From: Candidatus Multivoradales bacterium
Lineage (GTDB): Bacteria; Acidobacteriota; Thermoanaerobaculia; Multivoradales; J023
Direction: 5' to 3'
DNA: 64,000 nucleotides
Assembly (NCBI GenBank): GCA_965248925.1
Contig: CBDFLE010000005.1
Location: forward strand, 1,312,001-1,376,000
The position numbers and the translations under genes are program-made. This document shows, one piece after another, positions 1 through 64,000 of this stretch. The notes beneath the pieces were generated by a model. It made no database searches. It was not told the DNA's origin and worked only from the letters and a program-made list of their open reading frames with translations. Position 1 is the stretch's first letter. Each line of letters begins with the position of its first letter.

Positions 1-562
1 GGCCCCGCCAATGCTCGAGCGCGGTATGAAAACGCTCGGCCCTCGCCGCCAAGTGCCAATCTCCCAGACGCCGCCCCAAACGCCGCCATAGGACCGCCTG
101 CCAATCCTCCCCTTCGCCTCTGTCCCAAGCTCGAACCCGCTGTTGCCGATAGACCGCGTAGCGATCGAACACCCCAGCGATCCGCCGTGCCAGATCGAGT
201 TGACGACGAACTCCAGGATCGGCAGCGAGATACTGCCGCAGAGGCTGCATCCGCGGGTCGTCGTCCAACTCCTTCAGCAATCCGCAAATTGACCAGGTCA
301 GCGCTTCAGGGCTGGGCAGAGCCTGGGTCGAGTCGCCGAGCACGGCGGCGAAGGCGCGCTCGATGAAGCGGCGCGGAAATGGAAAATCAGGATTGGCCCA
401 GATTCCCAGCCGGCGGGAGAGTTCCATCGCCAGCCAGCGCTCCATGCCGCGCCCCTGAACCACCACGCATTCGCTGGCAAGGGGATCCGACAATGGCCGA
501 GTTACCAGCTGGGCGAGAACAGCGAGCAGTTCCTCGGTACGGTTGCTGCGATAAATATACAT
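1..562 (-). CDS. recC: Exodeoxyribonuclease V gamma subunit RecC (N-terminal part; runs off the window)
   Basis: Manual translation from ATG at 562: MYIYRSNRTEELLAVLAQLVTRPLSDPLASECVVVQGRGMERWLAMELSRRLGIWANPDFPFPRRFI... then FDRYAVYR and WQAVLWRRL, matching the RecC N-terminus. Absent from the ORF track because it has no stop in the window. Confidence 0.92.
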   Translation of the reverse strand, partial: MYIYRSNRTEELLAVLAQLVTRPLSDPLASECVVVQGRGMERWLAMELSRRLGIWANPDFPFPRRFIERAFAAVLGDSTQALPSPEALTWSICGLLKELDDDPRMQPLRQYLAADPGVRRQLDLARRIAGVFDRYAVYRQQRVRAWDRGEGEDWQAVLWRRLGRRLGDWHLAARAERFHTALEHWRG

Positions 563-651
563 GGCGAGCCGGCGAATGATACCCCGCGCCTGGGCAGAGC
601 TCACCGTTGCCATAAGATAGTCCTCCGATCCATTCCCACGAGGAGTTGAAC

Positions 652-2334
652 ATGGCCGATGACCCGATCCAGGACGTAGCCTCCACCGCCACTTCGCCAG
701 CATCCAAGCGCGGTCGCGGGATGGCGCTGCACACCAAGATCTTGATCGGCATGGCGATCGGCGTCCTGGGTGGCCTGTTGGTCGGCCCGAACTCTCCCTT
801 GTTGGAAAAATCAGCCGTCGAGTTGACCGGCGCCGTGGTTCTCGATGCGCCGCAAGGAATCGCCGTAGCGATGGCCCAAGAGCTGCGCCGCGGCCGGCTG
901 GTGGACCAACAACCCGGCTGGTTGAAGATCGAAGGCCGGCTCTCAGCGGCGGCCTTGCTGCGCCTGCAGGCCGCTGGAGTGGCCGCGGCCGGCGGCGGCG
1001 AGCCCGGCATGACCGTCGGCGGCTGGGTGGCCGACGAAAGCGGCAAGATCCGTCGTTTCGCGCCCTTGGGCCAACGCTTGGTGGACCTCACCGAGTGGAT
1101 CGGCCGCCTCTTCCTGGCGCTGATCCGCATGGTGGTGGTGCCGCTGGTGTTCTTCTCTTTGGTGGTGGGGGTGGCCTCTTTGGGTGATTTTCGCAAGCTC
1201 GGCCGGCTCGGCGGTCGCACCCTGGCCTACTTCACCGGCACCACCGTCGTAGCGTTGGTGATCGGCGTCAGCCTGGCCAACCTGGTGGCTCCGGGCAAGC
1301 TGCTCTCGGCCGCCGACAGCGCCCTGCTGCAAAGCTCCTACAGCGGCCCCGCCGGCAGCAAGATGATGAGCGCCGCCGCGGCGCCGTCGCTGGTCGATCA
1401 CCTGGTTTCGATCGTGCCGACCAATCCGGTCGCGGCGCTGGCTGGTGGCGACATGCTGCAAGTGATCTTCTTCGCCCTGATGCTGGGCATCGCCCTGACT
1501 TTTCTCGACACCGAGCGCGCTAGACCGGTGGTGGAGCTATTCGACCGCCTCAACGATGCCATGGTGATGCTGGTTCACATCGCCATGGCGCTAGCACCCT
1601 ACGGCGTCGCCGCCCTGCTCTTCAAGGTGGTCGGATCAACTGGCTTCTCGGTGCTGGTCGCCCTGTCGGCCTACACTGGCGTGGTCTTGCTCGGCTTGTT
1701 GCTGCACTTGCTACTGACCTTCGGCACGGTGATCCGGATGGGAGTCAAACTGCCGTTCTTGAGTTTCCTCGGCGCCATCAAGGAAGCGGTTTTGGTGGGC
1801 TTCTCCACCTCCAGCTCCTCCGCCACCTTGCCGATAACCAAAGAGTGTTGTGAGGACAACTTGGGGATCAGTCCGCAGGTGTCGAGCTTCGTGCTGCCGA
1901 TTGGCGCCACCGTCAACATGGATGGCACCGCCCTTTACCAAGGTGTCGCGGCGATTTTCATTGCCCAGATTTACGGCATGGACCTCGGCCTGGCCGAACA
2001 AGCCACCATCGTCGCCTCGGCGACCTTGGCCTCGGTTGGCGCCGCCGGGGTGCCGGGGGCGGGCATGATCACCCTGGCTTTGGTGCTGACCGCCATCGGC
2101 GTGCCCACCGAGGGGCTGGCCCTGGTGCTCGGCGTCGACCGACTGCTCGACATGTTCCGTACCGCCCTCAATATCATCGGCGATGCCACCGCCACCGCCC
2201 TGATGGCGCGACTGGAAGGTGAAGATCTACGCATCCTGAGCGATGCCGAAGACAGCGCCGACCCTCGGCACGGTTTCGCTGGCCGACTCAGCGGCGGCCC
2301 GCGGGCGGTGAGCCTGCCTAGTGATAGCAACTAA
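652..2334 (+). CDS. Dicarboxylate/amino acid:cation symporter (DAACS, GltP/GltT-like) with an extra soluble insert after TM1
   Basis: Motifs FLALIRMVVVPLVF, FSTSSSSATLP, GATVNMDGTALY, GVDRLLDMFRTALN; GAGGAG RBS at 640-645 before ATG 652. Confidence 0.93.
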   Translation: MADDPIQDVASTATSPASKRGRGMALHTKILIGMAIGVLGGLLVGPNSPLLEKSAVELTGAVVLDAPQGIAVAMAQELRRGRLVDQQPGWLKIEGRLSAAALLRLQAAGVAAAGGGEPGMTVGGWVADESGKIRRFAPLGQRLVDLTEWIGRLFLALIRMVVVPLVFFSLVVGVASLGDFRKLGRLGGRTLAYFTGTTVVALVIGVSLANLVAPGKLLSAADSALLQSSYSGPAGSKMMSAAAAPSLVDHLVSIVPTNPVAALAGGDMLQVIFFALMLGIALTFLDTERARPVVELFDRLNDAMVMLVHIAMALAPYGVAALLFKVVGSTGFSVLVALSAYTGVVLLGLLLHLLLTFGTVIRMGVKLPFLSFLGAIKEAVLVGFSTSSSSATLPITKECCEDNLGISPQVSSFVLPIGATVNMDGTALYQGVAAIFIAQIYGMDLGLAEQATIVASATLASVGAAGVPGAGMITLALVLTAIGVPTEGLALVLGVDRLLDMFRTALNIIGDATATALMARLEGEDLRILSDAEDSADPRHGFAGRLSGGPRAVSLPSDSN

Positions 2335-2532
2335 CCAGCCAGCTGCCCACCAAGTGGGCGCCGCAGACTAAACCAGACCGCTGGCTGCCTGAGAAGTAGG
2401 CGGTAAGCGGCTGGTCGTCACCGTATTGACTGTTTTTTGGAGCGTCCTTGTACCTGGCACAATCCGTGCTTCTCAGTAGATCTTTGTAGTCTTCGATGCT
2501 TTAGATCTAATGAACCTGGAGGTGCGATCGCC

Positions 2533-4443
2533 ATGTCAAACCAATGCCCCGGTAAAGAAGGTTTTCTGAAAGCAGCTCGCGACCTATCTGCGGAGAGTTA
2601 TCGCCGCCTGGTGGGTCGGCGCGGGCGCCAGCTCTTGGGCGCGGCAGTTGGCCCGGTGAGCAACGAGAAACTGCGCCGACAAGTTGAGAAGAAACTCGAT
2701 TCACATTTCGAGAAGATCCACCTCGGCCGCGACTTCTTGCCAGCGTCGTTCCTGGCTGACGGCGCCAGCCGCGCGCAAGCGGTGTGCCGCATCTCGACCC
2801 CTACCTCCCTGGGCACCGGATTTCTAGTCGCACCGGGTATCCTGATGACTAACAACCACGTTTTGGAAGACCTCGCGACGGCCGCCGACAGCACCGCCGA
2901 GTTTGGCTTCGAGGCGGGCAAAAACGCCACTTTGGCGGCGATAGAACCCAGCCGATTGTTCATCACCAACGAGGCCCTGGACTTTACGATCGTCGCCTGC
3001 GACGCCACCCCCCTCGACGGTATCGAGCCGATCGCTTTGTTGCGCGAGCCGGCGGGCGCCATCCGCAACGAACGGGTCAATGTGATCCAACACCCGAGTG
3101 GTCGGCGTAAGGAAGTAGCGCTGCACGACAATCGGGTCGAGCGGGTGCTCGATACGGTGATTCGCTACCGCACCGACACCGAACCGGGATCCTCGGGCTC
3201 ACCAGTGTTCAACAATCAATGGCAGCTGGTCGCCCTGCACCACGCCGGCTTTGCCGAGGACGGCGGCCAAGCACAGAACGAAGGCATCCGGATTTCGGCA
3301 ATCATCAACCAGCTGTTGAGTTCATCAAGTGAATCGGCGGCCCGCAGCGAAGCCTTCGACGAGCTGCTCGCCACTCTCGATCACAGCACGCCGAACTTCG
3401 GTTTCTTCGACCTCGCTGGTTTGCGGCCGGATGACGGTCGCGAAGTCCAGGTCGACAGCCACCAGGGCACCCCGGATTTCGCCGATATCGGCGTGTGGAA
3501 TATCGAGCACTTCAACGACCGCATCTCCGATCGCCGGCTGGAGGACGTGGCCGATGTGATCGAGCGCCTGTCAATGGACGTGCTCGGACTGGTCGAGGTG
3601 CAGCGCGGCGCCATGGAACGCCTGGTCGAAAATCTTGGCCGGCGCGGTCTGGCGACCGGCTTCGCCTTGCTCGATGTCAGTGGCAGCCAGGATCTGGCGG
3701 TGCTCTTCGACCGCGACACCACCACCGTCGAGCTGCGCCCGGACCTCGCCGAACGCCACCAGGAGCGCCTCGCGGCCCGCACCGACAACGGCCGTAGCGC
3801 CTTCCCCAGGGCGCCGCTATTCGCCGATTGCCGGGTCGCCGACGAGCTGCACGGGGAGGTGCGCTTCCTGATGATGGTTGTCCACCTGAAAGCCTTTGGC
3901 GATCCCCAAAGCCGTGCCCGCCGCCGGCTAGCGGCGCAGATGCTGAGCGAGATCGTTGCCGACGTACAGACCAGTGAAGGCTTGCCGGTGGTGCTGACCG
4001 GCGACTTCAACGAACGCCTGACCACCGACGTACTCGACCCGCTGAGCGATGCCCAAGACCTCTTCGCGTTGACCGCGGACGATGCCCAAACCGACGCCAT
4101 CTCCTTCGTCGGCAATCGGCATCGCTCACTGATTGACCACATCATCGTCTCCCGCGACGCGGTGCTGGGCGAGATTTCCGGCGACGACGCTGCCATTGTT
4201 CGCCTCGACCGCTCGGTGCGCGACTTCAGCGATCGGGTTTCCGACCACGTGCCGATCGTGCTGCGCTTGATCTTCCACCCCAGCGCCGCGGATCAGCCGC
4301 CGGCCGACGACGCTCTACCCTCGCGGCCAACCGCCAACGGCAACGGTCAGCAGGTCTTCCACATCCCACTGCCAGCCGGCGCGGAGGGCATCCGCCTAGA
4401 ATTCGAGGGTGCCCGGGAGAGTACCGTAGTGGAGTTGGGCTAG
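2533..4443 (+). CDS. Trypsin-like (V8-type) serine protease fused to an endonuclease/exonuclease/phosphatase (EEP) domain
   Basis: Protease triad motifs TNNHV, LDFTIV, GSSGSPV; EEP motifs WNIEHF, LVEV, VHLKA, GDFN, IDHI, SDHVP; GGAGG RBS upstream of ATG 2533. Confidence 0.88.
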   Translation: MSNQCPGKEGFLKAARDLSAESYRRLVGRRGRQLLGAAVGPVSNEKLRRQVEKKLDSHFEKIHLGRDFLPASFLADGASRAQAVCRISTPTSLGTGFLVAPGILMTNNHVLEDLATAADSTAEFGFEAGKNATLAAIEPSRLFITNEALDFTIVACDATPLDGIEPIALLREPAGAIRNERVNVIQHPSGRRKEVALHDNRVERVLDTVIRYRTDTEPGSSGSPVFNNQWQLVALHHAGFAEDGGQAQNEGIRISAIINQLLSSSSESAARSEAFDELLATLDHSTPNFGFFDLAGLRPDDGREVQVDSHQGTPDFADIGVWNIEHFNDRISDRRLEDVADVIERLSMDVLGLVEVQRGAMERLVENLGRRGLATGFALLDVSGSQDLAVLFDRDTTTVELRPDLAERHQERLAARTDNGRSAFPRAPLFADCRVADELHGEVRFLMMVVHLKAFGDPQSRARRRLAAQMLSEIVADVQTSEGLPVVLTGDFNERLTTDVLDPLSDAQDLFALTADDAQTDAISFVGNRHRSLIDHIIVSRDAVLGEISGDDAAIVRLDRSVRDFSDRVSDHVPIVLRLIFHPSAADQPPADDALPSRPTANGNGQQVFHIPLPAGAEGIRLEFEGARESTVVELG

Positions 4444-4522
4444 CTGAACCGGCCTTTGGCCTGGTCAGAGCGTGGGGTCGCCGGCCGCCACCGGCGATCT
4501 CGCGCTACTCGTTAGGGGATGA

Positions 4523-4963
4523 TCAGCTATTGGCAGCCGCAAACGGATTACACACCGTCACACCGCCGTAGTTCTGCCCCTCGTTCAAGTCTTCAGACCA
4601 AAGCACCTGGCAGCCGAGCCGCGACGCACTCTGGAGAATCATCGCGTCCCAGAAGGAGATCTGAAAATCCTGCTGACGCTGCATCGCGGCCACCACGTCG
4701 CTGGCTTGGGGTGAGTGAATCTGCCACTCGGCCAGCACCTCGACCACGACCGTCGCCGATGAGATCGATAGAGGTTTCTCCACCCTGCGAGTCACGTTGA
4801 CAACGAATTCCTGAAGCGTCTGGATGCTCAGGCACCCGGTCCGCCGTTGCCACAGGCTGGCGAGAAGATCAGCGGCAATCCGCTGTTTGGGTCCAGCAGA
4901 GAGATCGTGGGCGTAGACCAGCACATTGGAGTCAACGAATTCGCGCGTCGTGCTATCGCTCAT
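4523..4963 (-). CDS. vapC: PIN-domain toxin (VapC-like)
   Basis: FVDSNVLVYAHD, SIQTLQEF, SFWDAMI, LWSEDL acidic PIN motifs. Confidence 0.92.
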   Translation of the reverse strand: MSDSTTREFVDSNVLVYAHDLSAGPKQRIAADLLASLWQRRTGCLSIQTLQEFVVNVTRRVEKPLSISSATVVVEVLAEWQIHSPQASDVVAAMQRQQDFQISFWDAMILQSASRLGCQVLWSEDLNEGQNYGGVTVCNPFAAANS

Positions 4964-5195
4964 GAAGTTCCGTTCGGGGAGCTAAGGGCCCTCCCCCAGT
5001 GCCCAAGTCGAATCCCCGGTCAAGCAATCGTAGGTGCTTGCTGCGAGCAAGCTCGTAGCGCTCTCGTCCTGCCACCATCTGCTCGATCAATCCGATCAGT
5101 AAACGGGACAACGAGATGCCTTCCTCAACCGCTGCAAGTTTGGCTTTCTTCAGCGTTTTCTTGGAAAGAGAGAGGGTGACGTTCTGAGTTTGCAT
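4953..5195 (-). CDS. Ribbon-helix-helix antitoxin (VapB/CopG-like)
   Basis: QNVTLSL...AKLAAVEEGISLSRLL RHH pattern; ends RTELHER; overlaps the PIN gene start. Confidence 0.85.
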   Translation of the reverse strand: MQTQNVTLSLSKKTLKKAKLAAVEEGISLSRLLIGLIEQMVAGRERYELARSKHLRLLDRGFDLGTGGGPLAPRTELHER

Positions 5196-5229
5196 TCAAA
5201 ATCTCCAATTGTCGGCTCCGAAAATCATA

Positions 5230-5262
5230 TCACGTAAACGCGTGTGTCACGCGTTTACGTGA
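5230..5262. promoter_or_regulatory. Perfect 15-bp inverted repeat, probable TA autoregulatory operator
   Basis: TCACGTAAACGCGTG-tgt-CACGCGTTTACGTGA, 35 bp upstream of the antitoxin start. Confidence 0.75.
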
Positions 5263-5365
5263 CTCTCAGAACCTGCGAGTCACTCGGGCGACCGCTCAAA
5301 ATCAGCTCCGGCAGGCCCGCTACATTTCAAACCCCAGGTGCGCCGGGCAGGTTAGGCTGGCGACG

Positions 5366-5968
5366 ATGAGCATCTTTCGCACTCTCGCCGCTGGCTGGCG
5401 CCACGAGATCCCCAAGATCAAGGGGTCGCGCTTCCTGGCTGCGGTGGAGCCGATCGATTCCACTGCTGAGGCAGCTGCATTCGTCGCCGCTCGGCGTGAA
5501 GAGTTTCGCGGCGCCACCCACAATTGCTGGGCTTGGCGGCTGAAGACTGCCGATGAATATCGCTACAGCGACGATGGCGAGCCCTCGGGTTCCGCCGGTC
5601 GGCCGATCTTCAAGGAGATCGAAGGGCGCGGCTTGCAGAATGTGGTGGTAGTGGTAACCCGCTGGTATGGTGGCACCAAGCTCGGCACCGGCGGCTTGGT
5701 ACGGGCCTACAGTGGCGCCGCCGCCGCCACTCTCGATCTAGCGAAGATCGTCGAGCGGCCGATTGTCGAGATCTTCGAACTGCGCTTCTCCTACGGTCTC
5801 AGCAGCGCCATCGACCGGCTGCTGGCCGCCTTCTCCCTGCAACCGACAGCCAGCCAATACCAGGCAGAGGTGTCGATGACCCTGGCGGTGCCGATCGACC
5901 AGGCCGACCGGCTGCGCCAAGAACTGATCGAAGCGACTTCTGGCCAGGTGGTGGTCAAGCGCCAGTAG
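5366..5968 (+). CDS. yigZ: IMPACT family protein YigZ
   Basis: IKGSRF, ATHNCWAW, SDDGEPSGSAGRP, VTRWYGGTKLGTGGLVRAY. Confidence 0.95.
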   Translation: MSIFRTLAAGWRHEIPKIKGSRFLAAVEPIDSTAEAAAFVAARREEFRGATHNCWAWRLKTADEYRYSDDGEPSGSAGRPIFKEIEGRGLQNVVVVVTRWYGGTKLGTGGLVRAYSGAAAATLDLAKIVERPIVEIFELRFSYGLSSAIDRLLAAFSLQPTASQYQAEVSMTLAVPIDQADRLRQELIEATSGQVVVKRQ

Positions 5969-6023
5969 CAGCTGTTCTCAGACATGTTTGCGAACAGGCT
6001 CAATAGCGGCTCGTCGCCCTCTT
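5963..6023 (+). repeat. 61-bp dispersed repeat, copy 1 (internally palindromic)
   Basis: CAGTAGCAGCTGTTCTCAGACATGTTTGCGAACAGGCTCAATAGCGGCTCGTCGCCCTCTT; 54/61 identical to 11211-11271 by manual alignment. Confidence 0.85.
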
Positions 6024-6047
6024 CCTACTCCTACGGTCGGCAGCGGA

Positions 6048-6075
6048 GTTAGAATCCTAGTTGTAGGAATCTAAC
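6048..6075. promoter_or_regulatory. Near-perfect 12-bp inverted repeat, probable operator of the AbrB-type gene
   Basis: GTTAGAATCCTA-gttg-TAGGAATCTAAC (one mismatch) just upstream of the RBS and ATG 6102. Confidence 0.6.
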
Positions 6076-6101
6076 CGTAGTTCATTCTACTGGGAGCAGC
6101 C

Positions 6102-6338
6102 ATGAGGATCACGACCAAGAGCCAGGTCACCATCCCGATCGAGATTGGTGAGCAGCTCGGGTTTCTGCCGCACGCGGAAGTCAGCTTCGTCGTCGATGGG
6201 ACCAGCGTCCGGCTGGTGAGAAGTGGAAAGCCCGGTGGCGGGCGAGGCCGCCGAATAGTGGATCATCTCACCAGCGTCCGCATGACGACCGAGGAGATTC
6301 TGGCTCTGACACCAGAACTCCTGACCTACTCCTCCTAA
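6102..6338 (+). CDS. AbrB/MazE/SpoVT-family antitoxin, apparently orphan
   Basis: MRITTKSQVTIPIEIGEQLGFLPHAEVSF swapped-hairpin motif; MTTEEILALT tail; no toxin ORF follows. Confidence 0.82.
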   Translation: MRITTKSQVTIPIEIGEQLGFLPHAEVSFVVDGTSVRLVRSGKPGGGRGRRIVDHLTSVRMTTEEILALTPELLTYSS

Positions 6339-6636
6339 CTCTTTGAAAACACAAGACCGCCCCTCAGAGAGGGTGGGGACCCAAGGCTGTCCACTTTTTT
6401 CGCTGCCGAGACATGATCGGGTAGGGCACCGACGACCGCCAATGCCGTCCCGTTTCCTGACTCCGTCTGCTTTGCCAATGGGGTCGTGGTGATCAACAAC
6501 CGTTGCCGGCTTCAACAGAGGGCGGCTATCGCTAGGTCGCCTGGACGCCGGCAACGCCTGGAAGGCCGAGGGTGTATCGAATCGCGAGATTGGCCGGCGA
6601 TTGGCCATCGATGAGCAGGCCGTTCGCAAGGATTTG

Positions 6637-8080
6637 TCAATGAAACCGCTCGCCGGCACCCGCCTGGCCCAGAGCCTGACGAGCGGCAGCGAAATCTCCT
6701 TCAGCGGCGCGTAGCAGACCGATCTCCAGGTGTGCCCGAGCGTTGGCCGGGTCGAGCGCCAACACTGCCGCCGCCCGCTGCTCCGCCAGCGCCAGCTCCC
6801 CCAGGCGCTGCTCCGACTCGGCCAAGCCGGCCAAGGCATCGAGGTCGCCAGGGCGGGCTTCAAGGTAGCGCTCGAAATAGCCGCGGGCAGCGGCGTAACG
6901 ACTCTCGTGATTGAGCGCCAGGGCCAGCGGCAAGAAAGCATCGATATAGTCCGGGGCGAGCCGCACCGCCAGCAGCAGCGCCTCCGAGGCCTCTCCCATC
7001 TTGCCCCGCAGGCGCCAAACCCGACCGAGCAGATAGCGGTACTCGGCCACTTCGGGATGCATCCTGACCAGCCAGCACCAGGGCAAGATCGCGGGCGAGG
7101 GCACCGAGCAACGCCGCCCGGCGCAGGTGGTAGATCGCCTGCTGCCGCCGTCCATCACGCCAGAAAAGGCGGGCCAGGGTCTGATGTGCAGCGCCCGGCT
7201 CAGGCCGCGTCGAGACCGCCTTCAGCAATTGCACCTCGGCCTCGGCAAGGCGCCCCTGCTGGGCTAGCAAGCGCCCGACAAGGACCCGAGCGGCGCTGCC
7301 GGCCGGGCCTCCCAGATGGCTTTGCAGCTCGCTAGCGGCGGCTTCGAGGTCTTGATCTTCGATCAGCTCGAGGGCGGCACGCAATGACTCCGGTTCGCTG
7401 GCCAGCAGGGCCACCGGGTCGAGCACCGGCGGTGCCACCCGCCGCCGCGGCCGGGCAGCTTCGAGGTCGAGCTTGCCAAGAGGCTCGCCAACCCCGGCCA
7501 GGGGCTCGAAATCGACCCGGCCACTGAGTGCCGCCGGATCAATCTGGCGTAGCCGATCGAGTTGGGCAACCAGCTCATCCTGGCGGTTTGCCGCCCACAG
7601 GGATTCGGCAAAGTAGCGCTAGGCGATCGCCGAGAGGGCGTCTTCGCTGGCGGTGAGCCGCAGCTCCCGCAACGGCTGCTCGACCTCACCCAGCCGTAGC
7701 TCGACCAGCGCCAGCGCGATGCGCGCCCGGCTGAGATCGACCGCTGCGGCATTGCGAGCCGGTTCGAGATGCTGTTTGGCGGCTGCCAGATCGCCCTTGG
7801 CAACTTCGATCAAGCCGAGCAGGTAGAAGGCCTCGCGGGCCGCTGCCCGATAGTGGCTGGCGGCGATCCGTGGCTCACCTTGGGCAACCGCGGTCTCGGC
7901 TTCGAGGAGCTCCCACTCAAGGGCGGCGGTCGAGGCAGCGTCATCCTCACCTTGGACGATGCTCGCCGCGGCGACCAAGGCGACCCCCATCACCATCCCT
8001 GCCATCACGGCGATGGGTCGGGGCACACCGCCGGAGGGACCGCCCGTGTGGTGGGTCATCGTTGGCAAAGTGGCGGCCAC
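6637..8080 (-). pseudogene. Fragmented TPR-repeat protein
   Basis: ORFs 7619-8080 and 6860-7438 share a frame separated by one TAG (7619-7621); frame change near 7065 into 6637-7158; TPR-like helices throughout. Confidence 0.75.
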
Positions 8081-8093
8081 AGCAGCGGTTCAC

Positions 8094-8834
8094 TCACCGT
8101 AGATTCCCGGCGGTGTAAAGCCCTCGCCGACCAGCTGCCAACGTTCTTCTTCGTCGTGCTGCCAGACCGCCTGAATCGGCTCGCTGGAAGACTTCCGGGC
8201 GCCACCGGATATCTATCTCAGCGCCGACCTGCTCAGCCAGCTCCGGCCAGGCGGTCATCAGGCCGGTGCGGGGCTCGCGCGCCGCCCCAAGGGTCGGATG
8301 GACCACTAGACTGGCTGCATAAGACAGCTGCCAGGCACCCGCCTCATCTACTGTCCACAGGTGCAGATAGTGACCTTCGGTGACCTCTGGATCGGGCATT
8401 GCGGGACGGTGAAAGCTGGTGCGCACCGCGCCGATGGCCCAGCGGAACTCCCCCGAACCTGCCAGCTGGATCCGCAGCGCTTCGGCTTCGTAGCGAAAGT
8501 CGAACTAGTCATCGAAAAGGGGCTTCCAGATCGACATTACCGCCAGCCGGCCGGCATGTAGTTCACCGGCCAAGAACACTGAATCCTAGGCTAGGAGGTG
8601 GCGAAAGCCCGCCCGGTCTCGCTGCCGAGCCACTCGGTTGAAGCCCTGCTCGGCCGCTTCGAGACCGGCCTGGCGGGCCGCCAGATCTAGCTCATGCGAA
8701 GGTTGGTTGGGCGCTGGTGTTGGTGGGTCGGCAGACAGAGGAAGGGCGGCTGCTAGCCACACCAGACAGCCGAGCCAAACGCCCGTTGACAGCGACCTGT
8801 GATGCTGGTTGTTCAAGGTCGCAGGGCCAGCCAT
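8094..8834 (-). pseudogene. Secreted NTF2-like/DUF4440-type protein with two in-frame TAG stops
   Basis: Signal peptide, then AAEQGFNR...FRHLLA*DSVFLAG...WKPLFDD*FDFRYEAE...GHYLHLW reads in one frame through TAGs at 8586-8588 and about 8505. Confidence 0.7.
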
Positions 8835-8900
8835 TGGGATCCTCCAACGGACGAGCCCGCGACGGTCGCCGCGGGCTCTGCGTAGCTGCTCTCGACCAGC

Positions 8901-10626
8901 CTAGCATTTGTTGGTGCACAGTGGGAACGGCTCGTTGGGACCGCTGTAGTGGTCGATCCGCCAACGGTAGGTGCCGCTGGAGCCGTTGTAGCCGTTGACC
9001 GACTCGTCGCAGCCGGCGCTGGTCGAAGAGGCCACCACCGAGAACGAGCAGCCGAACCAACCGCTGCAACTCTCCTTGTCGAGGTAGAGGTCGAGGTCGG
9101 CATTGCCGTTGGTACACACCAGCTCACCGGTGAACGAGCCGCTCGCCGAGCAGTTCGGGGTCACCAGATCGGAGCCACCGGTGGTTGCGGTACCGGTCCA
9201 GATGTTGGTGCCGGTACAGGAGCCACCACCACCGCCACCACCGCCGGTGCTCGGGTCGAGCCACTGCTCGACCGAGGAGAAAGTCGCGGCGAAGGCACCG
9301 TCGACCGTGTGATCATCGCTGTCGCAGGTCGTCGACGGGGTGGCGCCGCAAGCACCGAAGAGCTGACCGACCACCTGGTTGCTGGAGTTGACCACCGGCG
9401 AGCCCGAGCTACCACCCTCGGTATCCGCCAAGGTCGCGTCGCTGTAGATGAAGTTACCGCGCGGCAACGTTCCACAAGTGCCTGCCGTGGTGTTGACCGA
9501 CTGCTCGCTGTAGGCCTGCGGCGAACCCGACGGGTGGCTCACCCGGAACAGGTTGGTGCCCGAGGAGTTGGCCACCGCGGTGGTGGTCCAGCCGAGGAAG
9601 GTGCTGCCGGCCGGCGCCGCCTGGCTGAGCTCGACAAAGGTGAAGTCGGAACTCGAGTTGGTAGCTAAGAGGGTAGAACCGTTGGCGCGCGGCACCGAGC
9701 CCGGCGGGCTGAACTGAGAGCCGCAGCTGGAGCCACAGCCGACCGACCACTGGAAGTAGGCCTCCAGGCTCGAGGCCGAAGTCTGGTTGCTGAAGCAGTG
9801 GTTGGCGGTCAGCAGGTAGGGATCGCCCGAGCTGTCGGTGGTGTTGAGCAAACCGCCGGTGCAGATGAAGCTGCCGCCGCCCGACGAGAAGATCAGGTAG
9901 GCGACACCATTGCGCAACGGCTGGATGGCGCTCGGAATGGAGGCGCAGGAAGCGTTGGTGATGCAGCTGTCATTCCAGCTGCAGAAAGCCTTCTGCGGGT
10001 TGTAGCCAAACTCGTAGCGATCGCCCAGGTGGGCGAGCTCACTGACCCGGAGCAGCTCCTCGCTGGCCTGCCGCTCGCCGAGCGGCAGATGCAGCTGCAG
10101 GACGATCTCGTCGCGGCGACGGTGTTGGTCCACAGATCCTGCTGCTGACCTGCATAGGGACCGAAGGCGTGGCCGTGACGGCCGAAGACATAAAGCTCGG
10201 CGCCCTTCGGCAACGCAACGTCCTCGAGATGTAGGCGGACACCGGTGGCTTCGGCGGAACGGAAAGTGCCACTCCACACCATCTTGCCGTCGGCGAAGGT
10301 AGCAGAGCCCAGCGGCTGCGCCTTGACGCTGGCATCGAAGGTGAATCCGACCTCGGCATTGACACCGACCCACAGCGGTCCACCATTGGACTTGGAGCTA
10401 GCCAGCTCGGCGAGCTTCTCGGCCCCGACCTGAACTTGGTAGGCGGCCTTCTCGGCACCTTCGAAAGAGCTGAGCCAAGCGGGTAAGGCCGCGGTCTCCG
10501 CAACCCGGGCGGCGATGTCCTTTTCGGCGCCCGGAGTGTAAGGCATCACCTCGGCGGCGAGCACCGGGCGGCGATCAGCAGGAGGCCCAGCAGGGCGAGA
10601 GCACTGCGAAGGGTAGACTTCTGCAT
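8901..10626 (-). pseudogene. Secreted lysyl-endopeptidase-like trypsin protease with C-terminal PPC-like domain; two apparent 1-nt deletions
   Basis: GAGGAG RBS and ATG 10626 give signal peptide MQKSTLRSALALLGLLLIAA; frameshifts near 10567 and 10114; motifs CTGGLL, LTANHC, SDFT, TEGGSSGSP; Gly linker; DLDLYL. Confidence 0.82.
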
Positions 10627-11210
10627 TGACGAACTCCTCATAGTTGACCGGCAAAGCGGTCGTTCAAATAGGCCCAATCCGTACTACCGAGGCCGGCAGA
10701 GTTGGCGGATCCCGCATCCGAATCGTCGGAGTCGGGAGATTGCCGCCAAGGGCTTGAGGAGCCCTCTCACGTCTTGGCAGTCCATCAAACTGGACACCGA
10801 TCGCGCGCTGGCTACCCCACGTCAAAGGCTAGAACTGGCGGCGAAAACCCTCAACGGGTGTTTCGACTAGCAAAAGAGCCAAAATATCCGACCGCATAAC
10901 GCTCACGCAAATCTCGCGCCAGCGCCGGGTCGATGTTGGATTTGCGATCCGCGGGGGGTCTCTTTGTTAGAACAGAAATCCCTACCTGAAATCTGACAAT
11001 GGCCCATTTTGTGGGCTCTCTTCTTCTCAACCCTAATCAGGGAATATTCTCAAGGTTGAGAATACGGCCCTCAGCTTCCGCGGCGGAAGCATGAGCCCTG
11101 AGCTGATAGCTTGCAGCTCCCCAACCTTGGCGCACCTGCTGAGAAAGACGGGCAAATCGAAGGCCCTTCTAGGCCGATCTTCGCGGCCTGCGCAAGCTCT
11201 CTCTCTCTCT

Positions 11211-11271
11211 CAGTAGAAGCCGTTCTCAAACAGGTTTGCAAACTAGCTCAATAGCGGCTCGTCGCCCTCTT
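11211..11271 (+). repeat. 61-bp dispersed repeat, copy 2, preceded by a short (CT)n run
   Basis: CAGTAGAAGCCGTTCTCAAACAGGTTTGCAAACTAGCTCAATAGCGGCTCGTCGCCCTCTT. Confidence 0.85.
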
Positions 11272-11471
11272 GGTGCTTTCTCCAGTTTCGCCAACGAGGC
11301 GGTGCGCGATCCTCAGCTCTACCAGACTTCTACATCGGTGCCCATGCCGCGGTTCGCGGCCAGGCAATCTTGACCCGCGATGTAGCCCGGTTTCGGACCT
11401 ATTGTCTAACCCTCGAAGTCATCGGCCCCTAGCCTCTTGGCGGCGAAGAAGGGACTCCGAAGGCCAGTGGT

Positions 11472-12287
11472 TCAGCCTTCGCCGGTCGCTGCCCGAGCTT
11501 GGCCGACCATTTCGACCAACTCCCAGCGCGCTCCTGCGGCGTCGACAACGGGCTGGGCAAAGTTGATCCGGACCCCCCGCGGCTTTCCTGCGCAAAGCAA
11601 ACGGGCGTGGAAGCCTAGGCGATCGACAGCGGTCATGTTGGCTTGCTCGACAGTCAAAGTGAGCTGGTGCTCGGCGATCTGGCGCAGCCCTTCGCCGTGG
11701 TCGGTGTTCATATGCTCGACGATCCGAGCCGCCGACTCGGCCAGCGGATCGGGCTGGGCGCTGAGGTAGTCGTCGCCATCGACCCACCCCATGACGCCGA
11801 AACCGCCGACGAAGTAGACTTGCTGCACCCGGAGTCGGTAGAAAGCAAAGTCAGCGTAGTCGACCCAATATGAAGCGCTGGGATGGGCCTGCAAATAGCT
11901 GGCGCGAACCGCTGCGAGATCGTCCGCCGCCACTTCTTCGGCTTCGGCCAGCAAGGTGACCCGACCCAGCCCCAGCGGGTCTCGATCTTCGCTGGACTGA
12001 CTGACGAGCAAGCTGGCTCGCGGGTCGAGCCGCAAGTTCTGGGTATGCATCGCCATCGCGCTGATCAGCAGCAAGGGCTGGCCACGAGGGTCGATGGCAA
12101 AGGGAGTCAACGAGCCGAACGGCCAACCTGGACGATGCTTCGATTGACTCGACAGGGTACCGAGGTCGCCGAGCTGCACCAGTGTTCGGGCTCGCTCGGC
12201 ATGGCTGGGCTCCGGCGGACCGGGGGGCGCCGGGTGACGAGGACCGGCGTGGGCTGAGCGCTGGCGTTGAGAATTCTGATCGGACAT
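11472..12287 (-). CDS. HugZ-like pyridoxamine 5'-phosphate oxidase family protein with DUF2470 domain
   Basis: PFGSL, ISAMAMHTQNL, VGGFGVMGWV, IVEHMNTDH, VDRLGF. Confidence 0.85.
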   Translation of the reverse strand: MSDQNSQRQRSAHAGPRHPAPPGPPEPSHAERARTLVQLGDLGTLSSQSKHRPGWPFGSLTPFAIDPRGQPLLLISAMAMHTQNLRLDPRASLLVSQSSEDRDPLGLGRVTLLAEAEEVAADDLAAVRASYLQAHPSASYWVDYADFAFYRLRVQQVYFVGGFGVMGWVDGDDYLSAQPDPLAESAARIVEHMNTDHGEGLRQIAEHQLTLTVEQANMTAVDRLGFHARLLCAGKPRGVRINFAQPVVDAAGARWELVEMVGQARAATGEG

Positions 12288-12396
12288 AGGTAACCTCTGC
12301 ACAAAACTAGCCGCCAATGAAACCGATATCGACTCCGCGGGGTAGGGGTTGCCATCACACCTGATAGACTGCCACCACATCCTAGCTGATCGTTCA

Positions 12397-13089
12397 ATGA
12401 GTCAAGAGAAAGATCCCCATCGCTCGCTGCTGGCCGAGTTCGGCCGCCGTCGGGTGCCGCAGTTAGTCGGGCTCTACCGAGGAATCTCCTGGGGCTTGAT
12501 CTAATTTGTCGACTGGCTGGTCGACAGCTTCGGCCTGTCGCCACACCTCAGCCAGATGACCTTTTTCGCCACCTTCTCCATCGCCTCCGATCTGACTTTC
12601 GGCAGCCGGCTCACCCTGCACTTGGGTTCGAAGATGGAGGTGCGGCTGCTGGGCTTCGTCGCCCACACTCGCGGCGATACGGTGATCCACCTGCCGCGGC
12701 AAGGGATCTTGGCGACCGGCGATCTACTCGGCGAGCTGCCCTATGCCGGCCACGGCTACCCCAGCCAATGGAGTATCGCCCTCGACACCCTCGAGACGCT
12801 GGAATTCGACACCGTGGTACCCGGCCACGGACCGGTGCTGCCCGGCAAGCGGCGCCTGCGACGAGTGCGCGAACTGCTGATCAGCGCCCGGCGCCAGGCG
12901 CAAGCGGCGGTGGCTAGCGGGCTTGTGGGTCAGCGGGCTCAGGAGGCGATCGATCTCGAGCGCTTCCGCCACTCGCTGACCGGCGGCGAGCCGGTGGCCG
13001 AGCGCAACTTCGATCACTTCATCCTCGCCTTGGCCGAACGCGCTCTGGCCGAGGCTCGAGGCGAGATCGACCGCGGCGAACCCAACTAA
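12397..13089 (+). pseudogene. Chimeric remnant: membrane-anchor N-terminus (in-frame TAA) fused to the C-terminal half of an MBL-fold hydrolase
   Basis: MSQEKDPHRSLLAEFGRRRVPQLVGLYRGISWGLI*FVDWLVD in frame with AHTRGD, ATGDLL, VVPGHG; HxHxDH motif absent. Confidence 0.65.
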
Positions 13090-13226
13090 AGTCAGGTTCA
13101 TCGCCTGACTCTAGCCAGGTTTACACTACTGGCCATCGGCCACCTGTTTCCGGACTTTCGGCGGCGGCAGCAGCCACCACCACTGAGGCAGACTTGGGAA
13201 AACCAACTACCCGGAGATCCCAAGCT

Positions 13227-15584
13227 ATGCGAACCAAATGCCTATACTTCGCCCTCCTGGTCGGCCTGCTGTGCGGCGTCGCTGCGCTGCAGGCCGAGAC
13301 CGCGGCAACCCCTCTCAGATCGACCAATATCGACCTGCTGGAGGACGGCGAGCGTCTGGTCGTGGTCAACCGTGAGCACAACAGCCTGACGCTGCTACGG
13401 GTACGCTCCGGAGGACGAGACCGCTTTGTCAAAATCGGCGAAGTTGCAGTGGGCCATGATCCGCGCTACCTCTGCGTGCGCCCTGGCCATCCCGAGGTTT
13501 GGGTTTCCAACTCAGCCAGCGGCACTTTGACCCGAGTCAATCTGCAAGGCCGCCCCAGGGTCAGCGGTGAGTTCGTGGTCGGCAGCGAGCCGCGGGGCTG
13601 CGCCTTCACTCCCAACGGCAAGTTCCTGCTGGTCGCCTTGCACACCGAGGGCCGGGTGGTTGTGGTCGAGGCTGACTCGGGCAATGTGGTGCTCGACGCC
13701 GAAGTCGGCGGCCAGCCCGAAGCGGTCGCCATTACCAACGATGGCGATCTCGACGATCTCGACGAATGGGCCTTCGTCACCCGTTTCTTCTCAGAACCGA
13801 TCGCCGGCGGTCCCGGTGAAGGCTTCGACACCGGCCGTCAAGGGGTGGTCCATGCCTTTCCCGTCGCCACCTGCAATGTTACCGATGTCACTCTGGCGCC
13901 GGCGCTTTCCGGTTTCACCGCCGATCGCACGGCTTTCTGCTCGCAGTTCAACGCCGCCGCCCACAGCGACATCTTCTGTCCCGATCCGGCGGAGGCCGAT
14001 GCCAACAGCGACACCATTCTCAAAGATCCCCAGTCGGCCTTCCCCAACCAGCTGCATCAGCTGATCTTGCGCGGCGGTCGCGCCTACGTGCTCAACACCG
14101 CCGCCCAACCCGCGCCGCCGGTCAAGTTCAACACCAATGTGCAAGCCTTCGTCTCCGTGGTCGACATCGAGACGCTGAGTGAGGATCCCGCGGCGCTGAC
14201 CAAGCTCAACAATCAGATCAAGACCGAAGCCCAACCAGCCGATCCCATTGGCAGCACCGATCGGCTCTTCGCCAATGACGTGGTCGCCATCGATGCAAGC
14301 GCTAACGGCCAAGACTTTCTGCTCATCAGCCGCGGCGGCAACTATCTCTTGCGCGCCCAACGGCTGGCTGGCGGGGGACTCGGCATAGGTGCTCCGGACA
14401 ATGTGACGCGCATCGCCACCGGCAACATCCCGACTGGCGTGGTGGCCAGCAGCGACTGGAGCCGGGCCTACGTCAACAACGAAGTCAGCGGCTCGGTGAG
14501 CGTTATCGACCTCGATAGCAACGAGGAACTGGCCAAGGTACCGACAGCCACTGTACCGCCGCCGGGCACCCCCGCCCATCGCGCCCTGGTGGGTAAACTC
14601 GCCTTCTACACCGCTCTCGGCCTCGGCAACCAGGACTTGCTCTCCACCTCGGTGCGCGATCTCGATCCCTTGCAACATCGCAACAAGGCATCGGACAATG
14701 GCTGGAGTTCATGCTCTTCGTGTCATCCCGATGGCCTCAGTGACGCCGTCACTTGGACCTTCCCCACCGGCCCGCGCCAGACGCTACCGATGGAAGCCTC
14801 TTGGGGCAACACACCGGGCGACCAACGCATCTTCAATTGGAGTGGAGTGCGCTCGAACGTGCGCGATTTCAACAACAACTCCCGTGGCGTCCAGGGCGGC
14901 GAGGGCTTCGCCGACAACCCTGGTTCGATCTTCAATCACGGTGTGTCGCACGACTTGAGCGACGCTCTCGACATGATGACCTTCTGGCTCCAGACCCGGC
15001 TCCGCACTCTCAATCAGCCGGCTCAGCCGGCAGAGCAAGCCGAGTCCGTGGCGGCTGGCCGCACCGTCTTCGCTGGCGCTTGTGCCTCCTGCCACGGTGG
15101 CGACAAGTTCACCAAGAGCAGCCGGACCTTCCGCGACAATCCCACATTTGACGGCAACCCCCTGGCTGGCGGCCAAGTACTCGATACCGGACTGGCTAGT
15201 GCCGGGCCGCAGCTGCTCTCCTTCGAACTCAACGGCAACCTGCTGACCTTCCTAGAAGGTGTCGGCACCTTCGACCCGAGCGATCCAGGCGAGATCCGTG
15301 GCGCTGGCGCCGCGGGTATCACCGCCCTCGGCGGGCTCGGCTTCAATCCTCCCTCGCTGCGCGGGCTCAGTTCCTCCCAGCCCTACCTGCACAATGGCGC
15401 TGCGGAAACCGTCGACGCGGTGTTTGCTCTGCACCGCCTACCGGCCAACGGCGATCAGACCATCGCCGAAGCTCTGACCGCTGCGCAACAAGCGGACCTC
15501 CTGCGCTTCCTAGCAGCCCTCGACGGGCGCACCTCACCAGTGGCCTCAGAGGCTGATATCTTCCGTGACGATCTGACCCCTTAA
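13227..15584 (+). CDS. Secreted YVTN/YncE beta-propeller fused to a di-heme cytochrome c peroxidase-like domain
   Basis: Signal peptide; repeats VAVGHDP, VGSEPRG, ATGNIPTGV, AYVNNEVSGSVSVID; heme motifs CSSCH and CASCH; FNPPSLRGL...PYLHNG. Confidence 0.85.
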   Translation: MRTKCLYFALLVGLLCGVAALQAETAATPLRSTNIDLLEDGERLVVVNREHNSLTLLRVRSGGRDRFVKIGEVAVGHDPRYLCVRPGHPEVWVSNSASGTLTRVNLQGRPRVSGEFVVGSEPRGCAFTPNGKFLLVALHTEGRVVVVEADSGNVVLDAEVGGQPEAVAITNDGDLDDLDEWAFVTRFFSEPIAGGPGEGFDTGRQGVVHAFPVATCNVTDVTLAPALSGFTADRTAFCSQFNAAAHSDIFCPDPAEADANSDTILKDPQSAFPNQLHQLILRGGRAYVLNTAAQPAPPVKFNTNVQAFVSVVDIETLSEDPAALTKLNNQIKTEAQPADPIGSTDRLFANDVVAIDASANGQDFLLISRGGNYLLRAQRLAGGGLGIGAPDNVTRIATGNIPTGVVASSDWSRAYVNNEVSGSVSVIDLDSNEELAKVPTATVPPPGTPAHRALVGKLAFYTALGLGNQDLLSTSVRDLDPLQHRNKASDNGWSSCSSCHPDGLSDAVTWTFPTGPRQTLPMEASWGNTPGDQRIFNWSGVRSNVRDFNNNSRGVQGGEGFADNPGSIFNHGVSHDLSDALDMMTFWLQTRLRTLNQPAQPAEQAESVAAGRTVFAGACASCHGGDKFTKSSRTFRDNPTFDGNPLAGGQVLDTGLASAGPQLLSFELNGNLLTFLEGVGTFDPSDPGEIRGAGAAGITALGGLGFNPPSLRGLSSSQPYLHNGAAETVDAVFALHRLPANGDQTIAEALTAAQQADLLRFLAALDGRTSPVASEADIFRDDLTP

Positions 15585-15614
15585 GCAGCAAGGGCGGTTA
15601 GTTCGCCAATGTTT

Positions 15615-15655
15615 GCAGATGGCGCCTCGGCAATGATCGAGGCGCCATTTGTTTT
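15615..15655 (+). terminator. Rho-independent terminator
   Basis: ATGGCGCCTCG-loop-CGAGGCGCCAT followed by TTGTTTT, about 30 nt after the stop. Confidence 0.75.
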
Positions 15656-15761
15656 GAGCCAATCGGCAAAGACATTGCGCGTTCCCTTATGCAGTTCTGA
15701 GACTTCGACAGCGACAGGCCACTCGCACTACGAAAAACACCCGAGGAGAGCTAGATCACGC

Positions 15762-15987
15762 ATGCTTAGCCGGTCTACAGGACAACCGCCATTCTTCTCC
15801 TGCTCGGGATCCTCCTGCTCACCTCTACCACACCAGCCAGCACCGCTAGCAGCGCCGTCAGGCGAGGCCCAAAAGAGTGTGAGATTTGGCGGACGGCTTC
15901 TTCGTCCGGCTTCCCGATCCAACGCTGTTGTCAATGGACGGCTTTGAATCCGCTGACTCAAGCCGCTGGGACGGCAGCAACCCCTGA
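15762..15987 (+). pseudogene. Remnant of a secreted protein (signal-peptide-like segment plus DGFES C-terminal tag in different frames)
   Basis: AGGAG RBS and ATG 15762; TAILLLLGILLLTST in one frame; ...LLSMDGFESADSSRWDGSNP* ending at 15987 in another. Confidence 0.5.
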
Positions 15988-16004
15988 CTTCTAGCCAGTG
16001 AATC

Positions 16005-17777
16005 TCAGGGTTCGAGGATCATCTCCGGCGGTAGCTCCAAGACTCCTGGGCCGGAACCCACCAGGCCGAGGCGCTGGGCCAGCCGCACCGCTGGCTGTAA
16101 GTCTTCGAGCACCCGGGCCAGGGCGATGGCGGTGGTTTGGCTGCTGCTCGGCGACTCGTCAAAGATCAGCTGCCAAGTGGTCTTGGGGCGCGGAAATAGC
16201 CGCAGATGGACATCCTCTTCAGCACCGATCCCCGCCTCCTGGCGAGCCAGCTCAAGAGCTTTGGGAAAGCCGCCGAGGGCATCGACAAGGCCGACCGCCA
16301 GCGCATCTTGTCCGGTCCAAACCCGACCCCTGGCGATCTCCCGCACCGTCTCGAGCGGCAGCTGGCGACCCGCCGCCACTTTGCCGGTGAAGTCTTCGTA
16401 GACCCGGTCGAGCCAGGCTTGGAAGCGCTCCCACTCACCTTCGTCGTAGTCGCGGGAGGCACTGTAGATATCTGCATTGGCGCTCGATTCGACGGCATCG
16501 AAGGAAATGCCGACTTTCTGCCACAGCCCAGCGGTCAACATCTTGCCGCCGAGCACCCCGATCGAACCAGTTATAGTGCCGGGTTGGGCGACGATCTTGG
16601 CCGCGTCCATCGACACGAAGTAGCCCCCCGAGGCGGCGACGTTGCCCATCGTCACCACCACCGGCTTGCCGGCGTCGCGAGCACGGATGGTCTCGCGCCA
16701 GATCGAGTCGGAGGCGACGTAGGAACCGCCCGGACTATCTACCCGGAAAACGATGGCCCGCACGTCTTCGTCTTCGACCGCGGCGCGTAGGTTGGCAGCC
16801 ACGGCATCCGCCGCCATGGTCATGCTGCCATTCAGCGGGTCGTAGCTCTTGCTCCCTCGCGCTACCCCGCCGACACCGTAGACCAAGGCGATGACTTCGC
16901 CCTCCGCGTAGGGCCGGCCGGCGCGCTCCAGGTAGGCATCCAGGAACAGCAACTCAGCACCCTCGCCGGCTTCGTCGAGAACCCGCGAGTAGACCTCGTC
17001 GCGGTAGGCCAAGCCATCGACCAGGCCAACGTCGACGGCCTCCTGGCCCAGATAGGGACCGCGGTCGATCAGCTCTCGCAAGCTCTCTTCTTCGAGCTCC
17101 CGAGCGGCAGCTATATGCTGCACCATCTGGCCAAAAATCGAGTCCATCAGCGCTTGCATGGCCTCGCGGAAGGCGGGCGTGAACTCGGTGTCGGTGAACG
17201 AATTCATCGCGTTCTTGTACTCGTGGCGCTGATCCATACGCGGCTCGATACCGAGTTTGTCGAGGGTGCCGCGAAAGAACTGTGCTTCGAGAAACAAGCC
17301 GGTGAGGTTGACATCGCCGGAAGGCTGCAAGTAGATCTGGTCGAAGGCCGAAGCCAAGTAGTAGCTGCCGTTGCCAGGGCTGAACTCGCCAAAGGTCTCG
17401 GAAAATGCCACCGCCTTCTTGCCCGCGGCGCGGAAGGTGCCAATGGCGTCGCGAACTTCCTGCAATTGGGCGATGCCGAAGCCATTGTTACCCACCTTGG
17501 CGAGCAAACCGACCACCCGATCGTCTTCAGCGGCGCGCACCAGCGCCTCAACCAAATCTCGCACTACCGGCGTGCTCTCCATGGTCAGCTGGGCAAAGGG
17601 GTCTTGGGGGATGTACTCCACCGCCCCCCGTTCGAGGTCGACCTCGAGGACCACCCGCGCCGGGACTTTCTTGCCCCCGAAGCCACCGGTGGCGCCCCAC
17701 ACGGCCAGCAACAGAACGCCGATCACCACGAGGACTATGACAGTGAACAGCAGAAAGAGGAGGTTTCGCTTTTTCAT
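16005..17777 (-). CDS. sppA: Signal peptide peptidase SppA, 67K type
   Basis: YYLASAFDQIYLQPSG, EYKNA, RVDSPGGS, AASGGY, TGSIGV, GRVWTG. Confidence 0.95.
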   Translation of the reverse strand: MKKRNLLFLLFTVIVLVVIGVLLLAVWGATGGFGGKKVPARVVLEVDLERGAVEYIPQDPFAQLTMESTPVVRDLVEALVRAAEDDRVVGLLAKVGNNGFGIAQLQEVRDAIGTFRAAGKKAVAFSETFGEFSPGNGSYYLASAFDQIYLQPSGDVNLTGLFLEAQFFRGTLDKLGIEPRMDQRHEYKNAMNSFTDTEFTPAFREAMQALMDSIFGQMVQHIAAARELEEESLRELIDRGPYLGQEAVDVGLVDGLAYRDEVYSRVLDEAGEGAELLFLDAYLERAGRPYAEGEVIALVYGVGGVARGSKSYDPLNGSMTMAADAVAANLRAAVEDEDVRAIVFRVDSPGGSYVASDSIWRETIRARDAGKPVVVTMGNVAASGGYFVSMDAAKIVAQPGTITGSIGVLGGKMLTAGLWQKVGISFDAVESSANADIYSASRDYDEGEWERFQAWLDRVYEDFTGKVAAGRQLPLETVREIARGRVWTGQDALAVGLVDALGGFPKALELARQEAGIGAEEDVHLRLFPRPKTTWQLIFDESPSSSQTTAIALARVLEDLQPAVRLAQRLGLVGSGPGVLELPPEMILEP

Positions 17778-18014
17778 CGCTGGTATTCTCCAGTTCTAGA
17801 GTGGACATCTTGCAGGTCGAGCAGCGGCTTGGTGCGGGCGGATTCGCGGACGCCCGATAGTGCCTATTCGCCGCCAGATGCCAAGGGCGATTGGATCGGT
17901 CGCAGTTTCCTCGATCAGGAGAGCAGCGCATCTTAGCAGCACTTCTGGGACAGGAGCCATGGCAGCCGCGGTTCACACCTAGGATTACGTACCGAGCTGG
18001 GGAGCTATTCTGAA

Positions 18015-18586
18015 ATGAGTGAACTACCGGCTTCCGGAGTCACCCAACTGCTACTTGATTGGCGGCAGGGGGATCGGCAGGCCCTCGACAAGTTGACCCC
18101 GATCGTCTACCAGGAGCTACGCCAGCTGGCCCGGCGCTATATGCGCCACGAACGTACCGGCCATGTGTTGCAAACCACCGCTCTGGTGCACGAGGCTTAC
18201 CTGCGTCTGATCGGCTTGGAGATGGGCTTCGATGGCCGTCAACACTTCTTCGCCGTCGCCGCTCGGCTGATGCGTCGCGTATTGGTGGATTTCGCTCGCC
18301 AACGCCAGGCCGACAAACGCGGCGGGGGTAGCCACGACCTATCGGTCGACGAGATCGAAATCGCCGACAACAACGACGGCACCTGGAATCTGCTCGCTCT
18401 GGACGGTGCTCTGCGCCACTTGGCCAAGCTCGACGAGCGCAAAAGCCGGATTATCGAGCTACGCTTTTTCAGCGGGCTGACCATCGAACAGACCGGCGAG
18501 GTGCTCGAAATCTCGCACGCCACCGTCGAACGCGACCTGCGCCTGGCCCGAGCTTGGCTGAGCCGTGAACTCGGAGACCGCCGCTG

Positions 18587-18587
<1 letters not shown>
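18015..18587 (+). CDS. ECF sigma factor of the kinase-associated type (TIGR02999-like)
   Basis: VTQLL..W..GDRQALDKL.PIVYQELR, LQTTALVHEAYLRL, KRGGG, ELRFFSGL. Confidence 0.93.
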
Positions 18588-21183
<2,596 letters not shown>

Positions 21184-21187
<4 letters not shown>

Positions 21188-21213
21188 CTTCTACCTCGTT
21201 GACTTCTACCTCG
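21184..21213 (+). repeat. Perfect 15-bp tandem duplication
   Basis: TTGACTTCTACCTCG x2 spanning the kinase stop, between convergent genes. Confidence 0.8.
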
Positions 21214-21218
21214 GTTTC

Positions 21219-22640
21219 TTACGGCCCCCGTTCCCAGCGGTCGATTTTTATCCCTCCGCCGCGGCTGTCCCAGTCCAGCAAAGTAGCAAAATCGGCCGAC
21301 TCTAGAATTACGTTTGCCGACGGCGAGCCGCACGCCGGGTAGCCCACCGCGGTCACCTGGTAGCCATTACCCATCTCGGCAAAAGCATGGCCTTCGCCGC
21401 TACTGCTGAGCTGAAACTCAGCATGGCCCTCGAGCAGCATTGCAAACGGCGTCGGGGCGACTGCACTGTAGCTGCGCAGCAGATCTGAGAGGTCACTGTC
21501 ACTAGCGCCTGCGCCAACCGCCAAATCGGCGAGAATCTCCTCGCTGAACATCAGGTTGCCGCCGACAGTCAGGGTGAAGCTCTCCTCTGCCGTGGTGCTG
21601 GCCGTGCCCACACCACCCAAGACATCCACCGCGGAGTCGATCATTGCCATCGCTGTTACCGAGTAGAGCACGCTGCTGGCACAACTTTGCTGGCACGAGG
21701 CCCCCGACAACAACCGCAGGTCCATCTGCACATCCAAATAGCCGTCGAAGAGGTAGTCCTCGGCATAGGTCAACGCGGGAAACAGTGGATGCCCGACGGC
21801 TTGCCCAGAAACACAGTGTGCCAGGCCAAGCTCAACACCTCCCCGTTCGGCGAAGGCCCAAGAGCGGCCGTAGGAATCCACATAGTCTGGCCCTGTCTTA
21901 CGGCTAAGAATCTCCAGCTTGCTGGCGGGTCCGACCACCACTTGCCAGGCATAGACGCACTCGGCGCCGGGCCCAAGCTCAACGCTGATCAAGCTGCCGA
22001 CCACCTGATCCGCCTGACTCAGCAGCATCGACGATTCCTGCGCCAAGTGAGGATAGGCAGTCGAAATCTGCATCACTCGCTCACTCAGCGAGCCCTCGCC
22101 GTATTCTTGCAAAGCCAGGTCGAGCTGCTCCGTCACCACCACCGCGCCCTCAAATCGGCCGGCCAACAAACGGTAAGCGCAAGCCCCCCGATCACAGCGA
22201 TACTGGGCCAGGTAGTCACGCCGGACACTGATCGGCGCTGCCCAAGCACTCTCAACAGTGACGCTGAAACTCGGTCCCCACCTGTGAGCTTTGGCAAGAG
22301 CCTCGCTCACGACTAGAGTCTCCAATACACCGGGCGTCGAGCTGACCGCCTGGCTAGCCACCGGGTTTCCCTCAAGATCCCGAACCACCAAGGCGAGACT
22401 GTATTCAGCCAGCTGGTCCGGCTTCCACATCACAGTTATCAACAGGTCATCCGCCGACGCCTGAACCGCCAGGATGGAGGCGGTCAGTACCGGCCTGACT
22501 TGCGGCGCCTGCCGCTGCTGTAACGTCTGGGTCTGGCCCAGTACCATGCCCGCCCACAGGGTAGCGGCAATCACTACCCAGCTACGGCGACCGATTCGAC
22601 CACCCGCAACATTTATCTTGTTCGCCATTTCAAACCTCAT
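21219..22640 (-). CDS. Hypothetical secreted beta-rich protein
   Basis: 473-aa ORF, signal-peptide-like N-terminus, paired Cys, no family recognised. Confidence 0.7.
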   Translation of the reverse strand: MRFEMANKINVAGGRIGRRSWVVIAATLWAGMVLGQTQTLQQRQAPQVRPVLTASILAVQASADDLLITVMWKPDQLAEYSLALVVRDLEGNPVASQAVSSTPGVLETLVVSEALAKAHRWGPSFSVTVESAWAAPISVRRDYLAQYRCDRGACAYRLLAGRFEGAVVVTEQLDLALQEYGEGSLSERVMQISTAYPHLAQESSMLLSQADQVVGSLISVELGPGAECVYAWQVVVGPASKLEILSRKTGPDYVDSYGRSWAFAERGGVELGLAHCVSGQAVGHPLFPALTYAEDYLFDGYLDVQMDLRLLSGASCQQSCASSVLYSVTAMAMIDSAVDVLGGVGTASTTAEESFTLTVGGNLMFSEEILADLAVGAGASDSDLSDLLRSYSAVAPTPFAMLLEGHAEFQLSSSGEGHAFAEMGNGYQVTAVGYPACGSPSANVILESADFATLLDWDSRGGGIKIDRWERGP

Positions 22641-22893
22641 GTCGTCGTCCGCTCTCCAGCCCTTCCAGGAACACCCCCCATTTGGAAGAAGGCCGGCGGC
22701 TCGCCCTCAATCCGGGGCGAAAATCCGCACTTCATGGCATCAACAATTGAAGCTAAACCGCTGGATCAGGCGCACTCAGCACGTAATTTCCCTCATTCGA
22801 CAGAAAAAAAGGTCAAATTATCGAGATCTCCTTGCCGCTCGGATAATGCCAGAAGAGGAGGACAAAGGAGCCGGAGCGTGACCGTCGAGAGCC

Positions 22894-23433
22894 CTACCAA
22901 TAAGCTTCCAGCTCGACCCCGAGACCATCGGCCAGCCGATTGACGAAAGCGAAGTAGGAGGTCACCTGGGCGATGTCTAGAATCGCCGAATCCTCAAACC
23001 CGGCCGCCCGTAAGGCGGCGATATCGTCCTGCCTCATTTTCCATGGCTCGCTCGTCAGCTTGACCGCGTAGTCGAGCATGGCGCGGTCGTCCGCAGCCAG
23101 GCCAGCTTGCCGGTAATCGGCGGCCAGGGCGACCACCAAATCCGGATCTGAGGTGAGTTGACGGAGCCCCGCTCCGTGATGAGTCAGTCAGTAGTGGCAG
23201 CGGTTGGCAGCCGAAACCACCACCGCGATCATCTCCCGACGCGCCTTGCTGAGCGGCGACGGACCGTGCATCACGGTGCGGTATAGCTCCAAGTGCCCAC
23301 GCAGGGTGGGTGGATTCAAGCTATGAATCTTGAGAATGTTGTCGACCCCGCCCCACGACGCTAGAAAACGCTTGTAGAGCCGCTTCAACGGGCCTTCTGC
23401 TTGCTCTTCGTCAATCGTCCGAATCCACGCCAT
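22894..23433 (-). CDS. AhpD/carboxymuconolactone decarboxylase-like peroxidase, selenoprotein (CxxU)
   Basis: ORFs 23188-23454 and 22894-23139 are in frame: REMIAVVVSAANRCHY-TGA-LTHHGAGLR...; TGA (23188-23190) is at the second Cys position of CxxC; GGAGG RBS before ATG 23433. Confidence 0.9.
23161..23177 (-). promoter_or_regulatory. Bacterial SECIS-like hairpin
   Basis: ACGGAGC-GGG-GCUCCGU, 7-bp stem with G loop, starting after a 10-nt spacer 3' of the UGA. Confidence 0.78.
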
Positions 23434-23980
23434 CGCTCGACCTCCAGCGCTCATTAGAACATGCCAATCGGCGGTCTGCGGAGCGGCGCTCGAGGTCTAG
23501 TAAGCCGGCTTTGAAAGCCAGACCGCCAGCGAAGCGGATGAGCGAGCCATCGGCACCGACCAGGCGATGGCAAGGTACGATAACCGCGATCGGATTGAGG
23601 CCGTTGGCGCGCCCCACCGCGCGGGCCGCGCGCGGCCGACCCATGGCCGCCGCCAGCTGTCCATAGCTCCGCGTCTCACCACAGGGAATGCGGCCCAACC
23701 GCCGCCAAACCTGGCACTGAAAATCGCTGCCGACCAGCTTCAGCTCAACCGCGAATTGTTGCCGCTCGCCGGCGAAGAACTCCTCCAGCTGATGCCGAAC
23801 ATGGCGAGTACGTTCGGGATCTTCGACCACTTCCCGGCCCAACCCGGCTGCCGGTCGCAGATCGATCGCTCGCCGGCCGGACGGAAAGGTTAGCTGCCAC
23901 AGCCGGCCTTGACCGTCGGTGACGATCCGCAATTTGCCATAGGGTGCGGAGTAGCAACTACTGTAGAGCAAAGCGCTCAT
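23411..23980 (-). CDS. ogt: Methylated-DNA--protein-cysteine methyltransferase
   Basis: GSDFQ..VW, GETRSYG, RAVGRANGLNP, VPCHRLVG; ATG 23980 overlaps the upstream stop. Confidence 0.93.
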   Translation of the reverse strand: MSALLYSSCYSAPYGKLRIVTDGQGRLWQLTFPSGRRAIDLRPAAGLGREVVEDPERTRHVRHQLEEFFAGERQQFAVELKLVGSDFQCQVWRRLGRIPCGETRSYGQLAAAMGRPRAARAVGRANGLNPIAVIVPCHRLVGADGSLIRFAGGLAFKAGLLDLERRSADRRLACSNERWRSSDGVDSDD

Positions 23981-25200
23981 CCTAGATCCTGTAGAGAATC
24001 CCAGAAGTGGAAAGTAGCCAGACTGCGGTAGGGGGCGAAAGGCCGCAGCAGCTCGGCGGTCTGCGGATCGTCGGGACGCTGATCGAGGGTAAAGAAGAAC
24101 TGCAAAGCACGGCGCAAGGCGGCATCCCCGAGGGGCACACAATCGGCCAGGCCCCAAACCCGCATCATCAGATACCGCACCGACCAAATGCCGAGCCCAC
24201 GGATCGCCAACAGACGTTGCTCTAGACGATCAGCTGGCAACTTGCCGACCCGGTCTAGATCCAGCTCTCCGGTCGCCACCGAGCGGGCGATGGCTGACAG
24301 GTACTCGGCCTTGCGCTGCGAAAAACCACAGCGGCGAAAATCGCTCAGCGCCAATTCAGCCACCCGCTTGGCTGACGGCGGTGCGATCAGCTCGCCCGGC
24401 CCCGGTCGGCCGAATGCCGCGGTCAGCCGGCGACGCTGAGCAAAAGCCACCGGCAGGCTGACTTGCTGGCCAGCGATCACCCAGATCAACCCGTCGAAGG
24501 CGTCGCGGGTCTGCGGCACCACCAGTCCGCGCCGCCGCAACAGCCGGCGGCCGACGGCAAACCCCTGGCAAGAGCGCTCGAACGGCGCCGGGTCGGCTGC
24601 CAATCCGAGAACTCGCAGCAGCAAGCGATGGGCTGTCAGAGCGGCGCCTGGCGGTATCTCAGCCGGCGCCGTCAGCCGGCAGTGCAGCACTCCCAGACGC
24701 CGCAGCCCCGAAACCTCAAGCACCTCGCCGCTCTGCTCGATCGCTAGTCCACAGCGTCCACCTTGCACTCTCTCTGAATGACTCTTAGCGTCCCGACCAA
24801 AGTGCTGCCAGGCCTGCTCAAACGCAGGCCGCGTCGGCAAGCGGAGTTGAAATTCTGCACAACCAGGCTGCGCCAGCTGGCGATAGGCCCGCGGCGTGAT
24901 TCGCAGGCGGCGGGTGAAATGGTGCTGCAACACTGATCGCGACTTGAAGCCCACCCCCTCGGCAACTTCGTCAATGGCGTACCTGGTGGTGGCAAGCACT
25001 CGCCGCGCCGCCCGCAAGCGCTGTTGAAGCAGGAATTCCTCGGCGCGCAGGTGGTAGCGCTGCTCGAAGAACCGCCGCAGCTGGCTACTGGACAGCCCGC
25101 TAGCGGCCGTCAGCTGGGCTGGATGGGTGATCGCGCCGGGGTCGGCGCGCAGCGCCTCCACCCATGCCACCGAGCGATCATGCTGCTTGTTGCTGGTCAT
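23977..25200 (-). CDS. alkA: AraC-HTH + AlkA DNA-3-methyladenine glycosylase fusion
   Basis: AraC motif VAEGVGFKS...ITPRAYR; IAGQQVS; LLAIRGLGIWS HhH; PLGD; PYRSLATFHFW. Confidence 0.88.
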   Translation of the reverse strand: MTSNKQHDRSVAWVEALRADPGAITHPAQLTAASGLSSSQLRRFFEQRYHLRAEEFLLQQRLRAARRVLATTRYAIDEVAEGVGFKSRSVLQHHFTRRLRITPRAYRQLAQPGCAEFQLRLPTRPAFEQAWQHFGRDAKSHSERVQGGRCGLAIEQSGEVLEVSGLRRLGVLHCRLTAPAEIPPGAALTAHRLLLRVLGLAADPAPFERSCQGFAVGRRLLRRRGLVVPQTRDAFDGLIWVIAGQQVSLPVAFAQRRRLTAAFGRPGPGELIAPPSAKRVAELALSDFRRCGFSQRKAEYLSAIARSVATGELDLDRVGKLPADRLEQRLLAIRGLGIWSVRYLMMRVWGLADCVPLGDAALRRALQFFFTLDQRPDDPQTAELLRPFAPYRSLATFHFWDSLQDLG

Positions 25201-25355
25201 CCGCCGATGATAAGACGCCTACCGGTGATAGACCACCGCAAACCCGCCGACAGCCGATAAGACACCAAGCGACTCGCCCCGCCTACCACCCACTAGTTGC
25301 GGTGGGATAGACTGACCAGAATTCCATCAAGCTAGATGTAGCCAGAGCTACGAGC

Positions 25356-26627
25356 ATGAACGGCGCAGGCGCGGGGGGTGTTGTGGACAGGAGATACCTA
25401 ATAGTTAGCGGTAGCGGGGCTCAGCGGCATGGTCGCTCGGCTGAGCCGCAGCAGGACTCACAGCAGCGAGCCGAGCGCTTCGATGTCTTGCTGGAAACAC
25501 CGCAACTACTGATCCTGCGTAACGACAGCAACGGCAGAGCAACCCGCGGCGAACGAGTGCTGATGGCCGGCCAGATCGTCTCCAATTCGACAGTGCTGGA
25601 AGTCGTCAACCTGATCGCCTCCTCGCGCTGGGCCGGCGCGCTGCACCTCTATGGCGACGACTCCCATCGCTTGCTGGGGTTCTACAACGGCGTCTTGCGC
25701 TACGCCGAGAGCGATCACCCCGAAGATCGTCTCGACAAGGTACTCCGCCGGATCGGCGTGCTCAGTCCAGCCCAAGTCGAACAGGTGATGCGGGGGATCA
25801 AGCCGGAGCAGCGCTTTGGCGAGTTACTAATCGAGCACGGCTTGGTCGAACGCAAGGAACTCTTCACCTACCTTGGCCGGCAGATCGAGCAAATCCTGCT
25901 GGCCGCAGTATTGGAGGACCAAGGCACCTATGCCTTCCTGGTATCTGACGACGTCGGCCCACCCCCTGCCGCCACCGCTCACATCCCTCTCCAAAGCCTG
26001 CTGCTCGACGCTGCTGAGCGAGTTGATAAGTTGTCGATTTTCAGCAGGCTGATTCCCGACTCGTCGATGTGTCCGGAGGTCTGCGAGGGGGTCGATGTCG
26101 CCCAACTCGACCCGCGGCAACGACTCGTGCTTGGCTACTGCGACGGTCAGCGCAGCCTGAACGAAATCGGCAGTGAGACTTGGTTGGGACGCTTTCAGAC
26201 CTTGGAGATCGCCTACCAACTGCTGCGCGGAGGCCAAATCCAGCTCTGCCCGCCACAGCTCAGCCCAGCACAACATGCCGCGGAATTGATCGAGCCGTTC
26301 AACCAGAGCCTGGTAGAGATCTACGAAGCTATTGAGTCGTCGGGGCAGGTCGAGCGGGTACGTAGGGACCTGGCCACTTGGGTTGGTGAGCAGGCCGACA
26401 GCAGCCGCATCGACGACGCCTTGGCAAAGGATGGGTTGGTCAGTGTCGAAGCGATCGCCAATGTGCTGCGCGAGTCGGCCAGCAGACACGTCCTCGCCGA
26501 TCTCAACGCCACCTTGCACGAGCTGACCTCCTTCGCCCTTTTCTCGGCCTCATTGTGGTTGATGCGCGAAGAAGAGCGCGACCTGAGCCGTAGGATTCAT
26601 CGACGGCTGAAAAAAGCCAAGGGCTGA
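25356..26627 (+). CDS. DUF4388 (PatA-N-like) domain protein
   Basis: AGQI...LEVVNLIASSRWAGAL, GVLRYAES...RLDKVL, RFGELLIEHGLV. Confidence 0.72.
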   Translation: MNGAGAGGVVDRRYLIVSGSGAQRHGRSAEPQQDSQQRAERFDVLLETPQLLILRNDSNGRATRGERVLMAGQIVSNSTVLEVVNLIASSRWAGALHLYGDDSHRLLGFYNGVLRYAESDHPEDRLDKVLRRIGVLSPAQVEQVMRGIKPEQRFGELLIEHGLVERKELFTYLGRQIEQILLAAVLEDQGTYAFLVSDDVGPPPAATAHIPLQSLLLDAAERVDKLSIFSRLIPDSSMCPEVCEGVDVAQLDPRQRLVLGYCDGQRSLNEIGSETWLGRFQTLEIAYQLLRGGQIQLCPPQLSPAQHAAELIEPFNQSLVEIYEAIESSGQVERVRRDLATWVGEQADSSRIDDALAKDGLVSVEAIANVLRESASRHVLADLNATLHELTSFALFSASLWLMREEERDLSRRIHRRLKKAKG

Positions 26628-26826
26628 GTCCACCGGTCCATCCCGCAATTGATCTCAACCCGACGCTCCACTTGCCGTATGAAACAGCAGCATTCAACTC
26701 AGCAAGACGCCGACTACCGACCCGAGCCCACCATTGGCCGACTCGGCAGTGACAGCGATCCGCACCCTTGGTAGCATTCAGAATGCCCACTAAGGGCTGG
26801 CAAATGCACCAATCAAGAGATCTAGA

Positions 26827-28059
26827 ATGGAAGAGACCAACGACCCCCTCAACCAACTACGTATCGACCGCAGCAAAAGCCATTCCCGCGGTGCGGGTCG
26901 CACCACGCTGTGGTTGCTCAGCCTGGTCCTCCTACTGCTCGCTGCCGCTGGCGGTTGGTGGTGGCTGCGCGGCCAGCGGACCACCGAGGTTGGCACCGCC
27001 TTGGTGCGTCTGTCCACTACCAGCGAAGCTTCCCAAGCAACCGCCGTGCTCGACGCTTCAGGCTATGTCGTGCCCCGGCGACGAGCTACCGTATCCTCCA
27101 AGATCACCGGCAAGATCGTCGAAGTGATGGTCGAGGAAGGACTTGAGGTACGGCAGGGACAGATCCTCGCCCGGCTCGACGATGCGACCCCGCGGCGACG
27201 CCTGGCTCTGGCCCAAGCCCAGCTAGAATCGGCCCGCAGCCAACTCGACGAGACCGCGGTGCGCATCGCCGAAGGACGACTTGATCTAGAACGCCAGGTC
27301 TCCCTCACCCGTTCGGCGGTTGGCAGCCAAGCCGATCTCGATCGCGCCCAAGCCTCACTCGACGCCCTCGAAGCCCGCCACCGCACCGGCCAGATCGAGG
27401 TCAAAGTCGCTCAGCGCCAGATCGAGCTGCGCCGCCAGGATCTCGAAGACACCATCATCCGCGCCCCTTTCGACGGCATCGCGGTGACCAAGAACGCCCA
27501 ACCGGGCGAGATGATCTCGCCGGTTTCGGCCGGCGGCGGATTCACCCGCACCGGTATCGGGACTCTAGTCGACATGACTTCTCTAGAAATCGAAGTCGAT
27601 GTCAACGAGACTTACATCAACCGAGTGCAAACCGGTCAGAGAATCACCGCCGTGCTCGATGCTTATCCCGGCTGGCAAATCCCGGCGTCGGTGATCACCA
27701 TCGTGCCGACCGCAGACCGGCAACGCGCCACGGTCCGCGTGCGCATTGGTTTCGACCAGCTCGACCCGCGAATTCTGCCAGATATGGGGGTCAAAGTGTC
27801 CTTCCTCGACAGCGCGCCGCCGGTGACCGCAGACCAGCCCCGCAAACGGCTGCTGATGCCCGCCGCGGCGTTAATCGCCGACAGCGAAAACGATGAAGTC
27901 TGGGTGGTCGAAGCCGGCCATGTGCGACGTCAGAGCATCGATGTCGGGCCCCGCAGCGGCGACACCATCGAGATTCGCGGCGGCTTGAGCGAAGGCCAAA
28001 AAGTGGTCATCAGCGGCGGCGAAGCGCTTGCCGATGGCGACGAGGTGAGCGACAGCTAG
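26827..28059 (+). CDS. Periplasmic adaptor (MacA/HlyD-like)
   Basis: ASGYVVPRRRATVSSKITGKI, IRAPFDG, EVDVNE. Confidence 0.92.
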   Translation: MEETNDPLNQLRIDRSKSHSRGAGRTTLWLLSLVLLLLAAAGGWWWLRGQRTTEVGTALVRLSTTSEASQATAVLDASGYVVPRRRATVSSKITGKIVEVMVEEGLEVRQGQILARLDDATPRRRLALAQAQLESARSQLDETAVRIAEGRLDLERQVSLTRSAVGSQADLDRAQASLDALEARHRTGQIEVKVAQRQIELRRQDLEDTIIRAPFDGIAVTKNAQPGEMISPVSAGGGFTRTGIGTLVDMTSLEIEVDVNETYINRVQTGQRITAVLDAYPGWQIPASVITIVPTADRQRATVRVRIGFDQLDPRILPDMGVKVSFLDSAPPVTADQPRKRLLMPAAALIADSENDEVWVVEAGHVRRQSIDVGPRSGDTIEIRGGLSEGQKVVISGGEALADGDEVSDS

Positions 28060-28096
28060 AGACCCCGGTGAACCCAACGAGCCATAGGAGCCCCCA

Positions 28097-28828
28097 ATGA
28101 AAGATAGCCAGCAGCAAACCGCCACCCCTTTGGTGAAAGTGCGCAACGTCCACAAGGTCTACACTCGCGGCAGCGAGAAGATCGATGTCTTACAGTCCTT
28201 GAGCCTCGACGTTCCGGCGGGTGATTTCCTTGCCCTGATGGGTCCCTCAGGCTCCGGCAAGACCACCTTGCTCAACCTGATGGGTGGTCTCGATCGACCG
28301 AGTTCCGGCGAAGTAGTGGTCGCCGGCACGGCGATTCACCAGGCCTCGAGCGGCCAGCTCACCCGCTGGCGGGCGCGCCATGTCGGTTTTGTTTTTCAGT
28401 TTTACAACCTGCTGCCGGTGTTGACCGCCGAGCGCAACGTCGAGCTGCCCTTGTTGCTCACCAACTTGAGCAAATCCACGCGCCGTCAACACGTCGCCAC
28501 CGCCCTCAAGGTAGTGGGCTTGGCCGATCGCGCCCAGCACTACCCGCGACAACTCTCAGGCGGTCAGGAGCAGCGGGTCGGCATCGCCCGCGCTATCGTC
28601 AGCGACCCGACGTTGATCCTTGCTGACGAGCCCACCGGCGACCTCGACCGCCAATCCGGCGACGAGATCCTCGATCTGCTGGTGGCGCTCAACCGAGATC
28701 ATGGCAAGACCATCGTCATGGTCACCCATGATCCCCTGGCCGCCGCTCGCGCCAAACGCATCTTGCATCTCGACAAGGGTGCCTTGGTCGAGCCTTCACA
28801 GGCTACCCGCCGCGAGGCCAGCGCATGA
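28097..28828 (+). CDS. ABC transporter ATP-binding protein (MacB/LolD-like)
   Basis: [27 protein letters not shown]. Confidence 0.95.
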
Positions 28829-29973
28829 AGTACTTTCATTTGGTGTTTCGCAACTTGATGCGCAAGAAAGTACGCACCTTCTTCACCCTGGCCTCGATCT
28901 TCGTCTCCTTCTTGCTCTTTGGCCTGCTGACCGCCTTCAAGACCGCTTTTAGTTTGGGCGTCGATCTGGTGGGGGTCGACCGGCTGATCATGTTGCACAA
29001 GGTATCGATCATCCAACAGTTGCCGGCCAAGTACCAAGCCAGGATCGAGGCCGATGAAGGGGTTGTCGCGGTCACCCACGCCAGTTGGTTCGGCGGCATC
29101 TACCAGGAACCGAAGAACCAGTTTGCCCAGATGGCGGTTGAGCCCGTTGGGTATCTCGAGATGTATCCCGAGTTCTTGCTGCCCGAGGACCAAAAGCAGG
29201 CATGGATCGCCGACCAAACCGGCGCCGTTGTGGGGCGCAACACCGCCGATCGCTTCGAGTGGAAGATCGGCGATCGGATCCCAATCCAGGGCACCATTTG
29301 GCGCACCCCGGACGGCTCCCCCTGGGAATTCACCATCCGCGGCATTTACGACGGCGAAGAAAAAGGTACCGACACCACCCAGTTCTTGTTCCACAAGAAA
29401 TACCTGTCCGAGGTCACCAACTTCCACGGCACCGTTGGTTGGTACCTGATTCGCATCGCCGATCCCGACAATGCGCCAGCGATCGCTGACCGAATCGACG
29501 CCATGTTTGCCAACTCCCAGGCCGAGACCAACACCACCACCGAAAAGGCTTTCGTACAGTCCTTCGCCAACCAGATCGGCAACATCGGCAAGATCGTCAG
29601 CGGTATTGTCTCAGTCGTCTTCTTCATCTTGCTGTTAGTCGCCGGCAATACGGTTGCCAACTCGGTTCGCGAGCGCACCAGCGAGCTCGCGGTGATGAAA
29701 ACCCTGGGCTTCAGCGACCGCAAAGTGATGGGCCTGGTGCTCGCCGAATCGATGCTCTTGGCAGTCCTCGGCGGCGGCACCGGCTTGCTGTTGGTGTATT
29801 GGCTGACTAACGCCTACGAACTCGGCGGCCGCTTCCTGCCGATCCTCTTCATGCCTCCTGGTGCGTTAATCCTAGGAGTCGTATTGGTGCTAGCGCTCGG
29901 TCTGGTGACCGGGCTGATCCCCGCCATTCAGGCGTTGCGTCTGGAAATCATCACCGCACTACGGAGGGCCTGA
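28825..29973 (+). CDS. ABC permease (FtsX/MacB-like)
   Basis: RNLMRKKVRT, ERTSELAVMKTLGF, 4-TM layout. Confidence 0.92.
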   Translation: MKYFHLVFRNLMRKKVRTFFTLASIFVSFLLFGLLTAFKTAFSLGVDLVGVDRLIMLHKVSIIQQLPAKYQARIEADEGVVAVTHASWFGGIYQEPKNQFAQMAVEPVGYLEMYPEFLLPEDQKQAWIADQTGAVVGRNTADRFEWKIGDRIPIQGTIWRTPDGSPWEFTIRGIYDGEEKGTDTTQFLFHKKYLSEVTNFHGTVGWYLIRIADPDNAPAIADRIDAMFANSQAETNTTTEKAFVQSFANQIGNIGKIVSGIVSVVFFILLLVAGNTVANSVRERTSELAVMKTLGFSDRKVMGLVLAESMLLAVLGGGTGLLLVYWLTNAYELGGRFLPILFMPPGALILGVVLVLALGLVTGLIPAIQALRLEIITALRRA

Positions 29974-29975
29974 GC

Positions 29976-31163
29976 ATGCGCTGGTTAAAGCAAGTCTGGT
30001 CGATCACCCTATTTAATTTGCGCAACCTGCGCCAACGCCTCGGCTCCTCAGCGGTCACCATTCTCGGTGTTGCCGGCGTGGTGATGGTCTTCGTCGGCAT
30101 TCTGTCGATCGCCGCCGGTTTCCAGCACACCCTGCAATCGACCGGCGATCCGCAGAACGTGTTGGTAATGCGCGCTGGCAGCGACACCGAAATGAACAGT
30201 GGCCTCGGGCTCGAAGCCACCAAGATCATCGCCGATGCTCCCGGCATTTTGCACGGAGAAAGCGGCTCGCTGGCCTCGGCGGAACTCTTTGTAGTCGTCG
30301 ATCAGGCAAAGAAGTCGACCGGAACCTCGGCCAACGTGCCGTTGCGAGGAATCGGTCCCCAAGCCTACGAAGTGCGCAAAAAATTCGAGATCGTCGAGGG
30401 GCGGCGATTCGAACCCGGCCGCAACGAAGTTATCGTCGGCAAGGCAGCAGCCGCAGAATTCGTCGGTCTTGAGGTCGGCAATGTGCTGCGCTGGGGACAG
30501 AACGAGTGGACCGTAGTCGGCCACTTCTCCACCGACGGCACCGTCGAAGATTCCGAGTTGTGGACCGACGCTCGAGTGCTGCAGCCCGCCTACCGCCGCG
30601 GTACCTCATTCCAATCCGTCCGTCTGCGGCTCGAGTCCGCTGGCGGTTTCGATAACCTCAAACAAACCTTGACCGACGATCCGAGGATCAACGTCAAGGT
30701 AATCCGCACCAGCGAGTACTACGCATCTCAGGCCAGCATCATGAGCGGCATGATCCGTTTCGTCGGCATGTCGGTCGGCCTGCTAATGGGTTTCGGCGCC
30801 ATCTTCGGCGCCCTCAACACCATGTACCAGGCGGTCGCCGCCCGCACCCGAGAGATTGCCACCTTGCGCGCCTTGGGCTTTAGCGCCGGCCCGGTAGTGG
30901 TCTCCGTGCTGGTCGAGGCGCTGGCCTTAGCGGCGATCGGCGGCCTGCTCGGCGGCGGTCTGGCCTACCTACTGTTCAACGGCTTCCAGGCCGCGACCCT
31001 CAACTTCAGCAGCTTCAGCCAGGTAGCCTTCGCCTTCGCCGTCACCCCGGCGCTGATCGTCGGCGGCCTGCTCTACGCCCTCGCCATGGGCCTGATCGGC
31101 GGCTTCTTCCCCGCCATCCGCGCCGCCCGGCTGCCGGTGGCGACGGCGCTGCGGGAGCTTTGA
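29976..31163 (+). CDS. ABC permease (FtsX/MacB-like); 3' end is the island insertion site
   Basis: RTREIATLRALGF, PAIRAARLPVATALREL. Confidence 0.92.
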   Translation: MRWLKQVWSITLFNLRNLRQRLGSSAVTILGVAGVVMVFVGILSIAAGFQHTLQSTGDPQNVLVMRAGSDTEMNSGLGLEATKIIADAPGILHGESGSLASAELFVVVDQAKKSTGTSANVPLRGIGPQAYEVRKKFEIVEGRRFEPGRNEVIVGKAAAAEFVGLEVGNVLRWGQNEWTVVGHFSTDGTVEDSELWTDARVLQPAYRRGTSFQSVRLRLESAGGFDNLKQTLTDDPRINVKVIRTSEYYASQASIMSGMIRFVGMSVGLLMGFGAIFGALNTMYQAVAARTREIATLRALGFSAGPVVVSVLVEALALAAIGGLLGGGLAYLLFNGFQAATLNFSSFSQVAFAFAVTPALIVGGLLYALAMGLIGGFFPAIRAARLPVATALREL

Positions 31164-31167
31164 GGAA
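31108..31167 (+). repeat. 60-bp perfect direct repeat, left copy
   Basis: TCCCCGCCATCCGCGCCGCCCGGCTGCCGGTGGCGACGGCGCTGCGGGAGCTTTGAGGAA, identical to 35160-35219. Confidence 0.95.
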
Positions 31168-31347
31168 GGAGGGATTTTTTGTGGCTTCACGGATCCGCAG
31201 AGGAGCCTTCTCTGGTGAACATGAGACAGCAGGTCACCACTTCAAGAGTCCCTGAGCCCAACTGTTCGGTGCAAACTTTTGAAGGCGCCGCCCACTCTTG
31301 CCGTTCTCGAACTGCGCAGATTGAGAATGACCTTGAGTTCCAGTGGC

Positions 31348-32514
31348 TCAGACCTCGAGCAGCGTTTGCGCAAGCTCTTGCGAAGTCGAAGATTCGGACT
31401 CTAATTGGGGGTCGTAGACATCAACGCCACAGGAAAAGCGAAAGTCAAATTCCACCAGTCTTGTCTTCGGCCCCTTCTGAAAGGAACGAGTCTGACTGTT
31501 GTCTGTCGATGATGTCGACCTCTCTAACAGCTCACAAGTTCTTCCGAAACCAACAGACAAAGAAGTACCGAGATTCTCGGTCACACACTCTATATCGAGA
31601 GTTTTTCCGCCGATTCTGATGACTACTTGCGCATTCCTGGCCAGCAGTGGTTTGACTCCCCTCCAAGATTCAGCGAGGAACTTCCAGTAGCGCTCAGGAG
31701 AAACGTGCCGGTCATCGCTACCTTTACTCCGCACCGGCCGAGGGGATCCGCCAAGAAACCAGAGCCTCAACCATTGATCTTCCTCAAAGTTGGTCGTATC
31801 GAGGTAGGGAGGTGACGTGATAATTAGGTTCACCGTTCCCTTCCATCTAGGGAATGACCGATAGGCCGTTCTGGCGTCTCGAAGAGCAACGCGCCCACGA
31901 AACTCGGCTGGGTCTGATTCGAATCTGTACAGGGCTTCTTGTCGAAGGACTCGGAAAACATCTCGTTTCGGGGGCAAGTATCCCTCGCGACGCCACCAGC
32001 CAACTGAGTAGTTACGTTTTGTCGAGATTGTCCTTGGCATCCGGTTCGAGAGATATCGGGCACTTCGATGGCTTTCTCCGTGGAGAACCCCCAGCGCCAA
32101 GGCAGCAATAAATCTGTCTACGCGACTCTTCCTCCAGTTGAGTGCACTCCTCAAGTACATCACCTGACTCAGGGTGTGCTTATGAAAACAAAGCGCAAAG
32201 AACGGATCATCAAGTAGGCAACAGTTAGTTCCCTGGGAGTCAGCAAACCCTGCCTGAAGCTCTCGCATGCGAAGCAGAACCGAACGCATCTCAGGAGGAT
32301 CAGCCTTTGCATTCGAGAGGCAAAAGGCAACAGCGTTGACATCGCAACCAGCGGCCTCACGACCTTGAAGTAAACTCTGGAAGACTGTCGTACCGCGACC
32401 ACTAAACGGGTCGAAGACGCGATCTCCTCGTTTAGTCCAGACAAGGTACTTCTGCACGAATGTCTCAGGAAACATCGCGAAGTAAGGGCAGATTGCGTGA
32501 AATCTATGTCTCAC
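31348..32514 (-). CDS. Amino-DNA methyltransferase, probably m4C, with motif I preceding motif IV
   Basis: CPYFAMFP, DPFSGRGTT (motif I), ITSPPY (motif IV); GTG 32514 overlaps the upstream TGA (the ORF track extends to 32562). Confidence 0.88.
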   Translation of the reverse strand: MRHRFHAICPYFAMFPETFVQKYLVWTKRGDRVFDPFSGRGTTVFQSLLQGREAAGCDVNAVAFCLSNAKADPPEMRSVLLRMRELQAGFADSQGTNCCLLDDPFFALCFHKHTLSQVMYLRSALNWRKSRVDRFIAALALGVLHGESHRSARYLSNRMPRTISTKRNYSVGWWRREGYLPPKRDVFRVLRQEALYRFESDPAEFRGRVALRDARTAYRSFPRWKGTVNLIITSPPYLDTTNFEEDQWLRLWFLGGSPRPVRSKGSDDRHVSPERYWKFLAESWRGVKPLLARNAQVVIRIGGKTLDIECVTENLGTSLSVGFGRTCELLERSTSSTDNSQTRSFQKGPKTRLVEFDFRFSCGVDVYDPQLESESSTSQELAQTLLEV

Positions 32515-33542
32515 AGCTCTCCTAGATTTCTTACTGCCTTTCTGCGAAATGAACGAACCCACTTCCTGACGTCCCGAAGACTCTCAACCCCGTCAATCGG
32601 CTCAACGCCTTGTTTGTGGAGACCCAAAGCCCGCCCCAGGTGGGCGACGAGTCGATGTCGATAGAAGAAAGCGCCGAACTGGAGAGTCAGCACCCTAAGG
32701 TAACCCTGAATCCTCTCTTCGTAGGAAAAGGAACCGAAATTTTCATCGGGTGGCTCAACACAAAAAGGAATAAACAGAGCTGGTGCAGGTTTGGCCGCGG
32801 GACGCTCCTCGAACCAGCACTCAAAGAATGTGTCGAGGTGTAGTCTAACAGACTTGTCACGCCAGTTCGATAGACCAGAGGCTGTCTGCCCAAGAAGGAA
32901 CCGTAGACTAGGGCGGCTGTCAATGTTCGGGCGCCAGGCGATCACATCGATACCACCATCTTTTTCCTTACCGCTCATTCCCGCCAAGGGTTGATCCCGA
33001 ACTTTCCCTTCACCCCAAAGTTCCACGACTTCCCTGAGCTTCTCCCGAATTGCAGATCCATCTGGCCGGGGGAAATCGAAGTAGACCGAGGGTCCGGTCA
33101 TATAGTCAGCTGCGCAGATAGTTGCGCATGCTTGGAACAGGCGTCGCTCGTTGTAAGTAATCGACGGGCTGAGGTCACCCGACAAAATTAGGCTTGAGGT
33201 CGCATGCGAGAGGAGCAGGCAAAACAGATAGGAACTCTGGCCGTCCGACCACCGCTTGGCCAGGACGAGCCGACGCCCGTTACTGCTAAGATCATAAGGA
33301 TACGCGGGGCCCATAACTTTTTTCCGAAAGTTGATCTCTTCTAGAATTTCCCCCAAGCGGGCCTCAGATCTTGCATCATCTTGGTCGAGTTTTTCTGAGT
33401 CCCAGTCTCGATCGAAATCTAAGGCATCGACGACGTCCCGAGTATGACAGGAATAATTTGAGCAGCAGAAGGCGCGCAATTCAAGCCAGTCGCTCCAGAT
33501 CATCAGTGATGCGGACGCCGGAGGAGAACTCAAAGAGGACAA
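32511..33542 (-). CDS. Putative restriction-endonuclease-like PD-(D/E)xK protein
   Basis: KDGGIDVIAW...LGQTASG..NWRDK resembles a D...QxK-type core; SDWLEL N-terminus; translationally coupled to the MTase. Confidence 0.6.
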   Translation of the reverse strand: MSSLSSPPASASLMIWSDWLELRAFCCSNYSCHTRDVVDALDFDRDWDSEKLDQDDARSEARLGEILEEINFRKKVMGPAYPYDLSSNGRRLVLAKRWSDGQSSYLFCLLLSHATSSLILSGDLSPSITYNERRLFQACATICAADYMTGPSVYFDFPRPDGSAIREKLREVVELWGEGKVRDQPLAGMSGKEKDGGIDVIAWRPNIDSRPSLRFLLGQTASGLSNWRDKSVRLHLDTFFECWFEERPAAKPAPALFIPFCVEPPDENFGSFSYEERIQGYLRVLTLQFGAFFYRHRLVAHLGRALGLHKQGVEPIDGVESLRDVRKWVRSFRRKAVRNLGEL

Positions 33543-33546
33543 CAGA

Positions 33547-34665
33547 CTAAACCTCAGCGGGAGCTGTTTTCTGTCGCCCAGTCATCACTTCGATTAGGAT
33601 ATTGGCGTTCTCCGCAAGGCTCTTACCAGTGGCAAAGAGGGTTTCTGTTCCGTCGTATGCCCGCACTTTTGAAAGTGCTTCTTCCGTTTTCTGATTCGCT
33701 TGGACCAGAGCCTGCTCGAATGCTGTTGCCGGAGTCCGGACTAGCTTGTAGGCTTCAACGCGACTGGCGTTAGCCTCCAGGTTCTGGCGGGCCTGGGGGA
33801 CTCGAATGATCTCGTCGAGCTGCTTCACATGAGGGTTCTGAGAAGTAACAAGTGGGTCACACTCATCTTGTTTGGATCCGTAGAGCCACTGCAGAACTCG
33901 TTTCAAATTCTCGAGCTTCTCCGGGGAAACTGGGTTCGGAAGCGGTTCGCTATTGCGCCAGTCATCTGGAAGACCTAAATATGCCCTGAAACCGGGTCGG
34001 GTTATTGCTGTGTAAAGGTGCGAGAAATAAAAGACACGGCCACTGGCACGATCTCGAACATCAAATATCTTCTCTTGTTGAGCCTGAATCAAGACGAGCA
34101 TCCCGTTGACTAGGCGTCGGACGACATCGTGTCTGTCGCCGAGTTTCTTCGCAATTTCTCGGATCGTGATCTTCGGTTGCTCCTTCAAATACCAATTTGT
34201 TGCAAATTTCGCTTTCGGGTAAGAGTCCCATCGGTGAGGGCCATTGATGTGCTTGAATCCAATAAAGGCGCGTGCTGTATGACGGTCGGACACAAAGTAG
34301 ACCGTTACTTTCTCAAGGCTACTCTTCTTGTCTTCGGCAATCTGAGGTACTGAAATACCGATCGTCGCAGCCAATTCGGGTTCGCGGAGAAGACGAAGAG
34401 CAGCCAACCGGCGGTTGCCCTCATAAACGACACTGGAATTGGTGTCTACTAAGAGCGGCTCGATATCGATGTAGCCGTTAGCGGCAATCGACTCTAGGAG
34501 TTCTCCAAGATCGGCTGTTTCGTCAAGGGCTGCAATGGCATCCTCCTCGGTCTGAATCCGGGTCTCGCCGTCGAATAGCCGAGGGTTCTCAAGATCGAAC
34601 TTGAGTGTTTCCACGTCGACTAGGCGTGTGGAAGGCATCGTGTCGTTTGTCATGAGTCTGCTCAT
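33547..34665 (-). CDS. ParB/Srx-like N-terminal domain protein
   Basis: FDLENPRL, SIAANGYIDIEPLLV, VVYEGNRRLAALRLL, HINGPHRW, HTH-like TIREIAKKLG. Confidence 0.82.
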   Translation of the reverse strand: MSRLMTNDTMPSTRLVDVETLKFDLENPRLFDGETRIQTEEDAIAALDETADLGELLESIAANGYIDIEPLLVDTNSSVVYEGNRRLAALRLLREPELAATIGISVPQIAEDKKSSLEKVTVYFVSDRHTARAFIGFKHINGPHRWDSYPKAKFATNWYLKEQPKITIREIAKKLGDRHDVVRRLVNGMLVLIQAQQEKIFDVRDRASGRVFYFSHLYTAITRPGFRAYLGLPDDWRNSEPLPNPVSPEKLENLKRVLQWLYGSKQDECDPLVTSQNPHVKQLDEIIRVPQARQNLEANASRVEAYKLVRTPATAFEQALVQANQKTEEALSKVRAYDGTETLFATGKSLAENANILIEVMTGRQKTAPAEV

Positions 34666-35159
34666 TTCCCAGCAACCTTTCAGGCGGAGGTACCACCATC
34701 ACACCATGAGGCCGTTTGGCCTGGACCAATCTCACTCAGCCACCCTGGCTCAGAGCAGCACGTCCTGCCCCGATTGTCTCAGATACTCAGGGGTTCTGCT
34801 GGCCTGATTCTCAAGTCTGTGCCTTTTGGATCTCTCCTGAATCTGCCTGGACCCTAGCAGCTCGAAGGCAGAGACAATGTCCATAGGGGAAATCTGCCCA
34901 AGGCTTACCCCATGTGGGCGACTATATCGCCTAGGCGAGTGCAAGAGGGCACCACAGGACAGTAGCCAGGAACCGAATCCACGGTTAACACCAGGGTAGG
35001 CACGCGACTAGGATTGCGCAGCCAGTATCGCCGAACAAAGACGCCAAAGTCATTTCTTGATCGAATGAACATCTGCGCCCACTCGCTCCTGCTCTACCGG
35101 TGTTTCGCACCTCCACAGCACATGAACCCTAGGAAACGCGTTCGCGGCCCACAAATCCC

Positions 35160-35219
35160 TCCCCGCCATCCGCGCCGCCCGGCTGCCGGTGGCGACGGCG
35201 CTGCGGGAGCTTTGAGGAA
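35160..35219 (+). repeat. 60-bp perfect direct repeat, right copy
   Basis: Duplicate of the permease 3' end including its TGA. Confidence 0.95.
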
Positions 35220-35244
35220 AGCAACTGGCTGGGCGGGCCAGCGC

Positions 35245-37949
35245 TCAGCTGGCCCGCAGGGCCTCGACGGTGTCGGTGCTTGCCGCCTTTAAGGCAGGTC
35301 CCAAACCAGCCAGGGCGGCGACTCCCAGCAGCAGAACCGCCATGGCGAGGAAGATCATCGGGTCGGTTGGCTCGACACCATAGAGCAACGACTCGACCGA
35401 TCGCGACACCACCAAGGCACCCACGCTGCCGAGGGCCAGACCGCAGCCGGCCAAGAGCAGGGTCCTGCCCACGATGCGTCGCAGAACTCCCGCCGCCGAC
35501 TCTCCCAATGCCATGCGGATGCCAATCTCGGGCAAGCGCTCGTTGACCGAATAGGAGAGCACGCCGTAGATCCCCAAAGCAGCCAGCAGCAGAGCGGTAG
35601 CCGCAAAGGCAATAAGCAATTGCAGGGTGAAGCGGCGCGGTGACATCGAACGCTCAACCACCCCGTCGAGGCTCTGGTATTCGCCGGTCGGCAAGGTCGG
35701 GTCTAGCCGGCTGATCGCCGCCGCAACGCTGGGCACCAGAGCAGTGGCCGCCAAACGCGATCGCACCACCATGTCAAGGGTCTGAAAATCACCATTCTGA
35801 GTGACCGGGAGATACATCTCCGAACCCGCACCCAACTCTAGAGACCGATGCCGCACATCGGCCACCAGCCCCACCACCCGATGCTCCGCGCCGTTGATCA
35901 CCATGATCTGGTCGAGGGCGCGCTGGCCGCCAAAGACCCGCTTGGCGCCAGTCTGATTGAGCATCACGACCCGCTCTTGGTCGCCATCGTCGTGGGCACT
36001 GAAGTAGCGGCCCGCCAGCAGCGGAATCTGCATCGATTGCAAATAGCGGCTATCGATCAAATGGGGGAAGACCACCGTCCACTCTTCACCATCCTGGTAC
36101 TCAACCCCCGGTGCCCGCACCGCCCAGGATCGATTGCGCCCCAAAGGCAGAGCATCCGTGAGGCCCACTGCCTCGACCCCAGGAATCGCTGTCACCGCCG
36201 TCAGCGCACGGTCATAGAAGGCGTTGACCTCCGCCAAGCTGTCGAGATTCTGCGGGGTGTTGATCTGCCAAGCATAGGCCCCAGCGGGCTGAAAACCGAG
36301 ATCGACATCGAGCACCCGCTGGAAACTCTTCAACAACAAGCCGCCGAAGACCAGCAAGACGCAGGCCAGGGCGACCTCGGCAATGACCAGACCCTCGCGC
36401 CAACGGGTACTGCGCCGAGTGGCACTCAATCCCCTGCCCGTGCCTTTGAAGGCAGCTGCCTCACTGCCGTTGGAAACCTGCAGGGCGGCACCAGACCCGC
36501 CGCCAAACCGACGACGAAAGTCAGCGCAGTGGTGAAGAGCAAGGCACCGCCGTCGACCGAGACCGAGCGCAAGAGTGGAATGCTCAGCGCGTTGTCGGAG
36601 GCCGCGAATTCGGTGATCGAAACCGCCAGCAGAAGACCGACCCCAGCACCCGCGGTCGCCAATAGCGAACTCTCGATCAACAGCTGACGCAGCAGCCGCC
36701 AGCGGGAGGCACCCAGAGCACTGCGCACCGCCATCTCGCGACTCCGCTTGGTGCTACTGGCCAACAGCAGGTTAGAGAGATTGACACAAACGATAAGCAT
36801 CACCGCTCCAGCCGCCGCCGCCAGCAGCAACATGGCGGAACGGAAGGGGCCAGCGATCTGCCCCTTGAGAGAACTCACCTTGGCTCCTAAACCCCAACGC
36901 TCTGGATCGTCCTTTTTCAAGGCCGCGAGCACCGCGTCGAGTTCGGCCTGGGCGCTGGCGACGGTGGCGCCGGGAGCCAACCGGCCGATCATCGATAGGG
37001 TATTACCCCAGCGGTCGGTCTGATCGCTGATCGGAAAGACGTGCAAGAAATCTACCCTCGTGCTGGGAGTGAAGATGGAGGCAAAGTCGAAAGATGGAGG
37101 CAGCACACCGACCACCTCGAGCGGGCCATTGCTGAAGGAGATCGTGCTACCGACCACCGCCGGATCGGCGGCGAATCGTCGCTGCCACAAGGCGTGGGAC
37201 AAAATCACCACCGGCGGGCCGTTGTCAGCCCCCTCTTCCAAGACGAAGGCGCGGCCATGGAGCGGCTGCACACCCAGCACCTGGAGGAAATCTTGGGCCA
37301 CCGCTGCGCCGACCAGCCTCTCGGGCTCGCCTTCCCCCACCAGATTGTAGCTGCGGTGCTCGAAGAAGGCGTTGTAGCCGGTGATTGCGGTGAAAGACTG
37401 GGTGCGATCACGGAAGTCGCGCAAGTTGCTGGTGCGCGAAGTAACTGCCGACATGCCGCCCACGCCATCGTTGGCAATCCACACCAGCCGCTCAGCTTCA
37501 GTGAGCGGTAACTGGCGCAGCATCAGAGGGCTCAAGACACTAAACACCGCGGTACAGGCGCCGATCCCCAAGCCGACGATCGGCACCGCGAAGAGAAACA
37601 AGCGCGGATCCTTGCGCACCGCGCGCAGGGCATATTTCGCATCCGAAATCCAAGCCGAAGGTCGCAATAAGTCGCTCACGCTCTCTCCTTTGATTTCCGC
37701 CACCACCAGCGAGCTGAGGGGCTGCCGGCGCTGCCGGCGATCACTCAATCCCAAACTGCAAGCCAACACCAATGCCTGGCGCCAGTACCAGAAGTAAGCC
37801 GTCAATGCTCCCCGCCGCCGTGCTAGCCGGCCACAGTCCTCGCTGAGATCACCGAGGATCGAGCGGGTAATATCGCTGGCGCCAAGGCAGCGCAGCAGCA
37901 GCCACTCTGCCCCCCAGGGGGGTCGCGGGATCTGCTGTAGGCTGCTCAC
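35245..37949 (-). pseudogene. ADOP-type duplicated ABC permease with one frameshift
   Basis: LGIGACTAVFS, CVNLSNLLLA, REMAVRSALGA, EIGIRMALG; halves join if one G is restored near 36486 (VPALQVS). Confidence 0.85.
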
Positions 37950-38272
37950 CGTGGGTCCATCATCGGCCCGAGCGCCGCGAAGAAACGCAGCAGAGTAGTG
38001 CGCGATGCCCGTGCCGCGCTGAGCCCTTCGGCGGAGACCCGCAGTCGGCGCATCGGGTGACCACCGCGTTCAGGAACTCCGCTAGGCTCGATCTCCCAGC
38101 TGATCAGTCTCTTGGCTTCGAGCCGGGCCAGGGTGCGGTAGAGCGCCCCGCGAGTTACCTTGCGGCCAGCGTTCTGCTCGAGGTCCCAGCGCACCCGATT
38201 GGCATAGGGCTCCTCTGCTTGGCGCAGGATCGCCAACAACACCAACAGCTCAAACTCACCCATCTTTGCCAT
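37946..38272 (-). CDS. PadR-family transcriptional regulator
   Basis: MGEFELLVLLAILR, GALYRTLARLEAK, ERGG; directly upstream of the ADOP permease. Confidence 0.9.
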   Translation of the reverse strand: MAKMGEFELLVLLAILRQAEEPYANRVRWDLEQNAGRKVTRGALYRTLARLEAKRLISWEIEPSGVPERGGHPMRRLRVSAEGLSAARASRTTLLRFFAALGPMMDPR

Positions 38273-38291
38273 GCGTTTCCTACCCTGATTT

Positions 38292-38341
38292 TTCAACTCT
38301 CACTCTAATTCTTCAACTCTCATGCGAAGCATACATTGTAT
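38292..38341. promoter_or_regulatory. Candidate padR operator/promoter elements
   Basis: TTCAACTCTCA at 38292 and 38312 (20-bp period); ATACA-T-TGTAT palindrome at 38331-38341. Confidence 0.45.
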
Positions 38342-38390
38342 ACCTCGAAGCCTCAGACAAGTTACAACTGGTCTAGGCAACCGTCTCGCT

Positions 38391-40463
38391 CTATGAGCTC
38401 GGCGCCTGCTGGCTGCCGAATCGGCCTGCCGCGAAAGTCTGCAGCAAGGTCGGCAACACCAGCAGGGACAGCACCAGTCCGGCGCCGACTCCCAGACCAA
38501 GAACTTGGGCAAAAGAAGCCAAACCCCGATGACTGGTCAAGGCCAGAGTGACGAAAGCGGCCAGGGTGGTGAGGGAGGTCAGGACGATGCTTCGACCGGT
38601 GCCTATCAGGGTGCTGTGGAGGTCACCTCGCTCCGAGCGGTAGCGGTGAACCAGGTGAATACCGTCGTCGACAGCGATCCCCAGCACCACCGGCAGAGCC
38701 ATGATATCGAGAGGATTGAAGGACAGCCCAAAGAGCTTCATCAGGCCGATCAGCGCGCTCACCGTCAGCCCGGTCGGCATCACCGCTAGCAAAGTCCAGA
38801 GCGGGTCGCGGAATACCGAGAAGACCCAGATCAGAAGCAGAGGAGCGCCCGCCGCAGCCGTCACCCACAAAGCTCGTTTTGATCGCTCGACCATGAATTG
38901 GCCGAGGAAGGGCATGCCGGTGGCTTGGCTGTCGATTGCCAGCATATGATCGATGAAAGTCTGCTGCTCCAGCGGGTCCCAGATGTCAGCCTGAGGATAA
39001 GCGTAGACCGCCAGTTGGCCGGCGGTGGATTCAAAGGCCCGCAGCAGGTCCGGCGGCAGCTCTGCCCGCACTCCCGGCAGCACTTCAAAATCGAGCATCG
39101 AACGCACTGTGCCCACGGTCTCGTCATCACTCAGTCGCCAGACCAGATCTTGTAGCTCTTGGCGTGAGCCAACGGTGAAAGCAGCCAACTCGGGTGACCA
39201 GCTCGACCGCCGCACCATCTCGCGCTCCAGGCGCACAGTCTCTGAGTCTACCGGCTGTAGATTGAGGTAGTCGGTGTCAAAAGACGGCAGCCCACCGAGC
39301 AGTCCCGTCAGGGCAGCTAGCACCAACAGCCAGGCCAGCGGCCGGCTTTGCAACGCCACCAAGATTCGGCCGAGGCGCCGCCCGCCACCAGCCCATGGCC
39401 GCAGCTGTCGCCCGCCAGTCCAGCTAAGACTTAGCAAGGCCGGCAGCACTGTCACCATCGACAACAGACAGATCACCACACCGGTGCCGGCGATCGCTCC
39501 CAATTCAGCGAAGCCACGAAAACCGGAGAGCTGCATTGCCCACAGAACCGAGGCGGTGGTCAGCGCGCTGCCGGCCAGGCTCGGCGCCAGCTCGCCCACC
39601 GCTCGTGGCACCGCCCGCGCCAGCACCAGGCCCTCGCCCAGCAGCTCCTCAGTCCGAGCAACAATGTGAATGCCAGAGTCTATGCCGAGGCCAAGAAGGA
39701 TCGAAGCAAAGAACGCCGACAGCAGAGTGAGGTGGCCAGGGTAGATGGCGGCGAATCCCACCGTCACAACAACCCCGAAAGCCAAGGCCAGGGTCGCGGC
39801 CAAGGGGCGACGGATATCACCAAAGGCAGTGGCGAAGAGCACCAGCACCAAGATCAACGACAACGCCGACAACCGGCCGATGTCACGCTGCACCAAGTTG
39901 CGATCGTCGAGAGCGAAACGCGGCATGCCGGTGGTTCCGGCTCTAACCTGGGTAGCCGCTAATTCCGCCTGCAAACGCTCCTCCACCCCAGCGACGAAGG
40001 GCTCCAGGGTCTCGACCCGAGAGTAAGCATCCTCCGGCTGGACGAAGAGAAATAGCAGTCCGCCATCCTCAGAACTCAGGTAAGGATCGACACCTGTCAC
40101 TTCCACCACCGCCGGATCGAGCGGCAGCCTGGCGAACACACTGCGCACGCCGGGGAGCTGTCGCAGAGCAACCTCCAGCCGGTCGGCGGCACTTCGCAAA
40201 CGGCTTTGATCAGCCCCTTCGAGCACTACCACCAAGCTGTTGGGAGTGCCGAACCGAGCAGCGAAGTCTTGAAACCGCTGCACTGGTGGCAGTTTGGTAT
40301 CGATCAAATCGAGGTTCGAAGTGCGCAGACTCAGCCGGGTCACGGCCAGTCCCAGGGATCCGCCCGCCAACAGCAAAGCCACCAGCAAGACGGCGCCAGG
40401 TTGCCGCACCGAGACTCGGGCGGCGACGGCGAGCATCCCAGCTGCGCGGCCCAGCCAGTTCAT
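38391..40463 (-). CDS. MMPL/RND-family lipid exporter (HpnN-like)
   Basis: ILLGLGIDSGIH and LGIAVDDGIHLVHRY in two TM halves; ATG overlaps the upstream TGA. Confidence 0.85.
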   Translation of the reverse strand: MNWLGRAAGMLAVAARVSVRQPGAVLLVALLLAGGSLGLAVTRLSLRTSNLDLIDTKLPPVQRFQDFAARFGTPNSLVVVLEGADQSRLRSAADRLEVALRQLPGVRSVFARLPLDPAVVEVTGVDPYLSSEDGGLLFLFVQPEDAYSRVETLEPFVAGVEERLQAELAATQVRAGTTGMPRFALDDRNLVQRDIGRLSALSLILVLVLFATAFGDIRRPLAATLALAFGVVVTVGFAAIYPGHLTLLSAFFASILLGLGIDSGIHIVARTEELLGEGLVLARAVPRAVGELAPSLAGSALTTASVLWAMQLSGFRGFAELGAIAGTGVVICLLSMVTVLPALLSLSWTGGRQLRPWAGGGRRLGRILVALQSRPLAWLLVLAALTGLLGGLPSFDTDYLNLQPVDSETVRLEREMVRRSSWSPELAAFTVGSRQELQDLVWRLSDDETVGTVRSMLDFEVLPGVRAELPPDLLRAFESTAGQLAVYAYPQADIWDPLEQQTFIDHMLAIDSQATGMPFLGQFMVERSKRALWVTAAAGAPLLLIWVFSVFRDPLWTLLAVMPTGLTVSALIGLMKLFGLSFNPLDIMALPVVLGIAVDDGIHLVHRYRSERGDLHSTLIGTGRSIVLTSLTTLAAFVTLALTSHRGLASFAQVLGLGVGAGLVLSLLVLPTLLQTFAAGRFGSQQAPSS

Positions 40464-41404
40464 CGTGGCGGCCCGCCGCCGACAGATCCGGCAGCCAACT
40501 GCGGCATCATCCAACGCAGGCCGGCAATCTCAGCAGCGCGGGCAAAGCGCGGCAGGGCCGAGGAGGGCCGATCGAGCGATAGAGTGAAGGTTCCGAAATG
40601 ACAAGGCACGACTTGCTCGACACCAAGAATCTTGGCCACTCTCACCGCCTCCTCCGGATTCAGATGGAATTTGGCCAGCGGAAACCGCGGCGCGTAGGCG
40701 CCGATCGGCAGCACCGCGACGCGCGGCTGATAGCGCTCAGCGATCACCGCAAAGTGCTCGCCGAAACCGCTGTCACCAGCGAAGTAGATGGCATCTTCCG
40801 GTGATCGGATGATGTAACCCAAGGCCAGCTGGCGGCTCGCCAAGGGGTGATAACGATTGCCATTGTGGGCCGCCTCGACGGCTATCACTTCCAGCTCTCC
40901 CAGCCGCAAACTCGAACCAGGCTCGAGGCTATCGATGCGGATAGCGGGATCGAAAACGCCCTCGAGATACGCGGCGGCCCCAGCGGGTACCAGCATCCGC
41001 CCAAGGCGAGGCACCGCCGCCAGGGTCGGCAGATCGAGATGGTCGTAGTGAGCATGACTAATCAACACCGCATCAAGCGGCCCTAGCTCTCCAGCCGCTA
41101 ATGGTGGAGCCATCAGCCGGCGACTCAGAGTGCAATGCCGGCTGAGGTTTGGATCGACCAGGATTCGCTGCCCCAACCACTCGACCAAGAAACCCGAATG
41201 TCCCAGCCAGTGCAACCGCGGCACCGGCGAATCACCCCGCCAGAGCACCGTTTCCCGAGGTCGCGCCGCCCTTGGGATCTCTTCCCAGCCGGTGGCGCCC
41301 TGCCAGTGTTGGAGAGGTGTCAACCAACCAAGCCAGCCTGCCGAGGCGAGAACTGCTGCCATTAAGATCGCGGCACCGATCAGGCGTCTTCGCTTACCCC
41401 TCAT
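40460..41404 (-). CDS. MBL-fold metallo-hydrolase (NAPE-PLD/RomA-like)
   Basis: WLGHSGF, ISHAHYDHLD, YFAGDSG, LPIGAYAP, PCHFGTF; N-terminal membrane anchor. Confidence 0.88.
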   Translation of the reverse strand: MRGKRRRLIGAAILMAAVLASAGWLGWLTPLQHWQGATGWEEIPRAARPRETVLWRGDSPVPRLHWLGHSGFLVEWLGQRILVDPNLSRHCTLSRRLMAPPLAAGELGPLDAVLISHAHYDHLDLPTLAAVPRLGRMLVPAGAAAYLEGVFDPAIRIDSLEPGSSLRLGELEVIAVEAAHNGNRYHPLASRQLALGYIIRSPEDAIYFAGDSGFGEHFAVIAERYQPRVAVLPIGAYAPRFPLAKFHLNPEEAVRVAKILGVEQVVPCHFGTFTLSLDRPSSALPRFARAAEIAGLRWMMPQLAAGSVGGGPPR

Positions 41405-43457
41405 CCCAGCCTCCTGAAGGTTCAGCGCTGGCCGGACCGCCAAGTTCACGACTCTTGCTGAGCTGCTGAACCCAGGCCACCAGATCCGCCACCTCGCGGT
41501 CCGGCAAAGTCTCATGACCAGGCATCGAAGTGCCCAGCAGGCCGAATTTCACCAGCCGCGCCAAAGCCAGATCCGCAGAATCCGCGCCGGGCCCCCAAGA
41601 CACTGCCCAGAACTCCCCCTTGGTGAGATCCATGGCCGGACGAAAGACCGCCGCCGCCAGCGGTCCATGCCCCCGCCCATCGCTGCCGTGGCAGGCCGCG
41701 CAATAGCTCGCGAACAGCACCGCGCCGCGCTCGCCGCTACCGCCCCTGAAGCTCTCGGCCATCGGATGGGCTGCCACCTGCGCCGCCCAAATGATGAGCG
41801 GTGCCGCCCGCAAGCTCGTCAAATAGGCCACCAAATCACTACCCCGCCGGCCATCGCCAACGAATAGATGCCGGTAGGACGGCATTCTCGACGCTGGCTC
41901 CAGGGTTCGCGGATCGAGCAGATGGAGACGGTGCCAAGTGGCCGAGCGGCGCAAGCCTGCGTTGCTGAGATCGGGACCTTGGCGGCGATTGCCATACAAC
42001 GGGGGACGCTCATTGGCTCCGACTCGGTCCTCCCCGTTCGACCCCGGCAAGGGTCCCCACAACTCAGTGTCCCTGAGCAAGGGGCGGACGTATTGCGAGT
42101 GACAGCCGATGCACCCTTCGGCGATGTAGACCTGGCGACCGCCCGCCACCGCCGCGTCCAACCGCGCTTCAGCTGTCGGGTTTGGCTCCGACCCGCCACC
42201 GCCAAACATCCCCAGGGCGAGGAGGCCGCCAGTGAAAGTCAGGCCATGGCGGCGTAGCAGCCCGGCGAGCCGGCCACTGCCCAGCGCCCAAGCCAGCAGC
42301 AGCAACACAGCAGCGATCAGCACAAAACTCCGCGGAATCTGCTCGCGACCTTGTGCCATGGCAATTCCCAAGCCCGAACCCAACCAGCCCGCGACACCGA
42401 ACAACAACGCTGCGCGAAATCTCCCTGGCACCCGCCCGGGTGCTTCGCCGCCGGCCGAGGGGTAGACTACTAGCGCCACCGAGTAGAACGAGATTCCCAT
42501 CGCATACAACGAGCCCGATATCGCCGCCGCGACACCTCCGAGACTCAGCAAGCGAAAAGCTACCGCAAAGAGAGTGACGGCGCTGAGCAACAAGCCGTGG
42601 AAATTGCCGCGATCGATCCGCCAGCCAGCGATCAGCGCCGCTGCCAAATGGGTCCAACCGATAACTATCTTACCTTGCCCCGCCCAAGTCGCCCCTCGCA
42701 GCACCGGACTTTGCTGGATGATGGCAAATGCCGCTGAGTCGAGCCAAATCAGCGCCAAGAAGGCCAGCACCACAGCGGCAAAACCCAAGCCAGCGAAATC
42801 TCTAGTCATCAGCCCTGCTGGACGGCTTAGCGGCTCGCCGACCGGTGGCTGCGCGGTCTCTCCCCGTTCGAGAAAGGGAGTCGCCGCCAGGCCCGCCAGG
42901 CAAGCCAGCGACGCCGCTACACTCTGCTCCACCGGCGAACCTGCGAAGAGAAGCGGCACATTGCTCAGCAAATATGCCAGGCCGGTTCCCAGGCCAACTC
43001 CCAACCCCAGCCTGCGACCGCCGAGCAGAAATCGCAGACGATAAGCCAGCGAGACCGTGGCCAGTGCCGTCGAGGCACCGATCAGTACAGCGATGGCGAT
43101 CAAGGCGCTCACCGCCGTACATGTCGGTGCCAACAGCGCCGCCAGCGCGCCGCCGGCCAACCCAGCCCGCAGCAGACGCAGGGTCGGCACCTTGCCCAAG
43201 GCCCAGGCGGCACCGAGACTGGTCAACAAGCCCGCAAAGCCCATCGCCCCCATCGCTCGCTGAAGCCAGAGGACCGAGTTCAAGCGCAGTTCGAGCACCT
43301 GGAGGAAACCAAACTGAGCATAGAGCAAGAAGAAGATGTAGACCGCGGCGATCACCACCACGCCGGCAACCCAAGGCGCCAGGCCAACACTCGCAGGTGC
43401 TTCGAGGACTTTGCCCCTCGCCCCGTTGTCGCGGTCAGAATCTAGCGCAGGACTCAT
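41394..43457 (-). CDS. Multi-pass membrane domain fused to a CcoO-like cytochrome and a second c-type cytochrome
   Basis: About 12 hydrophobic helices; YIAEGCIGCHSQYVRP, RRQGPDL, WHRLHLLDPR, SRMPSY; YCAACHG...GTSMPG. Confidence 0.82.
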   Translation of the reverse strand: MSPALDSDRDNGARGKVLEAPASVGLAPWVAGVVVIAAVYIFFLLYAQFGFLQVLELRLNSVLWLQRAMGAMGFAGLLTSLGAAWALGKVPTLRLLRAGLAGGALAALLAPTCTAVSALIAIAVLIGASTALATVSLAYRLRFLLGGRRLGLGVGLGTGLAYLLSNVPLLFAGSPVEQSVAASLACLAGLAATPFLERGETAQPPVGEPLSRPAGLMTRDFAGLGFAAVVLAFLALIWLDSAAFAIIQQSPVLRGATWAGQGKIVIGWTHLAAALIAGWRIDRGNFHGLLLSAVTLFAVAFRLLSLGGVAAAISGSLYAMGISFYSVALVVYPSAGGEAPGRVPGRFRAALLFGVAGWLGSGLGIAMAQGREQIPRSFVLIAAVLLLLAWALGSGRLAGLLRRHGLTFTGGLLALGMFGGGGSEPNPTAEARLDAAVAGGRQVYIAEGCIGCHSQYVRPLLRDTELWGPLPGSNGEDRVGANERPPLYGNRRQGPDLSNAGLRRSATWHRLHLLDPRTLEPASRMPSYRHLFVGDGRRGSDLVAYLTSLRAAPLIIWAAQVAAHPMAESFRGGSGERGAVLFASYCAACHGSDGRGHGPLAAAVFRPAMDLTKGEFWAVSWGPGADSADLALARLVKFGLLGTSMPGHETLPDREVADLVAWVQQLSKSRELGGPASAEPSGGWDEG

Positions 43458-43460
43458 GCT

Positions 43461-43868
43461 CTACCGCTGCCGCCACAACTGCCGCAGCCACCCCAGCTGG
43501 GCGATCGCCAGCAGCCAATCCGTGGCCATCACGGTGATCCATGGCAGCGATAGGCCACCGCTCAGCAGGCTGCCGCCGATGAACAGCGCCACCGCCGTAC
43601 GCAGCAAAGCGGTGATCTCGAAAATTGTCCGCAAACGCCCCAGGCGATGACCGCGGTCGAGCAGAAAGGGCAACAGGTAGGCAGCGCCCACCGCAGCGAC
43701 AAACACCCCAACAAAGCGCAGGAAGACGGTGTCAGATGGCGGATCCGAGACACCGAACAACCCCACTGTCAACCTTGGAGCAACGATCAGGGCCAGGCCG
43801 GTACAGCCGTCCAGTAGGCCGACCGCCAAGCTGAAAGTCTCCACTTGTCGGGTGAGACTCAATTTCAT
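43461..43868 (-). CDS. Small 4-TM membrane protein
   Basis: Hydrophobic ORF; ATG overlaps the upstream TGA. Confidence 0.75.
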   Translation of the reverse strand: MKLSLTRQVETFSLAVGLLDGCTGLALIVAPRLTVGLFGVSDPPSDTVFLRFVGVFVAAVGAAYLLPFLLDRGHRLGRLRTIFEITALLRTAVALFIGGSLLSGGLSLPWITVMATDWLLAIAQLGWLRQLWRQR

Positions 43869-45190
43869 GCCACCACCTCCTCCGCTGGCGAGCGGGACCA
43901 CGCCGCCACCAGCCATTCAGCGGATGCGGCCAACATCGCCACCCCGCCCCCCAGGCGCAGCCCGTAGAGCAGATCGACAGCTCCCCGCCCGCCGAACAAG
44001 AAGTTGGGCCGGACCGCTTCGAGCGCTCCGAGGATGGTCAAAGAGAGCACCAATAGCAGAGTTCCTCCATGCCACAGCACAAAGGCCCGGCGATGCTGAA
44101 AGAGGCCCGCCAGGGGGGTCTCCCGGTGCATTCCTTCGAGCAGAAGGACAACAAAGCAAGTCAGCATCCCAGCCATCGCCAGATGGGCGTGAGCTACCAG
44201 AGCATTGGTGAATTTCAACCCTTCGAGCAGGCCGGGCAGAAAGGCGACCACCCCACTGACAATCAAGAAACCGCCCCAACCAGCAAAGGCAGAAAGCCAC
44301 CACCTGCCCCCGAGTAACGCCGGAAAGCAGCGCAGATGGCGGCGCAAAAGCGGCCACCACACCACCAGGCTGCACAGGCTAGCCACCTGTAGCCAATCAC
44401 GGTGGCTGTGATCGGCGTGATCGAGCAGCGCGAACCAAACCAGGTGCAGGCCCAACACCACGCCAATCCGCCGTGCACGCCGACCACCCTCGAGAGGCTT
44501 CAAACCAACCAGAAATGGATAAGCGAAGATAATCCCCACCAATGCCAACGAGCTGCCCAACAAGCTGGTTCCCGTGGGCCCGCCACTGATCGGATTGATC
44601 AGCGGGTAGACCGCCGGGCTGGCAACCCAGAACATCACTAGCGGCACCACTGACAGGGCGAGCAGCAGCAGCCCCTTGGCCAGCTTGCCAAGCGGGGACG
44701 ACCAGCCGGTTGCAGAACCTCCCCGGTTGGCTTTCAGCTGAGCGGCGAAACCCACCCACAGAGTCAAAGCCAGGCAGCCCAGAGCCACTGCCAGCAGCCC
44801 TCGCGCGGGGCCGCGCCATTCGAGGAAAATTTTCCCGCTGGACTGTCCAGCAAGCCAGGAAACGGCACCGAAGAGCAGGCTTCCGGACCACACCGAGACG
44901 GCCAGCAATGCCCCCCTGGAGCCGTCCCCGGGCGGCCGAAACAAGCGCAGCAGCACCCCCACCATCGGCAAGCTGACCCAGCCGTAGAGCTGCAAGTTGA
45001 AATGCACTGGCAACCATCGACCGTAAGTCAAAGCACCGGTCAAGCGCCCGAGTTGGGGAAACAGCAACAAGAGGGCGAGCCACACTCCGACCGCGTTGCC
45101 AACCACCAGCCAGGTCAGACTGTGCACCGTGACCTGCGAGGCGAGCGGCGAGTTACTCCCTCGGCGCGCCGCCGGGACGGCCGTACTCAT
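43865..45190 (-). CDS. Divergent CcoN-like (heme-copper oxidase subunit I fold) protein
   Basis: TYGRWLPVHFNLQLYGW (cf. FGRLRPLHTN) and FTNALVAHAHLAMAG (cf. HVH helix X); about 12 TM. Confidence 0.72.
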   Translation of the reverse strand: MSTAVPAARRGSNSPLASQVTVHSLTWLVVGNAVGVWLALLLLFPQLGRLTGALTYGRWLPVHFNLQLYGWVSLPMVGVLLRLFRPPGDGSRGALLAVSVWSGSLLFGAVSWLAGQSSGKIFLEWRGPARGLLAVALGCLALTLWVGFAAQLKANRGGSATGWSSPLGKLAKGLLLLALSVVPLVMFWVASPAVYPLINPISGGPTGTSLLGSSLALVGIIFAYPFLVGLKPLEGGRRARRIGVVLGLHLVWFALLDHADHSHRDWLQVASLCSLVVWWPLLRRHLRCFPALLGGRWWLSAFAGWGGFLIVSGVVAFLPGLLEGLKFTNALVAHAHLAMAGMLTCFVVLLLEGMHRETPLAGLFQHRRAFVLWHGGTLLLVLSLTILGALEAVRPNFLFGGRGAVDLLYGLRLGGGVAMLAASAEWLVAAWSRSPAEEVVA

Positions 45191-45206
45191 CCCTTCACAC
45201 CTTCCT

Positions 45207-46229
45207 CTAAGCCGCCGCCAGGCGCTCTTCCATTTCGCGACACTCGTTCTCCAGCACCTCTTGCAAGCGCTCCAGGGGCCGCCACAGGATGGCATCAGCC
45301 TGATTACTCAGGCCAGCAATGATCTCCCTGCCTTCGTCGAGCAACCGGTTGACCTGCGCAGCCGCCTGCCGGACCCCCAACGCCTGAGCCAGATTGGGTC
45401 GCCCGAGCAGCCGATCGCGACCGGTTGACTTGCCAGCTTCTTGGCCCGACATCATCTGGTCCTTGAGGTCATCGAGAGCCTGATAGCCCAGGCCCCAGGT
45501 CAGCGCCAAACCCTCCAAGCGAGCTAACTCGCCAGCATCGCAGCCAGCGACCAAGGCCGGCAGCACCAGGGTCAGACGCACCAGGGTCACCGTCTTGCCC
45601 TCCGCCACCTGGCGGGCTTCCACCGCACCGCCGCGAAAAAAAAGGTCTTTGGACTGACCATTCAAGATACCCGCCACACCGAGGCAATCATCCACCAGGC
45701 GCGCCGCCGTTTGTTGACACTCAGCCGGCAACGGACCCAGCACCCGCCACAGCAGGTCGTAAGCGCGGGTGATCAAGGCCAACGAGCCGAGGATCGCTGC
45801 CCCTTCGCCATACACCCGGTGCGGGCAAGGCCGGCCGCGCCGCTCGACCGCATCGTCCATCGCCGGTAGATCGTCGAGCAGCAATGATGCGGTATGAAAG
45901 TACTCGACCGCAATGGCCAGCTCGAGAGCCGGCTGAGCGGCTTCGCCGTGGGCCCGCATCAAGCCGTAAATCACCTGCGCCCGCAGCAAGCCACCCGGAT
46001 GGTCGAGGGTATCGACCAAAACCCCGCGCAAATGCTCTTCGGTACCTGCGCCAACCTGCAGCAGATCGCGAAAGCCCGCCTCGACAAAGCGCCGGGGCAG
46101 GGGATCGAGGACGTTCCGCGGTGACTTCTCCGCCTTCGGAAAGCGGCTCGGAGCCGACTTTGCACCGAGTCCGGGCAGCGGCCGGGGCCGGGGCCAGCGA
46201 TCCAAGTCGCGTACTTCGCTGAGCGACAT
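45207..46229 (-). CDS. Polyprenyl diphosphate synthase
   Basis: EYFHTASLLLDDLPAMDDAVERRG, GQSKDL, GKT, YQALDDLKD. Confidence 0.92.
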   Translation of the reverse strand: MSLSEVRDLDRWPRPRPLPGLGAKSAPSRFPKAEKSPRNVLDPLPRRFVEAGFRDLLQVGAGTEEHLRGVLVDTLDHPGGLLRAQVIYGLMRAHGEAAQPALELAIAVEYFHTASLLLDDLPAMDDAVERRGRPCPHRVYGEGAAILGSLALITRAYDLLWRVLGPLPAECQQTAARLVDDCLGVAGILNGQSKDLFFRGGAVEARQVAEGKTVTLVRLTLVLPALVAGCDAGELARLEGLALTWGLGYQALDDLKDQMMSGQEAGKSTGRDRLLGRPNLAQALGVRQAAAQVNRLLDEGREIIAGLSNQADAILWRPLERLQEVLENECREMEERLAAA

Positions 46230-46240
46230 CCTCTGGCCTC

Positions 46241-46807
46241 CTAGTGCAACGGGCCACGAGCTCTTACGCTGACTTCGACAACTTTGCCCACTCGCAGAAA
46301 GAGCAGGCTCGGATTTTTCATTCCCCACTCCACATAGGGAACAGAGAAAGTAGTCTCGGCATCGAAGGTCTCTCCATCGAGGGTGAACTTGGCTGCCATC
46401 GACAAAGGGTGCTCATCGCCATGGATAGAAATGGTGCCAAAAATCTCTACTTCGCCGCTACCATCCGCCGGCAGCGTACCCTCGAAACGGCTCGGCTCGA
46501 AGACGATCCAGGGAAACTTCTCGGTTTCGAAAACCTTTTTGTGCATCGTCGCATCGCGTTTCTCGTTACCGGTTCTCGCCGATTTCAGAGCGAGCTTCAA
46601 CATGCCGCTGGCCTTGCTGCTCTGCGAATCCAGTCGCAGCTCGCCTTCGCTGAGTTGCAGCTGCCCTTCGACATCGTGGCCGGTCGCCGGCACATGAAAA
46701 GAAACCTCGGTCGCATCCAAGTCGAAGGTGATTATGCGTTCGACAGCAAACATCGAAGGAGCCAGGCAGAGCAGTCCAAAGTAACAGGTTAAGAGGATTC
46801 GGATCAT
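46241..46807 (-). CDS. YceI-family polyisoprenoid-binding protein
   Basis: Signal peptide; TGNEKRDATM, KFPWIVF, GTISIHG. Confidence 0.85.
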   Translation of the reverse strand: MIRILLTCYFGLLCLAPSMFAVERIITFDLDATEVSFHVPATGHDVEGQLQLSEGELRLDSQSSKASGMLKLALKSARTGNEKRDATMHKKVFETEKFPWIVFEPSRFEGTLPADGSGEVEIFGTISIHGDEHPLSMAAKFTLDGETFDAETTFSVPYVEWGMKNPSLLFLRVGKVVEVSVRARGPLH

Positions 46808-48264
46808 TGTCGATTCTCCATGCTAGATGATTCGAGAACAGCGCCAGATAGGTTTTCTACCTCGGCACCGAAAGACTTTAGGATCGAGTGCAACTTTAAT
46901 TCCGTTTCGCGGTACTCACGCCGCGGGTCAGAACCACTGACGATGCCGGCGCCGGCAAACGCCCGCACTTCGCGTCCGTCGATCAGAGCACTGCGCAGGG
47001 CGACGGCGAATTCACCGTCGCCAGCGCCATCGAACCAGCCGATCGGCGCCGCATACCATCCCCGTGGGGCGGCCTCGTGATCGCGGATCCACTGCCGCGC
47101 GTACTCGGTTGGCACGCCAGCAACCGCCGGCGTCGGGTGCAGAGCAGCCACCAACCGCAGCACATGGGTCGGAGTGCTCAGCGAGCCGGCGACCGGCGTC
47201 ACCAAGTGCTGCAAGCCGCGCAGCACCTTTACCCCTGGCTCGGCAGCGATCATCAAACGCTCACAGAAAGGTGCCAGCTGCCGCTCGATGGCTTGGACCA
47301 CCAACCGGTGCTCGTGGCGCTCCTTGGCGCAGGCAGTGAGCCGGCGTGCGGCGGCGGCACCCAGCACCGCCGAACCGGCTAGCGCTTCGCTGACCACTCG
47401 CCGACCACGCTTGGCCACCAAGCGCTCGGGAGTGGCGCCGAGAAAACAAGCACCGCCGTGGCGACAAGCAAAGCGAAGAGTACCGGCGGCCGGCAACCGG
47501 CGGAGCACAGCGGTGGTATCGGGCGGTTGCTGGAAGGTCACTCGGGCACCGTGGGCAGCGACCACCTTCTCCACCTGCGAACTCGCTATCGCCTGCCCGA
47601 TAGCCGCCACCGCCGACTCGAAGCGAGCCCTCGGAGGCGGCTCCAGGAGTGGTGTTGCGACCCCTGGAGCCACCACCCTTGGCTCGGGCGAGTCCAGCAC
47701 TTCGAGCAATTCCAAGGTGGTGTCGACAAGCTGGCGATAACTTCCACTTGCCAGCTCCGCGCTGCGCACCGCGAGGGTCAAACTGGCCCCCTGCGCGGTG
47801 GCGCGGTACAGCAATCGGGGCAAGACAAAGAGGGCATCTCCGAATGGCCGCCAAGGCGCCAGATCCGCCGCTCCGGGGTCAAAAGAAAAGCCGCCGAACA
47901 AGCGCGGCTGATGGCCTTGCGCCGCTGCCGAGCAGTCCTCATGGCGATCACTGTGGAATTCGGAGATCAGGACCTCCGCCTGCCGCTGAATGCTCTCGAA
48001 GCGATCCTCGCCGACAGCACTCAGTCGGTGGGCCGAGCCAAGACCGGCCACAGCCACACCATCACCAGCATTCCAAAAAACACTAGCGGAGCGCGGAAAC
48101 AAGTCTAGCTAGCGTTCCGCCGCGGTCACCGGCGCCGGTATCGTCATCAGAGTGGTTCCACGACGGCCCACCGCCCGCTGCAGGCAGCGCAGCAAAAAAC
48201 GCCGAACCTCGGGATCTTGCTGGATCGCTGCTGGGGCCGCGGACAGGCTCGTCGCTGAGGGCAT
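46804..48264 (-). CDS. menF: Isochorismate synthase (MenF-like); in-frame TAG at 48109-48111 separates the N-terminal 51 aa
   Basis: EKVVAA, FLGATPERL, ALAGS, KERHEH, LHPTPAVAG, RGWYAAPIGW, AVALRSAL, AGAGIV; AAGGAG RBS before ATG 48264; catalytic part intact from TTG 48102. Confidence 0.82.
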
Positions 48265-48545
48265 CGGACTCCTTCGGAGCTGTACTCGGTGCGGCAACAA
48301 TGCCGACCGGATATCGCTAAGAGGGGGCGAGCAGGAAGATCCTTCGCGGTTTCTGAAGCGAAATCGAGATCAGAGAAAGGGAAAAGTTAGAAAGGCCCGC
48401 ACGGCAAGCGAGCGGCACCACCGTCGCTGCACCACCGTCGTTCAGTCCTACACCTCCGAACCTCAATCAACCAGCGAAATTCCAGGCCAGTTTCCGAGCC
48501 CCCAGTGGTGGGAAAGAGCGCCGCCGACGGAGCGCTAGCGCCACC

Positions 48546-51500
48546 TCAGTACCGCTTCCACAGTTTGATCCCAATCCCCTCGCGGGTCAGTCGGAAGAGC
48601 TTGCCGAGGGGCGCGCAGTACGGACTGTGGTGAGCTGGTTGATCATTGATGACGTCCACCGCCAGACGGCTGCGGGGCGAGGACTCACGGGTCAAGAGCA
48701 CTTTCAGCACGGCCCCGTACTCCGCCAGTCGGGGGTGCTCCGGTTCGATGTTGAATTGCAACTCAGCGGCATGCCGCTTCGACACCAACACCAACCGACT
48801 GCCATGGAAAACCAGATGGGTCGATGGTAAACGAGCTGGCAAATTGCCTTTGAGTGCTTCCAGGTCAACGCCGCACAACGACGCCGGATCATTGGCCGCC
48901 AGCCAGTAGATAACATCTTCGGGAAGGCCCTGGCGCAGCTCGCACAGTGCCCCTGGGGAGGCAAACTGCAACCCCGGTATGCCGTCAAAGAACTGCCCCG
49001 CCAACACTTCGCCGGACAACTCCATCAACCGCAGAGCGCGGAACACCCGTGACCAGCGCAACGCAGGTAGCTCACGAGCTAGCAGCTCGCGAAACACCAC
49101 CCCGTAGCGCTCGACCAGCCAGCGGGCACGATCCTTGGCCAGTTCTTCGCGCTCCAAGGCATCGAGGGGTTGGCTAGCGTTGGCTTCGAGCGCTCGCCAG
49201 CTATCGAGCCGCGGCCCGGTTGGGCGCCAACGATCAAGACCCCGGCGCCGCCCGCCGCGGCGAGCAGCGGCACGAGGCTCTTGCGCCGGCAGTTCGAAGC
49301 GCTGAGCGATTCCCTGGCGAACCGCCGCGAAGCTGCCACTGGTGACTCGGCCGCTCCAGGCCAAGCGCCACAACTCGGCAGCAGCCGCGGCGAGTTCGAG
49401 ACCAGCGCCGGCAGCAATCTCTGCCAACTCCAACCAACCACCACCCGGTGGCAACAGCTGAGCGCGGGCGGCGCTCTCGGCCACCGCCGACTCACCCTCT
49501 GCCGGTGGCTGGTGCAGGAGTTCCAAGTCGGAGGCGAGAACGAAGCTCAGCCGCCCCTTGCCCACCCCGGTCCACAGCAGCTGAGTCTCCCGCAGCAGGC
49601 TGTCGAGCCAAGCTTGATAGTAGGGTTCTAGCCGCGCCGGCAAGAAGTTGGATTCCCAGCTCTCGACCGGCGCCGGGTAGCCGAACAAGCGTTCCAAACT
49701 GTGCTGTAGGTCCTCCATCGCTGAGCCAGGCTCGGTGAGTCCTTGATGCCGAGCTAGCCACAGCGGCAGCTGCTCCAGACCCAGGGGCTCGAAGGCCGGC
49801 CGCGCCGCCAGCCGCAGCCAGCGAAGAAGAATCTCTAGGTTGTCGGCATCGCAGATCTCTACTGCCTCGACCCCCTGTTGCAACAAATCGACCACCAGCC
49901 GCTGGCCCTCGGCCAGTTCGGTGAGAACCCGCTCCAAAACGCTATCGTCAAAACCCCAGACCTGCCCGATTAGCCCCTGTGCCAGCGGCCCGTGAAAACG
50001 CAGCCACTCGCTCAGCACCAGCGCTAGCTCGGCTGCCGCTTCGGCGGCCGAGCGCCGCCCGATCAGCCGGTCAAGACGGCGCCGCGCTGGCTTCGGCGCG
50101 GCCTGCCTCGGATCGTCCACCCCTACCAGCTCGATCTGCTCGACCGTCAGCCCCAAGGCGTCGAGCAAATAGGGCAAGCGGTCGGTAGACACCACCACGG
50201 CTTCTTTCGCCCCCGGCAAGCACACTCCGAGAACTCGCTCGCCAAGCTCCTCGATCAGACCCGCCGGCTGCTCACCGTGGTCACTTTCCACCGCGGCGAG
50301 CAGCTCGCGCCACTCTTCTCGCGACAGCAGCAGGCGCTCATCGATCCAGTCGGCAAGGTCGTCGCCGGGACGGGGCGCATATCCCGCCAAGGTGCGCTGC
50401 ACCTTGCGCCGGAAGCGCTCCACCAGAGGGGCGGGCAACCGCGGCCGCAGCTGGGCCGAGAACACCAGTTCGCGCAATAGATCAGGGCGCACCCCGGTCC
50501 TCAGCTCTCCCCTCGGCGAGTCGTCCTCGTACATCAGGAAATTAGTCTCTTGCCATAACAAGTCAGCGGCAAAAGGCGATGGCACGGTGGTGCGCACATC
50601 GGCGATTTCTACTTCGCCGGCCGCCACCTCGGTGAGTCGTAGCTTCAAGGTTTCCAAGTCGAATTCGTCTTGCAGGCAGCTACGCCAAGTCTCGACCAGG
50701 ATGGGAAAGTCGCCGTAGCAGGCCACCCCATCGAGCAACTTCTTGGCCCGCTGACGAATCACCCACAGAGGCAGGCGCTGGCGGAAATTTTGCCGCGGCA
50801 GCAGCAGGGCAGTGGAAGCAGCAGCCCGGAAGCGGGCGCCAAAGAAGCCGGTGGCTTCGAGCCGCTGGCGTAGCAAACGCTCGATGCTCTCTGGCGGTAC
50901 CAGGGCGAATAGCTCCTCGGCACTGACCTGCCCCGGCAGGATCAGTAGCACGTTGTCGTCGCTGTGGTAGACCTCCAGATGATCGTCGTGGGCCTGGTCC
51001 CAGGCCGCGGCCAGGGCGGTGGCGAAGGGCCGGTTGACGGTGCCGCCCCAAAAGGTGTGGAGAATTACCCGCCGACGCCCGCCTTGAGCACCGTCCCAGC
51101 AATGCTCGACCAACAGCCGGCGACGATGCGGCAGTTTGCCGGTGGCCGCCTGCTGCTGCTGCAGAAACTCCACCAGCCGGTCGGCGGCGGCGGCCTCCAG
51201 ACAATGCCGGTCGATCAGCCGCTGGCGAAACTCGGGCCGGCCGAGGTGGTCATCGGCCTCTTGTAGCAGCCGCGCCACCTTCTCAGAGAGAAAAGCGCCA
51301 CGATCCTGAGCATCGGCCCGCCAAAAGGGGGCCAACGCCGCGCCACCATGCCCGGGCACCACCAGCACGTCGTTGTGGGTGATCTTGCGGATCCTCCACG
51401 CTTGGGTGCCGAGCACAAAGCTGTCGCCCACCGAACGCTCCCAAACAAACTCCTCATCCAGCTCGCCGAGCTTGGCCATCGACCGCTCTACTCGCAAGGT

Positions 51501-53045
51501 GAAATAGCCGCGGTCGGGAATCGTGCCACCGGCCAAGTAGAGCAGTCTCTCGACGCCCCGGCGGGCGCGCACCGTGCCATCGACTCTGTCGATACGCAGC
51601 CGCGGTCGCAGCTCTCGAATGCGGCTGTCGGCATACCGTCCGGCGAGCATCTCCAGCACCAAATCGAGCTGCCGGCGACGCAGCTGGTGGTAGGGCTGGC
51701 TGGTGCGCAAGAAGGCGTAAAGCCGGTCGACCTGCCATGTTTCGGCGACGACCATCGACAGCACCACCTGGGCGAGCACGTCGAGGGGCTGGCGAATCGG
51801 CTGCATCGGCTCGATGTCCTGATCGAGAATCGCTCGCGCCACCACCGCCGCGTCGAGGAAATCTCGGCCATGGGAGGGATAGATAACCCCACGGCTGGTC
51901 TCCCCCACCCCATGGCCGGCCCGGCCGACTCGCTGTACCGCCGCCGAAATCGCCCGTGGGGTCTGGATCAGCAACACCTCGTCGAGCGCCCCGATATCGA
52001 TGCCCAACTCCAGCGAGCTGGTGGCGACAATGGCACTGAGTTCGCCATCCTTGAGCCGCCGCTCGACCACCGAGCGCACCTCGCGCGACAGCGAGCCATG
52101 GTGCGAATAGGCCAGATCTTCGTCCTGCTGGTCGTTGATCAGCCGGGTGATCTTCTCGGTCAGGCGACGGCTGTTGGCGAACAGCAACGTCGAGCGGTTG
52201 GTCAGGATTTGACGCTTGAAGTCGCGAGCCAGGCTCTCCCACACCACCTCGTCCTCCGCCTCGACGGCGGCCGGCGGCCGCGGATGGCGCACCCGGATGC
52301 GGTAATCCTTGCCGGCGGTCGAGCGCACCACCCGCACCTGCCGCGGCCGGTAGGAAGGCTCGCCGCCGGTCTCGATCAGCTGGTAGCCACCGACAAACGC
52401 CGCCACTTGATCGAGGGGGCGCACGGTGGCGGAGATCGCCAGGCGCTGGAAATCCCCCGCCAGCGGCACCAAGCGATCGACGGCGGTGATCAAGTGGGTA
52501 CCGCGCTTGCTGGCGACGACGGCGTGGATCTCGTCCAAGATCACCGTTTCGAGACCACCGAGCAGCTCGCGCCCACTCTTCGAGGTGAGCAGAATATTGA
52601 GGCTCTCGGGAGTGGTGATCAAGATTTCCGGCGGCCGGCGCAGCATCTTGCGGCGTTCGGACTGAGGCGTGTCGCCGCTGCGCACCAGCGCCCGAATCTC
52701 TGGCGGCTCACCGCCCTCAGCGCGAAAAATCTCGACCAGCTCGGCGAGGGGCGAAGACAGATTACGCCGAATATCGGTGTTGAGCGCCTTTAGCGGCGAG
52801 ATGTAGAGCACCCGCGTGCGGCCCACCTGCCAAACCCCGGTGAGCAGTCGGTCGAGGGCCCAGAGGAAAGCGGTGAGGGTCTTGCCACTGCCGGTGGGCG
52901 CGCTGACCAGCACATGTTCGCCAGCGGCGATGTGCGGCCAGGCGCGCTGCTGAATGTCGGTCGGCTGGCCAAAGCGCTCGGCAAACCAGCGCCGCAGCCG
53001 CGGATCGAAAGCCGCCAGCGCGGCCTGCGGATCGCTCGCCGGCAC
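48546..53045 (-). CDS. lhr: Lhr-family ATP-dependent helicase
   Basis: PTGSGKT, ITTPESL, DEIH, SAT, HHGSLS, QRVGRAGH, GTIPDRG, C-terminal winged-helix region; GTG 53045 preferred start. Confidence 0.93.
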   Translation of the reverse strand: MPASDPQAALAAFDPRLRRWFAERFGQPTDIQQRAWPHIAAGEHVLVSAPTGSGKTLTAFLWALDRLLTGVWQVGRTRVLYISPLKALNTDIRRNLSSPLAELVEIFRAEGGEPPEIRALVRSGDTPQSERRKMLRRPPEILITTPESLNILLTSKSGRELLGGLETVILDEIHAVVASKRGTHLITAVDRLVPLAGDFQRLAISATVRPLDQVAAFVGGYQLIETGGEPSYRPRQVRVVRSTAGKDYRIRVRHPRPPAAVEAEDEVVWESLARDFKRQILTNRSTLLFANSRRLTEKITRLINDQQDEDLAYSHHGSLSREVRSVVERRLKDGELSAIVATSSLELGIDIGALDEVLLIQTPRAISAAVQRVGRAGHGVGETSRGVIYPSHGRDFLDAAVVARAILDQDIEPMQPIRQPLDVLAQVVLSMVVAETWQVDRLYAFLRTSQPYHQLRRRQLDLVLEMLAGRYADSRIRELRPRLRIDRVDGTVRARRGVERLLYLAGGTIPDRGYFTLRVERSMAKLGELDEEFVWERSVGDSFVLGTQAWRIRKITHNDVLVVPGHGGAALAPFWRADAQDRGAFLSEKVARLLQEADDHLGRPEFRQRLIDRHCLEAAAADRLVEFLQQQQAATGKLPHRRRLLVEHCWDGAQGGRRRVILHTFWGGTVNRPFATALAAAWDQAHDDHLEVYHSDDNVLLILPGQVSAEELFALVPPESIERLLRQRLEATGFFGARFRAAASTALLLPRQNFRQRLPLWVIRQRAKKLLDGVACYGDFPILVETWRSCLQDEFDLETLKLRLTEVAAGEVEIADVRTTVPSPFAADLLWQETNFLMYEDDSPRGELRTGVRPDLLRELVFSAQLRPRLPAPLVERFRRKVQRTLAGYAPRPGDDLADWIDERLLLSREEWRELLAAVESDHGEQPAGLIEELGERVLGVCLPGAKEAVVVSTDRLPYLLDALGLTVEQIELVGVDDPRQAAPKPARRRLDRLIGRRSAAEAAAELALVLSEWLRFHGPLAQGLIGQVWGFDDSVLERVLTELAEGQRLVVDLLQQGVEAVEICDADNLEILLRWLRLAARPAFEPLGLEQLPLWLARHQGLTEPGSAMEDLQHSLERLFGYPAPVESWESNFLPARLEPYYQAWLDSLLRETQLLWTGVGKGRLSFVLASDLELLHQPPAEGESAVAESAARAQLLPPGGGWLELAEIAAGAGLELAAAAAELWRLAWSGRVTSGSFAAVRQGIAQRFELPAQEPRAAARRGGRRRGLDRWRPTGPRLDSWRALEANASQPLDALEREELAKDRARWLVERYGVVFRELLARELPALRWSRVFRALRLMELSGEVLAGQFFDGIPGLQFASPGALCELRQGLPEDVIYWLAANDPASLCGVDLEALKGNLPARLPSTHLVFHGSRLVLVSKRHAAELQFNIEPEHPRLAEYGAVLKVLLTRESSPRSRLAVDVINDQPAHHSPYCAPLGKLFRLTREGIGIKLWKRY

Positions 53046-53046
53046 T

Positions 53047-53838
53047 TCAGTGAACCCAGGGATCGCCGCCGGCCCGGCCGTTCCCCGGTCGACCGCCCTG
53101 ACCCTTACCGCCCCCGTCGACCACCCGGAAATTGCGCTTCTTGCGCGAGCTCGCCAACCGCGCTTCAAGGATCAACTTCTCGATCCGCAAGCGCAGCTCG
53201 CGCAGAATCTTGCGCGGTCCGCGACCGCTGAGCATCGAGTAGGTCACCCCCACCGCGGTGCAGATACCGAGAAAGCCCGGCAGATCCTTCGAGCTCAGAT
53301 AGCCCATGAAGCCGAACAAGATCTCCAACCACAGGAACCAGCGTGCCTGCACCGGCAGGACAAAGAAGAGCAAAATGCTGGCATTGGCGAAGAGCACCGA
53401 GAAGGCGGCGATGACGACGGTGATCAAGATCCGCTGACCTTGCATCAGCGAGAACACCGGCACTGACGGATCACTGCCGAAGAGCAGCGTGCCGAGCAAC
53501 GCCGTGCCCACCGCCACTAGCGAAGCGCAGCCCACCCCCCAGCCGAGCAAGGTCCAGAACTGGCGCCGGCCTAAGTAGCGATAGACATCGCGCGAGAACC
53601 AGAACAAGATCAGCAGCTCGAGCAAAAACCAGATACTCGGCGGGCCATAGCCGATGAAGGGATAGGTCGCCAGCTGCCAGAGAAAGAAGCTCTCCCAGAC
53701 CAGCGGCGTCAGCCGTAGCAGCGCCGGCAGCAGGCGAATACCCTCGAAGAACTGCAACGAGAAAGTGACGAAGAGCACCGCCAGCAGGATCATCAGATCC
53801 CGCGGCGGCGGCTGGTGTCCGCCCATGCCAAAGCTCAT
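53047..53838 (-). CDS. Rhomboid-like membrane protein (probably catalytically inactive)
   Basis: LWQLATYPF, ILLFFVLPVQARW, KKRNFRVVDGG...WVH tail; no GxSG motif seen. Confidence 0.7.
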   Translation of the reverse strand: MSFGMGGHQPPPRDLMILLAVLFVTFSLQFFEGIRLLPALLRLTPLVWESFFLWQLATYPFIGYGPPSIWFLLELLILFWFSRDVYRYLGRRQFWTLLGWGVGCASLVAVGTALLGTLLFGSDPSVPVFSLMQGQRILITVVIAAFSVLFANASILLFFVLPVQARWFLWLEILFGFMGYLSSKDLPGFLGICTAVGVTYSMLSGRGPRKILRELRLRIEKLILEARLASSRKKRNFRVVDGGGKGQGGRPGNGRAGGDPWVH

Positions 53839-53964
53839 CGGGCGGCGGGTGAAGGGTCGCTGGCTATTCAAGATCGGGGCTCCGGGCAATTGGCGGTCAG
53901 GTGGCGAGCGCCTATTCTACGCTCTCGCTCCGCACCCTGACTGTTCTGGAGTACGATTTGCCGC

Positions 53965-54168
53965 ATGAGCGAGCCCACTTTTCCCGACATCGTGGTCGAT
54001 CTGGTCGGCCAGCAGGAGGCGCCGGTGGCCTGCATTGCGGTGGTCCGGCGGGCACTGCAGAAGGCTGGCCACGCCGAGGCCGCTCGGCAGTTCACCGACC
54101 GGGCTTTCGCCAGCTCCACCGAGCACATCCTCACCCTGGCACGGCGCTATGTTCAGCTGCTCGTCTGA
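53965..54168 (+). CDS. Small hypothetical protein
   Basis: 67 aa, FPDIVVDLVGQ...VRRALQKAG...ARRYVQ; fills the intergenic gap. Confidence 0.6.
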   Translation: MSEPTFPDIVVDLVGQQEAPVACIAVVRRALQKAGHAEAARQFTDRAFASSTEHILTLARRYVQLLV

Positions 54169-54175
54169 GCGGCGC

Positions 54176-54739
54176 TCAGCAGACCACGCCGAAGCTCGGC
54201 GCGCCGCGCAGCTGCTCCCAGCTCACCCCGGACAGCCGGCAGTCGAGGAAGACGGCGCCTAGCACGACAGCGCGGTCGAGCACCGCGCCGCGCAGATCGC
54301 AGCCCTTGAAGCTGGCATGGCGCAGATCGGCATGGCGGAACGAGGCCCGCCGCAAGTCGACCTCGACAAACGTGGACCGCTTCGCCGTGACCTGGTCAAA
54401 ACACCCTTCGCTCAAGTTCGAGCGCGAGACTTCAGCACAGTCGAGCTGCGCGCCGCGCCAGTCGGCTGCGACTACCAGGGATTGCTGGATGCTGATGCCA
54501 AAGAGATCCGCCTTGCCGAATCGACAGCGGCTGAGCTCGGCATGGTAGATGACCGCCTCGGTCAGCTGTTGCTCGGCGAAGTCATAGCCTTGGACGATGA
54601 GTAAGGAAAGGTCGATCGACTGCCGACCACGCCGCAAGATTTCGGCGACGCGCAGAGCATCGCACGCAGTAATTTCGGGTGCAGGCACAGGTCCCCCCTG
54701 ACGGCTGCAAATGTCTGAAAATACGGGAGGATCTATCAA
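54176..54739 (-). CDS. Pentapeptide-repeat protein
   Basis: ADLFG, ADWRG, AQLDC, VDLRR, ASFRH, ADLRH, CDLRG repeats; start uncertain. Confidence 0.88.
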   Translation of the reverse strand: MIDPPVFSDICSRQGGPVPAPEITACDALRVAEILRRGRQSIDLSLLIVQGYDFAEQQLTEAVIYHAELSRCRFGKADLFGISIQQSLVVAADWRGAQLDCAEVSRSNLSEGCFDQVTAKRSTFVEVDLRRASFRHADLRHASFKGCDLRGAVLDRAVVLGAVFLDCRLSGVSWEQLRGAPSFGVVC

Positions 54740-54902
54740 CCCAAACCACGCTGCTGCACGCGGTCGCTCAAGCAGTCCCCCCGGACGGCAGGGTCAGTAT
54801 AGTCAGCGCTGGTGGAGTCTCAAACAGGTACTGTTCAGATGGCATTTAGGGCGCGACTGGATACTTCCCCTCCCAGGCACGACCTTGCACTGAGCAGGAT
54901 CG

Positions 54903-55274
54903 TTATTCGGCAGCGACCAATCCACCCTTCCGGGGTAAACGACTCTCAAAGTCGCAGGCGGCCACTGCCGACGCCCCCATCTGCCAGAGACTCTCCAAGA
55001 CTTCGCCTACAGCCTCGATGTAGGGATCTTCACTGGCCCCTTCTCGAGGCTCAGTCTCAAGAAAGAAAGGCGAGTAGACAAAGCCATCGTAATTCGGCTC
55101 GAACCTCGCCGGATCATGGTCCTTATTCGGCCGGACATCGAGTTCAAGATGCTCGCCGTAGAGAGTTGAGACCTTCTGTTCTCCGCGAACCACGGCTGCC
55201 AGGCGAGTGAACAGCTCGTCGCGGGAGAGATCGCTTCCAACAAAGATCTTGCAGTACAAATCCATGGTTGTCAT
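54903..55274 (-). CDS. Putative immunity protein
   Basis: Acidic 123-aa ORF 8 nt downstream of the toxin; MDLYCKIFV...AVAACDFESRLP. Confidence 0.72.
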   Translation of the reverse strand: MTTMDLYCKIFVGSDLSRDELFTRLAAVVRGEQKVSTLYGEHLELDVRPNKDHDPARFEPNYDGFVYSPFFLETEPREGASEDPYIEAVGEVLESLWQMGASAVAACDFESRLPRKGGLVAAE

Positions 55275-55282
55275 TTCCTAGT

Positions 55283-58200
55283 TCACCCGACCGGAATAGT
55301 CGGCGGATTGTCGAAAGGTCCACCCTTGAGGATAACAGAGACATCGACCTCAATACCAAGGAACGCTTCCAGTTCCTTGCGTAGACTGCGCAAACCAGCT
55401 TCACCAGATTGGATTTTACCGGTAGCAATAGCGTGCAACATTGTACGCTCTTTGGCCGATCCAGGATTGACACTCTTGAATCGTTCTCGTAAGAACCGGT
55501 CGAACTCCGACTTCGGCAGAAGAATGGCCACGTCTACATCAGACTTGGCAGCAGCCGTTCCAGCCGCCCTACTGCCTTGGACAACGATGTCATCCCCCAA
55601 ACCTAACTGCCGAGCCCGGTCGCTGATCTTACTGGACAAGAACTCGAATTGCTCGCTGGTAAAGCCTTGTGGAATCTTGCCCGCAAGCGCCTTGAGTTCA
55701 TCGACCCATTTGACCACCGCAGCCTCGATCTTGGCGACCATCGGCCCCAGCTTAGGATGGTTCTTGAAGCGCCTGAAGAACGCCCGAATGTCGATTTTTC
55801 CAAGTAGGTCGAGAAGCCTCTTGGCCGCTGGACGAGCCAACTTCTTGCCGCCCCGGAGCAGGTATTTACCGCCTTTCCCGATCAAGTCACCCACTCCGGG
55901 GATCATCGAAACCATGGCGAACCCCGCATCGAGGTACTTGCCATCCTTGGCGTACCAGGCGGCATTGGCCAGATCCGCGGCCTCGCCGACCCCCGGCACG
56001 ATGCCCGCAACATCCAAAGCTGTATGGCCGATATCACTCCAACTCCAACCGCTGGCCTGGTCCGCCGCCGCCTGCTGTTCGAGATAGCCCTGCTCGACAG
56101 CGATCTCCCGCACCTGCGCCGGCCGCAAACCATCGGGAAATTGATCGCCCCGCTGCACCATGACCTGCGCCGCGACCTGCTCTAACCGCGCCTGATGGGC
56201 TTGGTTGGCACGCTCGAACTGCTCGGCGCCAACCGGGATCTTGATCTGCTGACCAATCTGCAAACGGCGCGGTTCGAGGGCGTTGCCGTTGGCGGCCTGG
56301 ATCTTGGAAACGGTGGTGCCATAGCGCCGCGCCAAGTCCCACAGCGTGTCACCAGCTTGGACGGCGTAGGGTTGACCGCTGCCCAGCAGCTGGCCGGCGT
56401 GGTCGTCGAGCACCGCCCGAGCGGTGATCTCGCCGGCTGCCGCAACCTCGGCGTTGGCGGCCTTGCGCGCCGTCTGATCGGCCACCTTGGCGAGCTGCTG
56501 ACCGGCACGGGCGATGCTCGCCGCATCTCCCGACACCAACGCCTGCTGCAGTTGGTCGACCTCGGCGCCGAGTTTGGCGGCCTCGCCGCTGGGCCGGCTG
56601 TCGCGCACCCAAGCGTGCAGGTCCTTGGCCGCGTCGACCGCCGCCGGCCAATTCTGGCTCTCAATCGCCTGCTGTAGATCACCAGCTTTCTCCAGCCCAC
56701 TCGCGGCATTCTCCAGCCGGCCGCCCAAGCGGTCACCGGACGCCCGCTTCGCTGCTTCACCGAACAGCAGACTGGCCGCCTTGCCGTAATCACCGCTGCT
56801 GATCGCTCTTTGGGCCGCACCGGCGGTCTCCAGCAGACCCGAGGCCGAGTCCAATCGGCGACCGATACGGCTACCGGAAGAGTGGTTGGCGGCAATGCGC
56901 GACAGGCTCTCCAAGGCTGAGGCGTAGTCCCCTGCTTCGACCGCCTGGTAGGCGGTGTTGGCTTCCGACAAGGAGGAAGAGAACTTCAGCAAGCGCTGCT
57001 GCACACGCTCGTTACCAACCATCTTGCTTGCCGCGCCTGCCAAGGCCGCGGCGGCACCGCCATAGTCACCCGCCTCGATCAACTGGTGCGCCCGCCCGGC
57101 ACCGCGCAGGGCATCGGCAAATTGGCTCAAACGACTGCGGCTCGAAGCATCGCCCACCTGCACCTCGGCGGCGGCGGCAAAGGCCTTGGCCGCACCGGCG
57201 AAGTCGCCACTCTCGATCAGGCCCTCGGCACTGGCGGCCTGCTGCATCGCTGCCGCCTGCTCGGCGAGCTTCTTCTTGGTAGCCCGGTCGCCAACGTAGA
57301 CATCAGCCGCTTCGAGCAGCGACGCCGCCGCCTCGCCATAGTCTCCCCGGCGGAAAGCGGAGTAAGCATCGCCAGCCTTGTCGAGGGCCGAACTCGCCTT
57401 CTGCAAGCGCGCTTTGACCTGGGGGTCGCCGACATAGGCCGCCGCCACCCCCGACATCAGGTGCGCCGCTTCCAGGTAATTACCGCTGTCAATCAACTGC
57501 GGCAGACCGCGGGCCGCCTCGAAGGCTTTGGCTCCTTCGAGCAGCTTCTGCTGCATCGGTCCATCGAGATGACCGGCGGCGATCTCTTGCAGGCTGGCGG
57601 CGGCACCGATGTAGTCGCCGTTTTCGATCCGGGCATAGGCGCCGCCCAGATTGGCAAGATCCTGACCCACCGAGAGCATCCGCTCACCGGCTTTGCCGGC
57701 AAATTGGGAGCCAGCGGCGGTGAGAATGCCCGCCGCTTCCAAATAGCGGCCCTGGTCGATCAGCTGCTGTGCCTGGCCAACTCCGGCCAGCGAGTTGGCG
57801 ATCTTCGACAGGGTCGTCACGTCCTCCGGGTCGCGCGCCGAGGCCGGCCCATTCTTGAGATGATCGATCGCACCGGCCAAGGTGGCCGCGGCGCCGGCAT
57901 AGTCACCGTTTTCGAGTGCATTTTGTACGGCGCCGCCGTACTGCGCCCCAAGGTCGACCTTGTTGAGGATATTGAGGGCCCTGGCACCGCCACTGAGCGG
58001 CACGCTGGGATTGGCCGAGACGTACTGGCCGTGCTTGTTCTGCACCAGAGTGCCATCGTTGAGACCCCGGCTGACGGCAAAACTGCGCCCTAGATTGGCG
58101 CCGATGGCGGCGGCTCCGAGATAGTCACCACGCTTGGCGGCAGCGGCGGTGTTGGCGCCCATCTGCACCCGATCTGCCCACTTGACCACTTTGCCCGCGA

Positions 58201-59680
58201 CGCCTGCCAGGCTGTTCGCCGAGGTCTTGACAAAGCCAGACACCGCACTCGCCGCTCCGGCGATCGCACCGAGCCAATTGCCTTGCTTGGCGGCCTTGTA
58301 GGCATTGAGCGCGGCCTGCGCATTGCCGGCATAGGAGGCGACCTTTGACGCTACATTGACCACCTTGCCAGCGACAGCAGAGGTAAAACCACCCGCTACC
58401 CCGGCAACCGCACCGGCCACGCCCACCACTGCTTGTAGCCAATTTCCGTTCTTGACCCCGTTGTAGGCATTGAGCGCGGCATTGGCGGCGATTGCGAAAG
58501 GTGCCGTCACCGGAATGAAGCTGAGAATCGTGAGAACGATCGGCAGAGCCTTCTTGACCGCATCGCCAACCTTCGACCAGAAACTCTTCTTCTTCACCTG
58601 CTCAGAGGTGGTGACCCCGTTATCGTCGTTCTCGATCTTGTAGGTCTGGCTGGAGCGCAGCTTGACCGAATGTTTGCCAGGAATCGACTGGATTTGATTG
58701 ATCTCGTCGTACTTCTGGCGCAACTCCGCGGTGCTGTACTTCAGCGCGTGGCCGGGGATGTTCTGGTTGAACGCCCACAGCTCCTCGCGCATCTGCTTGT
58801 CGCTGACCGGTGGCCCGCCGACCCGAGCATGCACCCAAGTAGCCTGCATCACCGCGCTGAGGCGGACGACCTGGTCAGCGGCGTCGGTGGCTCCCTTGAC
58901 GTAGTTCAGCGCCCCCATCAACTGGCTGCCATCGATCATTTCGGGCGGCACGCGCTCGAAAATCGCCGTCAGGATGGCTTCGTCGTTGAGCTGCCGCTTG
59001 GCCCCGCTCGGTACCTGGCCCTCGAAACCGAGCAGAGCGTGGGCGGCGCGGCCGATGTCGTGCTTGATTTCGGGCGTCAGGGCGCCGGTCTTCTCACCGT
59101 ATTGCAGGCTGGTGTGGATCGACTCGCCACGCCAGTTGATGACGACCTTGCCCGGAGGGTGGCCGGGCAGGATCTCATCCAGGTTGTTGGTGTTTTGGAA
59201 TTGTTGCCAATGCTCGCCGAGGTACTCCTGCAACTGTGCCTTGTCTTGCGGGTTGGGGATCTGTACCGGAACGTTGTAGTCCACCCGCGGCGCGGTGTCG
59301 GGATCCGCTGGTGCGGCTGGTGGCGGAGCCGGGGTATTGCCCTGGCCGCCGATCAACGCTTGCAGCTGAGCCGGATTGATCCCGGCGCGGCGCAGCTCGG
59401 CGAGGTCCAATTCACCAGATTCGAGCATCTGACGGAGCCGCGGATGGGCTCTGAGGTCGCCGCCGGCCGGGCCACCCCCCGCTTCTGCCGGGCGTCCCTC
59501 GGCAAAGCGATCGAAGACGTTGGATTGGCGCTGGCGCTCGACCTCTACATCGGGTGAGAGAGACGCCTTGGTGGGTGCCGCGTCGGGCGCGGGCTCTGAG
59601 CTGGACGGCAGTCCCTGGCTTTCCTGGAACTCACGCACCGCGTCGAGCATCTTCTGCCGGTCGAAGTCGAAGTTGATCAT
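55283..59680 (-). CDS. Polymorphic toxin: helical repeats + LysM + pre-toxin motif + C-terminal nucleotidyltransferase-like domain
   Basis: GDYxxAA repeats; YAVQAGDTLWDLARRYGTT..IQAAN..LQIGQQIKIP; GHTALDVAGIVPGVGEAADLANAAWY; QGSRAAGTAAAKSDVDVAI. Confidence 0.85.
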   Translation of the reverse strand: MINFDFDRQKMLDAVREFQESQGLPSSSEPAPDAAPTKASLSPDVEVERQRQSNVFDRFAEGRPAEAGGGPAGGDLRAHPRLRQMLESGELDLAELRRAGINPAQLQALIGGQGNTPAPPPAAPADPDTAPRVDYNVPVQIPNPQDKAQLQEYLGEHWQQFQNTNNLDEILPGHPPGKVVINWRGESIHTSLQYGEKTGALTPEIKHDIGRAAHALLGFEGQVPSGAKRQLNDEAILTAIFERVPPEMIDGSQLMGALNYVKGATDAADQVVRLSAVMQATWVHARVGGPPVSDKQMREELWAFNQNIPGHALKYSTAELRQKYDEINQIQSIPGKHSVKLRSSQTYKIENDDNGVTTSEQVKKKSFWSKVGDAVKKALPIVLTILSFIPVTAPFAIAANAALNAYNGVKNGNWLQAVVGVAGAVAGVAGGFTSAVAGKVVNVASKVASYAGNAQAALNAYKAAKQGNWLGAIAGAASAVSGFVKTSANSLAGVAGKVVKWADRVQMGANTAAAAKRGDYLGAAAIGANLGRSFAVSRGLNDGTLVQNKHGQYVSANPSVPLSGGARALNILNKVDLGAQYGGAVQNALENGDYAGAAATLAGAIDHLKNGPASARDPEDVTTLSKIANSLAGVGQAQQLIDQGRYLEAAGILTAAGSQFAGKAGERMLSVGQDLANLGGAYARIENGDYIGAAASLQEIAAGHLDGPMQQKLLEGAKAFEAARGLPQLIDSGNYLEAAHLMSGVAAAYVGDPQVKARLQKASSALDKAGDAYSAFRRGDYGEAAASLLEAADVYVGDRATKKKLAEQAAAMQQAASAEGLIESGDFAGAAKAFAAAAEVQVGDASSRSRLSQFADALRGAGRAHQLIEAGDYGGAAAALAGAASKMVGNERVQQRLLKFSSSLSEANTAYQAVEAGDYASALESLSRIAANHSSGSRIGRRLDSASGLLETAGAAQRAISSGDYGKAASLLFGEAAKRASGDRLGGRLENAASGLEKAGDLQQAIESQNWPAAVDAAKDLHAWVRDSRPSGEAAKLGAEVDQLQQALVSGDAASIARAGQQLAKVADQTARKAANAEVAAAGEITARAVLDDHAGQLLGSGQPYAVQAGDTLWDLARRYGTTVSKIQAANGNALEPRRLQIGQQIKIPVGAEQFERANQAHQARLEQVAAQVMVQRGDQFPDGLRPAQVREIAVEQGYLEQQAAADQASGWSWSDIGHTALDVAGIVPGVGEAADLANAAWYAKDGKYLDAGFAMVSMIPGVGDLIGKGGKYLLRGGKKLARPAAKRLLDLLGKIDIRAFFRRFKNHPKLGPMVAKIEAAVVKWVDELKALAGKIPQGFTSEQFEFLSSKISDRARQLGLGDDIVVQGSRAAGTAAAKSDVDVAILLPKSEFDRFLRERFKSVNPGSAKERTMLHAIATGKIQSGEAGLRSLRKELEAFLGIEVDVSVILKGGPFDNPPTIPVG

Positions 59681-60029
59681 TGATGTAATTCCTTAGCAGA
59701 TGATGTAGGTGCTGATCAGGCAGCTGGCTTGGGAGGTGGCTTCGCCGCACCTCCGACGGCGCCTATTAACCACTTGCGCCGACGCAGCGAGTCGCCGCAA
59801 GCAAGACGGTGGTCACCAATAGGCAAAAATAGAGACATGCAAACACTTCGCTGGGCAGGGGCCATCGGCGCTGCCGTGGGTAGGTAGCTGGGGGTGTGAG
59901 CGCCGTGCATCATGTTTAATCCTACCTACGAATACGAGCGCCTAGGGCGCTCGTTCAGGATTCTTTGCTCTTGCGGGACACTCGGCGAAATCGATGGGAC
60001 AGGCTGGCGATTTCCGGGGTTGGCAAATA

Positions 60030-60863
60030 TCAGCTGTTGCCGATTTTGACCATCTCGACATCAAATACCAATAAACCCTGAGGATTGTTGGTCCAGCTGC
60101 CGTCGTTGAGGTGCGCGGGAATCCAGAAGCGGCGCGACTCACCCTCGACCATGGTTTGCAGACATTCCGCGAAAGCCGGCATCACTGCTTCGAGCAAGAA
60201 AAGGGTCGGCCGTTGGCGCGGCGCCGAAGAGTCGAAGGTCTTGCCGTCGGCGGTCCAGCCAGTGTAGCTGATCAACACTCCGCCGGCCGTGGCCTTAGTT
60301 TCGCCTTTGCCTGGTTCCAAGATCAGAGTGCTAGCACCGCTCTCGGTACGCACGGCCGTGGCGGGAATTTCGGTCGGATCCGCCGGCGCATTGGGCAACC
60401 GCAGAATGCCTTTGAGTTCGACATCAAAGATCACCGAACCGCGCGGGCCTTCAGCGGGTTTCTGCGGTGCCAACTCAGCGGGAATCCACAGCCGACGGGT
60501 CTCATTCAGCACCATCAGCCGGATGCCCTCGGTCCAGCCAGGAAAGGTCTGCTGCAAGTTGAAGGTATGCAAGCCATTCTTGAATTGGCGCGAACTCGTG
60601 AACTCGGCACCAGCTGGCGTCCAACCGGTGTAGCTCACCACCACCATGTCGTTGGCGTCGGGGCGGTAGTCACCGTCACCCGGCCTCAGCACTTGGCTGA
60701 CCAAGCCCGAAGGTGAATGTACCGCCGCGGCCGGCGGGCTGCGCAAATCCTCGTCGCTGGGTCCGTCGGCGGCCAAGACCGTAGCGGGCACGAGCAGGGT
60801 CAGAAGGGAGACGGTGCTGAGCACAGCAGCGGTAGAAGTTGAGTTTCTTAGCTTGTTCATCAT
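60030..60863 (-). CDS. Secreted FKBP-type peptidyl-prolyl isomerase with two FKBP domains
   Basis: VSYTGWT..G..F.SS twice; GWTEGIRLM..ETRRLWIP; LVFDVE. Confidence 0.92.
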   Translation of the reverse strand: MMNKLRNSTSTAAVLSTVSLLTLLVPATVLAADGPSDEDLRSPPAAAVHSPSGLVSQVLRPGDGDYRPDANDMVVVSYTGWTPAGAEFTSSRQFKNGLHTFNLQQTFPGWTEGIRLMVLNETRRLWIPAELAPQKPAEGPRGSVIFDVELKGILRLPNAPADPTEIPATAVRTESGASTLILEPGKGETKATAGGVLISYTGWTADGKTFDSSAPRQRPTLFLLEAVMPAFAECLQTMVEGESRRFWIPAHLNDGSWTNNPQGLLVFDVEMVKIGNS

Positions 60864-60923
60864 CACCTGGGGAAAATACCGAGTCCATCCACCCGACCGC
60901 AAGCAGGTGGCCGTTCCTGGCGG

Positions 60924-61688
60924 TCAAGCGCCTGTAAAAAGGGCTAGCGAAGGCACCCCAAAGGCCTGTTCGAGGGCTCGCTGCTGCACCAGTTCCGCCG
61001 GCTGACCACAGATCAGGTGGCCAGCCTTATCGATCAACCACAACCGATCGGCGGTGCCGAGGGCGAAGTCCAGATCGTGGGTCGAGAGCACCACCGCCCG
61101 ATCTTCGGCAGTACTCGCCACCTGGCGCAGCAGGCCACCGATTTCGTATCGGCCCGGCAGATCGAGAAAGGCAGTGGGCTCGTCGAGCAGCAGGACTTTG
61201 GGTTCTTGCGCCAAAGCGCGGGCGATCATCGATTTCTGCCGCTCGCCATCACTGAGTGATTCAAGGGTACGTGTTGCCAACTCCGCGATGCCGACTTGAT
61301 CGACAGCTCGAGCCACCGCGGCGCGGTCAGTGGCGGTGAAGCGGCCACTCCAATCAGTGTGCGGATACCGTCCCAGGGCCACCAACTCGGCGACGGTCAT
61401 GGCACCCAGGGCCAGTGGCTCCGCCAGCAAGATCGCCACCCGTCGCGCCAGTTGACGAATGGACAGCAAACCCAACTCGGCCCCCTCGATCTCGACCTGC
61501 CCCGCGAGCGGCTTTTGAGTGCCGGCCAAAGTGCGCAACAAGGTCGACTTGCCACAACCATTCGGCCCCAGTAGGCAGACTAATTCCCCAGCCCGTAGCT
61601 CGACCTCTATCCCTTCGAGCACCCGGCGCTGGCGGCGACCGGAGACATAGCCCGCTGCCAATCGACGAGCCTGAAGCAAAACGCTCAA
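60924..61688 (-). CDS. Iron-chelate/cobalamin ABC ATPase
   Basis: GPNGCGKST, LGRYPH, LSDGERQK, LDEPTAFLD, STHD. Confidence 0.93.
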   Translation of the reverse strand: MSVLLQARRLAAGYVSGRRQRRVLEGIEVELRAGELVCLLGPNGCGKSTLLRTLAGTQKPLAGQVEIEGAELGLLSIRQLARRVAILLAEPLALGAMTVAELVALGRYPHTDWSGRFTATDRAAVARAVDQVGIAELATRTLESLSDGERQKSMIARALAQEPKVLLLDEPTAFLDLPGRYEIGGLLRQVASTAEDRAVVLSTHDLDFALGTADRLWLIDKAGHLICGQPAELVQQRALEQAFGVPSLALFTGA

Positions 61689-62725
61689 CGCAGCCCGCCG
61701 GCGGCCGAGCGGCGGCGTAGGATCACCCAGGCGATCACTGGTGTGCCCACCAGGGCGGTCACCGCATTGAGCGGCAGCACCCCCTCGCGACCCGGCATCT
61801 GCGCCAATAGGTCGGCCAGCAACGCCACCGCCGAACCGGTCAGGGCCACCGCCGGCAACAGCAGACGATGGTCAGAGCTGGCGAGCAAACCACGGCCGAG
61901 ATGCGGCACCGCCACACCGAGAAAGCCCACCGGCCCGCAGAAGGCCGTCACCGTACCGGCCAAAAGAGCGGTCGCTAGAATCACCCACAGCCGTGCCGCC
62001 GCCACCGCCAAACCCAGGCTCCGAGCATAGCGTTCGCCCAACATCAGAGCGTTGAGCGGCTTGGCCGCTAGGCCGGCAATCACCAGGCCGAGAGCCAAAG
62101 CCGGCGCCAGAATCCACAGCTGCTGCCGAGTAACACCGCCAAAACTGCCAAAAGTCCAGGTCAGATAAGCCTGCACCCGTTCGGCGGCGCTCCAATGCAG
62201 TAACAAGGTGACCAAAGCGCCCGCAGCGTAGCCGATCAACACCCCGAGGATCAGCAGAGTCAAGGTCGACACTCGGCGCGAAGCCGCCATCACCATGGCC
62301 AGCACCGCCAAAGCTCCCAGGCTAGCCGCCACCACGGTACCGACAGCCCCCCCCGCACCGGCCAGCAGGCCCAGCCCGGCGCCAGAAGCCAGCACCACCA
62401 GAGCCACCCCCAGACTGGCCCCTGCCGACAGCCCGAGCACATAAGGTCCAGCCAGTGGGTTGCGAAAAAGGGTCTGCATCAGCAGCCCACTGACCGCCAG
62501 CGCTGCGCCCGCCAGCAAGGCGGTCAGTGCTCGCGGCAGCCGCAAGTCGAGCACGATCAAGCGCCAGGAGGGCTCACGGGGCTGACCACCGCGCAACACC
62601 TCGAACACTTGATCCGGTGGGATCGACACCGAGCCGGCCGCCAGGTGCAGCACCAAGAGCACCGCCACCGCCAGCAGCAGCAGCAGCAGCACGGCAAAGG
62701 GCCGCCGGCGGCCAGACTCAGCCAT
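61685..62725 (-). CDS. FecCD/BtuC-family permease
   Basis: LRLPRALTA, QTLFRNPLAGPYVLG, GFLGVAVPH. Confidence 0.93.
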   Translation of the reverse strand: MAESGRRRPFAVLLLLLLAVAVLLVLHLAAGSVSIPPDQVFEVLRGGQPREPSWRLIVLDLRLPRALTALLAGAALAVSGLLMQTLFRNPLAGPYVLGLSAGASLGVALVVLASGAGLGLLAGAGGAVGTVVAASLGALAVLAMVMAASRRVSTLTLLILGVLIGYAAGALVTLLLHWSAAERVQAYLTWTFGSFGGVTRQQLWILAPALALGLVIAGLAAKPLNALMLGERYARSLGLAVAAARLWVILATALLAGTVTAFCGPVGFLGVAVPHLGRGLLASSDHRLLLPAVALTGSAVALLADLLAQMPGREGVLPLNAVTALVGTPVIAWVILRRRSAAGGLR

Positions 62726-63878
62726 CACCAACCTTTAGCCGGCGATGAAAAACCATCTGGTGCTCGGCCAGCAGCTCGGGATGGAGAATCGCCACTAGGT
62801 CGGCCAGCACCCAATCAGGCCGTAGGGAGCCAGCCTCCCAATAGGCATTGCCACCATGGGGTCCACGGCGGGCATCGTTTCCCCACACCTGGCCGGTGGC
62901 AAAAGCAGCAAAAGCGGCATAGCGCTGATCGGCCACGCGCAGCGCCTGCAGCGAAGGATAGTCACTGGGATGCAGCCAAATCTCGGCCGCGGCGGCCCGC
63001 GCCACCACACTCTCCAGATCCAACGCTAGGCTGCCACTGGAGAGATCGTTCCGCCACGGATAGGAGGCGCCGGCATCGTTGAGCAAGCGGGCCATGAAGC
63101 TGCGACCCCCCGGCACGTACCAGGTGCTACCGAGGGCGGCGCCGGTCAGCACCGTCGGCCGGTGCGCGAGTTCCGCCACTTTCTGGGCAAGCTCCAAGTA
63201 GCGCTTCTCGATCGGTCCAAAGACCTCCTCTGCCCGCTCTTCGAGATCGAAAAACGCCGCTGTCAGCTTAATCCACTCGGCGCGACCCAGCGGTGACGTT
63301 TCGAGGTAGGAAGGCACCAAAACAACGGCAATCCCAGCGTCGCGCAGGCGGCTCAAATCAGTATTGCGGATGCCGCCGGCACTCTGGGTCAGCAAGAGGT
63401 CCGGCGCCAAGGCCAGCAGACGCTCCACATCGAGCCGTGCCCCGCTACCGATCTCAACCAGCTCACCGCTCTCGGCCCGCTGCAGGACCGCCGCTGAAGT
63501 CACCCAATCGAGTTCGTCGTGTCCCACCAGGCGCTCTACCAGACCCAGCTCCACCAGATGCGGCAATTCAGTGGTTGAAGTGGTCACCACTCGCGCGATC
63601 GGCAGTTCGACCAGCTGCGCTCCTCTAAGCGCTGGTGGCGGTCCACCACAGACCACCAATAAGTAGTGCTTCAGACTCGCCTCGCCAGCCGCTGGATCGT
63701 CAACTTCGATACGTTTCCAATGGCGCCCGTAGGTGATCCCGAACCCGCTAGCGTGTCTGATCTCGGCCCGGTGGGGAAAGTAATCGAACTCGGGATCGAA
63801 TGGTCTGGCACAGGGCCGCGATGCCTCGGCCGGCCGTGAATCGAGCGCACCGCCACACCCCATCAGTCCTATCAACAA
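62718..63878 (-). CDS. Iron/cobalamin ABC substrate-binding lipoprotein (start may lie further upstream)
   Basis: LMGC lipobox, ETSPLGRAEWIK, RPDWVLADLVAILHP; frame stays open to the window end. Confidence 0.88.
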   Translation of the reverse strand: MLIGLMGCGGALDSRPAEASRPCARPFDPEFDYFPHRAEIRHASGFGITYGRHWKRIEVDDPAAGEASLKHYLLVVCGGPPPALRGAQLVELPIARVVTTSTTELPHLVELGLVERLVGHDELDWVTSAAVLQRAESGELVEIGSGARLDVERLLALAPDLLLTQSAGGIRNTDLSRLRDAGIAVVLVPSYLETSPLGRAEWIKLTAAFFDLEERAEEVFGPIEKRYLELAQKVAELAHRPTVLTGAALGSTWYVPGGRSFMARLLNDAGASYPWRNDLSSGSLALDLESVVARAAAAEIWLHPSDYPSLQALRVADQRYAAFAAFATGQVWGNDARRGPHGGNAYWEAGSLRPDWVLADLVAILHPELLAEHQMVFHRRLKVGDG

Positions 63879-64000
63879 ACAAGCAACGCCAAAGAACCAC
63901 CAGGAACCGAAGGTGGCTGACCAATCCAGGCAGCTGGTCGGGGAGCACGGCGTGCGCCCGCGGCGTGCACAACCACCGCCGATCGACGAGGGCGCACCAC

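Follow-up and report, generated by a model that had tools for sequence, protein, structure and literature searches.

A 4-kb segment of the window (the whole 64-kb stretch of DNA that was analysed) raises the question of what three closely packed genes, carried together on a small island, do for their host. The first-pass annotation had described a bounded AT-richer island with these genes as its sole clear cargo, and this description holds. GC is 0.50–0.56 in 500-nt windows starting from 31250 to 34500, against about 0.58–0.66 on either side, and the island is bounded by a feature that the annotation had missed, a perfect 60-nt direct repeat (31108–31167 and 35160–35219; 100% identity, spacing 4,052 nt) that has just two copies across the whole 7.98-Mb assembly, both at the island ends. 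The left, att-like copy consists of the last 56 nt, stop codon included, of a permease gene (29976..31163) plus the 4 following nt, and the repeats rebuild the permease 3′ end. The right copy is followed by a terminator-like hairpin and the stop of a convergent gene (35245..36429). The inserted segment (31168..35219; 4,052 bp including one repeat copy) also appears as a separate 4,052-nt contig between repeat contigs (Logan contigs from four runs of one sample). The ORF list of the island contains no recombinase and no further ORF of ≥100 aa apart from the trio and its shadow frames, and no tRNA was found in the 64-kb window. The 494 nt located 5′ of the genes (34666..35159), presumably the promoter region, contain no convincing ORF (merely 64–92 aa), no excess of promoter-like sites over shuffled sequence and no Rfam match. 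The 4-kb segment is recently inserted. We hold, with modest confidence, that its three genes are a three-component restriction–modification (R-M)-like defence module, probably also an addiction module, related to PD-Lambda-5.

The three genes are co-oriented on the minus strand and encode, in order of transcription, (i) a ParB/Srx-fold protein of 372 aa with an ATG start (33547..34665; hereafter the ParB-like protein), (ii) a protein of 343 aa with a TTG start and without a named family (32511..33542; hereafter Mid) and (iii) a DNA methyltransferase of 388 aa that starts at a GTG (31348..32514). Minus-strand reading of the junctions confirms the 4-nt gap and the GTGA overlap annotated at first: the ParB-like stop TAG (33549–33547) is followed by 4 nt and then by the Mid TTG at 33542, with GAGG located 9–12 nt 5′ of this start, while the methyltransferase GTG overlaps the Mid TGA stop (GTGA, 32514–32511), with AGGAG just upstream. 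The longest methyltransferase ORF extends to an earlier GTG (31348..32562, minus strand, 404 aa). Because relatives align from about residue 17–18 of this ORF, the real start is most likely 32514, as had been assumed. The genes form a translationally coupled operon with Shine–Dalgarno-like sequences.

In the methyltransferase, DPFSGRGTT (motif I) precedes SPPY (motif IV), so that both the AdoMet and the catalytic motif of a Type II R-M methyltransferase are present. The Pfam family PF01555 matches the long ORF in two stretches (2.2e-14) and the 388-aa form at 4.8e-14, PADLOC assigns MTase_II (PDLC03325, 3e-27), PF02086 scores just 0.15 and the alignment to 2zie_A is permuted. By these matches the protein is a circularly permuted relative of the beta-class N4/N6 methylases, with DNA methylation as its predicted activity, in agreement with the initial DPFxGxGTT plus SPPY assignment.

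The ParB-like protein consists of an N-terminal nucleotide-pocket domain with an EGNRR box, a helix–turn–helix (HTH) and a helical C-terminal part. The box (E78-G79-N80-R81-R82) is invariant in 30/30 relatives, together with some 90 further columns. The structural model (pLDDT 82.5) has 19 PDB matches at E ≤ 0.001 in Foldseek, led by ParB-CDP (6sdk, 1.3e-5), KorB (8qa9) and Noc (7nfu), each with a probability of 1.00. CDP- or CTPγS-bound ParB, KorB and Noc match at E 1.3e-5 to 3.5e-4 over the N-terminal nucleotide-binding domain and the HTH; TM-scores are low (TMq 0.17–0.29) because just parts of the model superpose. Pfam ParB_N (PF02195) does not match the window protein at E ≤ 1, is matched at E ≤ 0.01 by 4/30 relatives and is the precomputed label of many relatives. 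The protein also matches phrog_3694 (9.7e-73). Both features of the ParB-CTPase fold (i.e. the N-terminal fold and a GxRR arginine box) are thus present, and the ParB/Srx assignment that the first-pass annotation had drawn from EGNRR was well founded. According to the model, the protein has the fold of the NTP-switch ParB/KorB/Noc proteins plus an HTH, and NTP use is predicted. Box II of canonical ParB reads GERR; the window protein has Asn in place of this Glu, and nucleotide hydrolysis may therefore differ.

We then focused on Mid. The window protein has no named family in Pfam, NCBIfam or PADLOC (0 PADLOC families), and Pfam gives 0 matches at E ≤ 1 across 33 Mid members, nuclease families included. 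It matches phrog_14650 (unknown function) at 6.3e-33. The top PDB row of its model (pLDDT 90.2, pTM 0.91) is MspJI (Foldseek E 9.2e-3, probability 0.72), with no match at E ≤ 0.001 in either PDB or BFVD. An hhalign comparison with an 18-member Mrr_cat (PF04471) alignment gave E 1.3e-4 and a probability of 53.8%, and aligned the DGGID of Mid with that of Mrr_cat and Q219 with the Q in the QxK motif. Mid contains KDGGIDVIAW...LLGQTASG. The lysine column of QxK is an invariant alanine (Ala221), so that the core reads D...Q-x-A and not the D-x(n)-QxK-like core first annotated. Mid was rejected as a member of Mrr_cat, as the profile is matched by 0/33 members and the QxK lysine is Ala221. For the adjacent endonuclease expected in a Type II R-M locus, and for the earlier REase-like label, the observations are this weak MspJI/Mrr likeness and the lack of the motif lysine. 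We regard Mid as a candidate Mrr-like PD-(D/E)xK-fold protein and, tentatively, as a nuclease.

The missing canonical lysine and the lack of a strong nuclease match in Foldseek (PDB and BFVD) and Pfam are also what would be expected if Mid were not a nuclease. ParB-family proteins spread on and condense DNA, and the pair could bind, spread on or silence unmethylated DNA, or trigger abortive infection, with the methylase just marking self. PD-Lambda-5 has been termed 'RM+Abi' (PMC9519451, accessible text). We consider this explanation improbable. D195, D199, D208, Q219, A221 and K230 are invariant in Mid, and both DGGID aspartates, D208, Q219 and K230 are kept family-wide, including the Dam-type and P2-type branches, as would suit an active site whose lysine has moved. 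Moreover, weak as they are, the top matches of Mid by fold and by profile are all Mrr/MspJI-type nucleases.

We compared the gene neighbourhoods of 80 metagenome loci (picked by Mid), 80 genome loci (picked by the ParB-like protein) and 16 IMG/VR viral loci. Mid lies directly downstream of the ParB-like gene in 77/80 genome loci, the misses being L102 (contig end), L146 and L161. The ParB-like gene lies directly upstream of Mid in 69/80 metagenome loci; in 9 of the 11 others the contig begins <350 nt upstream, and L034 and L042 show no match despite sufficient room. The pair is present in 15/16 viral loci, and the remaining locus (L213) starts inside it. A gene order that recurs over 80 + 80 + 16 independent loci is more than chance: the pairing of the ParB-like protein with Mid is almost obligate, in phages as well as in many phyla, and the neighbourhood conservation proposed in advance as a check on the trio was found. 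The trio as a whole is shared by hundreds of bacteria and phages. These data also bear on a non-defence role, in which a partition-like ParB and an orphan methylase would serve mobile-element maintenance or epigenetic control against host restriction, with Mid as an unrelated passenger. The trio does occur in prophages and, here, on a small island, and ParB–methylase fusions are common in prophages, where the accessible text of a survey suggests an anti-defence role (PMC12704722). However, the adjacency of Mid in all three locus sets is not that of a passenger, the island lacks ParA as well as replication genes of plasmids or phages, and the genome scan finds far more chromosomal places (414) than there are viral loci (16). 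Such a role therefore appears highly unlikely to us.

The third gene behaves differently from the pair. A methylase adjoins the pair in 70/80 genome loci, where it is often translationally overlapped with it (38 loci with the window type, 33 with a Dam-like type and one of these with both). Five of the 10 loci without a methylase end some 600 nt or less from the pair or from a lone ParB-like gene; L109, L139 and L174 have room, yet carry the pair without a recognised methylase, and L146 and L161 lack both the methylase and Mid. Among 72 downstream ORFs, Pfam finds 31 PF01555 and 23 PF02086 members, and all five Dam-like partners tested match PD-Lambda-5_B (E 4.9e-84 to 3.9e-118). Three methylase families hence take the partner place, i.e. 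permuted PF01555, Dam-like PD-Lambda-5_B and, in P2-like coliphages, a C5 enzyme. Methylase class changes six times on the ParB-like tree and on the Mid tree, with at least four changes forced by well-supported branches, and none of 500 shuffles is as low. A methylase is nearly always adjacent to the pair and its family has been replaced repeatedly, and an exchangeable methyltransferase partner is what R-M logic predicts. The repeated swaps also raise a specificity problem, as one restriction pair would have to stay matched to different methylases.

The PADLOC-DB v2.0.0 contains no entry for the trio as a system, so that its initial description as unnamed stands as far as that catalogue goes; the description was incomplete in that the trio shares a methylase family and an N-terminal domain with PD-Lambda-5. 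The 25 PADLOC matches listed for the ParB-like protein all belong to either PD-Lambda-5_A or PDC-M38A. PD-Lambda-5_A matches residues 10–175 through profile positions 1–178 of 466 (E 5.9e-19), i.e. through the N-terminal ParB-fold domain. Further likenesses are the Dam-like methylase of 33/80 genome loci of the pair (PD-Lambda-5_B in the 5/5 tested) and the presence of both systems in prophages. Full-length PD-Lambda-5_A ORFs adjoin the pair in 12/80 genome loci, where 5/5 tested match positions 1–491 of 491 with E down to 1.9e-211. By contrast, PD-Lambda-5_A is ∼440–500 aa long and its C-terminal two thirds are unmatched by the window protein; the system has two genes rather than three; Mid lacks any PADLOC match; and the window methylase is a permuted PF01555 enzyme, with PD-Lambda-5_B not among the best 25 of its 44 PADLOC matches. 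The accessible text of a review preprint lists a HEPN domain for PD-Lambda-5 (10.1101/2024.10.26.620412), and Pfam finds no HEPN family in the three window proteins at E ≤ 1. We therefore rejected PD-Lambda-5 itself as the identity of the trio, the ParB-like match being limited to positions 1–178 of 466. In sequence terms, the trio is best read as a sister of PD-Lambda-5, with a common N-terminal ParB domain and a different effector; roughly half the loci have a methylase of the PD-Lambda-5 family as well. PD-Lambda-5 is described as a compact 'RM+Abi' system whose cloning required an mrr-deleted host (Vassallo et al. 2022, PMC9519451, accessible text).

The PDC-M38A profile covers more of the ParB-like protein (residues 36–330, profile positions 44–333 of 715, E 6.1e-19) than PD-Lambda-5_A does. 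However, its positions 554–665 do not match Mid but an ATPase ORF (AAA_15/AAA_21) at another place in the genome, so that PDC-M38A looks, from these matches, like a ParB-like–ATPase fusion. Membership of PDC-M38, a candidate system in PADLOC with this profile as its component A, was rejected on the same partial coverage, and no mention of PDC-M38 was found in the literature searched.

These comparisons also bear on whether the locus could be an ordinary Type II system, in which Mid alone restricts and the ParB-like protein is a mere transcriptional controller, a large analogue of a C-protein. Controllers of this sort are frequent in Type II systems, and two features of the ParB-like protein, its HTH and its likeness to the ParB-family repressor KorB, would suit such a role; its profile also touches a CI-repressor HTH weakly (E 0.062). 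The predicted complex with Mid weakly supports joint action of the pair and, being weak, could also be taken in the direction of a controller: it was rated 'weak support' with a score of 0.35 against 0.00 for the best control. The mark is reached by 58/80 solved complexes and 2/110 mismatched pairs, but passing scores of ≤0.60 comprise just 7 of the 80 solved complexes and both passing mismatches. Agreement between the runs covers at least 4% of contacts and the partner has a pLDDT of at least 79; of the three runs, one had a score of 0.00. Nevertheless, a controller of this kind seems to us a poor explanation. The 372-aa protein shows higher conservation than Mid, the presumed enzyme (0.40–0.47 against 0.28–0.36 in mean pairwise identity), the invariant EGNRR and ∼90 other columns are unexpected in a mere repressor, and PDC-M38A seems to join this domain to an ATPase-like part. 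The ParB-like protein also keeps its coupling to Mid, rather than to the methylase, across at least six swaps and where the methylase gene is convergent or lies upstream.

Other ParB-fold systems differ from the trio in architecture. As in the ParB, Noc and KorB clamps, the N-terminal nucleotide-binding domain and the HTH superpose and the GxRR box is invariant. However, the window protein lacks a ParA partner and a Pfam ParB_N match, has a different helical C-terminal part and is partnered by a nuclease-like protein together with a methylase. A ParABS partition system was rejected, as there is no ParA gene and the island holds just three genes. The survey PMC12704722 describes ParB–methylase and ParB–HNH fusions, and its accessible text makes no mention of the present trio. 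Closer in logic are GmrSD, SspE and DndB, in which a ParB/Srx-fold nucleotide-binding module is combined with a DNA nuclease module in defence (PMC10952713 and PMC12839542, accessible text). These have a DUF262 branch, a DGQQR-type motif and an HNH/His-Me nuclease, while the trio has a fold nearer to clamp-type ParB with HTH and a PD-(D/E)xK-like partner. A GmrSD-type Type IV assignment was rejected on the EGNRR motif, the lack of a Pfam HNH family (DUF1524 in GmrSD) in Mid and the different PADLOC matches of the ParB-like protein.

In a broader sense, the pair could still be modification-dependent (GmrSD-like or Mrr-like), with the neighbouring methylase a separate orphan or part of another system. 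A ParB-fold NTPase plus a nuclease is the GmrSD architecture, and MspJI and Mrr, the nearest matches of Mid, are modification-dependent enzymes. Mid shares with them the D-G-G-x-D ... Q core, with MspJI as its best PDB match; it differs in lacking a Pfam match, in having alanine in place of the QxK lysine and in always occurring with a ParB-like partner. We give this possibility very little weight, because a methylase is adjacent in 70/80 genome loci, often translationally overlapped with the pair, and three methylase families occupy the place. GmrSD attacks modified DNA and thus needs no methylase, and a cell that methylates its own DNA next to a methyl-dependent nuclease would kill itself unless the two enzymes had different specificities.

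In the R-M-like defence module that we favour, the methyltransferase would mark host DNA, and the ParB-like protein and Mid would act as a complex that forms the restriction half. The ParB-like protein would bind DNA via its HTH, with the conserved GxRR nucleotide pocket as a switch, and may, like ParB/KorB clamps at their sites, load onto unmethylated DNA or close on it. Mid would cut the DNA through an Mrr-like core (D195/D199...Q219) in which K230 or K194 may replace the missing QxK lysine. Loss of the module would leave DNA unprotected, which would explain the persistence of a 4-kb insert without an integrase. A more specific version, which we put forward as doubtful, is a new R-M class in which unmethylated DNA would be read by an NTP-gated ParB-type clamp instead of an ATP-driven motor or a plain Type II enzyme; the clamp would close or slide on that DNA and license a lysine-shifted Mrr-like nuclease. 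If so, the ParB-CTPase switch would gain a role in immunity, and the ParB-fold sensor would be the common part of wider methylase-centred defences that include the trio, PD-Lambda-5 and the ATPase fusion PDC-M38A.

The same pair is present, in the same order, in P2-like coliphages (Wphi gp98/gp96/mth; vB_EcoM-12474III gp04–gp06), where a methylase also adjoins it. The ParB-like proteins share 25–28% identity over 84–95% of the query, and the Mid-like proteins are found by BLASTP at 2e-8 and 9e-6, with cross-matches between phrog_14650 and phrog_3984. Unlike in the window, the coliphage methylase is a convergent C5-cytosine enzyme (DruM-like, 1e-110). GenBank has contained these genes ever since the record of Wphi; their annotations read hypothetical or 'ParB N-terminal domain-containing', and we found no reported function for the pair. 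In both Wphi and vB_EcoM-12474III, they sit between the portal gene Q and gpA, a P2-like site that is described as a defence hotspot (PMC9519451, accessible text).

ORF calling in the window places the three minus-strand genes exactly where the first-pass annotation had put them: a ParB-like gene (33547–34665, 372 aa), a middle gene (32511–33542, 343 aa; hereafter Mid) and a methyltransferase ORF (31348–32562, 404 aa counted from the first GTG). In the minus-strand reading, the ParB-like stop codon TAG (33549–33547) is followed after 4 nt by the TTG start of Mid at 33542, with GAGG upstream, and the methylase start overlaps the Mid stop in GTGA (32514–32511), with AGGAG upstream. The GTG at 32514 is the likely methylase start (388 aa) because relatives align only from about residue 17–18 of the long ORF.

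The neighbourhood of this trio, whose conservation the first-pass annotation had marked for checking, proves to be conserved in three samples of homologous loci: (a) 80 metagenome loci chosen by Mid similarity and checked by tblastn; (b) 80 genome loci chosen by ParB-like similarity from a one-genome-per-species collection, where the ParB-like gene has at least 414 confirmed places; and (c) 16 IMG/VR viral loci chosen by Mid. The ParB-like gene lies directly upstream of Mid in 69 of the 80 metagenome loci; nine of the other 11 contigs begin <350 nt before Mid, and two (L034 and L042) are roomy and without a match. Mid, as detected with its HMM, is directly downstream in 77/80 genome loci (missing in L102, at a contig end, L146 and L161), and the ParB-like gene is present in 15/16 viral loci, L213 starting inside the pair. 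A methylase of the window type (i.e. permuted PF01555) follows in 57/80 metagenome loci; 12 of the 23 others have a Dam-like ORF and most of the rest are at a contig edge. A methylase adjoins in 70/80 genome loci: 38 have the window type and 33 the Dam-like type, L144 being counted under both. Among the ten without one, L102, L110, L111, L121 and L132 end within ∼600 nt, L109, L139 and L174 have room and no methylase, and L146 and L161 also lack Mid. Pfam finds PF01555 in 31 and PF02086 in 23 of 72 ORFs just downstream in this sample. Viral loci carry a methylase in 15/16 cases (14 Dam-like, mostly convergent, and one window-type), L214 ending at the pair.

Hosts of the genome loci include Acidobacteriota, Pseudomonadota, Actinomycetota, Chloroflexota, Gemmatimonadota, Cyanobacteriota, Rhodothermota and others, and near-identical proteins are found in different phyla in FastTree trees of 67 pairs. 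The methylase class changes six times on the ParB-like tree and six times on the Mid tree; at least four changes are forced by well-supported branches, and none of 500 label shuffles gave as low a count. The coupling to Mid and the changing methylase class therefore make ParB-like + Mid the constant part of the system, which needs a DNA methylase, and no particular one.

Some loci are irregular. In L144, a short ORF directly after Mid (7055–7342) matches part of the window-type methylase only (3e-19) and a complete, convergent Dam-like methylase lies slightly beyond it (8236–9117), perhaps the relic of an ongoing methylase replacement. Two acidobacterial loci, L096 (6168–7074) and L106 (4902–7768), have Mid broken into two ORFs, and the ParB-like gene of L106 is split as well; these may be decaying copies or assembly frameshifts. 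Two loci have the ParB-like gene and no recognisable Mid: the next ORF in L146 (4974–9383) is one of ∼1,000 aa, and L161 (4–3188) has two unrelated ORFs there. Other effectors may partner the ParB-like module. Noviherbaspirillum denitrificans carries two copies of the whole system on two contigs (L119 and L133) with identical ParB-like proteins.

The window methylase, described in the first-pass annotation as an m4C/m6A enzyme, matches Pfam PF01555 in two stretches (2.2e-14) and the PADLOC model MTase_II (3e-27). Its SPPY region (208–245) aligns with chain residues 23–58 of the solved beta-class enzyme 2zie and its FxGxG region (15–59) with residues 220–265. This swapped order indicates that it is a circularly permuted relative of the beta-class N4/N6 methylases, with m4C and m6A as its candidate products.

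Pfam and NCBIfam return nothing useful for the ParB-like protein, and PHROGs places it in phrog_3694 ('unknown function', 9.7e-73). Among PADLOC models, PD-Lambda-5_A matches residues 10–175 only (profile positions 1–178 of 466) and the candidate PDC-M38A matches residues 36–330. The family comprises 2,303 proteins at E ≤ 0.001 among 8,000 candidates scored, of which the best 120 are ∼48–70% identical. About 90 columns are invariant in 30 relatives, including L-x-x-D-x-x-N-P-R, E-G-N-R-R-L-A, an I-G-F-K-H-I-N-G-P box and parts of the HTH. Its AlphaFold2 model (pLDDT 82.5) has 19 Foldseek matches in the PDB at E ≤ 0.001, every one a clamp-type ParB protein (e.g. Bacillus subtilis ParB-CDP 6sdk at 1.3e-5, Myxococcus xanthus ParB with CTPgammaS or CDP, KorB 8qa9 and Noc 7nfu), with a probability of 1.00 over 254–297 columns spanning the nucleotide-binding domain and HTH. 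TM-scores are low (TMq 0.17–0.29), and the modelled likeness is one of domains only, the whole arrangement being different. Mean pairwise identity is 0.40–0.47 for the ParB-like protein versus 0.28–0.36 for Mid, which would fit a conserved engine coupled to an effector or specificity part that evolves faster, and argues against the ParB-like protein being a mere repressor.

None of PADLOC-DB v2.0.0, Pfam, NCBIfam and PHROGs gives a function for Mid: the first three hold no match, and PHROGs assigns it to phrog_14650 ('unknown function', 6.3e-33). No relevant Pfam match at E ≤ 1 was found for 33 family members either. A word-indexed search recovered 34 relatives only, and an exhaustive profile search recovered 2,552 representatives of clusters at 50% identity with E ≤ 0.001 (1,435 at 1e-10 and 380 at 1e-30), the best 150 of which are all stand-alone proteins of 163–383 aa.

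The nuclease-fold evidence for Mid comes from Foldseek and hhalign. Its model is confident (pLDDT 90.2, pTM 0.91) and has no PDB match at E ≤ 0.001; the restriction enzyme MspJI ranks first (9.2e-3, probability 0.72), and the PD-(D/E)xK proteins VC1899, Mus81, Ecl18kI, SduA, PspGI and XPF come after it with E > 0.1. Weak top rows in BFVD include 'Mrr-like' and 'PD-(D/E)XK' proteins, and the Mid sequence profile gave chance antibody matches only against PDB chains. Aligned by hhalign with 18 Mrr_cat members from genomes of relatives (E 1.3e-4, probability 53.8%, 70 columns), the Mid stretch K-D-G-G-I-D-V-I-A-W lines up with the D-G-G-x-D box of Mrr, Q219 takes the place of the Q in QxK, and the invariant Mrr lysine falls on the invariant Ala221. 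Of the D-x(n)-QxK-like core named in the first-pass annotation, the aligned Mid sequence thus has the D and Q and lacks the lysine. Mid may be an inactive fold; D195, D199, D208, Q219 and K230 are kept in all its branches, and Mid-like proteins of P2-like coliphages retain a D-G-G-x-D ... Q ... W-x-x-K pattern. Our results hint that Mid probably has an Mrr-like fold with a relocated lysine. A relation to HaeII from an Atlas search (score 0.82) was rejected as below the trustworthy level; that search otherwise returned Mid's own unnamed clusters.

We lean towards reading the trio as a restriction–modification (R-M)-like defence/addiction module whose restriction half is ParB-like + Mid. In such a module, (i) the methylase would protect self DNA; (ii) the restriction activity would be formed by ParB-like and Mid together; (iii) the conserved GxRR pocket would make the ParB-like protein an NTP-dependent switch; and (iv) this protein would bind or close on unmethylated DNA through its HTH and license Mid. 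The predicted ParB-like/Mid complex was graded 'weak support', with a score of 0.35 (best control 0.00); 58/80 solved complexes and 2/110 mismatched pairs reached the mark, and passing scores ≤0.60 comprise only seven of the 80 solved complexes and both mismatches that passed. Its runs agree in at least 4% of contacts, with a partner pLDDT of at least 79; a score of 0.00 came from one run of the three. Specificity is the main difficulty: through at least 4–6 swaps of methylase family, the pair would have had to keep its match to the methylase. This would call for co-variation of Mid or the HTH with the methylase, or else for methylases that modify very common sites.

The closest named system is PD-Lambda-5. 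The Dam-like methylases are PD-Lambda-5_B in 5/5 tested (4.9e-84 to 3.9e-118), with PD-Lambda-5_A absent beside the one in L114. A further ORF of ∼455–500 aa lies within the cluster in 12/80 genome loci, and 5/5 tested are full-length PD-Lambda-5_A (to 1.9e-211, positions 1–490 of 491); actinobacterial loci (e.g. L154) have all four genes in head-to-tail overlap, in the order A, B, ParB-like, Mid. According to the available text of Vassallo et al. (PMC9519451), PD-Lambda-5 gives broad protection and its cloning required an mrr-deleted host, and the available part of a review preprint (10.1101/2024.10.26.620412) places it among HEPN-bearing and DNA-modifying systems. What the window system has in common with it is the N-terminal ParB domain, plus the methylase in the case of sister loci. 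Its effector pair is a different, uncatalogued one; judged by sequence, this makes it a relative of PD-Lambda-5 and not a member. Automated tools may label Dam-type loci PD-Lambda-5, hiding the extra effector pair.

Two fusion hypotheses were discarded. For PD-Lambda-5_A, a ParB–methylase fusion was dropped because Pfam assigned none of five full-length members to a family at E ≤ 0.001 and the methylase is encoded separately, by B. For PDC-M38A, a fusion of ParB-like and Mid, which the lengths (372 + 343 = 715) might have invited, was dropped as well: Mid does not match it, and its C-terminal part matches an ATPase. PDC-M38A instead looks like this ParB-like module joined to an ATPase of the AAA_15/AAA_21 type. 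Elsewhere in the window's own genome (contig C6, L095, 757–2877), a 706-aa AAA_15/AAA_21 (OLD/AbiEii-like) ATPase matches that C-terminal part and may be another defence gene. Pseudomonas phage OQ658368 (L176, 4880–5918) has a PD-Lambda-5_A-like gene (26.6% identity over 98% of the query), followed by ∼1 kb without an annotated gene where the PD-Lambda-5_B methylase would be expected.

The ParB-like protein matches 15 phage records by tblastn, mostly P2-like. Wphi (gp98, gp96 and mth) and vB_EcoM-12474III (gp04–gp06) encode a ParB-like protein, a hypothetical protein of 330–369 aa and a convergent C5 cytosine methylase between portal gene Q and replication gene A, a site described in the available text of PMC9519451 as a hotspot that holds several new defence systems besides old and tin. 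The hypothetical protein is related to Mid (BLASTP 2e-8 and 9e-6; reciprocal matches of phrog_3984 and phrog_14650). At these cassettes PADLOC reports a partial ParB match and a DruM/MTase_II methylase only. The cassette occurs in 140/5,426 complete Escherichia coli genomes (104 of Wphi type, E. coli W among them, and 36 of the other type), where RefSeq labels its genes 'ParB N-terminal domain-containing protein', 'hypothetical protein' and 'DNA cytosine methyltransferase'.

As the first-pass annotation had supposed, the trio is not a named system in PADLOC-DB v2.0.0, and no paper on it was found in the available literature searched, including the texts of PMC9122126, PMC12704722, PMC12839542 and PMC10952713; the P2-type cassette may figure in the supplements of PMC9519451 and PMC9122126. 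As kin to PD-Lambda-5, the system falls within a known kind, methylase-guarded restriction-like defence. No described type was found that resembles its predicted restriction half, a clamp-type ParB fold with a lysine-shifted Mrr-like protein. If correct, this reading would describe a widespread R-M-like system (at least 414 places at one genome per species, 2,552 Mid clusters and 140 complete E. coli genomes) whose restriction half pairs a ParB-type nucleotide switch with a nuclease outside the named families. It would also carry the ParB-CTPase fold beyond chromosome segregation and gene silencing to a role in immunity, tie the unexplained, experimentally validated PD-Lambda-5 to a larger family and account for the recurrent ParB/hypothetical/methylase cassette of the P2 defence hotspot. 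The native version in E. coli W makes the idea directly testable.

In the window, the trio lies in an island of lower GC (0.50–0.56 in windows starting at 31250–34500 versus ∼0.58–0.66 on both sides). A perfect 60-nt direct repeat (31108–31167 and 35160–35219, spacing 4,052 nt), absent from the first-pass annotation, bounds it; the 60-mer occurs at these two places only in the 7.98-Mb assembly. It comprises the 3′ end and stop codon of a permease gene (29976–31163), and its right copy is followed by a hairpin and the stop of a convergent gene (35245–36429). The repeats are the footprint of an insertion that duplicated, or carried its own copy of, the target gene's end. The insert holds no recombinase gene, tRNA or further ORF ≥100 aa; promoter and terminator scans stayed at chance level, and there was no Rfam match. 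An empty site was not found: the right-flank gene lies within 1.5 kb in 0/9 loci examined, the closest genomes in the set searched being only ∼64–71% identical in the permease region.

The stretch is present in four sequencing runs, all of one sample and none an RNA run. In their assemblies the island forms a contig of its own (4,052 nt), flanked by contigs of the 60-nt repeat, and no joint bypasses it; contig depth differs slightly between island and flanks, which is not readable as a share of cells and is neutral on excision. The island (31108–35219) is free-standing because the repeat breaks short-read assembly graphs (runs X2–X4), and islands of this kind can be lost or misplaced in draft genomes.

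To its right, minus-strand ORFs at 36426–37949 (507 aa) and 35245–36429 (394 aa) overlap by 4 nt, preceded by a small ORF (37946–38296). By their sequences, the two look like halves of one large FtsX-type permease and the small ORF looks regulator-like; they may be one gene that was split or frameshifted, or they may form a true pair.

Follow-up and report, generated by a model that had tools for sequence, protein, structure and literature searches.

The locus lies in a 64,000-nt stretch of DNA (the window) from Candidatus Multivoradales bacterium (GCA_965248925.1 CBDFLE010000005.1:1312001-1376000), where, as originally predicted, an operon of eight co-oriented genes occupies positions 38391..48264. 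All are on the minus strand and in the claimed order: an isochorismate synthase of the MenF/EntC type (46804..48264), a YceI-family periplasmic lipocalin (46241..46807; PF04264, E 2e-20), a short-chain trans-prenyl diphosphate synthase of the FPP/GGPP type (45207..46229; PF00348), a 12-TM, CcoN-like subunit with a heme-copper-oxidase (HCO) fold that we call protein N (43865..45190; AF2 fold and profile match), a 4-TM protein with no Pfam family (43461..43868), a fusion of MFS domain, TM anchor, CcoO/FixO domain and class I cytochrome c (41394..43457; Pfam, AF2 and Foldseek), an MBL-fold hydrolase resembling the phosphodiesterase NAPE-PLD (40460..41404; best PDB match NAPE-PLD, E 1e-24), and an MMPL/RND exporter closest to HpnN/BstA (38391..40463; PDB HpnN, E 3e-21). 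From the menF-like gene to the MMPL gene the junctions measure -4, +11, +16, -4, +3, -11 and -4 nt, and padR lies 118 nt beyond the last gene. Searching 44 window ORFs (17 + 27) against Pfam bore out the absence of menD/H/C/E/B/A and of any prenyltransferase from the window. An Rfam scan of the window gave no match; between 37900 and 48700, a sigma-70 promoter scan returned 0 sites and terminator-like sites occur near shuffle level.

Related genes are present in 250 GTDB genomes, their carriers including many soil, sediment and marine bacteria; a tblastn search of plasmids with N gave no match. In a sample of 80 loci, 48 of them well-flanked, Acidobacteriota, Verrucomicrobiota and Bdellovibrionota all show one and the same core, which puts the arrangement far from chance: around N, the 48 well-flanked loci hold CcoO in 48, yceI and the 4-TM gene in 47 each, the synthase and MFS domain in 44 each, and one exporter in 47. 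The genes thus do co-occur elsewhere, and for the oxidase-derived module YceI, a lipid-type exporter and an isoprenoid synthase prove to be near-obligate partners. Four loci (L025, L026, L067 and L073) keep N, the 4-TM protein, CcoO, YceI and an ABC exporter with no synthase, and one (L043) has no exporter; these exceptions, like the interrupted isochorismate synthase of the window, sit awkwardly with the reading we come to favour. In three of the four synthase-less loci the MFS domain is gone too, but the three come from close Lacunisphaera relatives and there is an exception in either direction (L067, L068); the pattern is too weak to be taken as a signal of coupling. Of 235 candidate flanking ORFs at related loci, 200 were scanned together and 21 separately, the rest being shadow frames or housekeeping neighbours that were left out. 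The 200 include no men operon gene, no carotenoid or hopanoid gene (a cluster of either kind was accordingly rejected), and none of ccoG/H/I/S, SCO or heme O synthase, which are also missing from the recurrent families, as is cytochrome b561. We found no description of this gene set in the literature searched.

Protein N has no Pfam match; a profile search finds cbb3 CcoN (E 2.5e-9; hhalign probability 98.4), and structure searches (Foldseek, VIA) with its AF2 model (pLDDT 91) also place cbb3 CcoN at the top (TM 0.68-0.70, Z 27.1, rmsd 4.1, 403 aligned). Among 102 diverse homologues the heme ligands are kept, H63 and H334 in all 102 and H336 in 99, aligning to the CcoN histidines of low-spin heme b and high-spin heme b3. 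At the helix VI CuB position, His occurs in 10 of the 102 and the window protein has Thr (T208); the full CuB His triad (helix VI, plus HH after helix VII) is found in 0/102 in the hhalign register, 2/102 in an alternative register and 0/119 in the near family. No Tyr exceeds 30% anywhere in helix VI or VII, the likeliest cross-link position, 253, being Phe (F253) in the window protein and Tyr in 17/102, and an FeB Glu, taken as any Glu within residues 205-216, appears in 2/102, 0/119 and 0/80. A Gly/Ser/Thr-rich segment stands where the copper site would be. Other histidines are variably kept across the wider family (H249 in 52, H258 in 65 and H263 in 67 of 102, with Asn substituting for His), and a marine Opitutales group retains H208 with Y253 and H258 (4/80 rows, 6/102). 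In the subfamily that includes the window protein, conservation of H249 and H263 reaches 92%, and a non-canonical metal site could be built from them, an observation that runs against our favoured reading. The N family has many invariant residues, and its columns contain no invariant distal His or Arg for peroxidase chemistry.

The original account needs correction here, in that the CcoN-like protein has no conserved copper site, and a dedicated electron sink is unsupported if by this a terminal oxidase that reduces O2 is meant, the binuclear site not being conserved. Judged by sequence, N fits none of the oxidase or NO reductase families described in PMC11214002, because neither the CuB triad nor the cross-link Tyr nor the FeB Glu is conserved; the loss of CuB ligands fits a non-respiratory, lipid-handling role. 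A predicted complex pairing N and the 4-TM protein with two hemes scored 0.00, with controls that did not fold, and counts neither for nor against any reading. The N tree comes from a quick IQ-TREE run that warned of long branches in the CcoN outgroup, and is read here without root or transfer; pairwise identities of N and its partners correlate (rho 0.54-0.65), which we dropped as a sign of co-evolution since it reflects kinship.

The 4-TM protein, DUF4345/DUF4267-like in shape, carries invariant or near-invariant polar residues (D20, T86, R90 and D117) and is joined to the N C-terminus in five of eight proteins inspected. The fusion protein, predicted to link a membrane part to CcoO and cytochrome c, does contain the latter two, and its membrane part can be refined to a 12-helix MFS fold: a 12-TM MFS domain (about residues 26-394) precedes a TM anchor, a CcoO/FixO monoheme domain (C449-H453, M525; best PDB match CcoO, E 2e-34) and a second class I cytochrome c (C586-H590, M645), with 13 TM helices in the AF2 model and MFS transporters as the top Foldseek matches of the membrane domain. 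Both heme motifs and their distal Met are present in 126/126 sequences, and CcoO lies behind an MFS domain in most of the 48 well-flanked loci. We considered and rejected a copper importer like CcoA/CalT, whose signature is MxxxM in TM7 and HxxxM in TM8 (PMC6362234): the motifs occur in 0/126 and 1/126, respectively, consistent with N having no CuB to supply. The domain retains an invariant His270 (TM8) and Asp240 (TM7).

In the synthase both Asp-rich motifs are intact, the first being DDxxxxD, and the best PDB matches are FPP/GGPP synthases. Positions -5/-4 ahead of that motif read Ala-Ser in 62 of the 64 proteins matched, an arrangement that is CrtE-like, although small residues can allow longer chains; the product may be a C15-C20 prenyl diphosphate, most likely GGPP. 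YceI, whose N-terminus (read by eye) is signal-peptide-like, is the likely carrier of the prenyl cargo; proteins of its family bind isoprenoids and quinones (PMC9113575). The MBL hydrolase, which has an N-terminal membrane anchor and is joined after the cytochrome c in L011, is present in 25 of the 48 well-flanked loci, and is therefore exchangeable rather than fixed. For the exporter, the predicted lipid type stands and MMPL itself is exchangeable: the 47 loci with one divide into 23 with MMPL and 24 with a MacB/LolC-type ABC, none of the 48 (nor of the 80) having both. ABC replaces MMPL in most Verrucomicrobiota, and since exporter type largely tracks phylogeny, the counts are not independent events. 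The MMPL scores below the curated HpnN/BstA cut-offs (TIGR03480, 301 versus 752 bits; 252 versus 1400 bits), and we infer that it works like those lipid exporters; a weak BstC-like gene follows in 11/80 loci. The ABC permease matches PDB 7W78 (E 2e-8), which we take to be HrtB, and is about equally close to MacB and Lol permeases.

By family score the menF-like gene agrees with its predicted identity (TIGR00543, 302 bits; cut-off 225). It does not belong to the core, being found in 7 of the 80 loci, which fall into two adjoining groups on the N tree, and in 5 of the 48 well-flanked ones: a clade-specific add-on. In the window its frame from 48264 meets an in-frame TAG at codon 52 (48111-48109), which splits off the N-terminal 51 codons and leaves an open frame at 48102-46804; because the piece upstream of the TAG aligns with seven homologues, themselves intact, the gene reads as interrupted or mis-sequenced. 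Elsewhere it is fused behind the polyprenyl synthase (L007, L011 and L020). Other loci carry an MqnP-like UbiA prenyltransferase (11 loci; 9 of the 48 well-flanked), a methyltransferase or IDI (7 loci) instead, and isochorismate synthase and UbiA never share a locus. As 34 of the 48 well-flanked loci have no ring-making or prenyl-transferring gene, the core does not fix the product.

A GTTCAY-N5-GTTCAY box precedes the operon in 28 of 32 loci with an adjacent OmpR-type two-component system, versus 1 of 16 without, although its presence largely tracks phylogeny and these are not independent events. The same box also heads IDI and second yceI copies that are not part of the operon (L052, L058, L061, L012 and L057). 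No such two-component system adjoins the window operon; allowing 1 mismatch, no box occurs in the window, and allowing 2, none occurs upstream of the operon. For the sensor kinases the best-scoring models are those of heavy-metal sensors, though short of the cut-off, and 21 of 27 have ExxE/D after TM1. The 11-bp repeat presumably resembles the HssR box. Similar boxes serve unrelated OmpR regulators. For HssR, PMC6305404 supports only the existence of a direct repeat.

Together, these features suggest an oxidase relative repurposed for membrane lipid handling, not O2 respiration. The reading we favour, at a little under even confidence, is a co-regulated envelope-stress module for a short-chain isoprenoid lipid, which it would make, handle in redox reactions and export; the lipid is probably either a prenol or a quinone like menaquinone-4. 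The synthase, with IDI in some genomes, would make a C15-C20 prenyl diphosphate (its family and motifs are plain, its chain length is our reading), to be used as such or joined to a naphthoquinone-type ring; the add-ons, whether isochorismate synthase or MqnP-like prenyltransferase with methyltransferase, may point to a menaquinone-4-like product. The MFS domain would act as a flippase, bringing this cargo to the outer leaflet; there a phosphate group could be cleaved off by the tethered, NAPE-PLD-like hydrolase. N, CcoO and the extra cytochrome c would form a heme wire (b3, b, c, c) passing electrons between cargo and periplasmic cytochrome c; with the copper site gone and a Gly/Ser/Thr-rich segment in its place, the open face of heme b3 would be free to serve lipid cargo rather than four-electron O2 reduction. 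Thermodynamically, cargo oxidation is easier than cargo reduction provided that the c hemes have a high potential, as they do in cbb3. The MMPL or ABC exporter would, by family function, lift the product from the inner membrane onto YceI for transport across the periplasm, and the two-component system, with its acidic sensor helix, would turn the operon on in most genomes. Of the original prediction, a pathway that makes, oxidatively tailors and exports a prenylated aromatic, quinone or lipid, the association of isoprenoid synthase, YceI and exporter is borne out in the 48 well-flanked loci; the oxidative tailoring and the product we infer.

A more specific proposal, appreciably less probable, is that the HCO scaffold has lost copper and become an enzyme that modifies lipids with heme alone, as a dehydrogenase, oxygenase or peroxidase. 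In one membrane complex with the MFS flippase, two c hemes and the phosphodiesterase, it would help to build a short-chain quinone or an isoprenoid lipid not described before, which in Acidobacteriota and Verrucomicrobiota would reach the outer membrane on YceI. Rather unlikely, at perhaps one chance in a handful, is an antioxidant or redox shuttle that makes no new lipid, in which a YceI-borne mobile short-chain quinone is recharged by the copper-free heme module or lipid peroxides are reduced at heme b3. The two b hemes predicted for N, the quinone supply suggested by the add-ons and the envelope-type two-component system with its box would all suit such a shuttle. It also has a precedent in LcoA-BcnA, a defence against peroxidation in which yceI is genetically linked to a membrane cytochrome with two hemes (PMC9113575). 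Against it, LcoA is a cytochrome b561 of another fold, and no exporter, MFS, synthase or phosphodiesterase is known to go with it; reduction of menaquinone from c-type hemes would be uphill, and peroxidase chemistry has no invariant distal His or Arg to draw on.

Still less likely is a non-canonical but catalytic respiratory or detoxifying oxidase or NO reductase whose metal site has been rebuilt from H249, H258, D260 and H263, and for which the synthase would supply quinone or prenylated heme, as eNOR employs geranylgeranylated heme As (PMC11214002). The intact fold, CcoO docking domain and c hemes, the near-family conservation of H249 and H263 and the marine Opitutales residues speak for it; the wider-family variability of those histidines, the rarity of the FeB Glu and the lack of maturation genes in the scanned flanks and recurrent families speak against it, and exporter, YceI and hydrolase are left unexplained. 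Heme or metal detoxification, with the ABC and two-component system acting like HrtBA-HssRS, N as heme sink or sensor and the prenyl chain used for heme modification or membrane protection, is slightly less probable again: the permease match, the repeat and the sensor kinases lean that way, but the permease is about as near MacB and Lol, half of the loci have an HpnN-like MMPL instead, the box type is shared with unrelated regulators, and isochorismate synthase, UbiA and IDI go unexplained. An ordinary menaquinone locus beside an unrelated or decaying cbb3 oxidase, suggested by the neighbouring menF-like gene and polyprenyl synthase and by the interruption of the former, can be virtually dismissed given a core conserved in three phyla, scanned flanks free of men operon genes and an N too rich in invariant residues for decay.

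If the favoured module reading holds, a widespread, conserved HCO branch without the superfamily's His-bound metal centre, embedded in an isoprenoid-export operon, would represent a non-respiratory use of the scaffold and a natural test of heme b3 minus copper. For YceI, over whose physiological cargo debate continues, the operon would define both a ligand and a set of partners. In the sources these proteins are labelled 'cbb3-type cytochrome c oxidase subunit I/II', and genomes of Thermoanaerobaculia and Opitutales may therefore be credited too readily with microaerobic respiration. Cultured carriers, Haloferula luteola (L064) and two Opitutaceae, D2-102 (L061) and MBA3-11 (L052), make the claim testable.

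In the survey PMC11214002 the members of the HCO superfamily act on O2 or nitrogen oxides, and their metal centre is held by a conserved His set, which all described families retain, gNOR being called the first with one His replaced. Like cbb3 CcoNOP, the operon has a CcoN fold with three heme His, a CcoO domain with CxxCH, distal Met and RxGPDL motif, and a second c-type heme behind it; unlike CcoNOP, it has no conserved CuB triad or cross-link Tyr, places CcoO behind an MFS domain, adds a 4-TM subunit and keeps isoprenoid and lipid-export partners rather than maturation genes nearby. With cNOR/qNOR, eNOR, sNOR, gNOR, nNOR, bNOR, NOD and a putative N2O reductase (PMC11214002) N shares the fold (cNOR Z 25-26) and the absence of an active-site Tyr, and with cNOR a cytochrome c second subunit, but the NOR-type triad and FeB Glu are not conserved. 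LcoA-BcnA (PMC9113575) likewise ties yceI to a membrane heme-b protein, a proposed quinone cargo and stress-type regulation, whereas the N operon has another cytochrome fold, c hemes and its own prenyl synthase, MFS, hydrolase and exporter. The FLEET locus of Listeria and Lactiplantibacillus (DmkA, DmkB, Ndh2, PplA; PMC9888254) is also a redox locus with its own quinone-synthesis genes, but is flavin- and Ndh2-based, monoderm and without redox parts homologous to ours. Finally, the operon's HpnN/BstA-like MMPL and occasional BstC-like gene recall HpnN hopanoid and BstABC sterol transport, from which the system differs in its sub-threshold scores, its neighbourhood free of hopanoid and sterol synthesis genes, and an exporter replaceable by an ABC.

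The eight co-oriented genes of the original prediction are borne out, all lying on the minus strand from 48264 to 38391, where successive genes are spaced by -4, +11, +16, -4, +3, -11 and -4 nt. Family scans upheld the assignments of isochorismate synthase (ICS), YceI, polyprenyl synthase, FixO plus cytochrome c, MBL hydrolase and MMPL; Pfam gave no match for the CcoN-like protein (N; 43865..45190, minus strand) or the 4-TM protein, and the 44 window ORFs scanned included, as claimed, no other men gene or prenyltransferase. The menF-like call holds for the family but not for an intact gene, whose reading frame is broken by an in-frame TAG at codon 52. Because the 51 upstream codons align with seven homologues and TAG is the stop codon of four other operon genes, we read it as a nonsense change or sequencing error rather than recoding. 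Just downstream, padR (37946-38272) precedes an ADOP-type duplicated ABC permease (35245-37949, minus strand) that a frameshift near 36490 breaks into two ORFs; taken with the ICS TAG, this is a hint of local decay or of errors in the assembly. Also on the minus strand are a lower-GC block (31348-34665) encoding a ParB-like or unknown protein, an unknown protein and a DNA methyltransferase, which may be a defence or restriction-modification island; upstream of the operon (48546-53889), an Lhr helicase with a membrane protein that lacks annotation and is rhomboid-like on inspection, neither conserved beside the best 80 of 250 related loci; and a 1465-aa LysM protein (54903-59680) with a repetitive helical middle and C-terminal nucleotidyltransferase domain, which with the 123-aa ORF that follows it has the look of a bacterial polymorphic toxin and its immunity gene.

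A single GTDB genome scan yielded 250 relatives among 276 pattern matches, of which the best 80 were analysed; HxH was forced by the scan pattern and so is not independent evidence at these loci. The 80 come from Verrucomicrobiota (46), Acidobacteriota (28, including the window's closest relatives, all bins), Bdellovibrionota (2) and unassigned bins. Contig ends cut 32; the other 48 are well flanked (at least 5 kb upstream and 6.5 kb downstream), and in these the operon is conserved: CcoO in 48, 4-TM in 47, YceI in 47, the synthase in 44 and MFS in 44. The synthase is of the short-chain type and looks active. Exporters of two families are interchangeable, with MMPL at 23, MacB/LolC-type ABC permeases at 24, both at none and neither at one; each family is known to extract lipophilic molecules from the inner membrane. 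The same 48 carry MBL (25; NAPE-PLD-like, and fused behind cytochrome c in L011), UbiA (9; MqnP-like, with TIGR01475 above and MqnP models below cut-off), BstC-like (9), weakly MenG-like methyltransferase (9), IDI (6; above its cut-off) and ICS (5) genes. Across all 80, ICS occurs at seven loci, which fall into two adjacent groups surrounding the window; three of the seven have it fused to the synthase, and it never accompanies UbiA; the variable flanks held no men, carotenoid or hopanoid genes. A FadL/TodX-like outer-membrane channel follows divergent two-component genes at L009, L010, L018, L024 and L046 (upstream, minus strand) and is a candidate outer-membrane step for the cargo. A Lacunisphaera/Oleiharenicola variant (L022, L025, L026, L040, L073), lacking the synthase and, where visible, the MFS part, adjoins a Tll0287-like heme protein, multiheme cytochromes c, and cNMP-binding 4Fe-4S and FAD/2Fe-2S proteins; it may be rewired for electron transfer.

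A word search (8000 candidates scored) found 410 relatives of N, a profile search of cluster representatives 867, 328 and 214 proteins at E 1e-3, 1e-10 and 1e-30, and the PDB cbb3 CcoN chains only. The AF2 model (pLDDT 91, pTM 0.91; 12 TM helices) best matches CcoN (TM 0.68-0.70; Z 27.1, rmsd 4.1, 403 aligned), with cNOR a near second. In profile alignment with four reference CcoN proteins, their QWWYGH lies opposite GGPTGT, so that the helix VI copper histidine lands on T208. All of 102 diverse homologues retain the heme ligands H63 and H334, and 99 retain H336; 10 have His at position 208, and 2 have a Glu in the FeB region. Past helix VII the register is ambiguous, and the full copper His triad was counted in 0/102 (hhalign register) or 2/102 (alternative); none of 119 near relatives has it, and it occurs in 0 or 1 of 80 N rows from the best 80 of 250 loci (79 loci plus the window, one short match left out). 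No Tyr exceeds 30% in helices VI-VII. The CcoN-like call stands for the heme-copper oxidase (HCO) fold and heme histidines but not, by column counts and profile alignment, for a conserved binuclear site. Invariant or near-invariant are the GG[AP]TG..LxxS segment, including T206 and S213, and K120, Q268, K326, M339, E391 and R412. Two observations speak against clean loss of the site: H249 and H263 are ~92% conserved within the window's subfamily, and a marine Opitutales group (4 of the 80 rows) retains H208, Y253 and H258, possibly a relic of the old site. Among the loci behind the 80 rows, His208 occurs at eight (L027, L033, L045, L048, L057, L062, L065, L072), all with Asn263 and none with His249, and His263 in 66 of the remaining 72 rows, a possible compensatory swap within one clade. 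ESM Atlas clusters (P0017) from Chloroflexota (COX1 in 46% of members, score 0.92) and Bacteroidota (TM 0.79) are candidate intermediates linking CcoN to the N family.

The proposed membrane-CcoO-cytochrome c fusion was confirmed, its membrane part being MFS by top Foldseek matches. It has 608 relatives (8000 candidates), many with an MFS Pfam tag, and its model has 12 TM helices followed by a 13th that serves as an anchor, plus two soluble domains. The c hemes are intact: both CxxCH motifs and distal Met residues persist in 126/126 aligned full-length fusions, and the second cytochrome is absent at 10 of the 48 well-flanked loci. Because invariant polar residues (Y162, N166, D240, H270, Y325, S326, W358, S361) sit in helices expected to line the cavity, the MFS domain is suggested to be a working transporter. 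The CcoA copper motifs of MFS copper importers (PMC6362234) occur in 0/126 and 1/126 fusions. The 4-TM protein resembles DUF4345/DUF4267 models (TM 0.65-0.70); of eight proteins inspected, five carry it joined to N.

Many of these operons share a regulator box: GTTCAY-N5-GTTCAY (11-bp period) lies upstream of yceI, directly before a -10-like hexamer, at 37 of 57 loci from the best 80 of 250, against a mean of 1.7 and maximum of 6 in shuffled sequence. Response regulator and kinase matches occur at 35 of the 48 well-flanked loci, where the box accompanies an own-family regulator in 28/32 and appears without one in 1/16, counts not independent of phylogeny. The box is likewise present ahead of detached IDI, second yceI and LTA-synthase-like/PAP2 genes, placing isoprenoid supply in the regulon. 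Heavy-metal sensor models are the kinases' best match, below cut-off, and ExxE/D follows TM1 in 21 of 27 full-length kinases examined, resembling ColS metal sensing (PMC4074579), although the ColS motif lies near TM2. A secreted ~160-aa protein with no Pfam match (L061:15371-15871, minus strand, and 11 other loci), thioredoxin-like by eye and without Cys, often sits beside yceI/IDI, near the box. The window has neither two-component system nor box; at L002, L007, L014 and L021, which share its neighbourhood and likewise have no two-component system, an ECF sigma factor and a FecR-like gene lie beside the operon.

Our preferred reading, held tentatively at a little short of even, is that the cargo would be an isoprenoid lipid of short chain length, in the simplest case an MK-4-like quinone or a prenol. 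The MFS part would flip it, phosphate would be removed if required, heme b3 would oxidise it or cycle its redox state while exchanging electrons with cytochrome c in either direction, and YceI would carry it on export. An antioxidant recharging system like LcoA-BcnA (PMC9113575) is unlikely. An oxidase or NOR with a rebuilt metal site is more doubtful. Less probable still is heme or metal detoxification. Coincidental gene neighbourhood is very improbable.

Literature searches, largely without subscription papers, turned up nothing relevant on a cbb3, YceI and polyprenyl synthase cluster, on CcoN-like proteins without CuB ligands, or on MFS fused to ccoO; titles and abstract openings pairing cbb3 with Thermoanaerobaculia, Opitutaceae, polyprenyl synthetase or MMPL did not describe it. 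Of the twelve HCO families in the accessible text of PMC11214002, where gNOR is the first with even one active-site His replaced, N fits none. A redox locus carrying its own quinone genes has a precedent in FLEET (PMC9888254), which has no homologous parts.
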